A program made the translations under genes and the position numbers. Below are positions 1 through 64,000 of a DNA stretch of 64,000 nucleotides, piece after piece. The notes below the pieces were generated by a model that was not told the origin of the DNA, made no database searches, and was given only the letters and a program-made list of their open reading frames with translations. The DNA comes from an uncultured Verrucomicrobiae bacterium (GTDB lineage Bacteria > Verrucomicrobiota > Verrucomicrobiia > Limisphaerales > Palsa-1400), in NCBI GenBank assembly GCA_963707025.1, contig CAVPOM010000007.1, positions 1 to 64,000 on the forward strand. The letters run 5' to 3'. The stretch's first letter is position 1; each line of letters begins with the position of its first letter.

Positions 1-20
1 GGAATCGAACCCTCGTCTCA
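1..20 (-). mobile_element. 3' T-arm fragment of a tmRNA/tRNA gene, probable att-site duplication (cut by window edge)
   Basis: Reverse complement reads TGAGACGAGGGTTCGATTCC (T-loop GGTTCGATTCC). The sequence upstream on that strand is AT-rich and shows no tRNA/tmRNA body. Confidence 0.5.
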
Positions 21-40
21 TATCTTTTTGCGCCATTGAT

Positions 41-53
41 TATCAAGCATTTA
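41..53 (+). promoter_or_regulatory. IHF-type binding site
   Basis: TATCAAGCATTTA matches the consensus WATCAANNNNTTR exactly and lies next to the att-like fragment. Confidence 0.5.
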
Positions 54-403
54 CAAATTGGCATAGTACAAGCCTTTCATAATTTGGGCAAACAATTCCT
101 TTAATGACTAAGTTTTAAATCCCGCCGGCTGATACCTTCTTCCCAAGGGGCTGGCTGAGAATATCATGTAACTGGATCTGCTTTATATCTTTACAAACTT
201 AAGATAATGTGATACTCCGACCATCGCTACGGACAGCGAGTCGCTGACCGAGTTCACCCAACGAAACATCCCGGCCATGATCCATGCCGCCACCAGAATC
301 GCAGAAACACAGGCGGCAACCCAATGCTCCATGATTTCTAATTTTGGAGTTGTATTTTTTTCGCGAATTGCGAATTAATGCGATAACGACAAACCAGAGA
401 CGG

Positions 404-3400
404 ATGAAACTCATGGACCATTGCCGGGCAATCAGATTATCCATGGTCTTCGCCTATGTAATGGAGAGCCCGGTATCAGCGGTCTTTGCGCAGAGTGATC
501 CGTCGTTCAATGCCCGGGTGGATCAGGCGGTTTACTCCATGATGGTGCAGCCGGATGAAACGATCCTCGTGGGTGGCCAGCTCACATTGCTGGACGGTGT
601 GCCGCGCCATCACCTCGGCCGTCTCAATGGTGACGGTTCGTTGGACACCGCCTTCAATCCCGGTGCGAGCGATGTCGTTTATGCCTCGGTCCTTCTGACC
701 AACGGCCAGATGCTGGTCGGCGGAAACTTTACCAATCTGGCCGGACAGCCGTGCCGCCGGCTGGCCGGCTCAATACCAATGGCACACTGGACACCACCTT
801 CAATCCGGCCCCGGATGGCGATGTTTGTGCGCTGCTCCTGCAGAGTGATGGCAAGCTTGTCGTGGGGGGAAATTTCGCCACGCTGGCCGGCCAACCGCGG
901 AATGGCATCGGGCGGCTGAATGCGGACGGTTCGCCCGATGGCACCTTCAGCGCGGACGCCGGCAGCGTGGTTTACACCCTGGCGATGCAACCGGACGGGA
1001 AAATTCTGGTGGGCGGAGCGTTCCTCATTTTCAACGGGCAATTGACCAGCTTTGTTTGCCGGTTGAACACCAACGGCACTTCGGACACGAACTTCGTGGC
1101 CTCGGCGGGGAATTATGTTTATTCGCTGGCGGTTCAGGCCGACGGCAAGATTCTGATGGGAGGCCTGTTTACCTCCATGAACGGCCAGACGCGAAACAAC
1201 CTCGCGCGGGTCAACACCGATGGTACTCTCGATACCAATTTCACCACCGGTGTCAATTCAGACATAGATTCTTTGGTGGTCCAAAGCGATGGCCGGATTC
1301 TGGTGGGGGGCAGTTATTCACAATTGGGCGGGCAAGCCCTGAACGGTCTGGGGCGGCTCAATGCCGACGGCTCCGTGGACACGGGGTTTAATCCTGGCGT
1401 CGGAGGGACCTATTCGGTCGCGATACAAAGAGACGGGGAAATTCTTTGTGCGACGTACTACACACTGACGCGGCTGACCAATACCCCCGTCACCGAATCA
1501 CTGACCTATACCAACTCAACCATCACCTGGTTGCGCGGCGGCGGGAGTCCGGAAGCCTGGCGCACAACGTTTGAAAGCTCCACCGACCTCACCAATTGGG
1601 TCAGTCTCGGCGCGGGCTCGCGCATCGCAGGCGGCTGGCAGTGCCTGGGCGTTTCCGCACCCGGCAACGCCCATATCCGCGCGCATGGTTTCGTGACGGG
1701 CGGATTCTTTGACTCTTCACAATCGTACGTCGAGGCGTTTGCCGGGCCAGTGGTTGTCCTGACCCAACCCGCCAGTCGCACCAACAACGCCGGCACGACG
1801 GCTACGTTCACCGTTCAAGCCGATGGTTCGCCGACACTGGTTTATCGCTGGCGCACGAATGGAACCAATCTGTCGGATGGCGGCAATCTGTCCGGCGCTG
1901 CCCAGGCCACGCTCACGCTGACCAACGTATTGCGCGCGGATGCCGCGGCGTATTCGGTGATTGTCAGCAACAACTTCGGCGCCGTCACCAGCGCGGTGGC
2001 AAACCTGACCGTCATTGATCCGTTCATCTCCAGTGCGCCGGCCAATCAATATGTTGACGCCGGCCAGAGCGCGCTGTTCAGCGTGTCCGCCACGGGCACG
2101 ACCTTGAATTACCAGTGGCTCCAGAATGGCGTCTCGCTGTCCGGCCAGACGAATGCATTACTGACGTTGACGAATGTTCAAGGCTCGGATTCTGGCAGCC
2201 TGTTCAGCGTGGTGGTAAGCAACTCGTTTGGATCGGTCACGAGTTCTTTAGTAGTATTGACAGTAAATGCCGCCACCGCGGATTCCTTGGCCACGGTTCC
2301 CAACTACCCGGTTCGTTCCATGGCGGTCCAGCCGGATCGAAAAATTCTGATGAGCGGCCTTTTCTCAGGCGTGAACGGCCAGACGCAGGCAGGCATCGCG
2401 CGATTGAACAGCGACGGCAATCTCGATACCAACTTTTCCGCAGGTCTGCTGGGTATTCCCTATTCCACGGGCGATCCCCTCGTGGCATTGCAAACTGATG
2501 GCAAAATCCTGCTCGCCGGGGGCATCTCCTCCGTGGACGGCGCGCCGCGAAATCGCCTGGCGCGGCTGTATCCAGATGGCAGTCTTGATGCCGCCTTCAA
2601 TCCGGGGGCAGACGATGATATTTACGCAATGACCGCGCAGCCCGACGGGAAAATCGTGGTCGGCGGCAACTTCACCAACCTGGCGGGACGGATGTGCAAC
2701 CGGATTGGACGGCTCAACGCGGACGGCACCCTGGACACCAATTTCAACGCGGCCGCGGATGGGCCGGTTTACGCCATCGCGTTGCAGGCGGACGGAAAAA
2801 TACTTGTCGGCGGTAACTTCACGAATCTGGCCGGACAATGGCGCACAAACATTGGACGCTTCAACGCCGACGGCACGCCGGACCTGGGTTTTAATCCCGG
2901 CGCGAATGGCACGGTCAACGCCATCGCCGTGCTGACGAACGGGAGCATTGCGTTTGGCGGCGATTTCACTTCGCTGGCCGGGCAGCCGCGCAATTACATT
3001 GGCAGGCTGGACACAAACGGCGCGCCCGATGCCGCCTTCAATCCGGGTTTGGACGGGCCGGTTGAATCGCTCGCCGTGCAGGTGGATGGCAGACTGCTTT
3101 TAGGCGGCACTTTCACCGTCGTGAGCGGCGTGAGCCGGACCAACCTCGCGCAGCTCAATAGTGATGGCAGCGCGGACGCGACCTTCAATCCGAATGCGAA
3201 CAACTCGGTGAGTTGCGTGGCCGTTCAGCCGGATGGAAAAGTGATCGTGGCCGGCTCGTTCGATTTATTGGATGGACAGCCGCGGCAATATATTGGCCGG
3301 CTGAATAGGTACAGCCAGCGCGACGAACAATCTCACATTCAATTCAACGGCCATAACATGGCAAAGATCGGGCGCAGGGCCAGAGGTCTGGCAGACGGCC

Positions 3401-6400
3401 TTCGCGGCCACCACCAACGGCACGGATTGGGTGCGGCAGACCGGGAGCAGGGTTGCCGGTGGATGGCAGGCCACGGGATTTAACCTCACCAGCAATGCCA
3501 CAGTCCAGGCGCTCGGTTTCGTGGCGGGCAGCAGTGACGGCTCGAGCTGGTTTGTGGAAAACATCATCGGCCCCGCTGTGATTCTGACCCAACCCGCGAG
3601 CCAGACCAACAACCCTTTCACCCTTGCCACCTTCACCGCCAGTGCCGCCGGCCAGGAGCCACTTGGCTATCAATGGCTCAAGAACGGCATCGGACTCAAC
3701 GACGGCGGAAACATCGCCGGCGCTTACACCTCGAGCTTGAGCGTCAGCAACGTGCTTGGCGGAGACATGGCATCTTATCAGGTCGTGGTCAGCAATATGT
3801 TTGGCAGCGTCACCAGCGCAGTCGCGGCGCTGACGGTGCTTGACCCGTTGCTCACCATTTCGCCGAGCAACCAGACCGCCAATGGCGGCCAGGCCATCAC
3901 GTTCAACGCCGGGGCCATTGGCACGGTCCCGTTGCATTGCCAATGGATCAAAGGCGGCACTAACCTGACCGACGGCGGGAATGTAACCGGAGCGCAGACG
4001 CCGGCGCTTACCCTGGCCAATGTCCTGGGCGGTGACGCGGGCGGGTATCAAGTCATCGTCACCAATGTTTGGGGCAGCGCGACCAGCATCGTGGCCAGAC
4101 TGAGCGTGCTTGAACCGCTGATCAGCACAAATCCCGTGAGCCAGTTTGTGCAGCGCGGCCAAACTGTGAACTTTAGCGTCTCAGTGTGGGCAACCCCGCC
4201 CGTGAGTTACCTCTGGCGCAACGACGGCGTCATCCAGCCTGGCGCGACGAATGCCTCCCTAATCTTGACAAACGTACAGGGCACAAACGCGGGAGGGTAC
4301 GATGTGGTGGTCAGCGATGCGTTTGGCAGCGTCACCAGCCTGGTAGCCGCGTTAGTCATCAACCTGGCCACGGCCGATTCCTGGAATCCCGGCGCCAATG
4401 GCTCCGTGAACGAACTGGCCATCCAAGCCGACGGCAAGATCGTCGTGGGCGGGAGTTTCACGACGCTCGCCGGGCAGGCGAGCACGAACCTCGGCCGGCT
4501 GCAACGCCTATGGGGCTCTCGACGCCGCCTTTAACTCCGGCGCCAACGGGCTGGTCACCGCCTTGGGCATACAGGCGGACGGCAAGATCGTCGTGGGAGG
4601 GAGGTTTACCACGCTGGCCGGCCAGGCCTGCACGAACCTCGGCCGCCTCAACACGGACGGCACCTTGGACGCCGCGTTCAATCCCGGCGCGAACGCCGGC
4701 GTCAACACGGTGGCTATCCAAGCCGATGGCGAAATTCTAGTGGGAGGCATGTTCACTTCCCTGGGCGGACAGGGGCGCGCCTACATCGGGCGTCTCAATG
4801 CCAGCGGCGTCCTGGACACGAACTTCAATCCTGGCGCAGCAGGCACTCCTTACAGCCCCTATGTCAACTGCATCATCGTCCAGGGCGACGGCAAAATTCT
4901 TGTGGGTGGCTGGTTTCTCACCCTCGGCGGCCAGCCGCACGTCCACCTGGGCCGGCTCAATAGCGACGGAACCGCCGACGGCAAATTCAATCCGGATGCC
5001 AGTGGCGGCGCATATCCTTTTGTGAATTCCATGGCTCTGCAGGCTGATGGCAAAATCTTGGTGGGCGGCTATTTTAATTCACTGGCCGGCCAGGCGGCGA
5101 GCAATCTTGGCCGGCTCAACTCCGACGGCACCTCAGACACGAATTTCAACTGCGCCGCTGACAATTGGGTTTACGACTTGACAGTCCAGACGGACGGTAA
5201 AATCCTGGCGGGCGGTTTATTCTTGACATTGGGCGGGGAAACTCGCAATTACCTTGGCCGGCTGCAACACCGATGGCACGCCGGACAGCAGCTTCAATCC
5301 CGGGCCAATGCCGCGGTGAACTGCATGGGCCTGCAATCAGATGGCGGCGTTGTCGTCGCGGGAGCGTTCACGAACCTGAACGGCCAGGCGCGGGCCTTCC
5401 TCGGACGCCTCGACAACTCCGATGCGGCGACCCAGAGTCTGGCTTTCGACGGCACGAATCTTACCTGGCTGCGCGGCGGGACCAGTCCCGAGGTGTCGTT
5501 CACGCAATTTGAAACCTCGACCTCCGGAACGAACTGGACCGAATTGGGCGCGGGTCTGCGGGTTGCCGGCGGCTGGCAGTTGAATGGACTCGCCCTGTCC
5601 TCCAAGGCCACAATCCGTGCTCGCGGCTACACCTCGGGCGGGGGATATGAAAGCAGTTCCAGTTGGACTGTGGAGACTGTGATCGGGCCGCCGCTCTTTT
5701 CCCAGCAGCCGGTCGCGCGGACAAACAACGCCACCACCACGGCCTCCTTTACCGCGGTCGCCCTCGGTGGAGCGCCGCTGAGTTATCAGTGGCTCAAGAA
5801 CGGCGCCAACCTCCAGGATGGCGGAATCGTCTCCGGCGCGCTGACTCCGACGCTGATGCTGACCAACGTTTTTGGTGGCGATGCGGGCAGCTACTCCGTC
5901 ATCGCCAGCAACGCCGCCGGCAGCGTAACCAGCAGCGTCGCCGCGCTCACCGTCATCGATCCGCTTCTTACCAGCCAGCCGCTTTCGCTGGCGACGAATG
6001 CCGGTCAAACGGTGTCGTTCAGCGTCACCGTCATCGCCACGTCGCCACTTTCTTACCAATGGCGCCAAAATGGCACGAACCAGCCCGCCGGAACGAACGC
6101 ATTGCTGGTCATCACCAATGCCGAGGGTGCCGATGCTGGAAATTATGACGTCCTTGTCAGCAACGCCTTCGGCAGCGTGACCAGCATGGTGGCCTCATTG
6201 ACATTGAATCTGGCCGTGCCCGATTCGTTTAACCCGGGCGCGAATGGACCCATTGCCACATTGGCCGTGCAGCCGGACGGCGAAATTCTCGTTGGCGGTC
6301 AGTTTACCTCGCTGGGCGGGCAGGCGCGAACGAACATCGGCCGGCTCAATCCGGACGGGACCCTGGACGCTTCGTTCAATCCAAGCGCGGGGAGCGGCGG

Positions 6401-8003
6401 CATCCTTGAGAGTGTGTCCGGGTTGATGGTGCAGCCAGATGGGAAAATAGTCATCGCCGGAACGCGACAGAACCGGCAGACCCTCAACTTCCTCTTTCGG
6501 ATTGACAGCGCGGGGAATACAGATTCCAATTTCGTGACAGGATTCAGCGGGCCAGTCTATGCCCTTGCACTTCAGGGCGACGGAAAATTCTGGGCCGGCG
6601 GCGATTTTACGGTTGGGAAACCAGGTTTGACAACGGACCTCGCGCGGCTCAACACCGATGGCACTCTGGACACCAATATTGCGGTGATCGCCAATGGCAA
6701 CGTGGAAGCGTTGGCCGTTCAATCCGATGGCAGCCTGCTGGCCGGAGGCCTTTTTACCACGCTCGACGGAACGAACCGCAACCGCATCGCCCGGCTAAAT
6801 GCGGACGGCACGATGGACACCAACTTCAATCCAAACGCCAACAACACCGTCAACACACTCGTTGTGCAAGCCGACGGCAAAATCCTGCTGGGCGGAACAT
6901 TCACCACCTTGGCTGGAACCAACCGTAACCGCATTGCCCGGCTGAATGCGGACGGCACGATGGACACCAATTTCAATCCAAACGTCAATAATACCGTGAG
7001 TACACTAGGTTTGCAAACCGACGGCAAAATTCTGCTCGGCGGCAGCTTCACCACGGTGGGAGGATTGACCCGCAACCACATTGCGCGACTCAATCCGGAT
7101 GGTTCGGTTGACGCCGCGTTCAATCCGGGAGCCAATGCCTCGGTAAGCGCCCTTGCCATCCAAAGCGATGGCGCGATCCTCGTGAGTGGCGGTTCATTAG
7201 CAGGGGGCGGAATAACCGTTCTGGGCGGACTGGCACGCACGAATATCGGACGGCTGGCCAACAGCGATCCGGCGACACAAAACCTCTCCTTCAGCAACTC
7301 CACGGTGACCTGGCTGCGCGCCGGCACCAGCCCGGAAGTCTGGCGGACAACGTTCGAAACATCCACCGACGGCCAGAATTGGACGATGGCCGGATCGGGC
7401 GGCCGGATTGACGGCGGCTGGCAGCTTGGCGGGGTTATGGCCCCAACCAATATCAACATTCGGGCGCGCGGCTATTTGTCAGGAGGCCTGGACAACGGGT
7501 CTGCTTGGTTTGTGGAGAGCATCATCGGCCCGGCGCTGATTGTCCCACCAAAGATCCTGGTGACCGAGGGCGGCTTCGGTTTCGGACCGCAGTTTTTTGG
7601 ATTCAACGTTCAGGCAGTGGCTGGCCAAGTGGTGGTGATCGAGGCCTCCACCGACTTTGTCGTGTGGACACCCATTCAAACCAACCTCGTTGCAGCCAGC
7701 GGCATGTTCTCGTTCGTCGATCCGCAATCCGGCCTTTTCCCGCATCGCTTTTATCGCGCCCGGATTTATAGCGGCATTCTGCCCGCGCCGGTTTTCGGCG
7801 CCAATGGCATGGGCTTCATGACCAATGGATTTGGATTCAACCTCGCTGGCGTGGCTGGGCAGACTTTGGTCATCGAATGTTCGACCAACCTGTCAATCTG
7901 GACGGCGCTCGCCACCAACACCTTTGAATCTGGAGTGTTTTATTTCACCGACGCGGGCGCCACCAATTCGTCCTGTCGTTTCTATCGTGCGCGCTTGAAA
8001 TAG
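404..8003 (+). CDS. Giant (~2500 aa) secreted delta-60 repeat beta-propeller / Ig-like domain protein, split by apparent indels near 760, 3305, 4500, 5265 and 5300
   Basis: ORFs 344-919, 751-3483, 3431-4534 and 4563-8003 join into one architecture with many (Q)xDGKILVGGxF...RLNxDGxLDxxFNP repeats, Ig domains (LxYQWxKNG...YxVVVSNxFGSVTS) and two C-terminal STN/DxxxW...FYR domains. Start codon uncertain. Confidence 0.85.
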
Positions 8004-8563
8004 CCGTCATGGTGTCAGCGCGCCGCATCTTAGTTGACCAGCAAAATATCGCAAGAAACGGTGACGTAATCCACTCGAGACCCGGCCGACCATCTGGAGC
8101 CCGGCCATATTTGAGGAAAAGCTCGTCGTGCCCCCGGGAAGTTGCAAATGGAGCGAGAAGGGGGGCACAATTCCCCATATGGCAGCAAACGCCGGCGTCA
8201 TGCCAGAAACAGACCAAGAGTTTCGCGGATCCATGCCGCAATGCCAAGCGTCCCGCGAAGTGGCGCACAATGGAATTCTTTGGGAATCCCTTCCGGTTCC
8301 CGCGTTCGGAAATGTGTGTCGCACAATGGTGAAGGTCGCGACCGTTGCCATAAACCCAGCGGTAATGAGTTCTTCGTCGGAGACGACGCCAAACTCGGGT
8401 GGCACGCCTGCCCTTGCTTCGGGACTATCGCAAACAGAATCGAAGGGATCTTGAGTCAAATGGAATTCAAAGGAGAGATTCGGGAATCGAACTCAACGGG
8501 GTGGTGAACTCTGCGGTTGTCCCCGGCGGGACGCGGAATAATGGCGGTCGGCCCAAACGCGTT

Positions 8564-8937
8564 TTAGAACTTCACCTTTTGCGCCATCGCCTGACTGTGT
8601 TCGTTGCCCAGGTGGCCATAGGTTTTCATCGCCAGCGCCCCGCCGTCCGCATGCCCAAGCCAACGTGAGACCGTTGGAATGTCCACGCCCGACTCGAGAC
8701 AGCGGGTGGCGAACAAGTGCCGCAGGTCGTGATGGGTGATGCGGTTTCAAGACTTTGGCGAATGGCCTTGCTTTGGAATTTGGCTCGTGCAAAATATGTT
8801 CCCGTGCGAACGTACTGGAGCAAATTGGGAACTTTGGGGAAGGACCGCCACTTGCCGTCTTTGGACAAATGTTGGTCTCGCGGTGCTTTTGCGGCTTTTG
8901 CGCCTGCCATTGTCGTTTCCTGGATTTCGGTTTGCAT
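8564..8937 (-). pseudogene. Internally deleted tyrosine integrase
   Basis: The N-terminal arm-type segment (KWRSFPKVPNLLQYVRTGTYFARAKFQSKAIRQSLET) joins out of frame directly to the catalytic C-terminus RITHHDLRHLFATRCLESGVDIPTVSRWLGHADGGALAMKTYGHL...KVKF* (HxLRH, LGH, catalytic Y). Confidence 0.85.
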
Positions 8938-9025
8938 GACTGAATCCTGCGGGATGCAATGACGGATGCATTGACAAAATACGCAAGGTTCTATTTTGTT
9001 GTAAGTAGTTCATTTTAAGATTGTT

Positions 9026-9102
9026 GCCTCGGTAGCTCAGTTGGTCAGAGCAGTTGACTCTTAATCAATTGGTCGTGGGTTCGAATCCCTCCCGGGGCAC
9101 CA
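9026..9102 (+). tRNA. tRNA-Lys(CTT)
   Basis: Acceptor stem GCCTCGG/CCGGGGC, D-arm TAGCTCAGTTGGTCAGAGC, anticodon loop CTCTTAA, T-loop GGTTCGAATCC, encoded CCA. Confidence 0.95.
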
Positions 9103-9242
9103 CTTTTCCCCTCGGAAAAGTGAAAAGAGCAGCCAAACACCTCGTAAGCGGAAAAGCCATTTTATACGTTGTTTTATACGTTGTTTTTCCGACGGTGACG
9201 ATCGCCCAAGTGCGTGGGCTTAAAAGCCCTAAAATAACGCAT

Positions 9243-9563
9243 ATGCAAAATATCGTCACGAACATCGCGCCAAACACCGCCGAAACCGCAACCCCAACCA
9301 CCCTGCGCCCAGCACCTGGCCGATCCACCAGCGCGAACCCGATCTGGGTCGCAGAAGCTGACGGCATCTGGCGCAACACAAAAGCAAAGCAAAAATGGCT
9401 TTACGAGCGGCCGATCATCCGAGGCAAGGAAACCTTCAAGGCCTTGGGGACCAAAAGCCTCAAGTTGGCGAAGGAAGAGTTTGCCAGACGCATCACCCTT
9501 CGCACCCAGGGCACCGAGCCGACCGAGAAGGCCTCAAAGGCAACCACGGCCGGCGCCGTCATA
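9243..9563 (+). pseudogene. Probable N-terminal fragment of a second integrase
   Basis: Lies just downstream of the tRNA. GIWRNTKAKQKWLYERPIIRGKETFKALGTKSLKLAKEEF resembles an arm-binding three-stranded domain. The sequence switches abruptly to unrelated coding sequence near 9560. Confidence 0.5.
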
Positions 9564-9679
9564 TGGGCCGCTACGCGCTGGCCAGGCCCCAGGAGATCCT
9601 TTACGAAACCCATGGCACATGGATTGATGCCACTGCGGCGGCCAAGCTCGACGATGCCGGCGTATGGAACCGAGTTCGG

Positions 9680-10186
9680 GTCCGGTATCCGAGTTTTCTG
9701 GAGCAGGAACGCCATTTCAGCAAGGCGCAGGTCGGCAACACCGCCATCATCTACAATCTGGGCGCGGTGGCCGGGGGCGTGTGTTTCGGGCTTTTTTCCG
9801 ACCGGCTTGGGCGGCGGCGGAGCATGGCGCTGGCCTTGCTGCTGGCGGTGGGCGTGATCCCTCTCTGGTCGTCCGGCGCCACGGCCGCGTCCTTGGTGGC
9901 GGGGGCGTTTCTGATGCAATTCATGGTGCAAGGGGCGTGGGGGGTGATCCCGGCGCACATCACCGAGGTGTCGCCCAATGCGGTGCGGGGTTTCCTGCCG
10001 GGATTTGCCTACCAATGCGGCGTGTTGCTGGCTGGGAACGCGGCGCACGTCGAAGCGCAACTGTCCAAGGGCAGCACCTATTCCAACGCGATGGCCATGA
10101 CCGCCTTCACCGCCTTCTGTCTCGGCGCCATCGTCGTCGTTTTTGGACCGGAGCGCAAGGCAGCGGCGTTTGCGGCGGAGGCATAA
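9680..10186 (+). pseudogene. C-terminal half of an MFS transporter (sialate/lactate:H+ SHS-like)
   Basis: YPSFL..., motif A FSDRLGRRR, QFMVQGAWGVIPAHITEVSPNAVRGFLPGFAYQCG and terminal GPERK are present. The N-terminal six helices are missing. Confidence 0.8.
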
Positions 10187-10290
10187 CGGGATTGACGGCG
10201 TCGCATGCCGGACCTGAACCCCGCGCGCCTGGTCTTGCGCCGCCAAGATCGCGCCGGGCGGGAATGGCAGCGGAGCAGGACGTCTCCGGC

Positions 10291-10332
10291 TTCCCCTGTT
10301 TAGGTGATGGTGATGCTACCATGTTAGGTGAT
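10291..10332. promoter_or_regulatory. Tandem imperfect palindromic operator (TCACC-N6-GGTGAT type) upstream of GH78
   Basis: TTCCCC-TGTTTA-GGTGAT at 10291 and GCTACC-ATGTTA-GGTGAT at 10315, 24 bp apart. The same arrangement recurs at 15116. Confidence 0.6.
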
Positions 10333-10437
10333 GACCAAACATGAATTCCAGTTTATACTGGTGGCGGATCAAGCGAGCGGACCTGAAAGAAAGAACACAA
10401 TTGGCGCAACGGAACACCCGCGCTATAATTCAGACTG

Positions 10438-10486
10438 GGGGCAAGGATGCCCCCAGGACCGGCAGGCTGGAAGCCTGGCCTACGGC
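10438..10486. repeat. REP-like hairpin pair
   Basis: GGGGCAAGGATGCCCC followed by CAGGCTGGAAGCCTG..CCTAC (GTAG end on the minus strand). Confidence 0.5.
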
Positions 10487-10590
10487 GGGGGTGTCGAGTT
10501 ACGCCTGAACCCAATCCTGCCAACCATGATGGAGCGCGCCGGTCGTGTCCGATGCCAGCAATGACAAGCCTCTCCTGCTCAGTTTGGACT

Positions 10591-13500
10591 ATGATGAACC
10601 TGACAAAAGGAGTGGTAGGGAGGGTGATGGCCGTCCTGGCGCTGGTGGCGTGGACGGACAGCGTGCAGGCCCAAGGAGTGTTGCAGCCGGTGAATTTGCG
10701 TTGCGGGATGCGCGTCAATCCGCTGGGTGTGGGGGACGCCAACCCCAGGCTTTCCTGGCAACTGCAAAGCGTCAGTCAGGGGAAGGACTTCCGGGGCGAG
10801 ACGCAAAGCGCCTACCAGATTCAGGTTGGTTCGGCGGCAGGCGCGGCAGATTTGTGGGACAGCGGCAAAGTGGCCGGCGCCGAAACGGTGGATGTTTTGT
10901 ATGCAGGCCAGCCGTTGACCAGCGGGAAACTATGTTTCTGGCAGGTGCGGGTGTATGACGGCGCCAACAACCCATCGGCCTGGAGCGGGCCGGCGCAGTG
11001 GTCCATGGGGCTGTTGAACCCGGGGGATTGGACGGCGCAATGGATCGGCTACGATGCGGCTTACGCCTTGACTCCGCAGCAGGCGTCCAGCAACGCCTTG
11101 TTCAACACTTCCAACCTGAACTGGATATGTTTCCCGAATTCGCAGGCGCAGGCGGGTATCGAACAGTCTTTGCTGCGCAAGCAGGTTGTCCTGCCCGCCG
11201 GCCAGACGATGACCAACGCGGTCGTGGCGCTTTACGCCGACAATTTCTGCAACGTGTTTGTCAACGGGCAGGAAATGACCAATTCGGCCATGCGCTGGGA
11301 AGCCACGGCGCAAATCAATGTGGCCGCGTGGCTGCACGCGGGAACAAACTTGCTGGCGCTGGGCGCCACTAATTCCGATGTCCAGGATGCCGCCAATGTG
11401 ATCGGCCGGCTGGTGGTGCAGTTCGCTTCCGGCAGCGTCTCAAATATCCCCGTGGATGGCACCTGGAAGGCCGCGCAAACGGCGCCCGCCAACTGGCCGC
11501 AGACTAATTTCGACGACTCCGCCTGGACCACGGCGGAAAGCAATTCCGGCACGCCGTGGGGCACTCCCGCGCTCAACGGCATCGCGCGGGTTCCCGCGCC
11601 CTATTTGCGCAAGACATTCACGGTGGGGCAGACGGTCACACGGGCGACCGTGTATGTCACGGCGCTGGGCGCGTATGAATTGCGGCTCAACGGCCAAAAG
11701 GTCGGCAACGATGTGCTCACGCCGGGCTGGACCCAATTCACCAAGCGTGTTTATTACCAGACTTACGACGTCACTGGGATGGTGCAGGCCGGCGCCAACA
11801 CCCTTGGCGCGATCCTGGGCGATGGCTGGTATGCGAGCGTCCTGGGCGGCAAAGGCCAGCGCTGCAATTACGGCGGCACCCCGCGATTGATGGCCCAGCT
11901 CGTGCTGAATTTTTCCGGTGGCGGCACACAGACGATTGTCACCGACCCTTCGTGGCTGGCCAGCTACGGCCCGATTCAATTCGGAGATTTGCTGATCGGA
12001 TCGGGCTACGATGCGCGCCGGGAGATGCCAGGATGGGATACCACCAATTTCAATGACAGCGCCTGGTCGCCGGTTGCGACCGGGCTGAGCGCCGCTGCGG
12101 TTGGCTACTCGAACGTGACGGCCATCGTCACGGGGTTGGAGACGAACAATCAACTCAACTTCGTGGCCAATAACGCCACCATGGGCGGCGATCCGGCCTA
12201 CGGCATAGTGAAAACTTTGCAAATCACCTTTTCACTCGGCGGCACAAACCAGACGCTGGCCTTTGCCGAAAATTCAACCGTGAACATCGGCGGGACGGGA
12301 CAAACTTTGACCATTATCCAGGCGCTTTATGGCAATTCGGCCTCGTTTCCCGGCGTCGGCGGGTTGCAAGTGCAGGCCGCCGTCACGGAACCCTCGCGCT
12401 GCCTTGCCACCCTGGCGGCGACCAATCTCACCGTGCCAAAGCCCGGCTGCTACACTTTCGATCTGGGCCAGAACATGGTCGGCTGGGTCCGGCTGAATAT
12501 CAGCGGCAAAATTGGCGACCGTATCACGGTGCGGCACGGCGAAATGCTCAATCCCGACGGCTCGATCTACACGGCCAATCTTCGCGGCGCCAACGCGACG
12601 GACTTCTATATTTTTGGCACCAATGGCGCCATAACCTATGAACCGCGTTTCACTTTCCATGGCTTCCGTTACGTTGAGGTGCGGGGACTGTCCGTACCGC
12701 CCGCGCTGAATGCGGTGACGGGAATGGTCGTGCATTCCGATATTGCCCAGACCGGCGCCTTCTCGTGTTCCAGCCCGCTGGTAAATCAACTTTTCAGCAA
12801 TATTATTTGGGGCCAGAGAGGCAACTATCTTGAGGTGCCGACCGACTGCCCGCAGCGGGATGAACGGCTGGGTTGGACCGGCGACACGGAATTCTTCGTG
12901 CCGACCGCCGCCTGCAATTTTGATGTGCAGTCCTTCTTCCGCCGGCATCTGGTCACGCTGTGCGAGGACTCGCAGGAGACCGATGGCGCCTACGCCAACG
13001 TCGCGCCCGACATGGGCGCCGGCAGTGGCGGAGCCGCCTGGGGCGATGCCGGATGGATCTGCCCCTACCACATGTATCGCAGCTACGGTGATACCAACGT
13101 GATCGCCGACCACTACGCCTCATTCCAACGTTACGGTCAATTCCTGGGTTCATACTCGTCGAACTTTGTGGTGGCCAGCCTGCCCGGGGATTTTGGCGAT
13201 TGGCTCAACCTGGGCGGCGGCGCCTCCGCAGCGGTGATAGACACCGCCTATTACGCTTACTATGCGCAGGCCATGTCGGTGATGGCCGCCGCCATTGGCC
13301 ACAGCGCCGATGCCGCGACCTATGCCACGCTGCGTGGCAACATCGTCGCTGCGTTCACCAATTTCTTCAAGGCGGACGGCTCATTCAAAGACGGCAGCAG
13401 TCAGACGGGCTTCGCGCTGGCCTTCACGCTGAACCTGGTGCCCGCCGGGCTGACCGGCCCGGTCGCGCAACAATTCGCCAACTCCATTGCCCAGTTCGAC

Positions 13501-14874
13501 AATCATCTGGCCACGGGCTTCATCGGCACGCCGCGCCTGCTGCCCGCCCTGCACGCCGCCGGCCGCGACGACCTTGCCTTCCAGGTGCTTCTCGAGCAAA
13601 CCTATCCTTCCTGGCTTTATCAGGTGAACCTGGGCGCGACGACGATGTGGGAACGCTGGGACGGCTGGACGCCCGGGGCCGGGTTCGAGAGCACGACCAT
13701 GAATTCGTTCAACCACTATGCCTTCGGTTCGGTCGGACAATACTTATACAGCGTCGTCGGCGGCATCAATCCGGCAAGTCCTGGCTACAAGACTATCCTC
13801 ATCCAGCCGGTCACGGCAGTGGGCCTGACTTGGGCCAGGACCAGCTACAATTCCACCCGCGGCCTCATCGCCACCGCGTGGACCAACGCCGGCGGCGCCT
13901 TCAACCTTGAGGTGGTGATTCCGCCCAACACGACGGCGCAGATTTATGTGCCCACCACCAATGCCAGTGCCATCACCGAAAGCGGCCTGCCGGCGGCCAG
14001 CTCTCCCGGCGTAACCTATGCCGGCTTTTCCAATGGCTGCGCCGTTTATGCCGTCGGCTCCGGCCAGTATGTGTGGTCTTCCGCGGTGGCGGCTCTCCCG
14101 CTCCCTCTGGCGGTGACGGAAACGGACGCGGTTTATGCCGGCGGCAGCTTCCCGCCGCTGCCGCGCGGGGATCTGCTCACCAACGCGACCACGACGGTGG
14201 TGGCTAATACCATTACGGTGGGGCCTGAAAATCATCTGCCCGCCTCCGCCCTCTATGACGGAAACATCGGAGAACCACTGACGACCAATAGAAGCTGCGA
14301 AATCAGCGGCGGAGCGATTACCTTTTGCCTCGGGCCGGGGGCCAACGGCCTCGGCTATACCATCACCAATTTGAACACCTACACGGCCTGGCAGGACGAC
14401 GGCCGCGAGGATGCAAATTATGCCGTCAGCTACTCCTCCGACGGCACCAATTTTTCGCCCATCGCGTCGGTGGCCTATAATCCCTCGCCGTATCCGACCC
14501 ATGATGGCACCGGTGGCACCCTCACCTCGCTGGCCGTCGCGAATTTGACGGGCGTGCAGTATCTCCAGTGGAATTTTTCCGCCGCCCAACAGAACGGCGG
14601 GGTCGGCTATACGGAGGTGGCGGTGTTTGGGCAGGCCAGCGTGCCGTTGGCGCCGGCGACCTTGGGCGTGGCTCAGTTGGCCGGGCTGACAAATTTCGTC
14701 ATGAATATCAGCGGCCTGGCACCCGGCCAGAGCTACACGCTCCAGAGCACGACCAACCTGGCGTCGGGTGTCTGGTCCACCGAGACCAATTTTGTCGCCG
14801 TGCAGGCCGCGGTCGCTTTGACCAACACCACGGCCAACTGCCCGCAAAAATTCTACCGCGTCGTGGGATATTAG
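10591..14874 (+). CDS. Multimodular secreted GH78 alpha-L-rhamnosidase
   Basis: Signal peptide, NPLGV..PRLSW N-terminal domain, CBM67-like domain, YLRKTF, DLGQNMVGW, PRFTFHGFRYVEV, PTDCPQRDERLGWTGD, GATTMWERW, MNSFNHYAFG, extra C-terminal modules. Confidence 0.93.
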   Translation: MMNLTKGVVGRVMAVLALVAWTDSVQAQGVLQPVNLRCGMRVNPLGVGDANPRLSWQLQSVSQGKDFRGETQSAYQIQVGSAAGAADLWDSGKVAGAETVDVLYAGQPLTSGKLCFWQVRVYDGANNPSAWSGPAQWSMGLLNPGDWTAQWIGYDAAYALTPQQASSNALFNTSNLNWICFPNSQAQAGIEQSLLRKQVVLPAGQTMTNAVVALYADNFCNVFVNGQEMTNSAMRWEATAQINVAAWLHAGTNLLALGATNSDVQDAANVIGRLVVQFASGSVSNIPVDGTWKAAQTAPANWPQTNFDDSAWTTAESNSGTPWGTPALNGIARVPAPYLRKTFTVGQTVTRATVYVTALGAYELRLNGQKVGNDVLTPGWTQFTKRVYYQTYDVTGMVQAGANTLGAILGDGWYASVLGGKGQRCNYGGTPRLMAQLVLNFSGGGTQTIVTDPSWLASYGPIQFGDLLIGSGYDARREMPGWDTTNFNDSAWSPVATGLSAAAVGYSNVTAIVTGLETNNQLNFVANNATMGGDPAYGIVKTLQITFSLGGTNQTLAFAENSTVNIGGTGQTLTIIQALYGNSASFPGVGGLQVQAAVTEPSRCLATLAATNLTVPKPGCYTFDLGQNMVGWVRLNISGKIGDRITVRHGEMLNPDGSIYTANLRGANATDFYIFGTNGAITYEPRFTFHGFRYVEVRGLSVPPALNAVTGMVVHSDIAQTGAFSCSSPLVNQLFSNIIWGQRGNYLEVPTDCPQRDERLGWTGDTEFFVPTAACNFDVQSFFRRHLVTLCEDSQETDGAYANVAPDMGAGSGGAAWGDAGWICPYHMYRSYGDTNVIADHYASFQRYGQFLGSYSSNFVVASLPGDFGDWLNLGGGASAAVIDTAYYAYYAQAMSVMAAAIGHSADAATYATLRGNIVAAFTNFFKADGSFKDGSSQTGFALAFTLNLVPAGLTGPVAQQFANSIAQFDNHLATGFIGTPRLLPALHAAGRDDLAFQVLLEQTYPSWLYQVNLGATTMWERWDGWTPGAGFESTTMNSFNHYAFGSVGQYLYSVVGGINPASPGYKTILIQPVTAVGLTWARTSYNSTRGLIATAWTNAGGAFNLEVVIPPNTTAQIYVPTTNASAITESGLPAASSPGVTYAGFSNGCAVYAVGSGQYVWSSAVAALPLPLAVTETDAVYAGGSFPPLPRGDLLTNATTTVVANTITVGPENHLPASALYDGNIGEPLTTNRSCEISGGAITFCLGPGANGLGYTITNLNTYTAWQDDGREDANYAVSYSSDGTNFSPIASVAYNPSPYPTHDGTGGTLTSLAVANLTGVQYLQWNFSAAQQNGGVGYTEVAVFGQASVPLAPATLGVAQLAGLTNFVMNISGLAPGQSYTLQSTTNLASGVWSTETNFVAVQAAVALTNTTANCPQKFYRVVGY

Positions 14875-15115
14875 CCTGCGACCCGCCGGCGCCGCGCGAT
14901 GAGCCGCTCCTTGCCGTGCCCTTCCCCTGCTGTGCTCCGGTTCCTGTTGGACGGCCCGCCAACACGATTTTCCCCCGGGCAGTGCAGCCCGGGGAGACGG
15001 CCGGCGAAACGGCTCCAGGGCTGGACGACCGAGCGGCGAACGGCAAAAAGTCAAAGCACGGGCGGAACAGGCCATCTGACAGGAAAGGGAAGATGTGCAG
15101 GAGTCTTGTTCCGGC

Positions 15116-15157
15116 TTCACCTGTTTGGGTGATGCCGGCGACACCTATTTTGGGGTT
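15116..15157. promoter_or_regulatory. Tandem imperfect palindromic operator upstream of the giant repeat protein
   Basis: TTCACC-TGTTTG-GGTGAT at 15116 and GACACC-TATTTT-GGGGTT at 15140, 24 bp apart. 23 of 25 nt match the site at 10285-10309. Confidence 0.6.
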
Positions 15158-15274
15158 GCACAGCAATGAGGGTGCTGTTTATACTGCTGGCCGAAAGCAC
15201 GCAATGCGCAGTTGGATGGGTGATCTATCCAGGCGCGAGTTGTGTGGCTGATCGAAAAACAAAAACCCGACTTT

Positions 15275-18200
15275 ATGAAATTCCAAACAATACGGCGCGG
15301 CTGGCTGGCTGCCTTGCTGGCCGTCAGCGCCACCGTCCAAATCGCCGGCGCCGGTTCTGTAACCATCCCGAACTTCTCTTTTGAAACCACCAACGGAGAC
15401 CTCATCACTGCTCCCGGCGGCAATGCCGGAGAATACAATGTCGGGATCTACTGGACCTGCAATGATACGGGCGGCCCGGTTTATGTCGTCAATTTCAGTG
15501 CCAGCGGCGTTGACTTCACCAATGCCATAGCACCCACAATTCTCCCGCCGACTGGCAACGGCACCAATTACCTGGTCGAGGATATCGCCGCGGCCCCCGC
15601 CGCCTTCCCGGTCTGTTGGCAGGATCTGGGCCCTCTGCCAGCCCAATACCACCTATACCCTGACCATCGCGGTCGGACAAACTCTGGTGGGCGTTACCAA
15701 CCCTTTCATCGCCATCGGCCAGGGTTTTATCGCCCTGGTCAACGGCCCGACTCCTTACTACCCTGTTCTTGGCGCCGCGTTCGTGGATAACAGCATCCAG
15801 GCGCCAGGCACCTTTATTGACTTCACCCTGGTCGTGACCACCCCATCGGTGGTCAGCGGGGATCTGACCGTTGCGATGGAAGGGACTAATGGAAGCCAGA
15901 TTTGCTTTGATAATGTGCGCCTGAGCACAACCGCGGCGGCCAACCCCATGGCGCTGCTTCCTTCGATTTCCGCTCCGTCGGCCAACCCCACGGCGCTGCC
16001 TTCCGCTCCCTCCGCCTTCAAGACTGTCTATGTGGGCTCGGTGGTGACCCTGAGTGAGCTTGCCGCGGGGACCTCCCCGTTCACTTACCAATGGCAAACG
16101 GACAACGGCACGGGCGGCGCCACCTTCACCTCCATCCTCAACGCCACCAACGCAAATTACGTGCTGACCAACAGCGCTCCCATGGGTCCTGTGGAATATC
16201 AAGTGATCGTGACCAACAACCTTGCCAACTCCTCCACCAGCGCGCCCGTCACCCTGTCGGTTGGCCAAAGCGCGCCGGTGATTGTGCAAGACACGCTGCC
16301 TTGGTTGTCGCCCAGCGATGTCGTGGGCAGCTCGGAGACATTCACCGTGGTGTTTGTCGGCGACCAACCCATCGGTTACCAGTGGCAGGTGGATTACGGC
16401 TCGGGGCCGGTACCCGTCACCGGAACGACCCTCAATGGCACGACCAATGCAACGTTGACGCTGATCAATATGCAGGTTTCCGACAGCGGCCGTTACTCGT
16501 GCGTGGCGACCAATGATCAACCCGGAGCCGGGATCAGCACGCCGACGTTCCTGACGGTCAATCCTGCCCCGGTGGCAGATTCGTATGGCGTCATTCAAGC
16601 CCAGGCGGTGCAGGAGGGTTTTGGCAACAACACCCTGTTCACCCCGACCTGGACGCTGCCGGCCAACAGCCTGATTGCCGGAGTACAACCCTACGCCGCC
16701 GACACCAATAATTTCAAATTGTTTGGTTGTTTTGGCACCAACATTTTGACGGACGGCACCTTTGGCGCGATCAGTCCAGCGGCGGCGGGGGAGATCATGG
16801 CCACCATGGGCAACCCCAACGCGGGGGGAGCGCCGGCCGACTTTGTGACCTGGCTGCTGCCGGCCAATGCCAACGGCTGGGACATCACCAACATCGTCAT
16901 TTATGGCGGCTGGACCGACAACGGCCGTGACCAGCAATCCATCAACATTCTCTATTCAACCATCGCGGCTCCCACGGTTTTCAGCTCAGAGGTGACACAA
17001 GTCAATTTCCTGCCAAACGCCCCCACCCTCGTTCAGGTCGCCGCCCGCAGTTCGCTCACCTCCGGCACCGCCAGCCCGGCGATGGCGCATAATGTCGCCG
17101 GCATCCAATTCAACATGAATATCCAGGCGGGTGGCTACAATGAAAACGGCTGGGAGGGCTACTCCCAATTTCAAGTCTTCGGCACCGCTTCGGCCCCCGC
17201 GCCGGTCTGGGTCACAAACATGGTGCCGGCGACCGGCACGGATGTCGCTGGCAGCGCGGTGACCATGGCCTGCGTGGCCAACTACTCTCTGCCCCTGACT
17301 TACACTTGGACGGCCGTCTATGCCGATGGCCACGGGACCGGACCTGTCACAGGCACGTCGGCCAATGGCACGACCAATTCATCCCTCATGCTCAGCAACT
17401 TGCAACTTTCCGACAGCGGCACTTACACCCTCATGGCAACCAATGTCGCGGCCAGAACCGGCTTGGTCAGCTTCCCCTGCGCCTTTTTAGTCAATCCAGC
17501 GCCAACGCCGGATGCTTTTGGGGTGCTGGATTCGCCCGCCAGCCAAACCGCCAACACCGCGGTGCTGACTCCCACTTGGACCGTCGCGCCCGGCAGCCTG
17601 ATTGCCGGATTGCTCCCCAGCGCCACCAACGCCGGCAATTTCAGGCTGGAGACCGCGTCGGTCGGTCTGCCTGTGCTCACGGATGGCAGCGTTGGCTTTA
17701 TAGGCGGCGGCGACCAGGCCATGGTCACGGCCGGGGGCAGTGGCGGCACAGGTTTTACCTACACCCTCCCCGCCTCCACCTATGGATATAACATCTCCAG
17801 TATTGTGGTCTATGGTGGATGGGGTGACGGCGGCCGCGACGAGCAGGAGTACAACATCTCCGCTGCGACCGTCAGCGCTCCCGGTAATTTCAGCTTGCTG
17901 ACATCCTTCGACTACCGGCCGCCGACGGAAGCCATAGGACCCGGCGCGCCGAATATGACCCGCGTGACTTACACGGCCGGGAGCGGGCCGTATCTTGCCC
18001 GAAATGTCACTGGGCTGTCGTGGAACTTTAATGTGGTTCTCCCTGGCAGTCATAGCACCTCTGGCGGTGGCGAAAACGCCTATGAGGGCTACTCCGAGAT
18101 TGACGTGTATGGCACCCCCGCCTTGGCCCCCGCGCCGGTGGCCTTTACCACCAACATGATGCCGGAGGCCGGCTCCGATGTCGTTGGCAGCTCGGTCACC

Positions 18201-20283
18201 ATGTTTTGCACGGCCACAAGTCCTAATCCGCCCCTGACTTACCAGTGGCAGGCCAATTACGGCGGCGGGCCGGGAGCTGTGGCTGGCACGTCGGCCAACG
18301 GCACGACCAATTCCTCGCTGATGCTCACCAATTTGCAATACAGCGACACCGCCACTTACACCCTCACGGTGACCGACCACTTGGGAGACGCCCTCACCAG
18401 CCTGCCCTGCTACTTTACCGTCAATGCGGCGTCAACGCCGGATGGTTACGGATTGATTGATTCGCCCGCCAGTCAACAAACCAGTTACACCACGATCCTG
18501 ACCCCCACCTGGCCCGCCCCCGCGGCCGGAAGCCTGATTGCCGGAATGTTGCCGAGCGCCTTGTTTGCCAACAACGGCCAGCAATCTTTCACCAACTCTT
18601 TGAATGGAGATGCCATGACCAATGGCATCGGTTTGGCAGTTCTCACCGATGGCCAGATTGGTTATGCCAACGGCAGCGCCACCAGCCAGGCCATGGTCAT
18701 TATCGGGAGCGGCACCAGGGGGGGCAATGCCCTCACCTACACCCTCCCCTATTCCGAGGGCGGGTATTCCATCTCCGCAATTCAGGTCTATGGCGGATGG
18801 GGCAACGGGAACCGCGACGAGCAACTCTATACCATGTACCTATTCGACCGCCGGCGATCCCTCGGTGTTCATCCCATTCCTATCCTACGATTACCAGCCG
18901 CCGGCTGAAACCACGCCCTTCCAGTTTCCCAACATGACGCGCATGACTTACACGCCTGCCAGCGGGTCTTATATCGTGCAAAACGCCGCTCAAATCTACA
19001 TCAACTTTACGAGCAATACGGTGAATGGGAATACCGGGGAAAACGGCTACCAGGGCTACTCGGAGATAGACATCTACGGGACGCCCTCCGCGGCCGCGGT
19101 GTTCTCGCCCACCGTGACAACGAACACGTTGCCCAGCGTCTGTCAGGATGTGGTCGGCAGCTCTGAAACCTTCATCGCCGGTTTTAGCAGTTCTGCTCCC
19201 ATGACCTACCAATGGATGGTGGATACCGGCTCCGGGCCGGTCAACGTCACCGGTTCCCAGTTTTCGGGCGTGACCACTCCAGTGCTGACAGACAGCAACT
19301 TGCAGCTTGGCGACTCCGGCTCCTATTCTTGCGTCGCAACCGTCGCCACCGGCCCTGCCGCGGGCACGGCCACGAGCGCTCCCAACACGTTCGCCGTCAA
19401 CCCCGCGCCCACGGCGTCAGGCAACATTATTATTTCCAATGCCCTGCAAGCGTGGTCCAACACCACATTCGCTCCTACTTTTACGCCGACCTGGACAGTT
19501 CAGCCAAGCAGCCTGATCGCCGGAACTCTTCCGAGCAGCAGCGCCGTGAGGAGCGGAGGCAGTTTTTCTGAGAATGGCCAAGGCAGCAGTGGCTTGGGAG
19601 GCGGGGGTCTGCCCGTCCTCACCGATGGGTTTCCTGGAACGTACGGAGACAACACCGACATTACCCTGGCGAGTTGCGGCAGCACCATGGGCTCAAATAT
19701 TATCTATACTCTCGGAGGGCCTTCCGGTGCGTATAATATCTCCAGCATCGTCACTTATGGTGGATGGGCTAACAATGGCCGCGACGAGCAAGCATACACG
19801 GTTTATTATTCAACCGCCTCCGCCCCCGCAACTTTCATCAACCTGACCGCCAACGACTATAAAGTCGCCAGCGTCCTCACCGGGGCCTCGGGCTGGAACA
19901 ACTACCCGGATTGCTCCCGCTCAACGATCGCCGCGGTCAACGGGGTTCTCGCCTCCAACGTCTATGCCGTCGGGTTCAACTTTGTCACGCCCAATGGTGA
20001 AAACAACTGGGAGGGCTATGCCGAGATTCAGGTGTTCGGCACCGTGGCGCCCCTGCCGACGTTCCATCCACCGACCTTTTCCGGCGGCAATCTGAACCTG
20101 ACCGGCACCGGAGGAAATCCGGGAGGAGGCTATACCTGCCTCACGAGCACGAATGTGGCCGCGCCATTGTCAACCTGGACAACCAACAGCCAGGGGACGT
20201 TCAATGGCTCCGGCGCGTTCTCCATCATCATTCCGGTCGGCACAACGCCGCCCGCCCAGTATTTCCAGATCAGGGTGCCGTGA
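15275..20283 (+). CDS. Large secreted protein (~1670 aa) with Ig-like domains and four copies of an unassigned beta-rich module, apparent indels near 15640 and 18840
   Basis: Signal peptide MKFQTIRRGWLAALLAVSATVQIAGA, then SVTIPNFSFE. Four repeats of TPTW..SLIAG..LTDG..I.(V/I/T)YGGW...GRD(E/Q)Q..EN.(W/Y)(E/Q)GY. C-terminal STNV...W...YF domain. ORFs 15242, 15687 and 18622 join. Confidence 0.8.
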
Positions 20284-20312
20284 TGGTGAGTGAAGCAGGG
20301 AAGGAGTTGAAG

Positions 20313-20341
20313 GCAAGCCCCTTCGATGGGAGGGGGCTTGC
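20313..20341 (+). terminator. Stable hairpin after the giant gene (possible terminator or mRNA stabiliser)
   Basis: GCAAGCCCCTTC...GGAGGGGGCTTGC, with no U-tract. Confidence 0.35.
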
Positions 20342-20389
20342 GTGAGAGGCTTGGGACTCAGATTCCCAGTTGGCGGTGCCTTAATTTGG

Positions 20390-20439
20390 TGTAGAGTCGA
20401 GCCTGTGCCTCGACTTCGGCGCACAGCGCCGACACTACA
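20390..20439. repeat. Inverted GTAG-REP doublet (REPIN-like)
   Basis: TGTAGAGTCGAG..CTCGAC and, on the opposite strand, TGTAGTGTCGGCGCTGTGCGCCGA. Confidence 0.6.
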
Positions 20440-20495
20440 ACAAGGGAATTGAGGCACTGCCTCCCAGTTTGTTAATTTGAGAAGTTGATGGTAAG

Positions 20496-21367
20496 ATGAA
20501 GATAATAAATCGAGTACGAGTCAGCCAGCCGGGAGGTCGCCGGGGAGGGGCCGCGTTCACTTTGATTGAGCTGTTGGTGGTGATTGCCATTATTGCCATT
20601 CTGGCGTCATTGCTCTTGCCGGCATTGGCCAGGGCCAAACAACAGGCGCTGGGCGCCAATTGCATCAGCAATTTGAAACAACTCACCCTGGGGGCCCATC
20701 TCTACGCCGGTGATAATGGCGACAAGATGGCCCCAAATGCCATCGGCGGCGATGAGTCCTGGGTGCAGGGAGATATGACCGTCATGGTGGACGCCACCAA
20801 TCTTTTTTTCATCACCAATTCCCTGTCCTTGTTTTATCCCTATGTCGGTTCCGCCAAGATTTACTGGTGCCCGGCGGACTTAATCCCCATGAGTGGCACA
20901 TCCGTGCCGCGGGTGCGCAGTTTCTCCATGAGTTGCATGATGGGAAACAACCTGGGCTCGGCGGGCGATGTTCATCCCGGCATTCCAGAAAACCTCAAAT
21001 TCTCCCTGGTCATGAGCCCGGTCCCTCTCAGGCCTTGGTTCTCATGGATGAGCAGACTAATCCCAATATCGCCAAGCAGAGCCTGGACGACTGCTATTTC
21101 GCCCTCAACGCCGTCGTCGGCGCCGGGGGACTGCCCACCCCGCCCAATACTTATGATTGGCGCAACATTCCCTCAAGCCGCCACGGCAATTTCGGGCAGA
21201 TGTCCTTCGCCGACGGCCGCGTGGCAAAAGTCAAATGGCGGGAACCAAAAACCCAGACGATGTTGGGCACGGGACCCGGGGGGAATGAGGACATTCCTGG
21301 CACCGTGCCCTATGACTTGGATTTGCAACAGATTTGGTCATCAGTTTATCCTCCCTCCGGCTGGTGA
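20496..21367 (+). CDS. Prepilin-type N-terminal methylation / H-X9-DG (DUF1559-like) protein, apparent indel near 21018
   Basis: [37 protein letters not shown] and YWCPAD. The second frame supplies MDEQ and [13 protein letters not shown], an exact H-X9-DG motif. Confidence 0.9.
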
Positions 21368-21423
21368 GGCCGGGGCCGCATCAAGACCGGCTAACGCACT
21401 GGAGGCGGTAAAAGCAGACAAGA

Positions 21424-23016
21424 GTGACATCTGATCCGGGCGTATTCATCCATGTCATGTCGGGCGTGACGGACGTAAGAGGCCGGAATGTTTATTTGGA
21501 AAATCCTATCCCAAAGACCTTGCAGCGTTGGATTCATTACAGGTGGCCGGCAGCTTCCCGATTGTGCCGCTCCAGCGGGAGAGCGATCGGGCCTTTTTTG
21601 TTGGCTTGGCCCCTGGCTCTCATCACCCCGCTCCCCGCCTCGGCCGGCCAGGAAATCGTTCCGGATGGGTCAGAATCTTCCGATAGTCGGACCAGCGGCC
21701 TTGGCTTCTGGATTTGGGCGGCGCAAACCTTCGACCGGCAGACCTGCCTGCTCTGGAGGTCGTTTGAAATTCCCCCCTCCGCCACGGTGGCGCAAGCCTG
21801 GCTGACCATGACGGCGGACAACGAGTACACCCTTTTCCTGGACGGGCGCAATGTGGGGCGGGGAGCCGAGTGGCGCCACCTGGGCAAATATGATTTGACC
21901 CAGCTCATGTCCCCCGGCAAACACGTGCTGGCCGTCGAGGCTTACAACGTGGACGCGGCCGCAGGAATGATCTTTGGCATGCGCATTGATCTGGCGGACG
22001 GAGGATTCATTGAAATCAAATCGGACAAAAGCTGGCGGATTGTGCCCGAAAAGACGCGGGGTTGGCAGACCCTGACCAAGGCCCAGGATGCCTGGCCGGA
22101 GGCCACGATTATAGGGCCAATCGGGACCTCGCCTTGGTGGAGGACCCCCGAGGGCATCGAGATCAACCCGCCGTTGCAAGTGATCCACACCCCCCTCTGG
22201 CAGGCCGGCTGGTTCCAAGTCACACTCCTGACACTCTGCGGCACGGCCATCCTGATCAGTTTCTACCTCATGTCCCAACTGGCCTTCCATCGCCAGGAAC
22301 GATGGCTGCTCCAGCAGGAGCGCGCCCGCATTGCCAGGGACATCCATGATGACGTCGGTTCGAGAATGACTCAACTGGTATTGCATGGGGAAGTGGCGCG
22401 AAACGATCTCCCCGCCGGCTCGGAAGCCTGCTTGCAGCTTGACCAGTTCTGCGAGGAAGCCCGCGGGCTGCTCTCCACCATGGATGAAGTCCTCTGGGCC
22501 GTCAACCCGCGGCGGGACACCCTGCGCAACTTTGTCTCCTATGTTACCGACTATGCCCAGAAATCCTTGAAACGCACCGCCATCCAGTGTGTTTTGGACG
22601 TGGAACCGGAGATGCCGGCGCAAGCCCTGGATCTTCCGCTCCGGCGCAACCTGCTCATGGCCATCAAGGAGACCCTCAACAACGCGGTCAAATACTCTGA
22701 AGCCACCGAATTGCTGCTGCATATTCAACGCCTCAACCAGGGCCTGGTCGTGGTCGTGCAGGACAATGGCCGGGGCTTTGACCCGGCGGCGGCCAAGCCC
22801 GGCCGCAACGGCTTGGCCAACATGACCCAGCGCATGACCGAGCTGGGCGGAGAATGCCGCGTGATCAGCCAGCCGGGCAAGGGTTGCCGGATCGAGTTTC
22901 GTGTGCCGCTCAACCGCTCGCGCAGTCACCTGTGGAGCAGGATATGGCGATCCAGGCGGTTCGCCACCAGTGTCATTGAAACCAAGATGCCCGGCGGCAA
23001 AAGCCTCACCATCTGA
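21424..23016 (+). CDS. HisKA_3 (NarX/UhpB-type) sensor kinase with a CBM67-like periplasmic domain
   Basis: [39 protein letters not shown] and a single TM helix. The sensor has [34 protein letters not shown]. Start uncertain. Confidence 0.88.
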
Positions 23017-23681
23017 TGATCCCGCCCAATGTTAGAACAAGGGGCCCGCTGAAAGTGGCCTTGGTGGAGGATCAGCCGAAAGTCCGCGAGAGTTGGACCC
23101 GGCTCATCAACTCCTTCTCCGATCTTTCCTGCATCTGCGCCTGTGCCACCGGCGAAGAGGCCGTTCGCATCATTCCTCAAAAACTGCCGGATGTGATTCT
23201 GATGGACATTTTCCTCCCCAGAATGTCCGGCATCGAGTGTACCGCCAGGCTCAAGGTGCTGCTGCCCGAGGTGCAGATTGTCATTCTCACAGCCATGGAT
23301 GACCAGGAACTGGTCTTCATGGCCTTGGAAGCCGGGGCGGACGGCTACCTCTTAAAACGAACCAAGCCGGCGGATTTGCGAACCGCTTTGCTGGACGTGC
23401 TGGGCGGCGGTGCTCCCATGACCAGTCAGATTGCCCGGCGCGTGATCGAGTCCTTCCGGCAGAAGGCCAAGACCCGCGACCAATCCGTCCATCTATCCAT
23501 CCGGGAAGAGCAGATCCTGGCCCACCTCTCCCAGGGCTATTCCAACAAGCAGATTGCCGGCAAGCTGGAGTTGAGCATTGACACCATCTGCAGCCATTTG
23601 AAACACGTTTACGAAAAGCTGCATGTCAGCTCGCGCACCGAGGCGGTCGTTCGCTATCTGGCCTCCAAAACGCCGCCGTAA
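23016..23681 (+). CDS. NarL/FixJ family response regulator (REC + LuxR HTH)
   Basis: LVEDQ, ILMDIFLPRMSG, GADGYLLK, LSIREEQIL..GYSNKQIA..KLHVSSRTEAV. Confidence 0.95.
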   Translation: MIPPNVRTRGPLKVALVEDQPKVRESWTRLINSFSDLSCICACATGEEAVRIIPQKLPDVILMDIFLPRMSGIECTARLKVLLPEVQIVILTAMDDQELVFMALEAGADGYLLKRTKPADLRTALLDVLGGGAPMTSQIARRVIESFRQKAKTRDQSVHLSIREEQILAHLSQGYSNKQIAGKLELSIDTICSHLKHVYEKLHVSSRTEAVVRYLASKTPP

Positions 23682-23775
23682 TGCCCGGACCATGATGTTC
23701 ACCCTTCATCCAAAATGAACCCGCCTCGAAGCAAAAACAACGCCCGCCCTTGACAACCTGAATTGATCCACAAAC

Positions 23776-26774
23776 ATGAAAAACGAAATTGAAAACAAAA
23801 AAAGTAATCCCGGCATTGCCGGCGGCTCTTTCCCGCGCTGGCGGCGTTGCTGGGACTTGGTCTGCTGGCCGCCGCCGCCGCGCCCTCGCCAGCCGCCGGC
23901 TTGCGCTGCGAAAAACTGCGTTGTGAATACCTGACCGACCCGCTGGGAATTGACGCGGCCAGCCCGCGCCTGAGCTGGATCGTCACTTCCAGCCAGCGCG
24001 GCGCCAAGCAGACCGCTTATCAAATCCTGGCGGCCTCCTCCGTCAAACTGCTGGCCCTGGACCGCGGCGATCTGTGGGACAGCGGCCAGGTGGCCTCCGA
24101 CCAAACCTCTCAAATCGCCTATTCGGGCCAGCCGCTGGTCTCCCGCCAAAGCTGTTTCTGGAAAGTGCGGAGCTGGGACCGCCCGGGGCATGCAGGCGCT
24201 TGGAGTCCGGCCGCCCGGTGGCAAATGGGCTTGCTCGACCCGGCGGACTGGAGCGCGCATTGGATCGCCGCGCCAGCCCCCGTCTCCGCTTCCACCCAGC
24301 CCCTGCTCATTCACCATGCGGCCTATGAAGCGGTGGAAGGCGCCGGCAGCGCGGACGTGACCGCGGCCGTGGCCGGCCAGGTGAAGAATGGCCGCATCAA
24401 TATGATTGTCAATAACAAGAATCTGGGCGGAGATCCCGCCCTCAACCGGGTCAAGCAGTTGCGGGTGGAGTATGAGTTGGGCGGCCAATCCTTCCAGAAG
24501 GAGATCGCCGAAAATCAAACCTTCTCCATCCCGGATGATGGGGCGGCCTCGCGCTATTTGCGCAAATCCTTCGCGCTGAGTTCCTCCATCCAACAGGCCG
24601 TGCTCTATGCGACCGCCCTCGGTCTTTACGAGGTCCATATCAACGGGCAGCGCGTGGGCGACCATGTCCTGGCTCCGGACTGGACCGACTACCGCAAGCG
24701 GGTGCGCTACCAGGCCTACGATGTCACCGCGCTGCTCAGGCGCGGCGACAACGCCATGGCCGCCCTGCTGGGGGACGGCTGGTACAGCGGCCACATCGGC
24801 AACGGCGGCTATCAATTCTTTGGCAAAGCGCCGGCCTTTCTCGCCCAGTTGGAAGTGACCTACACGGATGGCCGCACCGAGCGGATTGTGACCGACGCCT
24901 CCTGGAAAACGCACCGCAGCCCGATCCTCTCCTCCGATTTCATGTTGGGCGAGGATTACGACGCCCGGCTGGAAGTGAAAAAATGGGATGAACCCGGCCT
25001 GGAAGAAAGCCAGTGGGTCGCGGCCGCGCGGCGCGACGAATCCCTGCCCTTGCAAGCGCAAGTCATGGAGCCGGTGCGCCAGATCTGCGAGATCCAGCCC
25101 AAAACCGTTGCGGAATCCAAACCCGCTTGCTGGATTTACGATCTCGGACAGAACATGGTGGGGGTGGTTCGCTTGAAGGTCGAGGCGCCCGCCGGTACGG
25201 AAGTCAGATTGCGCCACGCGGAGATGCTCAATCCGGATGGGAGCATCTACACCAAAAACCTGCGCGGCGCGGCCTCCACCGATCATTACATCTGCAAGGG
25301 CCAGGGTCTGGAGATCTGGCAGCCCCGTTTCACTTTCCATGGCTTCCGCTATGTGGAACTGACCGGCCTGGCCGGCCGGCCGGGCAAGGAGGCGGTGACC
25401 GGAATCGTGATTGGGTCGGACACGCCCCGGACGGGCGAGTTCACCTGCTCGGACACGCGCCTCAACCAGCTTCAGTCCAACATCCAATGGGGCCAGCGCG
25501 GCAATTACATCAGCATTCCCACCGACTGTCCGCAGCGCGATGAGCGCCTGGGTTGGATGGGCGACGCCGAAGTGTTTATCCGCACCGCCACCTACAATGC
25601 CGATGTCGCGGCCTTCTTCAGCAAATGGCTGGTGGATGTGGATGACGGCCAGTCGGCGGAAGGCTCGTTTAGCGACGTGAGCCCAAACACCGCGCTGAGT
25701 GGTGGCGCTCCCGCCTGGGGCGATGCCGGGGTCATCTGCCCGTGGACCATTTACGAAGCCTACGGTGACAAGCGCATTCTGGAGCGCCACTTGCCCGCCA
25801 TGACCAAATGGGTGGAGTATTTGCACCGCAACAGCACCGGTTTGATCCGGCAACGGAACCGCGGCAATGATTATGGCGACTGGCTCGCCATCGGCGCCAA
25901 CACACCCAAGGAACTGATCGGCACCGCTTACTTCGCCTATTCCACACACTTGCTGGCCCGGTCCTGCCAGGCTCTCGGACGCGTGGAAGAAGCGGCGAAA
26001 TACGAGCAGTTGTTTCAGGACATCAAGGCGGCTTTCGACAAACGTTATGTCGCCGCGGACGGCCGCATCCAGGGCAATACCCAGTGCGACTACGCCATGG
26101 CCCTCAAATTCGAACTGCTGCCCGATGAACTCCGGCCCAAAGCCGCCCAGTATCTGGAAGAGGACATCCAGGCCAAAGGCGGACATCTTTCCACCGGCTT
26201 TGTCGGGGTGAGCTACCTGCTGCCGGTCCTGACCCAGTGGGGCCAAGCCGGCACCGCCTATCGCCTGCTTCTCCAGGACACCTTCCCATCGTGGCTGTTC
26301 TCGGTCAAACACGGCGCCACCACCATCTGGGAACGTTGGGACGGCTGGACCCCTGAAAAAGGATTTCAAGATCCGGGCATGAACTCCTTTAACCATTATT
26401 CGCTCGGTTCCTGTGGTGAATACCTCTTCGGCGGCATTGGGGGCATCCGCCCGGCCAGTCCGGGTTTCAAGAGCATCCTGATTGATCCGGTCATTGGCGA
26501 CGGCCTGGCCTGGGCCAAGACCAGCTATGATTCCATCCAAGGCCCCATTGCCACGTCCTGGAAACGCGACGGCCAACGGCTGGCGCTGCAAGTCGTCGTG
26601 CCCGCCAACACCACGGCCACGGTTTGCGTTCCGGCCAGGGACCTGGCGGGCGTCACGGAGAGCGGCAAGCCCGCGGCGCAGTCGGCGGATGTGAAATTTC
26701 TGCGGCAGGAAAAGGACAGGATTGTTTTGCAAGTGGGTTCAGGCACCTACAACTTCGCCTCGGAACTAAATTAG
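23776..26774 (+). CDS. Secreted GH78 alpha-L-rhamnosidase (start at 23776 with a probable indel near 23810, or TTG at 23847)
   Basis: LRCEYLTDPLGID..PRLSW, DLGQNMVG, PRFTFHGFRYVE, PTDCPQRDERLGWMGD, GATTIWERW, MNSFNHYSLG. Confidence 0.93.
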
Positions 26775-26906
26775 AGCGTTTTCAAGAAAACTGTAGCCGC
26801 AACACGCGGTAGGGTCCCGGCAGGCCGGGATTGCCCGCCGCGGCGCGCACGGAGTGCGCGCCCTGCCTCCTTCGTTTCGGCTGCACAATTTCTTAAACTG
26901 CCCTAA
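26771..26906. mobile_element. MITE-like element, copy A, with an additional related terminus ending at 26990
   Basis: Termini TTAGAGCGTTTTCAAGAAAACTGTAGCCGC and (reverse complement) TTAGGGCAGTTTAAGAAATTGTGCAGCCGAAACGAAG both match the element at 58620-58749. Confidence 0.65.
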
Positions 26907-27138
26907 AGGAAACCGCAGCCACACAAGGCAAATCAGTTCATCGCCTCCTGCCCGGATGTTATGGCCGCGGTTCTGTTGAAAACGCTCTGATCCGGGGAGT
27001 CTGAAATTTATTCTGCCCGCATGGAAAGCCGCAATGCGCGCAGAATAAATTCAATCCCCTCCTTTGTCGGGGAAAATGCGGAGTCGGCGGTCATGCGCCC
27101 GAATCATGGGAACGGTTTCAGGAAACCCGCCTGCCTCC

Positions 27139-28482
27139 TCACCCGGTCCGCCCCTGCCGTTTCCGGCCCCGGCCGAAAACCTTTTTCAATTTAGACTTGA
27201 CATGTTTGAAATGGAAATCCAGCGAACAAAGCTTCTCCAATTCCCCGGCGGCAAAATGCCGGCTCACCTCCGGATCGCGCCGCAGTTGCGCCAGAAAGTT
27301 GGCGCCCGCGGTTCCGGCGTGCTTGGCCTGCCACGTGGCCATGGCGTTGCGCTGCACAAGGTCGTAGGCCGCTTCCCGCGTCAGCCCTTTTTTGATCAGT
27401 GCCAGCAGCACCGTTTGCGAGTTCCACATCCCCAGCGAAAGCTCCAGGTTCCGCCTCATGTTCTCCGGATAGACAATCAGGCCCTCGGTCAAGCGCCGCA
27501 GCGTCACCAGCATGTAATCCAGCAGCGTGCAGGAATCGGGAAAAATAATGCGCTCCACCGAACTGTGGCTGATGTCCCGCTCGTGCCAGAGGGCCACGTT
27601 CTCCAAGGCCGCCAGGGCGTTGCCCCGCAGCACCCGGGCCAGGCCCGTCAGCCGTTCCCCCGTGATCGGGTTGCGCTTGTGCGGCATGGCGCTGGAACCC
27701 TTTTGTCCCGGCGCGAAATATTCCTCCGCCTCCAGGACTTCCGTGCGCTGCAAGTGGCGGAACTCGGTGGCCCACCTCTCGATGCTTGCCCCGGCCAGGG
27801 CCAGCGCCACCATGAACTCGGCGTGCAAATCCCGCTGCACCACTTGCGTGGCCACCGGCGCCGGCCGCAGCCCCAACTGCCGGCAGACCCGCGCTTCCAC
27901 CGCCGGCGCCAGATGCGCGCTGGTCCCCACCGCCCCCGACAATTTCCCCACCGCCACCGTCTCCCGCGCGCTTTCCAGCCGGCGCAGCACCCGCCCAAAC
28001 TCGTCGTACATCACCGCCATCTTCAACCCGAAGGTCGTCGGCTCGGCGTGGATGCCGTGGCTGCGCCCGATCATGGCCGTGCCGGCGTGCTCCCGCGCCT
28101 TTTTGGCGATGACCTCCCGCAGCGCCTGCGCATCGGCGATCAGAATCCGGGCCGATTGCCCCATCTGCACCGCGAAGGCCGTGTCAATAATATCGCTGCT
28201 CGTCAGCCCGAAATGCAGCCAGCGGCTGGCGGGAGCACCGATGTTCTCCGCCACGTTGGTGGTGAAGGCGATCACGTCGTGGTTCAGGGTGCGTTCCAGC
28301 TCCCGGCAGCGCTCCACCTGGAAGGCCGCCCGCGCTTTGATCACCGCCCAATCCTTCCGCGGAACCACTCCCGCCGCCGCCAGGGCCTCGCTGGCCAGCA
28401 ATTCAATTTGCAGCCAGATTTCCAGCTTGCGCTGCTCCGTCCAAACCTCCCGCATTTCCGCCCGCGAATATCGCTGTATCAT
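27139..28482 (-). CDS. purB: Adenylosuccinate lyase
   Basis: [35 protein letters not shown] and the signature [11 protein letters not shown]. Confidence 0.97.
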
Positions 28483-28496
28483 AGGTTAATTCCCAT

Positions 28497-28593
28497 TCTT
28501 AATCTTAATCCTAATCTTGATCTTAATCTCCTTTTTCATGATCGAATGATGCGTTCATGCGGATTAAGATTAGGATTAAGATTAAGATTAAGA
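28497..28593. repeat. Inverted arrays of a hexamer, (TAATCT)n / (AGATTA)n, forming a long hairpin
   Basis: About five copies per arm separated by a ~33-nt spacer. Confidence 0.85.
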
Positions 28594-28645
28594 GCAGGAA
28601 ACCACCACCCAAAAATGCCAAATGCCCCCGGCCCGGTCCTCTCCC

Positions 28646-29536
28646 TTACCTCCGCGCCATCTTGCTCCGCGCCGCCTCCAGAATCTGCCGTTCCCTCTCC
28701 GTCAGGCTGTGAATGCCGTGGGCGGAAATCTTTTCCAGAATCGGATCCACTTCGCGGCTGATAAATTCCGCCGGCGGCAATTCCTCGGCGTTCTTCCGCG
28801 GCCGCCGGGCCGCGCGCAGGACACTGGCCCGCGCCGGCTGGCGCGACGCCCGCCGGCGGGTTCCCGCCCCCCACCATCCCTCCGCGCCCTCCAGCCACCC
28901 TCCCCATTTGACCCAGGCCATGCCGGTCAGCATCCCGCCCAAATGCGCGCCATGGGCAATGCCGCCCCCCATGAAAAGTCCGGCGACGGATATAACGAAT
29001 CCGAAGATAAGAAACCACCGCGCTTTGAAGGTCACCGGCAAAATAAAGTAGATCAGCAGGCTGATGGGCTGGTTGGGCACGCTGGTGGCGAAGGCCGCGC
29101 CCAATCCAAATATGCCGGCGGAGGCGCCCACCACTCCCTGATGGAAATAGACGGGAAAGGCCAGGCACAAGGCCACATGGCACAAGCCGCCAATGGTTCC
29201 GCTCAGCAGGTAAAGCTGCAGCATTCTCCGGCGGCCCAGCATCTCCTCCATGGCCCGGCCAAAGAAATAAAGCCCGAACATGTTGCCCGCCAGGTGCAAC
29301 AGGCCGCCATGCAGGAACTGGAAGGTGATCAACTGGTAGTACCTTCCCGCCTTCAGGCCCCCCAGGCTCAACGCAAAAAGTTTGTCGAAGCGGCTCTCCC
29401 CGAATTGGTCCGGCCCCATTTGCTTTTCCAAAATCACCTGGATGACATAGCACACCACCAGGCTGGCCAGCAGCAGGGTGGTAGTGGACCAATACTGCCG
29501 CGGCGGCGTGCGCATATATGGGCGATCATCCAACAT
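28646..29536 (-). CDS. Rhomboid family intramembrane serine protease with a C-terminal DUF6576-like domain
   Basis: FLHGGLLHLAGNM, VVGASAG (catalytic S), AHGAHLGG (catalytic H), EVDPILEKISAHGIHSLTERER. Confidence 0.92.
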   Translation of the reverse strand: MLDDRPYMRTPPRQYWSTTTLLLASLVVCYVIQVILEKQMGPDQFGESRFDKLFALSLGGLKAGRYYQLITFQFLHGGLLHLAGNMFGLYFFGRAMEEMLGRRRMLQLYLLSGTIGGLCHVALCLAFPVYFHQGVVGASAGIFGLGAAFATSVPNQPISLLIYFILPVTFKARWFLIFGFVISVAGLFMGGGIAHGAHLGGMLTGMAWVKWGGWLEGAEGWWGAGTRRRASRQPARASVLRAARRPRKNAEELPPAEFISREVDPILEKISAHGIHSLTERERQILEAARSKMARR

Positions 29537-29890
29537 TCCTTCTGAACCTAGCCGCTCGCCGGCCTTTTTTCAATGCCTGGCCGTCAAATTCGCAATGCCT
29601 GGGTCATGGGCGGGCGGGGGAAAGGAGGATCCGGTTCAAACCTCTTCTTAATTCCCCATTGCCATTTCCTGTCCTCCCAAGGCCCGGCGGAGGAGGATGT
29701 ATTATCTTCAAATCCGGGGCTTGACAAAAATTAGAACCTATGGTTGAATGTTCAGCGTGAGACACGTAGGCATAATCCGGGGCCGCCTCCGGCAGGAGGC
29801 GGCCAGCGCAGGCGTCGCGGGCCGGGACAAATCCCCGGCACCTTGTCAGGCGTGCCAACACCGAAATGGATGGCGGCCCATGCAAGCCGT

Positions 29891-29950
29891 TTTCACTTGG
29901 TTTCACCTAATTTCACCTAATTTCACCTGGTTTCACCTAATTTCACTTCC
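29891..29950. repeat. Tandem 10-bp repeat, six copies
   Basis: TTTCAC(C/T)T(AA/GG/CC) x6. Confidence 0.9.
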
Positions 29951-30402
29951 AGGCTGTAGGGGGCCTGCCATTCATCCAACGGCATTTGCCATCAAAAAGG
30001 CCGGAATCCGCGGTTCATTCATCGGTTGCGGCTCTGCTGCGCTACAGTGTCATCCACCAGATTTGCGCATTTTTGGCAAAATTCTCAGAACCATCCTTCC
30101 GAATGACAAATGAGAAATTCTCAATGACGAATTTTCAATTCCGGCTCAACGCTTTGGTTGCGGCGTCAGCCGCGCCGTGCCTTTTGCGCCTTTTTGCGGT
30201 TAATAAATGGAAGTGCCTTTCCATGAACCATTTACGCCAAAATATGGGCTTTTCCAATGGAGTTCCCTCAAAGCAAATCAAGGCTAATCAAAGTAGTTTT
30301 TTGAACCGCCTTGCCCGTCACTCCCTTGTCAGGCCACAGCCCAGCGACGGCGGAATCTCTCCACCACTCCAATTTGTCCTCAAACTCCCGGCTGCGCGCG
30401 GA

Positions 30403-32061
30403 TTGCTCCCGCTTGGCATTTTGCGTTTTGCATTTTGCATTTGCTTCGTTGGCGGCGCGTCCGCCCTCCCGGCGGCGGAACCGGGGAATGAGGTGGTGGT
30501 GGTTTACAATTCCCGCCTGCGCCAATCCCGCCAGGTCGCCGACCATTATGCCTCGGTCCGCCACGTGCCCGCTTCGCAAGTCCTCGGGCTGGATCTGCCC
30601 GCCGGCGAAAACATGACACGCTCGGAATACCGCGAGCAACTGCAAGGGCCGCTCCTCCAATTCCTGGAAAAGGAAAAATTGTTCGTTTTCGAGCCGGGCG
30701 GGACCGCGCCCGGCACGAACACGGCGCCGCACAGATTGAAGGAGTCGAAAATTCGTTACGCGGTTTTATGTTTTGGCGTGCCCCTGCGCATTTTGGAGGA
30801 GCCGCAACTGGTGGAGCCGGACGCCGATAAACTGCCGCCGCAATTGCGCGGCCGAAACGGCGCGGCGGTGGATTCGGAGCTGACACTCCTGCCCTGGAGC
30901 CGCCCAGCCATGAGGCTGGCCGGCCCGCTGTCCAATCCGGGGTTTGGCGTGACCAACGCCGCCCTGCTCAATCCCGTCCGGGGCGTTCTGATGGTGACGC
31001 GGCTGGACGGGCCTGACGCCACGATCGCCGGGGCTTTGGTGGACAAAGCCATGCAGGCCGAAACCAATGGATTGTGGGGCCGGGCCTATTTCGATCTGCG
31101 GGGGCTGACCAACACCGAATACAAGAAGGGGGATGACTGGCTGCGCGGCGCGGCGGAGGCGGCGCGCCGTTGCGGTTTTGAAACGGCGGTGGATGACCGG
31201 CCGGAGACTTTTTCCGCCGCCTTTCCCATGAGCCAAATCGCCCTCTACGCCGGCTGGTATGACGGCACTGTTTCCGGGCCGTTCACGCGGCCCCGGGTGG
31301 AATTCATCCCGGGCGCGTTTGCCTATCATCTTCATTCCTACAGCGCGCACACCTTGCGCTCGACCAATCAATACTGGTGCGGCCCGTTGCTGGCCTTGGG
31401 GGCCACCGCCACCATGGGCTGCATTGATGAACCTTATCTGGACGGCAGCCCGAACATGGAAGTCTTTTTCAGCCGCTGGCTGCTGCTGGGATTCAGTTTT
31501 GGCGAGGCGGCCTGCGCCGCCCAACAGGCTGTTTCCTGGCAAACCACGGTGGTGGGTGATCCGCTCTATCGTCCCTTCGGAGGGGATCCAAAAAAACGGC
31601 ACGAGGAACTCCTGCAGCGCCACAGTCCATGGATTCAATGGTCTCATTTGCGCTGGGTGGACATTAACCTGGCCCGGGGCGCTCCCGCGGCGGATTACGT
31701 GCGCTATCTGGAAAGCGAACCCACCACCAAACAAAGCGCCATCCTCACCGAAAAACTGGCTCAGTTGTATCAGCAGCAGGGCAAACCGGAGTTGGCCATA
31801 AAGTCTTTCCGCCAGGCGCTGGCGCTGCATCCCACCCCGCAAACCGCCGTCCGGCTGACCCTGGCGCTCGGGGAGCAATTGGCGGCCGCCGGGCAGGAAG
31901 CGCAGGCCCTCAAGCTCTATGATGATTTCCTCAAAAGCACCCCGGGCTGGCCCGGAGCACTGTCGCTTTACCAAAAAATGGAGGCGCTGGCCGGCAAGCT
32001 GGGGAAAAAAGCCCAAGCCGACCGTTACGCCGCCGAAATCAAGAAGCTGGTTCCGCCGTGA
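30403..32061 (+). CDS. TIGR03790-like exported protein with a C-terminal TPR-like region (start uncertain)
   Basis: EVVVVYNS..VADHYA..R.VP..QV, AAVDSELTLL, VTRLDGP, GAFAYHLHSYSA, GATATMGCIDEPYL, SWQTTVVGDPLYRPF. Confidence 0.8.
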   Translation: MLPLGILRFAFCICFVGGASALPAAEPGNEVVVVYNSRLRQSRQVADHYASVRHVPASQVLGLDLPAGENMTRSEYREQLQGPLLQFLEKEKLFVFEPGGTAPGTNTAPHRLKESKIRYAVLCFGVPLRILEEPQLVEPDADKLPPQLRGRNGAAVDSELTLLPWSRPAMRLAGPLSNPGFGVTNAALLNPVRGVLMVTRLDGPDATIAGALVDKAMQAETNGLWGRAYFDLRGLTNTEYKKGDDWLRGAAEAARRCGFETAVDDRPETFSAAFPMSQIALYAGWYDGTVSGPFTRPRVEFIPGAFAYHLHSYSAHTLRSTNQYWCGPLLALGATATMGCIDEPYLDGSPNMEVFFSRWLLLGFSFGEAACAAQQAVSWQTTVVGDPLYRPFGGDPKKRHEELLQRHSPWIQWSHLRWVDINLARGAPAADYVRYLESEPTTKQSAILTEKLAQLYQQQGKPELAIKSFRQALALHPTPQTAVRLTLALGEQLAAAGQEAQALKLYDDFLKSTPGWPGALSLYQKMEALAGKLGKKAQADRYAAEIKKLVPP

Positions 32062-32252
32062 CCAGGTTCCGCCGGCCCGGCGGGAGAGGCAGGCGATTGT
32101 CCGGGGAATCGCTTGCATACTGGTTGTAATGCCTGCTTAATCTCACCTTCAGTTCCGCCGATACAGTTGTGGATGTCGCCGTGCCGGTGAAAGATGGGCG
32201 GGGAGGGGCGTTGTGTTCCCCGGGTTGATGGGTCGTCGTATCGGCCGCATGT

Positions 32253-33818
32253 GTGAGTATGAGTTTTGGCCGTGTCAATTCAGTCTTTTTAGCTGTCCTG
32301 CTCCCCGGCTTGACGGGCGCAACGCCTGTCCGGGCGGGGGATGACGGCGTCCCTTTGCCGCACCCGGCCTGGCAGGCTGGCGGGGACATCTTCCTGGCGG
32401 CGGCCGTGCCGCGCCCGTTTTACCAAACTCCGGCCTTTTATCTGGTGTGCGCGGCGGTGCTGCTGCTGGCTGGCTACGGGGGGTATTGCTGGATGGCCCG
32501 CTGGCTGCGGCGGCGTCAGCAAGAGCGGGATCAGGAATTGTTTAAATTGATTGATGAATGGACCAAGAATTTGCAGCAGGAGGTGTTGGAGCGCAAACAG
32601 GCGCAAAAAGCGCTGGTGGAAAGCCAGGAAATCGTCATGCGCCAGGAGCGCCTGGCCGCGGTGGGACAGATGGCCGCCGGCGTGGCGCACGAGTTCAACA
32701 ACATCCTCACCGTCATTCAGGGTCATGCCGCCCTGCTCCTGGACAACCCCTCCCTGGACAAGGACTCCATCCAATCCCTGACCCAAATTACTTCGGGTGT
32801 GGAACGGACGGCGAAGCTGATCCGGCAGATGCTGGCCTTCAGCCGCAAACAAGTCATGCAGCGCGAGGTGCTGGACTTGAACCACATCGCCACCAATGTC
32901 ACCGACATGCTCGGCCCGTTGCTGGGGGAAAGCATTGTGGTGCGCCTGGATCTTTCGCCCAGCCCACTCATCGTCCTGGCCGACACCACCATGATTGAGC
33001 AGATTGTCGTCAATCTGGCTGTCAATGGCCGCGACGCCATGCCGCATGGCGGCGAGTTGACCATCTCCACCCGCAAGGTCAATCTGACCGAGGCCGATGT
33101 CCGGGCCAAAGCCGAGCGCCGCGCCGGCCAGTTCGCCCGCCTCAGCGTGACCGACACGGGATGCGGCATGGATGCCGCTGTGATTGACCATCTTTTCGAA
33201 CCGTTTTTCACCACCAAGGAAGTAGGCAAAGGCGTGGGCCTGGGCCTGGCCACCGTCTATGGCATGGTCAAACAGCACCAGGGCTGGATCGAGGTGGAAA
33301 GCCAGCCCGGCAAAGGCGCTTGTTTCCACATCACCCTGCCCTTCACTGGCAAGCGGGCCGAAGATCCGGCCGGGCGCGGGCCTCTGTCCTCGGTGCAAGG
33401 CGGCAAAGAAATCATCCTGGTCGTCGAGGATGAAATAGCCCTGCGCGAACTGGTGCGGGAAATTCTGGAAGGCCACGGCTACCACGTTTTGGAAGCCGGC
33501 TCCGGCGTGGAGGCGCTCCGCCTCTGGGAGGCCCAGGACCACAAAGTGGATCTCCTCCTCAGTGACATCGTCATGCCCGAAGGCATGTCTGGCCGGGAAC
33601 TGGCCGAACATCTCCAGAAAGCGGACCCCTGTCTGCCGGTCATTCTCACCAGCGGTTACAGCCAGGATATGATTGAGCGGGAGACGGTGCTGGATAACAG
33701 GATCAAGTTTTTCTCCAAACCCTATCACCCCGCCCAATTGGCCCAGGCCGTGCGCGACTGCCTGGACGCCCGCCACAGAAATGGCGACCGCGCCAAGGAT
33801 GTCGCCCTGCGGGCCTGA
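32253..33818 (+). CDS. Hybrid sensor histidine kinase / receiver (CckA-like)
   Basis: AGVAHEFNNIL, NLAVNGRDAM, FEPFFTTKEVGKGVGLGL and a C-terminal REC domain (VVEDE, LSDIVMP, KPY). Confidence 0.93.
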   Translation: MSMSFGRVNSVFLAVLLPGLTGATPVRAGDDGVPLPHPAWQAGGDIFLAAAVPRPFYQTPAFYLVCAAVLLLAGYGGYCWMARWLRRRQQERDQELFKLIDEWTKNLQQEVLERKQAQKALVESQEIVMRQERLAAVGQMAAGVAHEFNNILTVIQGHAALLLDNPSLDKDSIQSLTQITSGVERTAKLIRQMLAFSRKQVMQREVLDLNHIATNVTDMLGPLLGESIVVRLDLSPSPLIVLADTTMIEQIVVNLAVNGRDAMPHGGELTISTRKVNLTEADVRAKAERRAGQFARLSVTDTGCGMDAAVIDHLFEPFFTTKEVGKGVGLGLATVYGMVKQHQGWIEVESQPGKGACFHITLPFTGKRAEDPAGRGPLSSVQGGKEIILVVEDEIALRELVREILEGHGYHVLEAGSGVEALRLWEAQDHKVDLLLSDIVMPEGMSGRELAEHLQKADPCLPVILTSGYSQDMIERETVLDNRIKFFSKPYHPAQLAQAVRDCLDARHRNGDRAKDVALRA

Positions 33819-33821
33819 GGC

Positions 33822-36248
33822 TCACGGCCCCCGCAAAGTCAGGGTGGCGAAAATGGAGTTGGCCGTGTAATTGTTGGCTCCTCCGCTGGTCGGCTCCGCA
33901 TAATAATAATACCCATACTGCAGCTTGGCGGTGACGCGCTTTCCGAAACGGCGCGCCAGGCCGGCCGCCACCGCGTGTTGCCCGTACTCGATGCCCACCG
34001 GCATTCCGGCCGCATAATTGTTCTGGCCATAATCGGCCGCCGAGTAGGAATAGTTGGCGAACAGGTCGGTGTTCCGACCCAGGGAATAAGTGCCGTTGGC
34101 CAATACGCTGTAAATATCGCCGCGGTACGGAACCACCGCGGGCAGGCCATTGGCCGCGCTGATGGAGGTGGTGGGCTGGTAGGAGAAGCTGGCCGAGAGG
34201 CAGAGCCGGGGGCACGGCGTCAGCGTCGTGTTGATGGCATAAATCTGCGAAACATACTCGCCGGCGGCAATGGCGCCGCCCGGCGATATGCCGCCCTTGG
34301 CAGGGTCGGCGTCGGTCACGGTCGAATAGCCGGTGGTCAAGTATTGCCAGGACAAGGTGGATTTGAGCCAGGAGCAGGGATGTAAAACCAGTTTCGTTTC
34401 GATTTCATCGGTGAGCAGATCGCGCTCGCGGATGAACCCGGGATAGCCGATGGGCAGGGGCGCATTGCGGATGTCTTGATACTGGCTGTCGTTCTCATAG
34501 CGGCGGTAATGGGCGCTGAAGGAAACTCTCCGCCACGGCGAAGTGTTCAAGCCCAAGCGGAAGTCGGTCATTTGGCTGGCAAAGGCGGCGTTCTGGATAA
34601 AATCGTTGACCGGCTGCAGGTCGTAGTCGGACTGGCCGATGCTCTGCTGTTGCAAGCGCGCATCGGCGAACAGCACGGTATAGGGGATCCGGCTGTAGCG
34701 CAGGGCGGCGCTTTCCGAGACGGAAGCTTCGTCGTAATCCGAGGAGAGCGTGGAGAGGGCGAGCGGGCCGCTGGCGGGGGCCAGGGCGGTGCCGTTGGTA
34801 TAGATCGGATTCAGCAAGGCGCCGTCGCCGCCGAAACCGTGCTGGCGGGTCCACTCGCTTTCCACGCCGGCGGAGAAAGTCAACCCGTCAAACGGACCGA
34901 GCAGGCCGTTGGCGTTAAAGACATGCGACCGCTTTTCCAGGGTAATCTGCGGGACCACGTCCATCAAGGCGAGGTTGTTGTTGACGGTGGCATCCGTGAA
35001 GGAGGCATCGGAATTCAATCTGCTGTAGAGATAACCGGCGGAGCCGAAAAACCAATCGGTGAACTTCTTCTCCAACCGGAGGGTATTGGCCCCCTGAAAA
35101 TAACTGTTGCCTTCATGGGCGTTTTCCGTGGCGCTGTCGCGGGCGTCCAGGTTGGTGTAATGCGTGTTGAGGTTGTAAAACTCGCCGCGAAACCGTTCCG
35201 CGATGGCCACTCCGGCGACTTCATCCTCCAGGTCGAATTTGATGATGTTGACCTCCTCGTGGATATCCTTGCTGGCCGGGGCAAAATTGCGGCCGCCCCC
35301 GCCCGCGAAGGCGTTCCAATCGGTGGTCGCTTCCGACCCGTCCTTGTAATCCTGTTCGTAGCCCAACACCATTTGCGGCCAGTTCGGCAGGGTCAGGCCC
35401 AAATCCACCCAGGCCTTTCCGAGATCCAGGTGCAGATCACTCCCCAGGCTGGGAGCCGCCCGGCTCAACAACGGATCATAGCCGCCCGTGCCATCGAAAT
35501 ACTTCCGATACTGCTCCCAGCCGGACTGGATGAAGCCCAGATCGTTCTTGCGCAGGGAAAGGTCTAATTTGTAATCGTCCGCCAAGGCATGGCCGGCGAG
35601 GGCCAGCCGGGTGTCGGGCCCGGGGTGCTCGACCAAATCCAGTTGGCCCAGCCCGCCGTTGACCCCGTCCTTCTGCCAGTATTGTTCGCGAAACTTTTGG
35701 GCGTCTCCGCTGACAGCCGTGCCGCCGATGACGGGAGAGAGGGAGTAAGTGAACTTGTCCGCGGGCGCGCCGGCCTCCCAAGCCGCTCCCTGGTCAATCC
35801 AGGCGCGCAACAACCCGATTTGGACGGGAGTAAGAGGATCGCCCTTGCCGGGCGGCGGCATTTCCAAGTCCGGCACCAATTGGGCGACGTTATGGATCAG
35901 CGGACTTTTGGCGCTGGCCCCGGGGAGAATATCCACCCCGTTGTCGCCGCCCTTGAGGGCGTCCGGGCGATTGTCAAGACGAAATCGGCTCCGCGGTTTT
36001 TCCGGGCCGTGGCAGCGGATGCAGGACGCGCTCAGGATGGGCTTGATATCCCGGGCGAAATCAACCGTGACGGCGGCAGCCGGCGGCAGATTGGATTCAT
36101 CAATTTGGGCGGCGGCGGGAGCCGGGCGGAACAGGACGAGCAAAAGGCAGGCGCCCGCCGTCCAACCCCCGCCATGCCAGGCGGGGTGCGGCCAGGGAGG
36201 CCTGGGCCGGGCGCAGGCGTTTCCAGAATGAGCGCGCCGGCCTTTCAA
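33822..36248 (-). CDS. MtrB/PioB-like outer-membrane beta-barrel with an N-terminal Planctomycete-type monoheme cytochrome c domain
   Basis: VDFARDIKPIL..CIRCHG..FRLD..MPP..RAWIDQGA, then VSGDAQKFREQY and ~620 aa of amphipathic beta strands. Overlaps the stop codon of the multiheme cytochrome gene. Confidence 0.75.
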   Translation of the reverse strand: MKGRRAHSGNACARPRPPWPHPAWHGGGWTAGACLLLVLFRPAPAAAQIDESNLPPAAAVTVDFARDIKPILSASCIRCHGPEKPRSRFRLDNRPDALKGGDNGVDILPGASAKSPLIHNVAQLVPDLEMPPPGKGDPLTPVQIGLLRAWIDQGAAWEAGAPADKFTYSLSPVIGGTAVSGDAQKFREQYWQKDGVNGGLGQLDLVEHPGPDTRLALAGHALADDYKLDLSLRKNDLGFIQSGWEQYRKYFDGTGGYDPLLSRAAPSLGSDLHLDLGKAWVDLGLTLPNWPQMVLGYEQDYKDGSEATTDWNAFAGGGGRNFAPASKDIHEEVNIIKFDLEDEVAGVAIAERFRGEFYNLNTHYTNLDARDSATENAHEGNSYFQGANTLRLEKKFTDWFFGSAGYLYSRLNSDASFTDATVNNNLALMDVVPQITLEKRSHVFNANGLLGPFDGLTFSAGVESEWTRQHGFGGDGALLNPIYTNGTALAPASGPLALSTLSSDYDEASVSESAALRYSRIPYTVLFADARLQQQSIGQSDYDLQPVNDFIQNAAFASQMTDFRLGLNTSPWRRVSFSAHYRRYENDSQYQDIRNAPLPIGYPGFIRERDLLTDEIETKLVLHPCSWLKSTLSWQYLTTGYSTVTDADPAKGGISPGGAIAAGEYVSQIYAINTTLTPCPRLCLSASFSYQPTTSISAANGLPAVVPYRGDIYSVLANGTYSLGRNTDLFANYSYSAADYGQNNYAAGMPVGIEYGQHAVAAGLARRFGKRVTAKLQYGYYYYAEPTSGGANNYTANSIFATLTLRGP

Positions 36249-37054
36249 TAGAGGTAGAAGGGTTGAGTGTTGGAGCCGTGAATCGCGGTATGGCAGCCGG
36301 CCGTCCAGCAGGTGCCGTAACGGAGGAAACCGCTGTGGTCAACATTGCCGATAAAGAGCCGGCCCGGAGCCGCCCCCGGCCCCGGCACCTGGGCGTGGCA
36401 GCGCAGACACAGGTTGGCATCGCGCACCGTCAGCAGTTTGGGGTTGACCGAGCCGTGCGGATTGTGGCAACTGGCGCAACCTTCGCGCAACGCCGGATGC
36501 TCGAAAACCACCGGCTTGGTTTGTTCGCGGTGGCATTGGGCGCACGCTTCGTTCAACCGCGCCATGGCCAGTCCGCCCGCCGGCTTCAGGATGTCCTGGC
36601 CGTGGGGATCGTGGCATTGCACGCAGTTCATCTTGCCTTCGGTGACGGGATGGTGCTGGGGCAGATGGAATTCAGCCTGGATATCCAAGTGACATTGGAA
36701 ACAGGCGGCCGGGTCCTTGCCCGGATTGACAATGAAATTTACGCCCATCGCTCCCGTGGCCGCGTGTTTGCTGCCCGGGCCGTGGCAGGATTCGCAACCG
36801 TTCTGGCCCGCCATTTGCGATTGCTCCAGACGCAATCGGGCGTGGGGACTGGCCGGAAAAACCCGGGCAATCCCGGCGTGACAGTAGGCGCAGGCCTTGT
36901 CGCCGACAAAAGTTGCGCCCTCAATTTGCGGGGGAGCAAACACGGTCCCGCCCCCGGTGGAGCAGGAATTGAGCAACACAGCCAAGGCGCCGAGACCCGA
37001 GGCCAGCGCCAGCGCGGCGCGCCACCCCAGGCTTTTCGCTGTGGCAAAGCGCAT
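36245..37054 (-). CDS. Multiheme c-type cytochrome lipoprotein (DmsE/MtrA-like, 7 CxxCH + 1 CxxxxCH)
   Basis: Lipobox LLNSC. Heme motifs CAYCH, CESCH, CFQCH, CVQCH, CAQCH, CASCH, CLRCH, CWTAGCH. Terminal IHGSN. Confidence 0.9.
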   Translation of the reverse strand: MRFATAKSLGWRAALALASGLGALAVLLNSCSTGGGTVFAPPQIEGATFVGDKACAYCHAGIARVFPASPHARLRLEQSQMAGQNGCESCHGPGSKHAATGAMGVNFIVNPGKDPAACFQCHLDIQAEFHLPQHHPVTEGKMNCVQCHDPHGQDILKPAGGLAMARLNEACAQCHREQTKPVVFEHPALREGCASCHNPHGSVNPKLLTVRDANLCLRCHAQVPGPGAAPGRLFIGNVDHSGFLRYGTCWTAGCHTAIHGSNTQPFYLY

Positions 37055-38076
37055 CAAGGGTTTGCCTGGCGAACGACCCGGTAATAGGCGGCGGCGCCTG
37101 CCGGCGCAGGGTCCGCAAAATGAACCGAGGCGGTGGAGGCGAGGTTGGTCAGAACCGGCGTCCAATTAATCAAGTTGGTGGACCTTTGGATCACATAAGA
37201 AAGTCCCACATTGGCGCTATAATTGAAGGAGAAATGGCTGGAGAGGACGGCGGGCGCGGAGTTGGAGACGGCGACCGGCGCAACCACGCTGACATTGACC
37301 ACCGCGGAAGTGGTGGAAATGCCCGCCGCGGTGGCGACGGCCGTGAGGGAGTAATTGCCGGCGGCCAGGCTGCTCCCGATCACGCTAAACGGGCTGGCCT
37401 GGGCTGAACCCAACAAGGTGGCGCCGGCAAAAAAGGCGACGTTGGTGACCGCGCCGGCGCTGACCGCGGCGCTGGCCCCCAGTTTCAGATTCGCCGGTGC
37501 GGCGAACACGGCTCCGGCGACCGGATTGGTGATGCTCACGGTTGGCGCAGGAGGTGTGACGGCGCCGGAGGTGGAGCGGGTGTAGGTGAAGCCGGCGCCC
37601 TGGTGGGTCCAGGAGCTGAACTCCACGGCAACGTAAATGTCGTCGGATTTGATATGGAGAACCAACGGGTTGTTCGGCAGGCTTAAGGACAAATCCCCGC
37701 CCTGCATCCCGCCAATCGCGTTGGCCCAGGTATCGTAGGTAAGGCTGGCGTAGTCGGTGATATCGCCAAAAGCCCATTCCGTATTCTCCGGGCTGGTATC
37801 GCCATTGTAAGAGGTCTCATTATAGGGAGGCGCGGCGTTGAACGGGGGGTGGTCCGTCCCGCGTGTAAACCAGACATCCGCTGTAATCTGGTCCACATTG
37901 GCGAGTTGTTCCGCCGCGGGCACACTGGTACTAAACGCGGCGGGTTGCGTGTAGTTGGTCGCGGGACCCATCCAGACTGTGGAGGCCTGGGCCAGCGGTG
38001 CGGTCAAGGTCATTAATATCAATCCTGCAGTTCGCAGAAAGCAGGCCGACAGAGCAAGATTCTTATTTTCATTCAT
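37054..38076 (-). CDS. Secreted protein with a bacterial Ig-like domain and a C-terminal STNL-W/YYR domain
   Basis: Signal peptide ending APLAQA, DQITADVWFTRG domain, PTVSITNP..VTNVAFF..GNYSLTAVAT Ig domain, YVIQRSTNLINW...YYRV. Confidence 0.75.
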   Translation of the reverse strand: MNENKNLALSACFLRTAGLILMTLTAPLAQASTVWMGPATNYTQPAAFSTSVPAAEQLANVDQITADVWFTRGTDHPPFNAAPPYNETSYNGDTSPENTEWAFGDITDYASLTYDTWANAIGGMQGGDLSLSLPNNPLVLHIKSDDIYVAVEFSSWTHQGAGFTYTRSTSGAVTPPAPTVSITNPVAGAVFAAPANLKLGASAAVSAGAVTNVAFFAGATLLGSAQASPFSVIGSSLAAGNYSLTAVATAAGISTTSAVVNVSVVAPVAVSNSAPAVLSSHFSFNYSANVGLSYVIQRSTNLINWTPVLTNLASTASVHFADPAPAGAAAYYRVVRQANP

Positions 38077-38574
38077 ATCGGGTGAGATGAAATTATACCG
38101 GATTTGTTCCTGAGATTTCAAGCTTTTTCCGAACCAAACTGTCCTCCGGCCCGTCCTGCTTCCAAAACGGCGGGGCCGGTGGAAAGTTCCCCTCCCGCTG
38201 GCGATTATTGGCCTCTCCCGGCGATGATCCCCGCCCACCTCGGCGCGATCCAGCGCGTGATGGGCACCTGTCCGCACCGGACCGCCTTGGAAACCCGGCC
38301 CAACCGGAGCCGAACCCGCAGGGCCCGTGCCCGCCATACGCCGGGAGCGGGTAAATTCCCGGCGCTCCGATGCAGGCACGGACCCACCCCAAAGGCTGGT
38401 TGCCGTCTCCTTCTCATCACACACCTCTCCCTTACGACGGGCCACCCGCTCATTTGTTCCAAAATAAACCTCGCTTTTTCAGCGGCCTGTTGGGACATTG
38501 GATGCCATCACGCCCTTCATTAAGTCTTCTTGGAACTTTTTGCAGGTTCGTGACTCATAATTACACACGGCTGT

Positions 38575-39099
38575 ATGCCAAGTCCGGATTTTGAAACCGT
38601 GGTGGCTGGCTATTATGAGCCGCTTTACCGGTTCGCCATCAGCTTGACGCGCTCGGAACCCGATGCCTGCGACCTGGTGCAGCAAACCTTTTATATGTGG
38701 GCGGCCAAAGGCCATCAATTGCGCGATCCGTCAAAAGTCAAATCCTGGCTGTTCACCACCCTGCATCGCGCCTTTCTCGAATCGCGCCGCGTCCTCACCC
38801 GCTTTCCTCATACCGAGTTGACGGACACTGAGCCTGACCTGCCCGTCATCCTGCCCGAAGCCGCCCGCCAATTGGACGCCACCCGGGCGGTCGAGGCCCT
38901 GAACCAGGTGGACGAGGTTTACCGCGCGCCGGTGGCGCTCTTTTACCTGGAAGACAGTTCTTACCAGGAGATTGCCGATATTCTGGAAGTGCCCATCGGC
39001 ACCGTCAAATCCCGCATGGCCCGAGGCTTGGCCCAACTCAAACACATCTTCGCCGGCAGCCGCCCGGCCCGCAGCAAACCCGGAGGCCCCCGTGAATAG
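38575..39099 (+). CDS. ECF RNA polymerase sigma factor
   Basis: DACDLVQQTF, KSWLFTTL, SYQEIADILEVPIGTVKSRMARG. Confidence 0.93.
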   Translation: MPSPDFETVVAGYYEPLYRFAISLTRSEPDACDLVQQTFYMWAAKGHQLRDPSKVKSWLFTTLHRAFLESRRVLTRFPHTELTDTEPDLPVILPEAARQLDATRAVEALNQVDEVYRAPVALFYLEDSSYQEIADILEVPIGTVKSRMARGLAQLKHIFAGSRPARSKPGGPRE

Positions 39100-39850
39100 T
39101 CCCGAAGCCAGGGAAATCCTCGCCCTCTTCCGACCGGGCACCGCTGACGAACAGGACCCGTCCTTTTACCAGGCCCGGCAACTGGCCAAAACCGACCCGG
39201 ACCTGGCGCGCTGGTTCGAGCAACATTGCCAGGCTTATCTGGTCCTGCGCCGCCAATTGCAAGCCATCCCCATCCCACCGGGCTTGCGCGAGCAAATCCT
39301 CTCCGAACGAAAAATCCAGCGTCCGCTTTTCCAAAGTTATTGGGGTCCCCTTCTGGCCGTGGCCGCCGTCGTGGCCTTGCTCATCGGCATTGAGTCCGGC
39401 TTCTGGCCGCTCCGCAACCCGGCCGACCGCTATTCGGCCTATCGCAAACGCATGACCGAATCCGCCCTGCGCATTTACTCCATGGATTTGACCGCGCCAG
39501 ACATGGCCTCGGTCCGCAACTTCCTCCAGGAGAAAAACGCCCCAACCGACTTCTCCCTGCCGGCCGGACTGCAGACCGCCGCCGTCGCCGGCTGCATGGT
39601 TTCCAGTTGGCAAGGCGGCCCGGTTTCCATGATCTGCTTCAAATCCGGCCGCCCCCTGTCCTCCGGCGATCAAAGCGATCTCTGGCTTTTTGTGACCGAC
39701 CGAAAGACCGTCCCCAATGCCCCTCCTCCGGGGCCGCCGGTCTTTGCCCGCGTCAACAAGGCGACCACCGCCGCTTGGTCCGACGACCACAAAAGCTACC
39801 TGCTGGCCGCGGTGGGTGACGAGGCGTTCATTCGCAAATACCTTCCCTGA
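39092..39850 (+). CDS. Probable membrane anti-sigma factor
   Basis: Overlaps the sigma factor stop. Short cytoplasmic N-terminal domain, one TM helix, periplasmic domain with GC...VSMICF. Confidence 0.7.
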   Translation: MNSPEAREILALFRPGTADEQDPSFYQARQLAKTDPDLARWFEQHCQAYLVLRRQLQAIPIPPGLREQILSERKIQRPLFQSYWGPLLAVAAVVALLIGIESGFWPLRNPADRYSAYRKRMTESALRIYSMDLTAPDMASVRNFLQEKNAPTDFSLPAGLQTAAVAGCMVSSWQGGPVSMICFKSGRPLSSGDQSDLWLFVTDRKTVPNAPPPGPPVFARVNKATTAAWSDDHKSYLLAAVGDEAFIRKYLP

Positions 39851-40086
39851 GCGCCACGGGCCGGGGGGAAGGGCAAAAGGTTGAAGGCAAAATGCCCGGT
39901 TGCAGAAGCTCCGCCCATCCCCCGGCCAAGCTCCTGTTTGTCAATCAAAGTGAATCCACCGTGGCTTGGGCGCATTTTTCACAAGCTTTTTAGAATTGCC
40001 GGATTGCCCCGGAGCTTTACAATAGCCGCCATGAGTCGAATCTGCGAGATCGTCGTCCGCCCAATCCACCGCGGGAGAAGCACCCC

Positions 40087-41001
40087 ATGAAATCCCATTA
40101 CAGCCGCCGCCAATTCCTGCAACGTTCCGCCTTGGCCGCCGGCGCCCTGGCGCTGGCTCCGGGCGCGACGTTGCGCGCCCAAACCGCGGCCAAACGCACC
40201 GCGGTGGACGAGGTGACCCTCGGCCGGACCGGCCTCAAACTCAGCCGCCTCGGCATGGGCGCCGGCAGCAACAGCGGCCATGTGCAAACCGCCCTGGGCC
40301 GGGATGGGTTCGCCAAACTCATCCATTATGCTTATGACCAGGGCATCCGCTACTTCGACTGCGCCGAATCCTACGCCACCTTTGAGTGGATGGCCGAAGC
40401 CATCGAAGGGCTCCCGCGCGAGAAGCTCTTCCTTCAGTCCAAAATCGGCGGGCAACCCGCCGACGTGCTCGCGGCCATTGACCGCCATCGCAAGGTCTAT
40501 AACACCGATTATGTTGACAGCATGCTCATCCATTGCATGGTCAAAAACGGCTGGACCGGCGATTGGCGTCGCGTCATGGATGGTTTTGACCAGGCCCGGG
40601 AGAAGAAGTGGATTCGGGCCAAAGGCGTCTCCTGCCACAGCCTGCCCGCCTTGCGCGCCGCGGTCGCCTCGGATTGGACGGAGGTCCACTTGGTGCGCCT
40701 CAACCCCCAGGGCCGCCGCATGGACGGCCTGGAGGAAGTCGTCTGGTCCAGCACCGACCCCGGCCATGAGGTCGCCCCGGTTCTGGACGAATTGGAAAAA
40801 ATGCGCGCCAAAGGCCGCGGCGTCATCGGCATGAAAATCATCGGCGACGGCCAGTTCCTCAATCCGGCGGACCGCGAAAAATCCATCCGCTTCGCCATGT
40901 CCCGCCCGGAGCTGGACGCCGTCGTCATCGGCTTCAAGAGCACGGACGAAATTGACGAAGCGATCCGGCGCATGAACTCGGCGCTGGCCGCCCCGGCCTG
41001 A
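40087..41001 (+). CDS. Tat-exported aldo/keto reductase family protein
   Basis: SRRQFL twin-arginine signal, LGRTGLKLSRLGMG, YFDCAESY, LQSK, LIH, KGVSCH. Confidence 0.88.
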   Translation: MKSHYSRRQFLQRSALAAGALALAPGATLRAQTAAKRTAVDEVTLGRTGLKLSRLGMGAGSNSGHVQTALGRDGFAKLIHYAYDQGIRYFDCAESYATFEWMAEAIEGLPREKLFLQSKIGGQPADVLAAIDRHRKVYNTDYVDSMLIHCMVKNGWTGDWRRVMDGFDQAREKKWIRAKGVSCHSLPALRAAVASDWTEVHLVRLNPQGRRMDGLEEVVWSSTDPGHEVAPVLDELEKMRAKGRGVIGMKIIGDGQFLNPADREKSIRFAMSRPELDAVVIGFKSTDEIDEAIRRMNSALAAPA

Positions 41002-41146
41002 GCGCCTGTCCCGCCCCGGAACCTGGCCCCGCTTGCTCCGGCCTCACGGCTCGAACTTGACGGGGACGGAGAGATCGAAACCAGCCGCCGTCACCTCTTC
41101 GGCATTGTGGAGGACGGCGCCGGCCCTCAGCCGCAACGATGCCATT

Positions 41147-41305
41147 GAACCACGGATGAACACAGATAAACACGGATAAGGCAAGGCGATGACGGGCTTT
41201 TCCCCGGGGCTGGACAGAGCTGCCAAATCGTGAGCGAACGGAGCACGGGGAAATCTCCTTTTCTGCGCCGTAGGATCCGCGTCCATCCGTGTTCATCAGC
41301 GGTTC
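41147..41305. repeat. Inverted 10-mer repeat arms (CACGGATGAA-type)
   Basis: AACCACGGATGAACACAGATAAACACGGAT on the left and ATCCGCGTCCATCCGTGTTCATCAGCGGTT on the right. Confidence 0.7.
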
Positions 41306-41324
41306 TCCTCTGCATGGATGCGGC

Positions 41325-41717
41325 TCAGACCTTGTCCTTCTTCCGATAGGCCAGGCCCTGGAAGTGCGCGACCAGGTCGCCCTGGTCGTCCTTGATTTCC
41401 ACCGAATAGGTCCCGATTTTGAAATTCCTGGCCAGTTCCCGCGCCTCGGCCCAAAGCGTGCCCGTCCCGGCGGCTTTCATGAAGGTGATGCTGGCGTTGA
41501 CCGCCACCGCCACCGTGCCGTGCGAGTTGGCCGCCGCGGCGAAGGTGAAGTCGGCCAGTGTAAAAATGGCGCCGCCCTGCACAGTGCCGATGCCATTGAG
41601 ATGGTGCGGATGGAGCGTCATGCGGGCCGTGGCGCGGCCGGGTGAAACGGAGAGCAATTCAATATTGCATCGCCCGGCAAATTGGTCGTTGCGCAGCCGC
41701 TCTTTGACGTGTTCCAT
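41325..41717 (-). CDS. paaI: PaaI family hotdog-fold thioesterase
   Basis: HLNGIGTVQGGAIFTLADFTFAAAANSHG. Confidence 0.88.
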   Translation of the reverse strand: MEHVKERLRNDQFAGRCNIELLSVSPGRATARMTLHPHHLNGIGTVQGGAIFTLADFTFAAAANSHGTVAVAVNASITFMKAAGTGTLWAEARELARNFKIGTYSVEIKDDQGDLVAHFQGLAYRKKDKV

Positions 41718-41774
41718 GCAAGTCCTGTTCTCTGCTGTAAATTTGCGCCAAACTGTGGCGATGCCTGGCCGGGT

Positions 41775-42215
41775 TCAACCTTCGAACCGCCGGAACAACT
41801 CGGCGCTTCCCACCACGCGAATCTTGTGCTTGCGCAGCACGGCCAGGGCTTTGTCCGGGTCCTGGAAGCGGAACAGGAGCAGGCCTTTGCCGTCGCGCTG
41901 CAGGGTGAAGGCATGCATGTATTCCAGGTTGAGGCCGGCTTCTTCCAGCACCACCAGGACCCGGGCCAAAGCGCCCGGGCGGTCGGCCACTTCGATGGCC
42001 AGCACGTCGGTCACCTTCACCAGCAAACCGTTCTGCTCCAGCAGGCGTTTGGCCCCCTGCCAGTCGCGCACCAGCAGGCGCAGGATGCCGTATTGCCGGG
42101 CCTCGGCAATGCTGAGAGTGAGGATGTTGAGGTTGGCGCCCGCCAGAAGTTTGACCGGAGCGCTCAGCGCGCCCGGTTTGTTTTCCAGGAACAGGGAGAG
42201 TTGTTTGAGTTTCAT
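41775..42215 (-). CDS. Tandem ACT-domain protein
   Basis: KQLSLFLENKPGAL, DRPGAL, NLEYMHAF. Confidence 0.9.
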   Translation of the reverse strand: MKLKQLSLFLENKPGALSAPVKLLAGANLNILTLSIAEARQYGILRLLVRDWQGAKRLLEQNGLLVKVTDVLAIEVADRPGALARVLVVLEEAGLNLEYMHAFTLQRDGKGLLLFRFQDPDKALAVLRKHKIRVVGSAELFRRFEG

Positions 42216-42231
42216 GTCGAGCCGGGAAAAA

Positions 42232-43563
42232 TCACATTTTGCGCTGATCTATCACGCGTTTGGCCTTGCCCTCGCTCCGCTGAATGGAATGCGGCTGGAT
42301 GAGACGCACCCGCGGCCGCAACCCGGTCATGGTTTCGATGGATTTGGTCAGGCGGGCTTGCAATTGCTCCAGTCCGCCCACCGTGTCGCTGAATACCTCC
42401 TGGGTCACCTCCACCTGCACTTCCATTTCATCCAGTCCCTTCTCCCGCGTGAGAAGGATCTGGTAATGCGGCAGCGCGCCCTCCACCTTTAACAGCGCGG
42501 TTTCGATTTGCGAGGGGTAAACATTGACGCCGCGGATGATGATCATGTCGTCGCTCCGGCGGCTGATGCGTTTGATCCGGCGCAAGGTCCGTCCGCAGCC
42601 GCAAGGTTCGGAGGTCAGGGCGGTGATGTCGCGCGTGCGATACCGGATCATGGGCATGGCCTGCTTGCTCAAGGTCGTCAGCACCAGTTCCCCTTCCACC
42701 CCTTCCGGGCACGGCTGGCCCGTCGCCGCGTCAATCACTTCCGGATAGAAGAAATCCTCGAAGATATGCGGCCCGGCCTGGCAGGGGCATTCCATCGCCA
42801 CCCCCGGTCCGATGATTTCCGACAGCCCGTAGATGTCATACGCCTTGATGCCGCTGTCTTGTTCAATGCGCTGGCGCATGGATTCGGTCCACGGCTCCGC
42901 CCCAAAAACGCCGGCGCGAAGCGGCAAATCCTTCAGGTTGACCCCCAGCTCGGCCGCCTGGTCAATGATGTGCAGGAAATAACTGGGCGTGCAGCAAATG
43001 GCCGTCACCTTGAAATCCTTGAGCACCATGATTTGGCGCTGGGTGTTGCCCCCCGAAATGGGAATCACCGTCGCGCCCAGGGCCTCCGCCCCGTAATGCG
43101 CCCCCAACCCGCCCGTGAAAAGCCCGTAGCCGTAAGCATTCTGGATGATGTCCCCCCGATGCAGCCCGCAGGCGGCAAAGCTGCGGCACATCACGTTGGT
43201 CCACACATCCACGTCTTGCTGGGTGTAGGCCACCACGATCGGCTTGCCCGTCGTGCCCGTCGAGGCGTGCAGCCGGACGATTTCGCTCATCGGGCTGGCG
43301 AACAATCCGAACGGATAGCTGTCGCGCAGATCCGCCTTGTCGCAGAACGGCAGGCGCGTGAGGTCGTCCAGCGATTTGACAGCGCCAGGTTCCAGGCCGC
43401 GCTCGCTCATGCGGCGCCGGAACAGGGCGACGTGGTCATACGCCTGCGCCACCATCTTTTGCAGGCGCGCCAACTGCAATTCAACCAACTGGCGGGGCGG
43501 AAGAAAATCCGGCGCGCTGATGGGATCAAACCGCGCCCCTTTCTCGATGGAGTGTTTGCTCAT
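42232..43563 (-). CDS. paaK: Phenylacetate-CoA ligase family protein
   Basis: DLRDSYPFG, RLHASTGTTGKP, YGYGLFTGGLG, DIYGLSE, RYRTRD, DDMIIIRGVNVYPSQIE, EGKAKRVID. Confidence 0.93.
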   Translation of the reverse strand: MSKHSIEKGARFDPISAPDFLPPRQLVELQLARLQKMVAQAYDHVALFRRRMSERGLEPGAVKSLDDLTRLPFCDKADLRDSYPFGLFASPMSEIVRLHASTGTTGKPIVVAYTQQDVDVWTNVMCRSFAACGLHRGDIIQNAYGYGLFTGGLGAHYGAEALGATVIPISGGNTQRQIMVLKDFKVTAICCTPSYFLHIIDQAAELGVNLKDLPLRAGVFGAEPWTESMRQRIEQDSGIKAYDIYGLSEIIGPGVAMECPCQAGPHIFEDFFYPEVIDAATGQPCPEGVEGELVLTTLSKQAMPMIRYRTRDITALTSEPCGCGRTLRRIKRISRRSDDMIIIRGVNVYPSQIETALLKVEGALPHYQILLTREKGLDEMEVQVEVTQEVFSDTVGGLEQLQARLTKSIETMTGLRPRVRLIQPHSIQRSEGKAKRVIDQRKM

Positions 43564-43982
43564 GGGGATTCCATTGTCCGGTCCAGCATCGCCCGCAACC
43601 AATCGGGCGGGCGCACCGGTTTGCGGGTGGCATTGGTGAAGGCATGGATGGTATAACCGCGCACCACCGGTTGGCCGGTGGACTGATGGTTGATCTGCGC
43701 GTCGAAGCGCAGGCGCGCGCGCCCGGCAAGCTGCGCGCCAGTCGCCACCGCCAGCATATCGTCAAAGCGCGCTCCGCCTTGAAATTCCAGGTGCGCTTCC
43801 ACCAGGGGCAGAAACACGCCCCGCGCCTCCAGCGCGGCGTAGGAAAGACCCAGCCGGTGGCGCAGCCATTCCGTCCGCCCGCACTCGAACCACTCCAGGG
43901 CGCGCGAGTTGTAAAAAGTTCCCATCTGGTCCGTTTCGCTGTAGCGGACACGCAAGTTCAACACGTCCACGGGTTGGCTCAA
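43560..43982 (-). CDS. YbgC/4HBT family acyl-CoA thioesterase (start 43970 or 43982)
   Basis: RVRYSETDQMG..YNSRALEWFECGRTEW. Confidence 0.88.
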   Translation of the reverse strand: MSQPVDVLNLRVRYSETDQMGTFYNSRALEWFECGRTEWLRHRLGLSYAALEARGVFLPLVEAHLEFQGGARFDDMLAVATGAQLAGRARLRFDAQINHQSTGQPVVRGYTIHAFTNATRKPVRPPDWLRAMLDRTMESP

Positions 43983-43989
43983 CCCGGCT

Positions 43990-44529
43990 TTAGGCGGCGG
44001 CGGCATGGGGGGTCTGGTTTTGGCTGGCGCGGCCCAGCAGGAAGGCCTGCCGGTTGGCCTCGAAGAATTTCGGCGCAAAGGCCGCGCCGACCGCCTCAAG
44101 CCAGGCTGGTTCGGCCAGCGGCAGGTGGGCGCTCAAAGCGCCCAGCAGCGCCACGTTCAACATCTTTTTCTGCGGCAACTGCTCCGCCTCTATGGCCGAG
44201 GGATCAATCGTCAGGCCGCCCGGACGCAGCAGATGACGGTTCGGCTCCAGTTGCGTCGGTTCGAGCGCCAGGAGAAAATCCGCTTCCCCCGCCGGCACCA
44301 TGGGGCTGTGGACTTGCGCGCCAAACCGGACGTCGCAGGTGACCGAGCCGCCGCGCTGGCTCATGCCCTTGATTTCGCTCTTCTTGACATCGAAGCCGGC
44401 GCGCAGCGCCACCTCCGCGATGATGTCCGTGGCGGTCAGGACGCCCTGGCCGCCCAGGCCGGCCACGACAATGTTACACGGCGGGCGCGCCAGGTTCTCC
44501 GATTTCTTGGCAGGTGCAGCGTTTTTCAT
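43990..44529 (-). CDS. iorB: Indolepyruvate:ferredoxin oxidoreductase beta subunit
   Basis: NIVVAGLGGQGVL, DVKKSEIKGMSQRGGSV, NVALLGAL. Confidence 0.92.
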   Translation of the reverse strand: MKNAAPAKKSENLARPPCNIVVAGLGGQGVLTATDIIAEVALRAGFDVKKSEIKGMSQRGGSVTCDVRFGAQVHSPMVPAGEADFLLALEPTQLEPNRHLLRPGGLTIDPSAIEAEQLPQKKMLNVALLGALSAHLPLAEPAWLEAVGAAFAPKFFEANRQAFLLGRASQNQTPHAAAA

Positions 44530-46099
44530 ATTCCTTGAGTTCTCGGGCAATCAGGATGCAGGGCCTCCGCGCGATGATGACGGCCAGTTCGCGGCTCTTC
44601 AGGGCTTCCGCCAGCGCGTGGTCAAAGGCGTCGGACCCCGTGCGCGGTTCGATGACCTGGACGCGGCGAATCCCGCACGAACGCGCCAGGTCTTCCAGCA
44701 CGAGCTTGCCCGTCGGTTCATGTTTGAGATTGCGCCCGGTGCCGGGGTGTTCCTGGTGGCCGGTCATGGCGGTGGTGGCATTGTCCAGAATAATCACCAC
44801 ATGCCCGTTGGGCGGGGGATTGTAGGCCATTTCCACCAAGCCGCTGATGCCGCTGTGAACGAAAGTGCTGTCGCCAATGACGCTGACGACCCGGCAGGCC
44901 TGCTCAGGCGGCAGCACATGGCGCAATCCCAATCCCACCCCCAGGCTCGCTCCCATACAGACGCACGAATCCATCGCTTCGAACGGCCGCAACGCCCCCA
45001 GGGTGTAGCAACCAATGTCCCCGGCCACGATGCAGTCCTGGCGGCGCAGCGCCTCGAACACGATGCGGTAAGGACAGCCCTCACAGAGCTGCGGCGGCTT
45101 TCCCGGCGGCGGCGCGGGTTCGGGACTGGTGTCGGCGCGCAGGATGCGCCGCACCCGCGCCACATCCAATTCACCAAAGCGATACATCTCCGCCTTGCCG
45201 CTGACGGCAATCCCCGCCGCGCGGATGGCCTCGACCAGATAAGGATCGCCTTCCTCGATCACCACGCAGCGTTCCACGCTTTTGGCGAATTCCGCGATCT
45301 GGCGCATGGGCAGCGGATGGGTGAAGCCCAGTTTGAGCACGCGGGCCTCCGGCGCCGCTTCGCGCGCGTGCATAAAGGAAATCCCGGAGGTGATGATGCC
45401 CAGCGATGCGCCGCCCGGCACCACCCGGTTCAGCCCGCAATCCTCGTTCCATTCCGCCATCTCCGCCAGCTTCTGCCGCAACCGCCGGTGGGCCGGGCGC
45501 GCGTGGCCGGGAACCATCACGCGACCTTTCAAATCGCGCGCGAAGTGCGGCGTTTTGGGCGTGTCGCGCCCGGCGCGCGGCTGCACCACGGTGGCGCTGT
45601 GGCAAACCCGCGTGGTGGCGCGCAGCAGGACGGGAATCTGCCAGCGCTCGGAAATTTCGATGGCGGCGCGCATGAAATCATAAGCCTCCTGCGAGTCCGA
45701 CGGCTCCAGCATGGGCACGGCCGCGGCGACGGCATAGCGGCGGTTGTCCTGTTCGTTTTGGCTGGAATGCATTCCGGGATCATCGGCGGAAACGATGACC
45801 AGCGCCCCGGCCACTCCGGTGTAGGCCACCGTGAAGAGCGGGTCGGAGGCCACGTTCAGGCCCACATGTTTCATCGTGGCCAAAGCCCTGGCTCCGCCAA
45901 AGGCCGCGCCGATGGCGACCTCCAGCGCCACCTTCTCGTTCGGCGACCATTGGGCGCGGCCGCCCAGCCGGGAAAAATTCTCCAGAATCTCGGTGGAGGG
46001 CGTGCCGGGATAGCCGGCGCCCAGGGCCACGCCCGCGTGCCAACTGGCCAGGGCCATGGCTTCGTCGCCGCTCAACAACAGCCTGTTTCCATCTTCCAT
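44474..46099 (-). CDS. iorA: Indolepyruvate:ferredoxin oxidoreductase alpha subunit
   Basis: GYPGTPSTEI, WSPNEKVALE, MKHVGLNVA, DDPGMHSSQNEQDNR, LCEGCP, GDIGCYTLG, IGDSTFVHSG, TTAMTGHQEHP. Confidence 0.95.
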   Translation of the reverse strand: MEDGNRLLLSGDEAMALASWHAGVALGAGYPGTPSTEILENFSRLGGRAQWSPNEKVALEVAIGAAFGGARALATMKHVGLNVASDPLFTVAYTGVAGALVIVSADDPGMHSSQNEQDNRRYAVAAAVPMLEPSDSQEAYDFMRAAIEISERWQIPVLLRATTRVCHSATVVQPRAGRDTPKTPHFARDLKGRVMVPGHARPAHRRLRQKLAEMAEWNEDCGLNRVVPGGASLGIITSGISFMHAREAAPEARVLKLGFTHPLPMRQIAEFAKSVERCVVIEEGDPYLVEAIRAAGIAVSGKAEMYRFGELDVARVRRILRADTSPEPAPPPGKPPQLCEGCPYRIVFEALRRQDCIVAGDIGCYTLGALRPFEAMDSCVCMGASLGVGLGLRHVLPPEQACRVVSVIGDSTFVHSGISGLVEMAYNPPPNGHVVIILDNATTAMTGHQEHPGTGRNLKHEPTGKLVLEDLARSCGIRRVQVIEPRTGSDAFDHALAEALKSRELAVIIARRPCILIARELKEYEKRCTCQEIGEPGAPAV

Positions 46100-46172
46100 A
46101 TCGTGCTTTTTACAAGTTCAACATTAAGTGTTGCATAACATAAAAGCAAATTATATCATCTTGTCTAATCCA

Positions 46173-47462
46173 ATGTTTTGGCAACCTGAACTGGAAACGA
46201 TCCCCCGCGCCGCGCTGGAGGCCCTGCAAAGCAAACGCCTCCAGGAGACCGTCCGCCGCCTGGAGCGGGTACCGTTTTATCGCGGGAAGTTCCTGGCCGC
46301 CGGCCTCAAGCCGGAGGAGATAAAATCGGCCGCCGACCTGCGCCGGCTCCCGTTCACCACCGCCGCGGATTTGCGGGACAATTACCCGGACGGATTGCTG
46401 GCGGTCCCGCGCGAGGAAGTGCTCCGGCTCCACACCTCCAGCGGGACCACCGGCAAACCCAAGGCCCTATTCTTTTCCAAGGCGGATGTGGACACCGCGG
46501 CGGAACTGATCGCCCGGGCCTTGTGCATGACGGGGGTGACCCGGCGCGACGTGTTCCAGAACATGATGAGCTACGGACTTTTCACGGGGGGGTTGGTGAT
46601 GCACTACGGGGCGGAGAAAATCGGCTGCATGGTCATCCCGGCCGGACCGGGCACCTCGGAGCGCCAGTTGCTGCTCATGCAGGACTTTGGCACCACCGTC
46701 ATCCACATCACCCCCAGCTACGCCTTCTACTTTGCCGATTTTCTGGAGAAAAAGGGGATTGACCCGCGCACCAGCCTGACCTTGCGCAAGGCCTTCGTCG
46801 GCGCCGAGCCATATACGGAAGAAACCAGCCGCAAGATCGAAGCCGCCCTGGGCATTGATGTCTATAACTCCTACGGCTTGACCGAAATGAACGGACCCGG
46901 CGTCGCTTTCGAGTGCGAGGGCAAATGCGGCCTGCATCTATGGGAGGACAATTTCCTGCTGGAGATCATCAACCCCGCCACGGGCGAACCGGTGCCCGAT
47001 GGGGAGACGGGCGAATTGGTCCTGACCAGCATCAACCGCGAAGCCATGCCGTTGTTGCGCTATCGCACGCGCGACCTGACTTCCCTCATCCCCGGACCCT
47101 GCCCCTGCGGCCGCACCCACCGGCGCATCCACCGCATCACCGGGCGCTCCGATGACATGTTCATCGTGCGCGGCGTGAATATTTTCCCGCAGCAAATCGA
47201 GCGTGTGCTCATGGCCATCCCGCAGATCGGGCGCAATTACCTCATCCAATTGGGTGGGTTGGACGACCTGACGGTCAAGGTGGAATTATCCCCCGCGGCT
47301 TTCGACGGCGAGGTCGGCCACCTGGCGCAACTGCAAAACCAGGTGGCGGAAATGCTCCGCGCCGAACTCTGGGTCCGGCCCAAGGTGGACCTGGTGGCCG
47401 CCGGCTCGCTGCCCGTCGCCGAAGGCAAGGCCAAGCGGGTCATTGACAAGCGGTCCCTTTGA
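46173..47462 (+). CDS. paaK: Phenylacetate-CoA ligase family protein (second paralogue)
   Basis: RLHTSSGTTGKP, YGLFTGGL, NSYGLTE, RYRTRD, GRSDDMFIVRGVNIFPQQIE, EGKAKRVID. Confidence 0.93.
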   Translation: MFWQPELETIPRAALEALQSKRLQETVRRLERVPFYRGKFLAAGLKPEEIKSAADLRRLPFTTAADLRDNYPDGLLAVPREEVLRLHTSSGTTGKPKALFFSKADVDTAAELIARALCMTGVTRRDVFQNMMSYGLFTGGLVMHYGAEKIGCMVIPAGPGTSERQLLLMQDFGTTVIHITPSYAFYFADFLEKKGIDPRTSLTLRKAFVGAEPYTEETSRKIEAALGIDVYNSYGLTEMNGPGVAFECEGKCGLHLWEDNFLLEIINPATGEPVPDGETGELVLTSINREAMPLLRYRTRDLTSLIPGPCPCGRTHRRIHRITGRSDDMFIVRGVNIFPQQIERVLMAIPQIGRNYLIQLGGLDDLTVKVELSPAAFDGEVGHLAQLQNQVAEMLRAELWVRPKVDLVAAGSLPVAEGKAKRVIDKRSL

Positions 47463-47484
47463 ACCGGCCCCAATCACCCACTTT

Positions 47485-47913
47485 ATGAACACAGTCAAAC
47501 TGGTGGCGGTCTTCGCCGAAAACCGGCCGGGCCAGGCCGCCCGCGTCACCGGCATTCTCGCCCGCGCCAACGTCAACATCCGCTGCATCACCGTGGCCAG
47601 CAGCGGCGCCTTCGGCGTGATGAAATTGCTCGTCAACGACCCCGATCAGGCCTGTCGCGCTCTGCAACACGAGGGCTTCGCCGCCACCTTGATGGACGTC
47701 ATCGCCGTGGAAACGCCGGACCAGCCGGGCGCCTTGTACACCGTGGCCGACTGCCTGGCGGCCCATCAGATCAACCTCTCCAACACCTCCGGTTTCGTGG
47801 CCAACAACCGCGCCATCCTGGTCATCGAAGTCCAGGACCCGGCCCAAGCCGGCGAGATTCTCACCAAACAGGGACTGCGCGTCCTGACGCAAACGGAGGC
47901 GCTGGCCATTTAG
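47485..47913 (+). CDS. Tandem ACT-domain protein
   Basis: VFAENRPGQA, NVNIR, PDQPGAL, INL. Confidence 0.88.
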   Translation: MNTVKLVAVFAENRPGQAARVTGILARANVNIRCITVASSGAFGVMKLLVNDPDQACRALQHEGFAATLMDVIAVETPDQPGALYTVADCLAAHQINLSNTSGFVANNRAILVIEVQDPAQAGEILTKQGLRVLTQTEALAI

Positions 47914-47937
47914 TCAAACCTCCTTCTGGAGACGCCT

Positions 47938-49218
47938 ATGAATGAAAAAAGTTCGCCTGCCAATAAAGGCTGGACGGTGGTCTTTGCCGGCCTGGCCATC
48001 AACCTCATCCTCGGAGTGCTCTACGCCTGGGGGGTCATTGCCAAGGCGCTCGGAGCCGATTGGCACTGGACAAAGACACAAGCCACCCTGCCCTTCACCG
48101 TGGCCACGGTTTGTTTTGCCGGCATGATGGTGTTCGCGGGACGATGGCAGGACAAATTCGGCCCGCGCCTGGTGGCGACGGCCGGTGGCATCATGCTCGG
48201 TCTCGGCCTGGTCGCCTCGGCGCTGGTTCATTCGCCCACCGCCATGATGTTGACCTTTGGCGTTGGTGCCGGATTGGGGATTGGCCTGGGTTACTCGGCC
48301 ACAACTCCGCCCGCCATCAAGTGGTTTCCTCCTGCGCGCAAGGGCGTCATCACCGGCATCGTGGTCAGCGGCGTGGGCTTGGCGGCGGTTTATATCTCTC
48401 CGCTCAGCCAGTACCTTTTGGGAATCACCACCATTCCGTGGACCTTTGCCTGGCTCGGCATTGGCACGCTGGCTTTGGTGCCGCTACTGGCGCAACTGTT
48501 GCGCAACCCGCCGGAACAGCCGTTCGCGCCGGCATCGGCCACTAAAGCGGCGGCGGCTCCCCGGCGCGAATCGGATTGGCAGGAAATGCTGCGCACCTTG
48601 CCGTTCTACCAACTTTGGCTGCTGATGGTGCTCTCCGCCTCGGCGGGCATGATGATCATCACGCAGGTGGCCATGATCGCCAAGGAGCAGGCGAACTGGA
48701 GTTGGGGATTTGTGCCGATCGCCACGTTGGCGATCTTCAACACCCTGGGCCGCCTTCTCAGCGGAGCGCTCTCGGACAGAATCGGGCGGACCCGGACGAT
48801 GACGCTGGCGTTTGTGTTGCAGGCGGTGAATATGCTGGCCTTCAGCCATTACGACACCAAGGAGTTGGTGGTTTTCGGTTCCGCCTTCACCGGCCTTTGC
48901 TATGGAACGATCTTCACCCTGATGCCCGCCGCCACGGCGGATTTCTACGGCATTCGCAACCTCGGCGTCAACTATGGTTTGGTCTTCACCGCTTTCGGTG
49001 TCGCCGGTGTGGTCGGGCCCTTGCTGGGCGCGGGCATTAACGATCACTTCAAATCGTATTCCTATGCCTATCAAATCTCGGCGGGCATGCTGGTGGTGGG
49101 GGCCGTGCTGGCCATGCTGATCAAACCGCCGGGGACGCGCGCCCTGCCGGTGCCGCCCCAACCTGAAGTCTCACTGGTGAACCATACCCAACAACCCAAA
49201 CCAACCCCAACCGCATGA
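47938..49218 (+). CDS. OFA (oxalate:formate antiporter) family MFS transporter
   Basis: About 12 TM helices, GVLYAWGV, GRWQDKFGPR, KWFP..KG.ITG, SDRIGR, ADFYG.RNLGVNYG. Confidence 0.9.
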   Translation: MNEKSSPANKGWTVVFAGLAINLILGVLYAWGVIAKALGADWHWTKTQATLPFTVATVCFAGMMVFAGRWQDKFGPRLVATAGGIMLGLGLVASALVHSPTAMMLTFGVGAGLGIGLGYSATTPPAIKWFPPARKGVITGIVVSGVGLAAVYISPLSQYLLGITTIPWTFAWLGIGTLALVPLLAQLLRNPPEQPFAPASATKAAAAPRRESDWQEMLRTLPFYQLWLLMVLSASAGMMIITQVAMIAKEQANWSWGFVPIATLAIFNTLGRLLSGALSDRIGRTRTMTLAFVLQAVNMLAFSHYDTKELVVFGSAFTGLCYGTIFTLMPAATADFYGIRNLGVNYGLVFTAFGVAGVVGPLLGAGINDHFKSYSYAYQISAGMLVVGAVLAMLIKPPGTRALPVPPQPEVSLVNHTQQPKPTPTA

Positions 49219-50768
49219 ATCCAACCCGATTATTGACAGCGCTGGCCCTGGCCGGATCGCTGGCCCTGGGCCGCGCCCAATCCAACAACACCCTGTCCGC
49301 CAACGCCGGAACCCCGCCGCCGGCGCCCGCGCCGAGCAGCCTGGAACAAACCATCAACGACATCAAAAATCCGGTTTCCTGGCTGACGTGGGGCGGCGAC
49401 TTGCGCCTGCGCGACGAATACTTCAACAACGCCCTGAGCTTGGGCGCGCCCAATGGCGGCATCGGTTTTGGCAACGTGCATGAACAGGAGTACCTGCGCT
49501 TCCGGGGCCGGCTTTGGGCCAGCTTGATGCCGAGCAATGACCTGTCTTTCAATGTCCGCCTGGCGTCGGAGCCGCGGGAATTCATCAAATCCTCCACCTT
49601 TGACACCTTCTACCAGGAGGAAGGCCCGCAATGGCGCTACGGCATCCTCGACATCTTGAATGTCCGATGGAAAAATCCCGTCCATCTGCCCGCCACCCTC
49701 ACCGTGGGACGCCAGGACATTTTCCTGGGTGACGGGTTCCTGATCGGAGACGGAACCCCGGAAGACGGCTCCTTCACGACCTTTCTCGACTCCGCGCGTC
49801 TGACTTACAAACTCGATGACCTCCACACGACGATTGACGCCATCGGCCTGATCCAGGACGCGCGGCCCGACGGCTGGCTGCCGACCCTCGGTCCTTCCAC
49901 CGCCACGGGAGATCATGTGGAACCGCTCCTCTTGACAGATCAGAACGAAAAGGGCGCCATCTTGTGGGTCGCCAACAAGAGCCTTCCCTGGGCCAACCTG
50001 GACGGATACTTCATGTACAAACACGATGACCGCCTCAACGACCCCGTCACCTTCGGAGACAACGGTGATATTTACACGGTGGGCGGCCGCGTCTCCGGCT
50101 TGGTGCAGGAGCATTGGAAATACTCGCTCGAAGGCGCCTACCAGTTCGGGCGAAAACAGGACCCGGAACTCAACGACGGCGGCGCCAACCCTTTCCTGGC
50201 GTCCGCCGCGCAAACCACGGACTTTCGCAGCTTGAATGCTTGTGCCCTCAACGGCAAGCTGGCCTGGCTCTTCAAAGACGCGTTGAATGACCAGCTTTCT
50301 CTCTCCTTCGAATTCTTTTCCGGCGACAACCCCAACAGCAAGGGCGACGAGATGTTCGACGTGCTCTGGGGCCGCTGGCCCAGTTGGAGCGAGATGTACA
50401 ACATTTACAGCTACGTGCAGGAAACGCGCGTCGGCCAGACGGCCAATCTCATTCGCTTCGGCCCCACCTGGAACCTCAATCCGCTGCCGAAGATGGAATT
50501 GAGCACCAGTTATTTTATGCTGCTGGCCGACCAGGACACGCCGACCCGCGACTTGAACAATGCTTTTGGAGTTCCGCCCGCGGCCGGGACGGACGCGTTT
50601 TCCCGCGCGGGCAATGACCGGGGCCAATACCTCCAAGCCGTGCTCAAATACAAGTTCAACCAGCACCTCAGCGGCCATCTGTGGAGCGAGTTCCTCTTCC
50701 CGGGCGACTTCTATGTCAACCATCAGATGATGAGCTTTCTCCGCGCCGAGGTCATGCTCACCTTTTAG
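49215..50768 (+). CDS. Alginate-export (AlgE-like) family outer-membrane beta-barrel
   Basis: Signal peptide, WGGDLRLRDEY, LTVGRQDI.LGDG.LIGDG, EGAYQFG, SGDNP, C-terminal Phe. Confidence 0.8.
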   Translation: MNPTRLLTALALAGSLALGRAQSNNTLSANAGTPPPAPAPSSLEQTINDIKNPVSWLTWGGDLRLRDEYFNNALSLGAPNGGIGFGNVHEQEYLRFRGRLWASLMPSNDLSFNVRLASEPREFIKSSTFDTFYQEEGPQWRYGILDILNVRWKNPVHLPATLTVGRQDIFLGDGFLIGDGTPEDGSFTTFLDSARLTYKLDDLHTTIDAIGLIQDARPDGWLPTLGPSTATGDHVEPLLLTDQNEKGAILWVANKSLPWANLDGYFMYKHDDRLNDPVTFGDNGDIYTVGGRVSGLVQEHWKYSLEGAYQFGRKQDPELNDGGANPFLASAAQTTDFRSLNACALNGKLAWLFKDALNDQLSLSFEFFSGDNPNSKGDEMFDVLWGRWPSWSEMYNIYSYVQETRVGQTANLIRFGPTWNLNPLPKMELSTSYFMLLADQDTPTRDLNNAFGVPPAAGTDAFSRAGNDRGQYLQAVLKYKFNQHLSGHLWSEFLFPGDFYVNHQMMSFLRAEVMLTF

Positions 50769-50960
50769 GCCGCCAGGCTCCTTTTGTCTCGTTGGCTGCC
50801 AAGAATGTGCCTCCCGGTGTTGGCAGGCCGCAATGCCTCTGTCATGGGTGGCAGGGCGGGTCCCCAATTATCGGGACCCGCCGCACGACGGCAGTGCTGC
50901 GTTGGTCCCTCTGCAACCCCGGCGCCGGGCGCTGTCCGAGCCAGGCGAAGCCGCATTTTA

Positions 50961-51578
50961 TCAACACCCCTCGTACTTCCAGTTCCTGGATTTCCCTTGC
51001 GCCAGCCAGGCCACCGTCTTTTCCAGCCGTCGCTGCCGCGTTTCCTCGCGCTTGGCCTCCGCCACCCAGTCCACGTACTCCTTCTTGTGGCTGTAACTGT
51101 AAGCCTCGAATGTGGCCAGCGCCTTTTTATTTTTCCGCAACGCCGCCATAAAAAAGTCCGGCGCCACCAGCACCCTGTCCCCGGCGGACTTTCCCCGGGG
51201 CGGCAACTTTATCCCCGCCTCGTTCAGCGCCGCCGCCTTCTTCACATAACCGGCCAGCACCTTGTCCGCCGGCAAATCCGCCAAACAGGTGATTTTCCCG
51301 AACGCTCCCATCCCTTTTTCCTCCGTCTTCGCCGGATTTTTTCCCGCGCTAAAAATCAGCGCCCGCTTCCAAAATCCAAAGGAGCAATGCGCCTTGAATC
51401 CCGCCATGTAACACATCGGTCCCTTGTGCGTGAAATGGGGAAACCCCCATTTCAAAGTCTCTTCCGCCTGCGGGCAAGCCTGGTGGACCAGGGCGCGCAG
51501 GTGCTGCAGAATCGGTTTGGCAAAATCGGCGGACTTGGCGATATAATCGTCCACCCGCTGGTCTTTCGTCGGCATCAT
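50961..51578 (-). CDS. YdeI/OmpD-associated family protein (DUF1801)
   Basis: RVDDYIAKSADFAKPILQHLR, EETLKWGFPHF, SHKKEYVDWVAEAKREETRQRR. Confidence 0.9.
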   Translation of the reverse strand: MMPTKDQRVDDYIAKSADFAKPILQHLRALVHQACPQAEETLKWGFPHFTHKGPMCYMAGFKAHCSFGFWKRALIFSAGKNPAKTEEKGMGAFGKITCLADLPADKVLAGYVKKAAALNEAGIKLPPRGKSAGDRVLVAPDFFMAALRKNKKALATFEAYSYSHKKEYVDWVAEAKREETRQRRLEKTVAWLAQGKSRNWKYEGC

Positions 51579-51848
51579 GGGAACCGATGTTATGGATTCC
51601 TTCATTCCCATCAAGCAAAAGCGCCTCTTCCGCCGGGCCCCCTTTGGAGTGCGGCATAGACCGCCGCTACAGTCGCTTTGCAGAGGTCTCAGAATGGTTG
51701 TCCGCTCTCTGCCGCCGGGGTCCAGTGGCCCGGCGGGAGGGGTCCCGACTGCATCGGGATTCCACCCATGCGGCAGGAGATATCCGGGTTTAACAGGAAA
51801 CACCAGGAAACGGAGACTGAACTTGCGCCACGAACAGGATGAGTCCCA

Positions 51849-52598
51849 TCACTGCCAACTTGTCAGAAGGTGTTTATTGATGGGACTGTTGTAATTTGTT
51901 GACAGATCAACCTGTTTTAACGAGCCGAAGGACCAAATCATGGACGAGCCGGGCACGGAAAAACTGTTGGTGTTCATGAGCACCGACCATGTCCGGGTGT
52001 CGGTGCATTTCCCGTCACCATTTAAATCCAGCGTCATGATGTAAGGCATTCCCCACGGGTCGCGCAAGATGTTGTTCGCGTCAATGCCGGGCGAATTTGT
52101 GTCCCTGGCGGGCCTTCCTTCGAACTCGGTGATCTTGCGCGAATTATAGAGATGCTGACTCGCGGCGTTGGTTTCAGGATAATAGGCGGCGTCCGTCAGA
52201 ATCGCGATCACTTCGGAATTGACGTTTTGATATTGGCTCCCAGGCGTCAGAGGATTCTGGCTGATGGCGGTTGGACTCACAATTTGCATGCCCTCCAAAG
52301 GCGAGTTGGTGGGGGGTGAACCCGTGTTCTTGACAACCGTGCCGAACGTAAAATCACTGCCCAGGCCGGCGGCCGCATTCGCAGCGGACAGGGATGCCGG
52401 CAGGACGCCATACTCAGACTGGAACGCGCTGATCGAGGCCTTCAAATGGGACATTTCAGCTCTCGCGGTTGCTTCCTTGGCCTTGGTTTTGGCAACGGCC
52501 AAAGCGGGCAGCAAGATCGCCGCCAGAATGCCGATGATGGCGATGACCACCAGCAACTCAATCAGTGTAAACGCATCTTGGTTGCGAGGCTGTTCCAT
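51849..52598 (-). CDS. Type IV pilin / GspG-like prepilin protein
   Basis: [23 protein letters not shown] and DPWGMPY. Confidence 0.88.
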   Translation of the reverse strand: MEQPRNQDAFTLIELLVVIAIIGILAAILLPALAVAKTKAKEATARAEMSHLKASISAFQSEYGVLPASLSAANAAAGLGSDFTFGTVVKNTGSPPTNSPLEGMQIVSPTAISQNPLTPGSQYQNVNSEVIAILTDAAYYPETNAASQHLYNSRKITEFEGRPARDTNSPGIDANNILRDPWGMPYIMTLDLNGDGKCTDTRTWSVLMNTNSFSVPGSSMIWSFGSLKQVDLSTNYNSPINKHLLTSWQ

Positions 52599-52700
52599 AG
52601 AGTCACCGGGGATTTTCATACCTTAAACCACAAGGCAATGCAGAACCGGCCAGCGGCTCAGGCCCACCCAGGACAGGGCGCAAGCGCCAGGCGCCTCCCA

Positions 52701-53486
52701 TCACTTCCAACTCGTGAGAAGGTGTTTGTTGACGGCATTGGTGTAGAGTCCGGGTTGGCTGACATCAGCGCGTTTCATCGAGCCGAAGGACCAAATCATG
52801 GACGAGCCGGGCACGGAGAAACTGGTCGTGCCCATTAATGTTGCCCAAGTCCCTGCGTCGGTGCATTTCCCGTCATAATTCAAATCCAGCGTAATGATGT
52901 AAGGCAATCCCCACGGGTCGCGCAAGATGGTGGACGCGTCAATGCCCGCCGAATTTGTGTCCGCCGCGGCCCTGGCATTGAAAAGGGGGAGCTGGCGCGA
53001 ATTGTAAGTATGCCGGGTCACGTTGGTTTCAGGATAATAGGCGGCGTCGGTCAAAATCGAGATCACCTCGGAATTGACGTTTTGATATTTGCTGTTCGGA
53101 GTCTGTACGTTCTGACTGATGACGCTCGGGCCCACAATTATCTTGCCCTCCAAAGGCGACTGTGGAGCACTAGTGCCCTTCACATACGTGCCATACGTAA
53201 AATCGGAGCCAAGACCGGTTCCAAGCGGATTCGCCAGATTACCGGCTGCGGCGACGGCGAGCGAGGAAGCCGGCAGGCTGTTGTACTCGTTGTAATACTG
53301 GCTGATGGCGGCGCCCAAATTGGCCATCTCAACTTGCGCCATTTTTTCTTTGGCGGCGACCTTGGCCCTGGCGATCGCGGGCAACAGCATCCCGGCCAGA
53401 ATGCCGATGATGGCGATGACCACCAGCAACTCGATCAGTGTGAACGCAACTGCGTTGCCATGCTGTTCTGGAGATTTGTTTTTCAT
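52701..53486 (-). CDS. Type IV pilin / GspG-like prepilin protein (tandem paralogue)
   Basis: [23 protein letters not shown] and DPWGLPY. Confidence 0.88.
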   Translation of the reverse strand: MKNKSPEQHGNAVAFTLIELLVVIAIIGILAGMLLPAIARAKVAAKEKMAQVEMANLGAAISQYYNEYNSLPASSLAVAAAGNLANPLGTGLGSDFTYGTYVKGTSAPQSPLEGKIIVGPSVISQNVQTPNSKYQNVNSEVISILTDAAYYPETNVTRHTYNSRQLPLFNARAAADTNSAGIDASTILRDPWGLPYIITLDLNYDGKCTDAGTWATLMGTTSFSVPGSSMIWSFGSMKRADVSQPGLYTNAVNKHLLTSWK

Positions 53487-53762
53487 ATTCGTACCTTACC
53501 TTGCATGAGGGTTTTTGGAAAGGGCAAATTGCGGCGCGCCAGCGCATCCCGCCGTCATCGCCAGAACACGGATCCACCCGATCCGGGCCGGCGCCAAACT
53601 GCGGCGGTGCAAACTCAAATCCTTCCTCCTCACATCTGTTCTATACACCACCTCCGGGCAAAAGTGAAGCTTTTATTTGACCGCCCGCGCGTTTTTTTTC
53701 AAAGGCCGTCGCTAACTTCCTCCTTTAAAAACGGCCCGTTTCGGGTATGTTCGTCTGCGTTT

Positions 53763-54143
53763 ATGCCGACTTACGAATATATCTGCTCCAAGTGCGGACA
53801 TACCTTTGAGAAAATTCAGTCCATCAAGGCCAACGCCCTGACCGTCTGCCCGCGCGACGTCTGCACGCAGAAGCCCTGGGGCAAAGGCAAAGTGCTGCGC
53901 CGCATCGGCTTGGGCGGGGGGCTGCTGTTCAAGGGAAGCGGCTTTTACACCACCGATTACCGCAGCGAGAATTACAAGGCCGCCGCCAAAAAGGACACGG
54001 CCGCGCAAACACCCGCCAAAAAAGAAGGCAAACCGGAAACGTCAACCGGCGGCACAGGCGGAAAGCCCGCCGCCTCAGACAGCGCGGCAAAGTCCGGCGC
54101 CCCGCCGCCAGCCGCGCCGGCCGGGGGAAAAGAAAGCAGTTAG
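53763..54143 (+). CDS. FmdB family zinc-ribbon protein
   Basis: MPTYEYICSKCGHTFE..CP...C..FKGSGFYTTDY with a low-complexity tail. Confidence 0.9.
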   Translation: MPTYEYICSKCGHTFEKIQSIKANALTVCPRDVCTQKPWGKGKVLRRIGLGGGLLFKGSGFYTTDYRSENYKAAAKKDTAAQTPAKKEGKPETSTGGTGGKPAASDSAAKSGAPPPAAPAGGKESS

Positions 54144-54583
54144 CGAATTGCCAGCGCGATGTTCAGTTGCTCGCAAGCCAGCTTGATATGCTCCAGGCCG
54201 TGCCCCCGTAATCCACCGCTCGCCTGCCGCAGCAAGGCGGCCGCGCTGCGAAGCTGCGCGTCAGAGGCTCCTTGCGGCTCATGGCGCCTTCCCTCGCCGC
54301 GCGGATTTATCCCCAGATGTTTGGCGGCGGCTTCGATTTGCTTCATCGCCCTGACCCGGTGTCCCTTGTAGTCATGGTCCGCCTCCGCGAGCAATCCGTA
54401 AGCCTCCCGCAGCATGCCCGCCTCGGCGCCGTCATTGGGGATGGTCTCTGCCGGCCATCGGGCGGCCGGCGCCAGAGGGATACCCTTCTGCGCCTTTGCT
54501 TCGCCAGCCAGACTGAGTGAACAGATCGCCGCCAACACCCAGGCCGCCGGGCGCGAGCCCACGATCGAAGAGAGAGTTTTCAT
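54140..54583 (-). CDS. Small secreted helical hypothetical protein
   Basis: Signal peptide, then DHDYKGHRVRAMKQIEAA and EPQGASDAQLR. Confidence 0.65.
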   Translation of the reverse strand: MKTLSSIVGSRPAAWVLAAICSLSLAGEAKAQKGIPLAPAARWPAETIPNDGAEAGMLREAYGLLAEADHDYKGHRVRAMKQIEAAAKHLGINPRGEGRRHEPQGASDAQLRSAAALLRQASGGLRGHGLEHIKLACEQLNIALAIR

Positions 54584-54667
54584 GCCCCTAACTTAACTGC
54601 ATCCGCCGCCTTGTCAATTTTTGCTAAACAGGGTCAAGATTCTTTCCCCTCTGACCGATAATGTAGC

Positions 54668-56461
54668 ATGTCATGTACACGCGTTGAAGTACAGCGGCTC
54701 AACCGGCTTTATTATGCTTCCAGCCGGGTCAGCCAGACGATGGTTCAGCCGCCGCCGGAAGAGAGGGTCGCGCCGCAAATCTGCCAGCGCCTGGTCAGCG
54801 ACGGCGGCTTTGTGCTGGCCTGGATTGGGCGGCAGGAGGCGCAGAGCGGCGCCATTGTGCCGATCTGTTGGACTGGGATGACGGCCTATGACCTGGAGCA
54901 AATAAACTTGCTGGCCCAAGCGGGAGCGGACAACCGCGGTCTGGCCCAGGCGGCGCTGGCCGGGGCAAAAACGGTGGTCTGCAACGATTATGCGGCCCAC
55001 AGCCTGACGCTCCCATGCGGCCAGTTGGCCCAAAAGGCCGGCATAGGCGCCGCGGCGGCTTTTCCGATCCAATGCGGTGAGGGGGCGGCGGGCGTTTTGT
55101 GCCTCTATTCTTCGGAGCCGGATTTTTTTAACGGGAAGGAGATTTTCCTGCTGGAGGAACTGGCGGAGAATGTCTCCACGGGCCTGCGGCATTTGGAACA
55201 GGAAGCCAGGCAAAAGGCCGAATTGAGCAGCGAACGAAGCTTCCTCTGCGCCCTGATGGACAATTCCTGGAACCTCATCTACTTCAAGGACCTCAACTCG
55301 CGGTTTATCCGGTGCAGCAGAGGATTGCACGAACGCTTCGGCACCAGCCACGAGGAAATCGTCGGAAAATCAGACTTCGATTTTTTCCGCGAGGAACACG
55401 CCTGGGAAGCCTTTCAAGACGAGCAGAACATCATCCGCACCGGCCAGGCCCTGGTCGGCAAGATCGAAAAGGAAACCTGGAAGCTGGGCCGCGACACCTG
55501 GTGCATCACGGCCAAAATGCCCTTGCGCAACGATCAGGGCGACATCATCGGCACCATGGGCATCTCCAAGGATTTTACGGCCGTCAAGGAGGCGGAGGCC
55601 AAGTTGCAGGAAATGCACGGCCAACTGGTCGAAGCCTCCCGCGTGGCGGGCATGGCCGAAGTCGCCACCAGCATTCTCCACAACGTCGGCAACGTCCTCA
55701 ACAGCGCCAACGTTTCCTGCTCCGTCGTCAGCGATAAAATCCGCAATTCCAGGATTGTCAACGTCACCAAACTGGCCGACCTCCTCAAGGATAACGCCGC
55801 CGATCTCCCCGGCTTCCTCGCCAGCCCCAAAGGCCGCCAGTGGCCGGCTTACTTGGCCGGCCTCGCCACCCACCTGGCGGCCGAACGGGAGGAGATGTTG
55901 GGCGAACTCCAGTCCCTGGCCACCAACATCGAACACATCAAGGAAATCGTCGCCGCCCAGCAAAGCTACGCCCGCACCGCCGGGGTGATCGAATCGGTCC
56001 ATCTTCCCGATTTGGTGGAGGACGCCCTCAACATGCACAAAGGGGCCATGGGCCGCCATTCCGTCAAGATCATCCGCCAATTCAGCGACACCCCGCCCGT
56101 CCTGGTGGACAAACACAAAGTCCTCCAAATCCTCATCAACCTTCTCCACAACTCCAAATACGCCGTGGATGAAGGCTGCCCCCCGGAAAAACAGGTCACC
56201 GTCCGGGTCGAAAAAAATGGCGGCAACACCGTGCGCGTCTCGGTCATTGACAATGGCGTGGGCATTCCCAAGGAGCATTTGTCCCGGATTTTCGAGCACG
56301 GTTTCACCACCCGCAAAGGCGGCCATGGCTTTGGGCTGCACAGCGGCGCCCTCACCGCCAGGGAATTGGGCGGCACCCTGACTGCGCAGAGCGAGGGCTT
56401 GGGCAAGGGGGCCACCTTCGTCCTCGAATTGCCGGTCGAACCAAGGAAAACGACCCTGTGA
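54668..56461 (+). CDS. Cytoplasmic GAF-PAS sensor histidine kinase
   Basis: GAF (LAWIG..AAAFPI..LCLYS), PAS (IYFKD..GKSDFDFF..PLRNDQGDIIG), H-box ILHNVGNVLN, FEHGFTTRKGGHGFGL. Confidence 0.92.
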   Translation: MSCTRVEVQRLNRLYYASSRVSQTMVQPPPEERVAPQICQRLVSDGGFVLAWIGRQEAQSGAIVPICWTGMTAYDLEQINLLAQAGADNRGLAQAALAGAKTVVCNDYAAHSLTLPCGQLAQKAGIGAAAAFPIQCGEGAAGVLCLYSSEPDFFNGKEIFLLEELAENVSTGLRHLEQEARQKAELSSERSFLCALMDNSWNLIYFKDLNSRFIRCSRGLHERFGTSHEEIVGKSDFDFFREEHAWEAFQDEQNIIRTGQALVGKIEKETWKLGRDTWCITAKMPLRNDQGDIIGTMGISKDFTAVKEAEAKLQEMHGQLVEASRVAGMAEVATSILHNVGNVLNSANVSCSVVSDKIRNSRIVNVTKLADLLKDNAADLPGFLASPKGRQWPAYLAGLATHLAAEREEMLGELQSLATNIEHIKEIVAAQQSYARTAGVIESVHLPDLVEDALNMHKGAMGRHSVKIIRQFSDTPPVLVDKHKVLQILINLLHNSKYAVDEGCPPEKQVTVRVEKNGGNTVRVSVIDNGVGIPKEHLSRIFEHGFTTRKGGHGFGLHSGALTARELGGTLTAQSEGLGKGATFVLELPVEPRKTTL

Positions 56462-58623
56462 CCTCGCCCGTGGAAAAGAATCTGCGCATCCTGGTGGTGG
56501 ATGACAACCGGGCCGTGCATGATGATTTTCGCAAAATCCTGTGCAGCGGCAAGGAATCCAGCGCCGGGCTGGCCGCGGCCGAACAAGTGCTTTTCGGCGA
56601 GCCGGCCGCCGACGGGCAGGTGCCCGCCTTCCAACTCGATTCCGCCTATCAAGGCGAAGAGGGCCTGGCCAAGGTCCAGCAAGCCGCCGCCGCCGGCCGC
56701 CCTTACGCCCTGGCCTTCGTGGACGTGCGCATGCCGCCGGGATGGGATGGGGTGGAAACCGCCGTGCGCCTCTGGGAAAATTGCCCGGACTTGCAGATCG
56801 TCATTTGCACCGCTTACTCCGACTATTCCTGGAACGGCATGCTGGCCCGCCTGGGCAACCACGACCAGTTGCTCATCCTCAAAAAACCCTTTGACACCAT
56901 GGAAGTCCTCCAACTGGCCCACGCCCTGACCGAGAAATGGCGCCTCCACCAGGCCGTCGCCCTCAAACTCGAGCAGTTGGAAGAACTGGTGCGGAAAAGC
57001 ACCTCCGACCTCCGCTCCAGCAACGAAAGCCTCCAGAGCGAAATCATCGGCCGCAAGGACGCCGAAGAGCGCATCCGCGAACAGGCCCGCATGCTCGATC
57101 TGGCCCACGACGCCATCCATGTCCGCGATCTGGACGGCTACATCCGCTACTGGAACCAGAGCGCCGAACGCCTCTATGGCTGGGCTGCGGCCGAAGTCCT
57201 CGGCACCCGCATCGCCGACTTATATTGCGCCGACGCCGCCGACCTGGAGCAGGAACGCCAGGCCCGCGCCCAAGCCGGACAGGGCGACTGGAGCGGTGAA
57301 CTCAACCGCCTGGCCAAAAGCGGCCGGCCCATCCTCGTCCACAGCCGCTGGACCCTGGTGCGCGATCCCGGGGGCCAGCCCAAATCCATCCTCGTCATTG
57401 ACACCGACATCACCGCGAAGAAGAAACTCGAAGCCCAATTCCTCCACGCCCACCGCATGGACAGCATCGGCACCCTGGCCGCCGGCATCGCCCACGATCT
57501 CAACAACATCCTGGCCCCGGTCCTCATGATCGGCCCCTTGCTCCGCGCCGAAATCAAGGACCCCGGCACCCTCGGTCTGCTCGACTCCATGGAAGCCGGC
57601 GCCCAGCGCGGAGCCAACATTGTCAAACAAATCCTCACCTTTGCCCGCGGCGCCAAAAACGCCAAAGCCCCCCTCCAAACCTTCCGCCTCCTCAAGGAGT
57701 TCTCCGGCTTCATCCGCGAGACCTTTCCCAAGAACATCGCCTTGCATTGCGATGTCCCCAAGGACCTTTGGCTGATCGAGGGCAACAGCACCGAATTGCA
57801 CCAAGTGCTCGTCAACCTCTGCCTCAACGCCCGCGAAGCCATGCCCCAGGGCGGCACCCTCTCTCTCTCCGCCATGAACCTGGCTCTGGATGAAACCACC
57901 GCCGCCTCCATCCCCAACGCCAAAGCCGGACGTTACGTGGTCTGGGCGGTCGCCGACACCGGCGCCGGCATCGCCCCCAGGAACTTGGACCGCGTCTTCG
58001 ATCCATTCTTCACCACCAAGGAAGTCGGCAAAGGCCCGGGCCTGGGCTTGTCCACCGTCCTGGGCATTGTCCACGGCGGCGGCGGCTGCCTTCAATTGAA
58101 AAGCCAATTGGGCCGCGGCACCGAAGTCAAAGTCTATCTCCCCGCCCTTCCCGCCGGCACGCCCCAGCCCGGCAAACTCCTCCCCGAACCGCCCCGCGGC
58201 GCGGGCGAGCTGATCCTTGTTATTGACGGTGACGATGCCCTCGCCGCCGTCCTGCAAAAAGTCCTCACCGCCTCCGGCTACCGCGTCCTGGTCAGTTCCG
58301 AGGAAACGGAGGCCGTGGAACTCTACCGCCGCAACTGGCGGCAAATCGGCGCCGTGCTGGCGGACCCGATGATGCCCGACATGGAGAAAGTCTTCAGCAC
58401 CCTGCGGCAGATCAATCCCGCCATCATCCTGGTGGCCAGCAGCACCATGTCCCCCGGCCAAATCCCTGCCGCCTGGCGCGTCCCGGACGAACTTTTCCTG
58501 CGCAAACCCTATCAAACCAGCGCGCTCCTGGACACCTTGCGCCACGTCCTCCGCCTCGGGGACCGCTCTGCCTCCGCCCCGCCGCAACAGCCCGATCCCC
58601 GTTACGAGCTTATTCTGCGTTAG
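56458..58623 (+). CDS. REC-PAS-HisKA-HATPase-REC hybrid kinase
   Basis: ILVVDDN..FVDVRMPPGWDG, PAS YWNQSAERLYGW, GIAHDLNNIL, FDPFFTTKEVGKG and a C-terminal REC domain. Confidence 0.92.
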   Translation: MTSPVEKNLRILVVDDNRAVHDDFRKILCSGKESSAGLAAAEQVLFGEPAADGQVPAFQLDSAYQGEEGLAKVQQAAAAGRPYALAFVDVRMPPGWDGVETAVRLWENCPDLQIVICTAYSDYSWNGMLARLGNHDQLLILKKPFDTMEVLQLAHALTEKWRLHQAVALKLEQLEELVRKSTSDLRSSNESLQSEIIGRKDAEERIREQARMLDLAHDAIHVRDLDGYIRYWNQSAERLYGWAAAEVLGTRIADLYCADAADLEQERQARAQAGQGDWSGELNRLAKSGRPILVHSRWTLVRDPGGQPKSILVIDTDITAKKKLEAQFLHAHRMDSIGTLAAGIAHDLNNILAPVLMIGPLLRAEIKDPGTLGLLDSMEAGAQRGANIVKQILTFARGAKNAKAPLQTFRLLKEFSGFIRETFPKNIALHCDVPKDLWLIEGNSTELHQVLVNLCLNAREAMPQGGTLSLSAMNLALDETTAASIPNAKAGRYVVWAVADTGAGIAPRNLDRVFDPFFTTKEVGKGPGLGLSTVLGIVHGGGGCLQLKSQLGRGTEVKVYLPALPAGTPQPGKLLPEPPRGAGELILVIDGDDALAAVLQKVLTASGYRVLVSSEETEAVELYRRNWRQIGAVLADPMMPDMEKVFSTLRQINPAIILVASSTMSPGQIPAAWRVPDELFLRKPYQTSALLDTLRHVLRLGDRSASAPPQQPDPRYELILR

Positions 58624-58749
58624 CGCGGATTAAAAAATGATGTGGCCAAAATGAAGCTTCTCCCTCTCCTCCTCAGGAGGAGAGGGCACGGGTGAGGAGG
58701 CCGTTTGGTCAGCTTCGGTGCGGCTACAGTTTTCATGAAATTGCTCTAG
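58620..58749. mobile_element. MITE-like element, copy B (opposite orientation to copy A)
   Basis: Left end TTAGCGCGGATTAAAAAATGATGTGGCCAAAATGAAG. Right end (reverse complement) CTAGAGCAATTTCATGAAAACTGTAGCCGCA. Confidence 0.65.
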
Positions 58750-58871
58750 CGTGAGGCGTTTCATCCAGCCAAGGGTGGTCGTGGCAGGATTCGCCCGGAT
58801 GGCGCAGTGGATTGCGCCGCCACAAAATTGCCGGGCGTTTTTTTTGATCCGGGCATAAAAAGATGCCTGGA

Positions 58872-60480
58872 TTAACTGAGCCAGGCATACACCGCCACAA
58901 TCAGACCAACCGCGGCCGCCAAGATCACGCTGTGCTTCAGGGTAAAGCGAAAGAGCCTGGCCTCGTCGGAGGTGGGCAGGCCGGTCGCCGCCGCCGCCAC
59001 GGCGATGCTCGACAAGCTGATCATTTTTCCCATCACGCCACCACTGGCATTTGCCGCCGCCATCAGAATCGGATCCAATCCCAACCGTGCGGCGGTCACT
59101 GCCTGCAGGTTGCCAAACAGAGCATTCGACGACGTGTCGCTGCCCACCAGGAAGACCCCCAACCAGCCGAGCAGAGCGCTGAAGAATGGAAACGCGCGGC
59201 CAGTCGAGGCAAACGCCAGCCCCAGCGTCACCGTGGCCCCGCTATAGTTCATCAGGAACGCGAACGAAAGCACGGCGGCAATGGTCAGGAGTGGAAAAGC
59301 CAGTTGCCGCATCGAAATTGCCATGACTTTGCCAAACTGCCTTGGCGTCACACGGAGGAACAAGCTTGCCAACAGCACGGCCAACAGGCAGGCGGTTCCA
59401 GAACGCCGTCATAAAATTCAGCTTGTACACCGCCGGGGAGGCCGAAGCCGCGGGTGCCGCCGCCGGGATGCTTTGTCCGGCGCTCGGCAGCCCCGGCCAT
59501 TGAAATGTGATGGTCAACCGGTCCAACGGCTGCTTTACCGCGTCCAGTCCCCACAGAAACACCAGCAGAACCAGCAGGAGGTAAGGAAGCCAAGCCATGA
59601 GTACTTGCCTTGCGCCATGCCTGGCCGGCCGGTCAGAGTCCGGTTCATCCGCGAGCGTGAACTTATCCTTCGGCTTCCAGAGCTTGAGGAGAACGACCAG
59701 TGATCCCATCGCCGCGAGCGAACTGAGGATGGCGGTGAGTTGCGGGCCGAGAAGACTCGAAACCAGGAATTGCACGCCGGCGTAGGCGGCTCCGCACAGC
59801 AGCGCCGCCGGCAGAACACCCTTCAAGGCCGGCCGGCCGCCCATGAGCAGGATTAAATAGGCGGGGATGATCAGCGACACCGGCGCGCAGATGCGGCCCA
59901 CCCACCTGCTCAGATCCGGCACGGGCAACCCGGTGACACCCGCCAAAGTAATGATCGGTATGCCAATGGAGCCGAAAGCCACGGGAGCCGTATTGGCCAG
60001 CAGGCAAATGCCAGCGGCATGAAAGCGCGAGAAGCCAAGGCCCGTCAGCATCGCGGCGGCAATTGCGACCGGCGCTCCAAACCCGGCCGCGCCTTCGAGA
60101 AACGCTCCGAAGGAGAAGGCGATCAGCAGCGCTTGCAGACGCCGGTCCCGCGTCAAGCCTCCGATCGAGTCCTTCAGGATTTCAAAGTTGCCTGTTTCCA
60201 GCGTAAGCCGGTAAAGAATGATCGCCCAGACCAGGATCCACCCAATGGGAAAAAGGCCAAAGGCCGCGCCATAGCTCATCGCCGCCAGCATGGTTCCGAC
60301 CGGCATGCCATAGGCGCAACGGGCGACCACCAAGGCCGCTCCCAGTCCGAAAAGAGCCGCCACCCACGCCGGCGTTCGTTTCACACCCAGCAGATACAGC
60401 ACGACAAATATCGGCAGCGCCGCGACCAACGCGGAAAAACCGGGGGAACCTGGGAACGGCATGCTGTTTTGTTGCCACAT
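58872..60480 (-). CDS. lctP: L-lactate/glycolate permease (LctP family), apparent indel near 59400
   Basis: DRRLQALLIAFSFGAFLEGAAGFGAPVAI and ANTAPVAFGSIG. The second frame supplies GSDTSSNALFGNLQ and GGVMGKMIS. Confidence 0.9.
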
Positions 60481-60495
60481 AAGCAATTGTTCCCG

Positions 60496-61812
60496 TCATT
60501 GCAACAATAGCGCCAGGTCGGACACATTGGCGCCGGTGGGACCGGTGATGAGCTGGGCGCCGGTTTTCTCAAAAAAGGTTTGTGAGTCAAAACGATTTAA
60601 ATAATCCGCGATGTCCAGGCCAAGGCGCCGGGCCTTTTCCGCCGTGGCACGGTCAGCGACGGCTCCGGCGCCGGCGCCGTTGTCCTGGCCGTCGGAAGCG
60701 AAGGAGATGAAAACTTGACCGCCCTTGATGTGCGACAGCGCGTGCAGGGCGAGATGGTGGTTTCGCCCGCCCCGGCCAGGAACGGCGGGGACTTTCACCT
60801 GCGGTTCCCCTCCGGCCAGAACAAGGTCCGGGCGGCCAGGGCCTTGCGCGGCGTCGAACATTTTCCGCGCGACGGCGGCGGCGGGATAATAAAGGCGGTC
60901 GGAGAGAATGGTTGTTTTCAAATGCAGGGCCTGCGCCCGCTCCTGCATCGCTTGCAGCGCCGTCTGGTTGGAAACCAGGGGGAGGTTGGTCACAGCGGCA
61001 AAGTATTTCCGGTCTTTGGGCGTTTCCATCAACCGATAGCCGGCGAGATGATATTTTCCCAGAATCCGCCTGGCATTCCGCATCGTCGTTTCATCCCGAT
61101 AGGTTGGGCCCGAGGCCACCGCATCATACCTGTCTCCCGGCACGTCGGAGAATATCAGCCCGATGACGGTGGCGGGATAAAGCATTTTGGCCAGGCCGCC
61201 ACCTTTCAGGCCAGAGAGATGCTTGCGCACGGTGTTCAGTTCCACAATCGTCCCTCCCGTCCGCAAGAAATCCTGATAAAGCCGCCGGCCCTGGGCGCAT
61301 TCCGATTCCGGCCAGCACAGCAGAGACGAGCCGCCGCCTGAAACGATGACCAGCGCCAGGTCCTCTTCCTGCAGTTGTTCGGACAGCTCGACAATCTGCC
61401 GCGAGGCCCGGACATTAGCCGCCGACGGCATGGGGTGGGTGCCTTGGTGAAAAGTGAATCGTGAACCATGAGGCTTGGCGCCCGTGCCGATGATGATGCC
61501 GCCAGAAAGGCGCGACCCCAATATCCGTTCCAACGCCGCCGCCGCTGGATGGGCCGCCTTGCCGATTCCGAGGACCCGGATTCTTTGGAATCGAGCGAGG
61601 TTAATTCTCTGATCTTTGATGCGCAAAGTATCTCCTTGGAGCGACACCGATGCAGCAAAGACTTGGTCGGTATCAATGGCATTGAACGCGGCATTGACCA
61701 GGGAAAGGGCGGTTTTTCTTGGGGCGCCGGCCTCAATTTGGCCCAGGTTCTTGATCCATTGCTTCTCCAGGCCGGCGACGGCGGCCATCACGGTTGCGCG
61801 GGTTCCGGTCAT
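60496..61812 (-). CDS. Glycerate 2-kinase-like protein (DUF4147 + MOFRL)
   Basis: GIGKAA, HPMP, SGGGSSL, ELNTVRKHLSGLKGGGL, SDVPGD, ASGPT, GGE, GRGGRN, SDGQD, TGPTGANVSD. Confidence 0.9.
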   Translation of the reverse strand: MTGTRATVMAAVAGLEKQWIKNLGQIEAGAPRKTALSLVNAAFNAIDTDQVFAASVSLQGDTLRIKDQRINLARFQRIRVLGIGKAAHPAAAALERILGSRLSGGIIIGTGAKPHGSRFTFHQGTHPMPSAANVRASRQIVELSEQLQEEDLALVIVSGGGSSLLCWPESECAQGRRLYQDFLRTGGTIVELNTVRKHLSGLKGGGLAKMLYPATVIGLIFSDVPGDRYDAVASGPTYRDETTMRNARRILGKYHLAGYRLMETPKDRKYFAAVTNLPLVSNQTALQAMQERAQALHLKTTILSDRLYYPAAAVARKMFDAAQGPGRPDLVLAGGEPQVKVPAVPGRGGRNHHLALHALSHIKGGQVFISFASDGQDNGAGAGAVADRATAEKARRLGLDIADYLNRFDSQTFFEKTGAQLITGPTGANVSDLALLLQ

Positions 61813-61817
61813 GGCGG

Positions 61818-62028
61818 TCAATGGCGGGCGGCACCGACCTCGCCGGCCTCGATCAGGCACATGCGGTTGTTGACTTCTCCTTCGGGGGCGATCACTCCGT
61901 CTGCCGGGACTGCGATTCTGCCGGGCATGCACCAGGAAAACCGCCAGGGCTTGGTCATCATGGCCCGCGGAGACCGGCACTTTGCACAGGAGCTGTTTCA
62001 CCGGCAAAATGATGTCCGGATCTGCCAC
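61818..62028 (-). pseudogene. Truncated, frameshifted cyclic-nucleotide-binding domain fragment
   Basis: LLCKVPVSAGHDDQALAVFLVHAR continues in another frame as IAVPADGVIAPEGEVNNRMCLIEAGEV, resembling the start of a cNMP domain (L..VP.F..L...I..EGE....Y.I..G.V), then stops. Confidence 0.55.
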
Positions 62029-62290
62029 GGAATGCCATTGCCTTTTTAGGGCCGGGCGTGGTGGCGAGGCTGACGCGGCACTGGCGGCCTTGGTGGGAAT
62101 AGCGCTGCCAAAAAAACTTGCCGCGCAAATAGACACCCCTTAACCTTCTTTTGGCTGATGAACGAGTAGCATGAAAACAGTGCTAAAAGATTGTGCTGAT
62201 TTGCCAGACTCAAGCGGACTTCACCGGGCTTTGGCGGTTGGCCCAAGAGAAATGATTATTATGCGTAACTTGTTTATTATCAGCATGTTT

Positions 62291-62365
62291 GCGCGCTTAG
62301 CTCAGCGGTAGAGCATTACCTTCACACGGTAGGGGTCGCAGGTTCGAAACCTGCAGCGCGCACCA
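62291..62365 (+). tRNA. tRNA-Val(CAC)
   Basis: GCGCGCT/AGCGCGC acceptor stem, anticodon loop TTCACAC, GCAGGTTCGAAACCTGC T-arm, encoded CCA. Confidence 0.95.
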
Positions 62366-62819
62366 TTCACCCACCTTTGACAGACTGTGACAGAGCACGA
62401 CAGGAAGCAACTTTCCCCCCTATCTACAAGGGTTTCGTGCGGGTCTTGCAGGCTCCCGCTTGAGTCAAACGATGTCAGAGAATGACCGCTTGCGCCTAAA
62501 TCTTGTGAGGCTATTTGTGAGGCTTTCAATGACAGCTTCCTCACCGCCGCCCGCAAGCCGCCAGCGAAGTCGTGCGAGGACGACCGTGACGCAAATAACT
62601 CGAAATTGCTTTCGCCACACCGGCGGCGTGGGCCAGGGCCGATGCGAAGGAGAAACTACCAGCCCTGGCAGCTTGAATAAATCAGCAGCCGGTCTGGTTC
62701 AACTTTCCGGTTTCAACTTCTGCGTCATCCCGCGTGCGTGCTCCCCAGCCGGATCCATCAATTTTGCCTTGAATTATTCAGATGGCTTGATAAAAACAGT
62801 TCATCAAAGGGATTAGACA

Positions 62820-64000
62820 ATGAAAACGTGCATCAAACAATTGGTCCTTCTGCCCGCGCTGATGGCCGGTTTCGGCTTGGTGCTGGCCGGTCCGGCGACG
62901 GCGCAGACTTTGACGGACCTCTATAGTTTCACGGCAGTCTCTGGGACGCTTTCCACCAACAGCGACGGAGCTTATCCGAGTGCCGGATTAATTTTATCGG
63001 GCAACATCCTGTATGGAACGACACCGCATGGCGGCACGAATGGCAATGGCACGGTGTTCGCCGTCAATACCGATGGCACGGGCTTTACGGTCCTGCATAC
63101 TTTCACCGCGCTGGTTTCAGGAACGAATAGCGACGGAGCTAATCCGGCTGCCGGATTGCTACTAGAGGGCGGTGCCCTGTTTGGAACGGCACAGAATGGC
63201 GGCACGAATGGCAATGGCACGGTGTTCGGCCTCATCACCAATGGCTCTGTTTTCGCAAACCTGCATAGTTTCACGGCACTCTCTGCTCCTTTTGGTGGAA
63301 CCAACAGCGACGGGGCTAATCCGGCTGCCGGACTGATTTATATATCGGGCAACAACACCCTTTATGGGACAGCACAGAGTGGCGGCACGAATGGCAATGG
63401 CACGGTGTTTGCCATCAACATCTTCGGCACGGGCTTTACGGTCCTGCATACTTTCACCAACAGCCCTGACGGAGCGATTCCGCAGGGCGGATTGATTTTA
63501 TCGGGCAACAACGTCCTGTATGGGACGGCGGCTGATGGCGGCGCTGGGGACAATGGCACAGTGTTCGCCCTCAACCCCGATGGCACGGGTTTTACGAACC
63601 TGTATAGTTTCACAGCCTTATCTTCAGAGTATTTTAACAACCGCGACGGAGCCAATCCGTTTGCCGGAGTGGTTTTATCGGGCAACACCCTTTATGGGAC
63701 GACCCATTCTGCCGGCACCAACGGCGGCGGAACGGTATTCGCCGTCACCACCAATGGCACGGGTTTTACGAACCTGCATAGTTTCACCGGGGTCAGCGAC
63801 GGGGATAATCCGTATGCCGGATTGATTGTATCGGGCAGCACCCTGTTTGGGGTGGCGGGTAATGGCGGCGCGGGCTATGGCACGCTGTTCGCCGTCACCA
63901 CCAATGGCGCGGATTTTGCGACTCTGCATACTTTCACATATATTCCAGACGGAGGTTCTCCGCGCGGCGGATTGATTTTATCGGGCAACACCCTGTATGG
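62820..64000 (+). CDS. Secreted GloVer tandem-repeat (TIGR03803-like) protein, runs off the window (absent from the ORF track)
   Basis: MKTCIKQLVLLPALMAGFGLVLAGPATAQ, then repeats such as DGAYPSAGLILSGNILYGTTPHGGTNGNGTVFAVNTDGTGFTVLHTF. Confidence 0.9.
   Translation, partial: MKTCIKQLVLLPALMAGFGLVLAGPATAQTLTDLYSFTAVSGTLSTNSDGAYPSAGLILSGNILYGTTPHGGTNGNGTVFAVNTDGTGFTVLHTFTALVSGTNSDGANPAAGLLLEGGALFGTAQNGGTNGNGTVFGLITNGSVFANLHSFTALSAPFGGTNSDGANPAAGLIYISGNNTLYGTAQSGGTNGNGTVFAINIFGTGFTVLHTFTNSPDGAIPQGGLILSGNNVLYGTAADGGAGDNGTVFALNPDGTGFTNLYSFTALSSEYFNNRDGANPFAGVVLSGNTLYGTTHSAGTNGGGTVFAVTTNGTGFTNLHSFTGVSDGDNPYAGLIVSGSTLFGVAGNGGAGYGTLFAVTTNGADFATLHTFTYIPDGGSPRGGLILSGNTLY

Follow-up and report, generated by a model that had tools for sequence, protein, structure and literature searches.

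In the window, the 64,000-nucleotide stretch of DNA that was analysed, six genes are encoded on the forward strand at 10291..26774, in the order GH78a, a giant secreted protein, a prepilin-type H-X9-DG protein, a HisKA_3 histidine kinase, a NarL/LuxR-type response regulator and GH78b. Allowing for four one-base assembly errors, the six same-direction genes were found where the initial annotation had placed them. Its claim that the locus has no TonB-dependent, ABC or intact MFS transporter also agreed with the gene content of the six-gene locus. A truncated MFS gene is present upstream of the cassette at about 9527-10186, as is an integrase remnant, and the Rfam search revealed no RNA besides tRNA-Lys.

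The protein GH78a (10591..14874, + strand; the reading frame is open from 10447 and the ATG at 10591 is the likely start) consists of a signal peptide, an Ig domain, a CBM67 domain (about 11119-11565), a SUEL-like insert (12103-12348), the catalytic barrel, an F5/8-like module (14146-14640) and a C-terminal tail. This layout is that of Rha78A of Streptomyces avermitilis (SaRha78A). GH78b (about 23776..26774, + strand) carries its SUEL-like insert at 24345-24590. Both proteins contain the (alpha/alpha)6 catalytic domain PF17389 and companion domains (E 6e-103 and 7e-118), together with the catalytic acid/base motifs RDE and [MI]WERWD, the latter being MWERWD in GH78a. The catalytic base of SaRha78A is taken to be Glu895. 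Its catalytic acid is Glu636 in the available part of the description of this enzyme (PMC4690510). By these family features GH78a and GH78b are predicted alpha-L-rhamnosidases. As had been noticed before, genes of the cassette have domains in common. CBM67 is shared by GH78a and the kinase, the F5/8-like repeat by GH78a and the giant, and the SUEL-like insert by the two GH78 proteins. The repeat of the giant is also appended to GH78 enzymes, as CBMs are.

As assembled, the giant gene is spread over three frames and the prepilin gene over two, and the signal peptide of GH78b is off frame through a break near 23822. These four breaks, together with the integrase and MFS remnants upstream, could be taken for true pseudogenisation of a cassette that is decaying in the source strain. 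However, in an independent short-read contig base 15638 is missing and an additional base follows 23822, which corrects two of the breaks. Every break is a single-base difference and is absent from the congener G268, which has the same six genes in the same order, all of them as single intact reading frames, with one-base differences near 15640, 18839 and 21020. The prepilin gene is also intact in locus L001. Frame junctions affected 36 of 356 coding segments in the loci of the source genome and 10 of 793 in those of other genomes; across the whole source genome the count was 637 of 6029, about eight times the rate of other genomes. For the breaks near 18839 and 21020 the correction comes from relatives only, and not from reads of the source organism, which is a point in favour of decay. 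Based on the independent contig, the intact genes of the congener and of L001, and the raised junction rate, we concluded that the four breaks are very likely one-base assembly errors, and that decay of the cassette is highly improbable.

The sensor kinase, its regulator and the tandem operators

The histidine kinase (21424..23016, + strand) has an N-terminal hydrophobic segment, an extracytoplasmic CBM67 lectin domain (about 21685-22158), a transmembrane helix and the kinase core. The model of the S. avermitilis rhamnosidase matched kinase residues 105-240 (E 6.6e-14), and the sensor was also matched by 3W5M (E 3e-20) and by a CBM67-like lectin of Pleurotus ostreatus (E 2e-20; profile 1e-32). 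We take D179, N180, W203, N228 and P233 to be the calcium and rhamnose ligand residues of CBM67. At the corresponding positions of 54 kinase CBM67 domains, D was found in 54/54, N or D in 54/54, W in 51/54 and N in 53/54. The window kinase keeps the D, N, W and N, and has Ala at the position of P233. The sensor is thus homologous to the CBM67 of SaRha78A (3W5M/3W5N), with the D, N, W and N positions kept, and to the P. ostreatus lectin (6T0Q, 6KBJ), and we assign it from its sequence as a CBM67 lectin module of the rhamnose-binding type. In contrast to these two proteins, the cassette uses CBM67 as the input domain of a membrane histidine kinase. The use of CBM67 as a kinase sensor is new here; it is the strongest feature of the locus and had escaped the initial annotation. 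RsgI anti-sigma sensors of cellulolytic clostridia also reuse a CBM as extracellular substrate sensor, but they are anti-sigma factors with other CBM families and not two-component kinases. In the literature searched, mostly open-access papers, neither a CBM67 kinase nor the cassette was described, and databases name such proteins only 'histidine kinase'. Gal, GalNAc and GlcNAc are further ligands listed for CBM67-like lectins (PMC11186620). A fusion of a GH106 enzyme and a kinase (P0024) gives weak support, since it is a single sequence and L055 has both parts as separate genes.

The response regulator (23016..23681, + strand) has the clade-specific helix S-I-D-T-[VI]-C-S-H-L-K. Each of the 10 loci that combine the operator with a cognate regulator has this one recognition helix, and none of 18 sister-clade regulators has it. 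Tandem operator A (10292..10332, + strand) overlaps the -35 region of a sigma70-like promoter whose -10 element ends at 10359, and tandem operator B (15117..15157, + strand) lies upstream of a sigma70-like promoter with a -10 element ending at 15185. Both have the same geometry of two 17-bp imperfect palindromes of the TCACC-N6-GGTGA type with a 24-bp period. An operator common to two genes had been proposed, and these are the only two copies in the 6.96-Mb genome; they place the pilin and the giant under the same predicted operator as the GH78 genes. Since promoter and terminator counts did not exceed those in shuffled sequences, only the geometry of the two sites was used. The operator scan gave 24 tandem matches (2 of them the seeds) and none in 676 kb of control loci. 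The gene immediately downstream of each of the 24 is repeat-bearing or encodes a GH78 protein, a pilin or a regulator, and in L047 the pilin has an operator of its own. A matrix built from the window only gave 28 matches in related loci, 24 of them at 24-bp spacing; 52 Markov controls averaged 0.6 matches.

Recurrence of the gene order in other genomes had been set as a test of the locus, and the order did recur. The relatives of the locus belong to Limisphaerales/Pedosphaerales-type Verrucomicrobiota. Among 39 related kinase loci, the best by kinase score of about 60 kinase matches, giant, pilin, kinase and regulator were collinear in 7, and all cassette partners were present in 8, across three family codes; these and the other counts across genomes overstate independence because the compared genomes are related. 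Of 301 genomes of the order, 42 encode CBM67 kinases. GH78 was present in 31/32 tested kinase-positive genomes versus 11/32 kinase-negative ones, and GH78 or GH106 was found at 0/8 other HisKA_3/NarL loci of the source genome. The 17 loci in the clade of the window kinase had a rhamnosidase (10), the repeat (12) or a pilin (11) nearby, while the respective numbers for the 22 loci of the sister clade were 5, 1 and 7. In 24 of the 39 CBM67-kinase loci no rhamnosidase was present in the fetched stretch.

The giant protein and the prepilin-type protein

The giant gene (15275..20283, + strand) is split by the assembly errors near 15638 and 18839. The intact protein of the congener has 1,674 aa, in agreement with the repeat protein of about 1670 aa first described. 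It comprises a signal peptide, an HpiC1-like jelly roll, Ig domains, four F5/8/CBM32-like repeats (16590-17195, 17523-18122, 18456-19092 and 19429-20046) and a C-terminal tail; a catalytic domain was not recognised. The repeat had no Pfam match and no sequence relative in the PDB. Its structural model (pLDDT 90) adopts the galactose-binding-domain-like beta-sandwich of the CBM32 / F5-8 type C fold (Z 10-12; for CBM32-6 of CpGH89, Z 11.4, rmsd 2.7, 123 aligned), and the first Atlas match was F5/8 (0.94). The best fold matches include the non-lectins IFT25 (Z 13.0), BIRC6 and SUN, with scores equal to those of lectins. Of the suggested large surface lectin, the lectin-like fold of the repeats was thus supported by the models, but the fold is also that of non-lectins such as IFT25 and SUN. 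The giant probably binds glycan.

The prepilin gene (20496..21367, + strand) is split by the error near 21020. It encodes a class III signal peptide and a mature part of about 270 aa; the N-terminal methylation motif PF07963 was detected (E 1.8e-6) and the H-X9-DG motif was read from the sequence. The protein was unlisted for the 22-position model TIGR04294, for which the sequence scored was the frame-broken piece. PF07596 (DUF1559) matched neither the window pieces nor the intact L001 orthologue. The structural model predicts a helix at 4-54 and a head of low confidence (pLDDT 57), and its top fold matches were pilins with Z 5 or lower, none of them a clear match. The protein resembles the N_methyl + SBP_bac_10 (DUF1559)/H-X9-DG proteins of PVC bacteria in signal peptide, motif and large paralogue family, but differs from them by the missing PF07596 match and by a pilin subclade tied to a defined enzyme set and an operator. 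For the expanded prepilin-type proteins, the literature found gives no function. H-X9-DG-type proteins of Tuwongella are described, in the part of the study available, as expressed, membrane-associated and often flanked by genes for secreted proteins (PMC8567305).

Of the 20 multi-repeat giants that could be assessed, 14 had a pilin no more than 200 bp away and 4 had none nearby, and one pilin clade had 12 of its 16 members in such giant-bearing loci. The three closest relatives of the window pilin are orphan paralogues outside giant/GH78-type loci, and a reverse search from the pilin found a giant or GH78 in the loci of 1 of 20 further relatives. We rejected the C-terminal tail of the giant as a mark of pilin partners: with a narrow tail profile, a tail-bearing gene lay within 1.5 kb of 3 of 43 pilin genes. 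A real role of the pilin in rhamnoside foraging is an evenly balanced question.

Proposed mechanism and alternatives

The gene content, the shared domains, the conserved order and an operator that co-occurs with a single regulator clade were read directly from the sequences. On balance we favour a conserved cassette in which the CBM67 kinase senses released L-rhamnose and the NarL-type regulator drives the GH78s, the giant and the pilin. Basal GH78 would release rhamnose from plant or microbial glycans, the periplasmic CBM67 of the kinase would bind rhamnose and calcium, and the phosphorylated regulator would activate the GH78a promoter and the promoter of giant, pilin, kinase, regulator and GH78b in a positive feedback loop. 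This regulon is well supported and we consider it likely, while a role in uptake is speculative. The secreted multivalent giant may keep polymer near the cell surface, where the GH78s would trim it, using their own CBM67, SUEL-like and F5/8-like modules. The pilin might join a type IV filament or a type II secretion machine as a substrate-induced minor subunit and aid the export or display of the giant and the enzymes. The monosaccharide would enter via RhaT and be catabolised via RhaA. The source genome has genes for RhaT, RhaA and a prepilin peptidase as well as six secretin matches; RhaA and RhaT are unlinked to the cassette, with no tandem operator at either, and neither RhaM nor SusD was found in this 88%-complete genome.

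The initial annotation had suggested that the pilin and the giant may fill the glycan capture role of SusC/D. The giant would bind glycan, and a pilin-bearing filament would draw oligosaccharide into the periplasm by way of a secretin, the pair replacing SusD and SusC. The adjacency of giant and pilin, units of both repeated in L114 and L120, the same module type beside other CAZymes in the genome and the failure to find SusD are consistent with such a pair. In Akkermansiaceae, type IV-like pili have been linked to the attachment and uptake of glycans, and for Pedosphaeraceae an accumulation of polysaccharide in the periplasm has been reported (PMC13174399), which also fits. However, the cassette encodes no pore, and five TonB-dependent receptors unlinked to it are present elsewhere in the genome. 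Exo-acting GH78s with signal peptides would release monosaccharide, so that no special importer would be needed. Together with the giants lacking a pilin and the relatives of the window pilin outside such loci, this did not bear the claim out, and we regard such a replacement as unlikely.

The regulon may also be real with the pilin as a passenger from its expanded family and the giant serving general particle adhesion rather than substrate binding. About 45 prepilin-type paralogues occur in the source genome, many with unrelated neighbours; giants and pilins elsewhere stand alone or beside propeller-type kinases, and the repeat fold is not confined to lectins. Against this, the position of the pilin between giant and kinase is kept across three family codes, the pilin of L047 has its own operator and GH78 enzymes carry the same repeat in the manner of CBMs, which makes a passenger pilin rather improbable. 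Another sugar, or small rhamnosides such as flavonoid glycosides or rhamnolipids, could be the target of sensor and enzymes instead of a polymer. Some CBM67 kinases adjoin fucosidases (GH29/GH95), GH2, GH51 or GH127 or carry GH43-like domains, and in the portions of the literature covered, flavonoid glycosides are commonly given as substrates of GH78 enzymes. We nevertheless consider this very unlikely: the enzyme neighbours in the clade of the window kinase are mostly GH78/GH106, and the many appended binding modules argue for an insoluble substrate, since CBM67 is reported to increase activity on substrates of this kind (PMC4690510).

Relation to known systems and significance

Bacteroidota PULs combine SusC/SusD, clustered CAZymes, a surface glycan-binding protein and hybrid two-component sensors. 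The cassette resembles them in its clustered CAZymes, a candidate surface glycan binder and a sugar sensor in the periplasm, which is likely to control the locus. It differs in that SusC/SusD are absent, the two-component system is split into a HisKA_3 kinase and a NarL regulator where those loci use a hybrid AraC-type sensor, a single CBM67 domain takes the place of a propeller as sensor, and a prepilin-type gene is included. By its clustered CAZymes and dedicated predicted sugar sensor it is a PUL; the adjacent genes for a SusC TonB-dependent transporter and SusD of the classical definition are both absent from the locus. Of the PVC-type utilisation locus proposed at the outset, a conserved, probably co-regulated Verrucomicrobiota rhamnosidase locus without SusC/D was retained, but not the takeover of capture and import by pilin and giant. 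PUL-like units of Verrucomicrobiota lack SusCD according to the accessible text of PMC8857213. MUL2 of Akkermansiaceae, a single locus of four genes that include PilM and an archaeal-type pilin, likewise connects a pilin-like gene with glycan foraging in this phylum (PMC13174399). In contrast, the cassette has an N-methyl H-X9-DG pilin of an expanded family inside a substrate-specific regulon, and none of its six genes was recognised as PilM-like or otherwise of the MUL2 type (amuc_1099-1102, with PilM and MUL2A).

Polysaccharide uptake by Verrucomicrobiota in the absence of SusC/D is described as an open question in the available part of PMC8857213. The locus offers a predicted inducer (rhamnose), a predicted lectin-domain sensor, a precise operator and the regulator helix that goes with it, all testable with purified proteins and without a culture, and through the operator the pilin and the giant are tied to a substrate that can be named. 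A further use of the CBM67 kinase could be as a part of a rhamnose biosensor. The locus is thus a testable lead on complex-sugar foraging without the usual importer in a soil bacterium. More tentatively, Pedosphaerales-type Verrucomicrobiota may possess a modular SusC/D-free mode of foraging, in which each locus would combine a lectin- or propeller-sensor kinase, a multivalent giant and a cognate H-X9-DG pilin, the pilin entering a shared type IV filament for capture or import of a specific glycan. If this were true, the rhamnoside locus would be the first decoded member, and the H-X9-DG pilin family of PVC bacteria would gain a function.

Gene content and reading-frame breaks

ORF listing and Pfam searches confirmed the six co-oriented units of the initial annotation, which are flanked by a truncated MFS gene and purB: GH78a (10591..14874), a giant Ig-containing protein (15275..20283), a prepilin-type gene (20496..21367), a HisKA_3 kinase (21424..23016), a NarL-type regulator (23016..23681) and GH78b (23776..26774). 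As assembled, the giant gene is split over three reading frames and the prepilin gene over two. These breaks are very likely assembly errors, since base 15638 is absent from a short-read contig of run X1 that also shows one additional base after 23822, the congener genome G268 harbors all six genes intact in identical order (with single-base differences near 15640, 18839 and 21020), and the junction rate in the window's own genome is high. With the same caller, frame junctions were 36/356 in own-genome loci versus 10/793 in other genomes; the 18-contig assembly has 637 putative frame junctions in 6029 strong coding segments.

A second giant protein with DUF5122 propellers and Ig domains (634-8000) consists of three ORFs, a split that probably reflects similar errors. 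Within 8500-10186, a tRNA-Lys gene (9026-9102) is flanked by a truncated sugar MFS gene and by sequences whose motifs, with no Pfam match, resemble those of integrase remnants. A 40-nt inverted repeat pair (26770-26991) is located immediately downstream of GH78b. In G268 the flanking genes differ from those of the window, with CE15 on the upstream side and, on the downstream side, a third GH78, URO-D and GH5; the cassette therefore changes its genomic context. Both GH78 enzymes contain one SUEL-like insert (12103-12348 and 24345-24590), for which the best PDB match was the L-rhamnose-binding lectin 5H4S (E 0.022).

CBM67 sensor kinase and tandem operator

The kinase contains a 155-residue domain bounded by two hydrophobic segments. 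Residues 105-240 matched a Streptomyces rhamnosidase model (E 6.6e-14), and the sensor domain matched a lectin of Pleurotus ostreatus at E 2e-20 and, in a profile comparison, 3W5M at E 3e-20. Judged by sequence similarity, the sensor is a lectin-type CBM67 module. CBM67 is a calcium-dependent rhamnose-binding module according to PMC4690510, and the mushroom lectin belongs to a CBM67-like class with broader specificity in PMC11186620. The kinases of the related loci L047, L053, L054, L068 and L082 have two tandem CBM67 domains, as in the mushroom lectin. Residues presumed to be the ligand positions of SaRha78A were kept in the kinase domains (D179 in 54/54, N180 in 54/54 as N or D, W203 in 51/54, N228 in 53/54).

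Of 301 genomes sampled from the order, 42 had a CBM67 kinase; of 401 from the phylum, 3 did. GH78 was found in 31/32 kinase-positive versus 11/32 kinase-negative genomes, which are related, so that the counts are not independent. Most of the 38 top library matches checked, picked by length out of 150, were HisKA_3/HATPase kinases, and database sources name them only "histidine kinase". In the kinases P0024, P0016 and P0025, the CBM67 sensor is preceded by an entire GH106 rhamnosidase or by GH43/F5-8 domains; these are possible enzyme-sensor fusions.

Pairs of imperfect 17-bp palindromes with a 24-bp period lie upstream of GH78a and of the giant gene, which bears out the operator proposed earlier for two cassette genes. 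They are kept in G268, and the window's two tandem sites are the only ones in the 6.96 Mb genome. There were 24 tandem matches (2 of them seeds) in about 1.0 Mb of related loci, against zero in the control loci (676 kb), and the gene that directly follows each match codes for a repeat-bearing protein, GH78, a pilin or a regulator. When the matrix was built solely from the four boxes of the window and spacings of 18-30 were allowed, it gave 28 matches, 24 with a spacing of exactly 24 bp, compared to 0-4 (mean 0.6) in 52 Markov controls. We consider this predicted operator to be real. The recognition helix DT[VI]CSHLK occurred in all ten operator-bearing loci with a cognate regulator; three further loci had the helix and no operator match at the thresholds used, and 18 sister-clade regulators had neither. 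The second box overlaps the -35 region at each of the two window promoters, and the -10 hexamer is identical, at 67-68 bp. Such an overlap would be the layout expected of an activator.

Recurrence of the gene set, the giant protein and the pilin

The 39 kinase loci fetched were for the most part the top scorers among about 60; 15 of them contained a rhamnosidase (GH78 or GH106), 13 the repeat protein and 18 a pilin. All three occurred together in eight loci (three family codes), all within the clade of 17 members to which the window's kinase belongs in a FastTree analysis; its 22-member sister clade had a rhamnosidase in five loci and the repeat in one. The order giant-pilin-kinase-regulator was collinear in 7/39 loci (L045/46, L048, L050, L051, L052, L053, L070), so the gene order does recur in other genomes, and in L053 all six genes stand in the order of the window. 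In another set of 14 related loci, which partly overlaps with the 39 and was not added to the counts, GH78 was found in ten. Eight other HisKA_3/NarL loci of the window's genome all lacked a rhamnosidase; four had a prepilin and a large protein beside other sugar genes (GH10 with esterases, GH92, GH53 or fucose isomerase). Because of these loci, the architecture resembles a general kind of locus in which the sensors can be exchanged. More giant-plus-pilin modules are present in the same genome (L086-L089, L097, L099; contigs C3, C5, C10, C12), several of which also have propeller-type kinases and genes for xylan, mannan, galactan or fucose.

The giant protein comprises a signal peptide, an HpiC1-like jelly roll, Ig domains, four 200-residue repeats and a short tail (1,674 aa and four repeats in G268); no catalytic domain was recognised in it. 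The repeat was modelled with pLDDT 90 as a galactose-binding-domain-like sandwich. Its fold matched CBM32 and fucolectins with Z 10-12, and IFT25, BIRC6 and SUN scored equally well or better. The repeat is also attached to GH78 enzymes, which by analogy is how binding modules behave. GH78a is among these enzymes and also carries CBM67, so the domain sharing noted initially holds for GH78a and the kinase (CBM67) and for GH78a and the giant (repeat). The repeat occurred in 22/301 genomes, 14 of them with a CBM67 kinase.

Both a class III signal peptide and H-X9-DG are present in the cassette pilin, which had no DUF1559 match in Pfam; its model showed a long N-terminal helix, an uncertain head and weak pilin matches. 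Four of 24 multi-repeat giants stop at contig edges, and the 20 assessable ones had a pilin within 200 bp (14), within about 5 kb (2) or none (4). In one pilin clade 12/16 members lie in giant/GH78 loci, and 0/18 of its outer relatives adjoin a giant. A reverse search with the pilin (matches in 47/301 genomes) found a giant or GH78 in only 1 of 20 loci fetched. This last count, and the fact that the three nearest relatives of the G268 pilin are orphans, argue against a strict pilin-giant pair. Related H-X9-DG pilins (L127, L128, L130, L133, L139, L142, L146) often adjoin 3-keto-glycoside catabolism genes (PF06439, AP_endonuc_2, ThuA, DUF7133); this is the second connection between the family and sugar use. 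In the window's genome there are about 45 such pilins, together with a prepilin peptidase and six secretin matches. Giant-pilin units are tandemly repeated in L114 and L120, each pilin from a different subclade, and two more prepilin-type genes of a distant subfamily lie at 51852-53495.

Uptake and relation to known systems

The cassette has no transporter gene, as claimed for this locus. RhaT and RhaA are located elsewhere in the genome, which has five TonB receptors; SusD and RhaM were not found at 88% completeness. A SusC-like importer is not required, because exo-rhamnosidases yield monosaccharide. The initial idea that the pilin captures or takes up the glycan has a low but appreciable probability: PMC13174399 ties type IV-like pili of Akkermansiaceae to the attachment of glycans, and lectin-bearing minor pilins exist in Streptococcus (PMC9934059).

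The cassette works like a polysaccharide utilisation locus, as had been suggested, but does not belong to the SusC/D class. Three sources mention PUL-like units without SusCD in Verrucomicrobiota (PMC8857213), HisKA_3 systems near CAZymes in Pontiella (PMC10880615) and expanded N-methyl pilins, noted without a function (PMC8567305). The literature searched contained no description of a CBM67-sensor kinase, the tandem operator or the six-gene cassette. We concluded that a rhamnosidase regulon is well supported, and it is directly testable.
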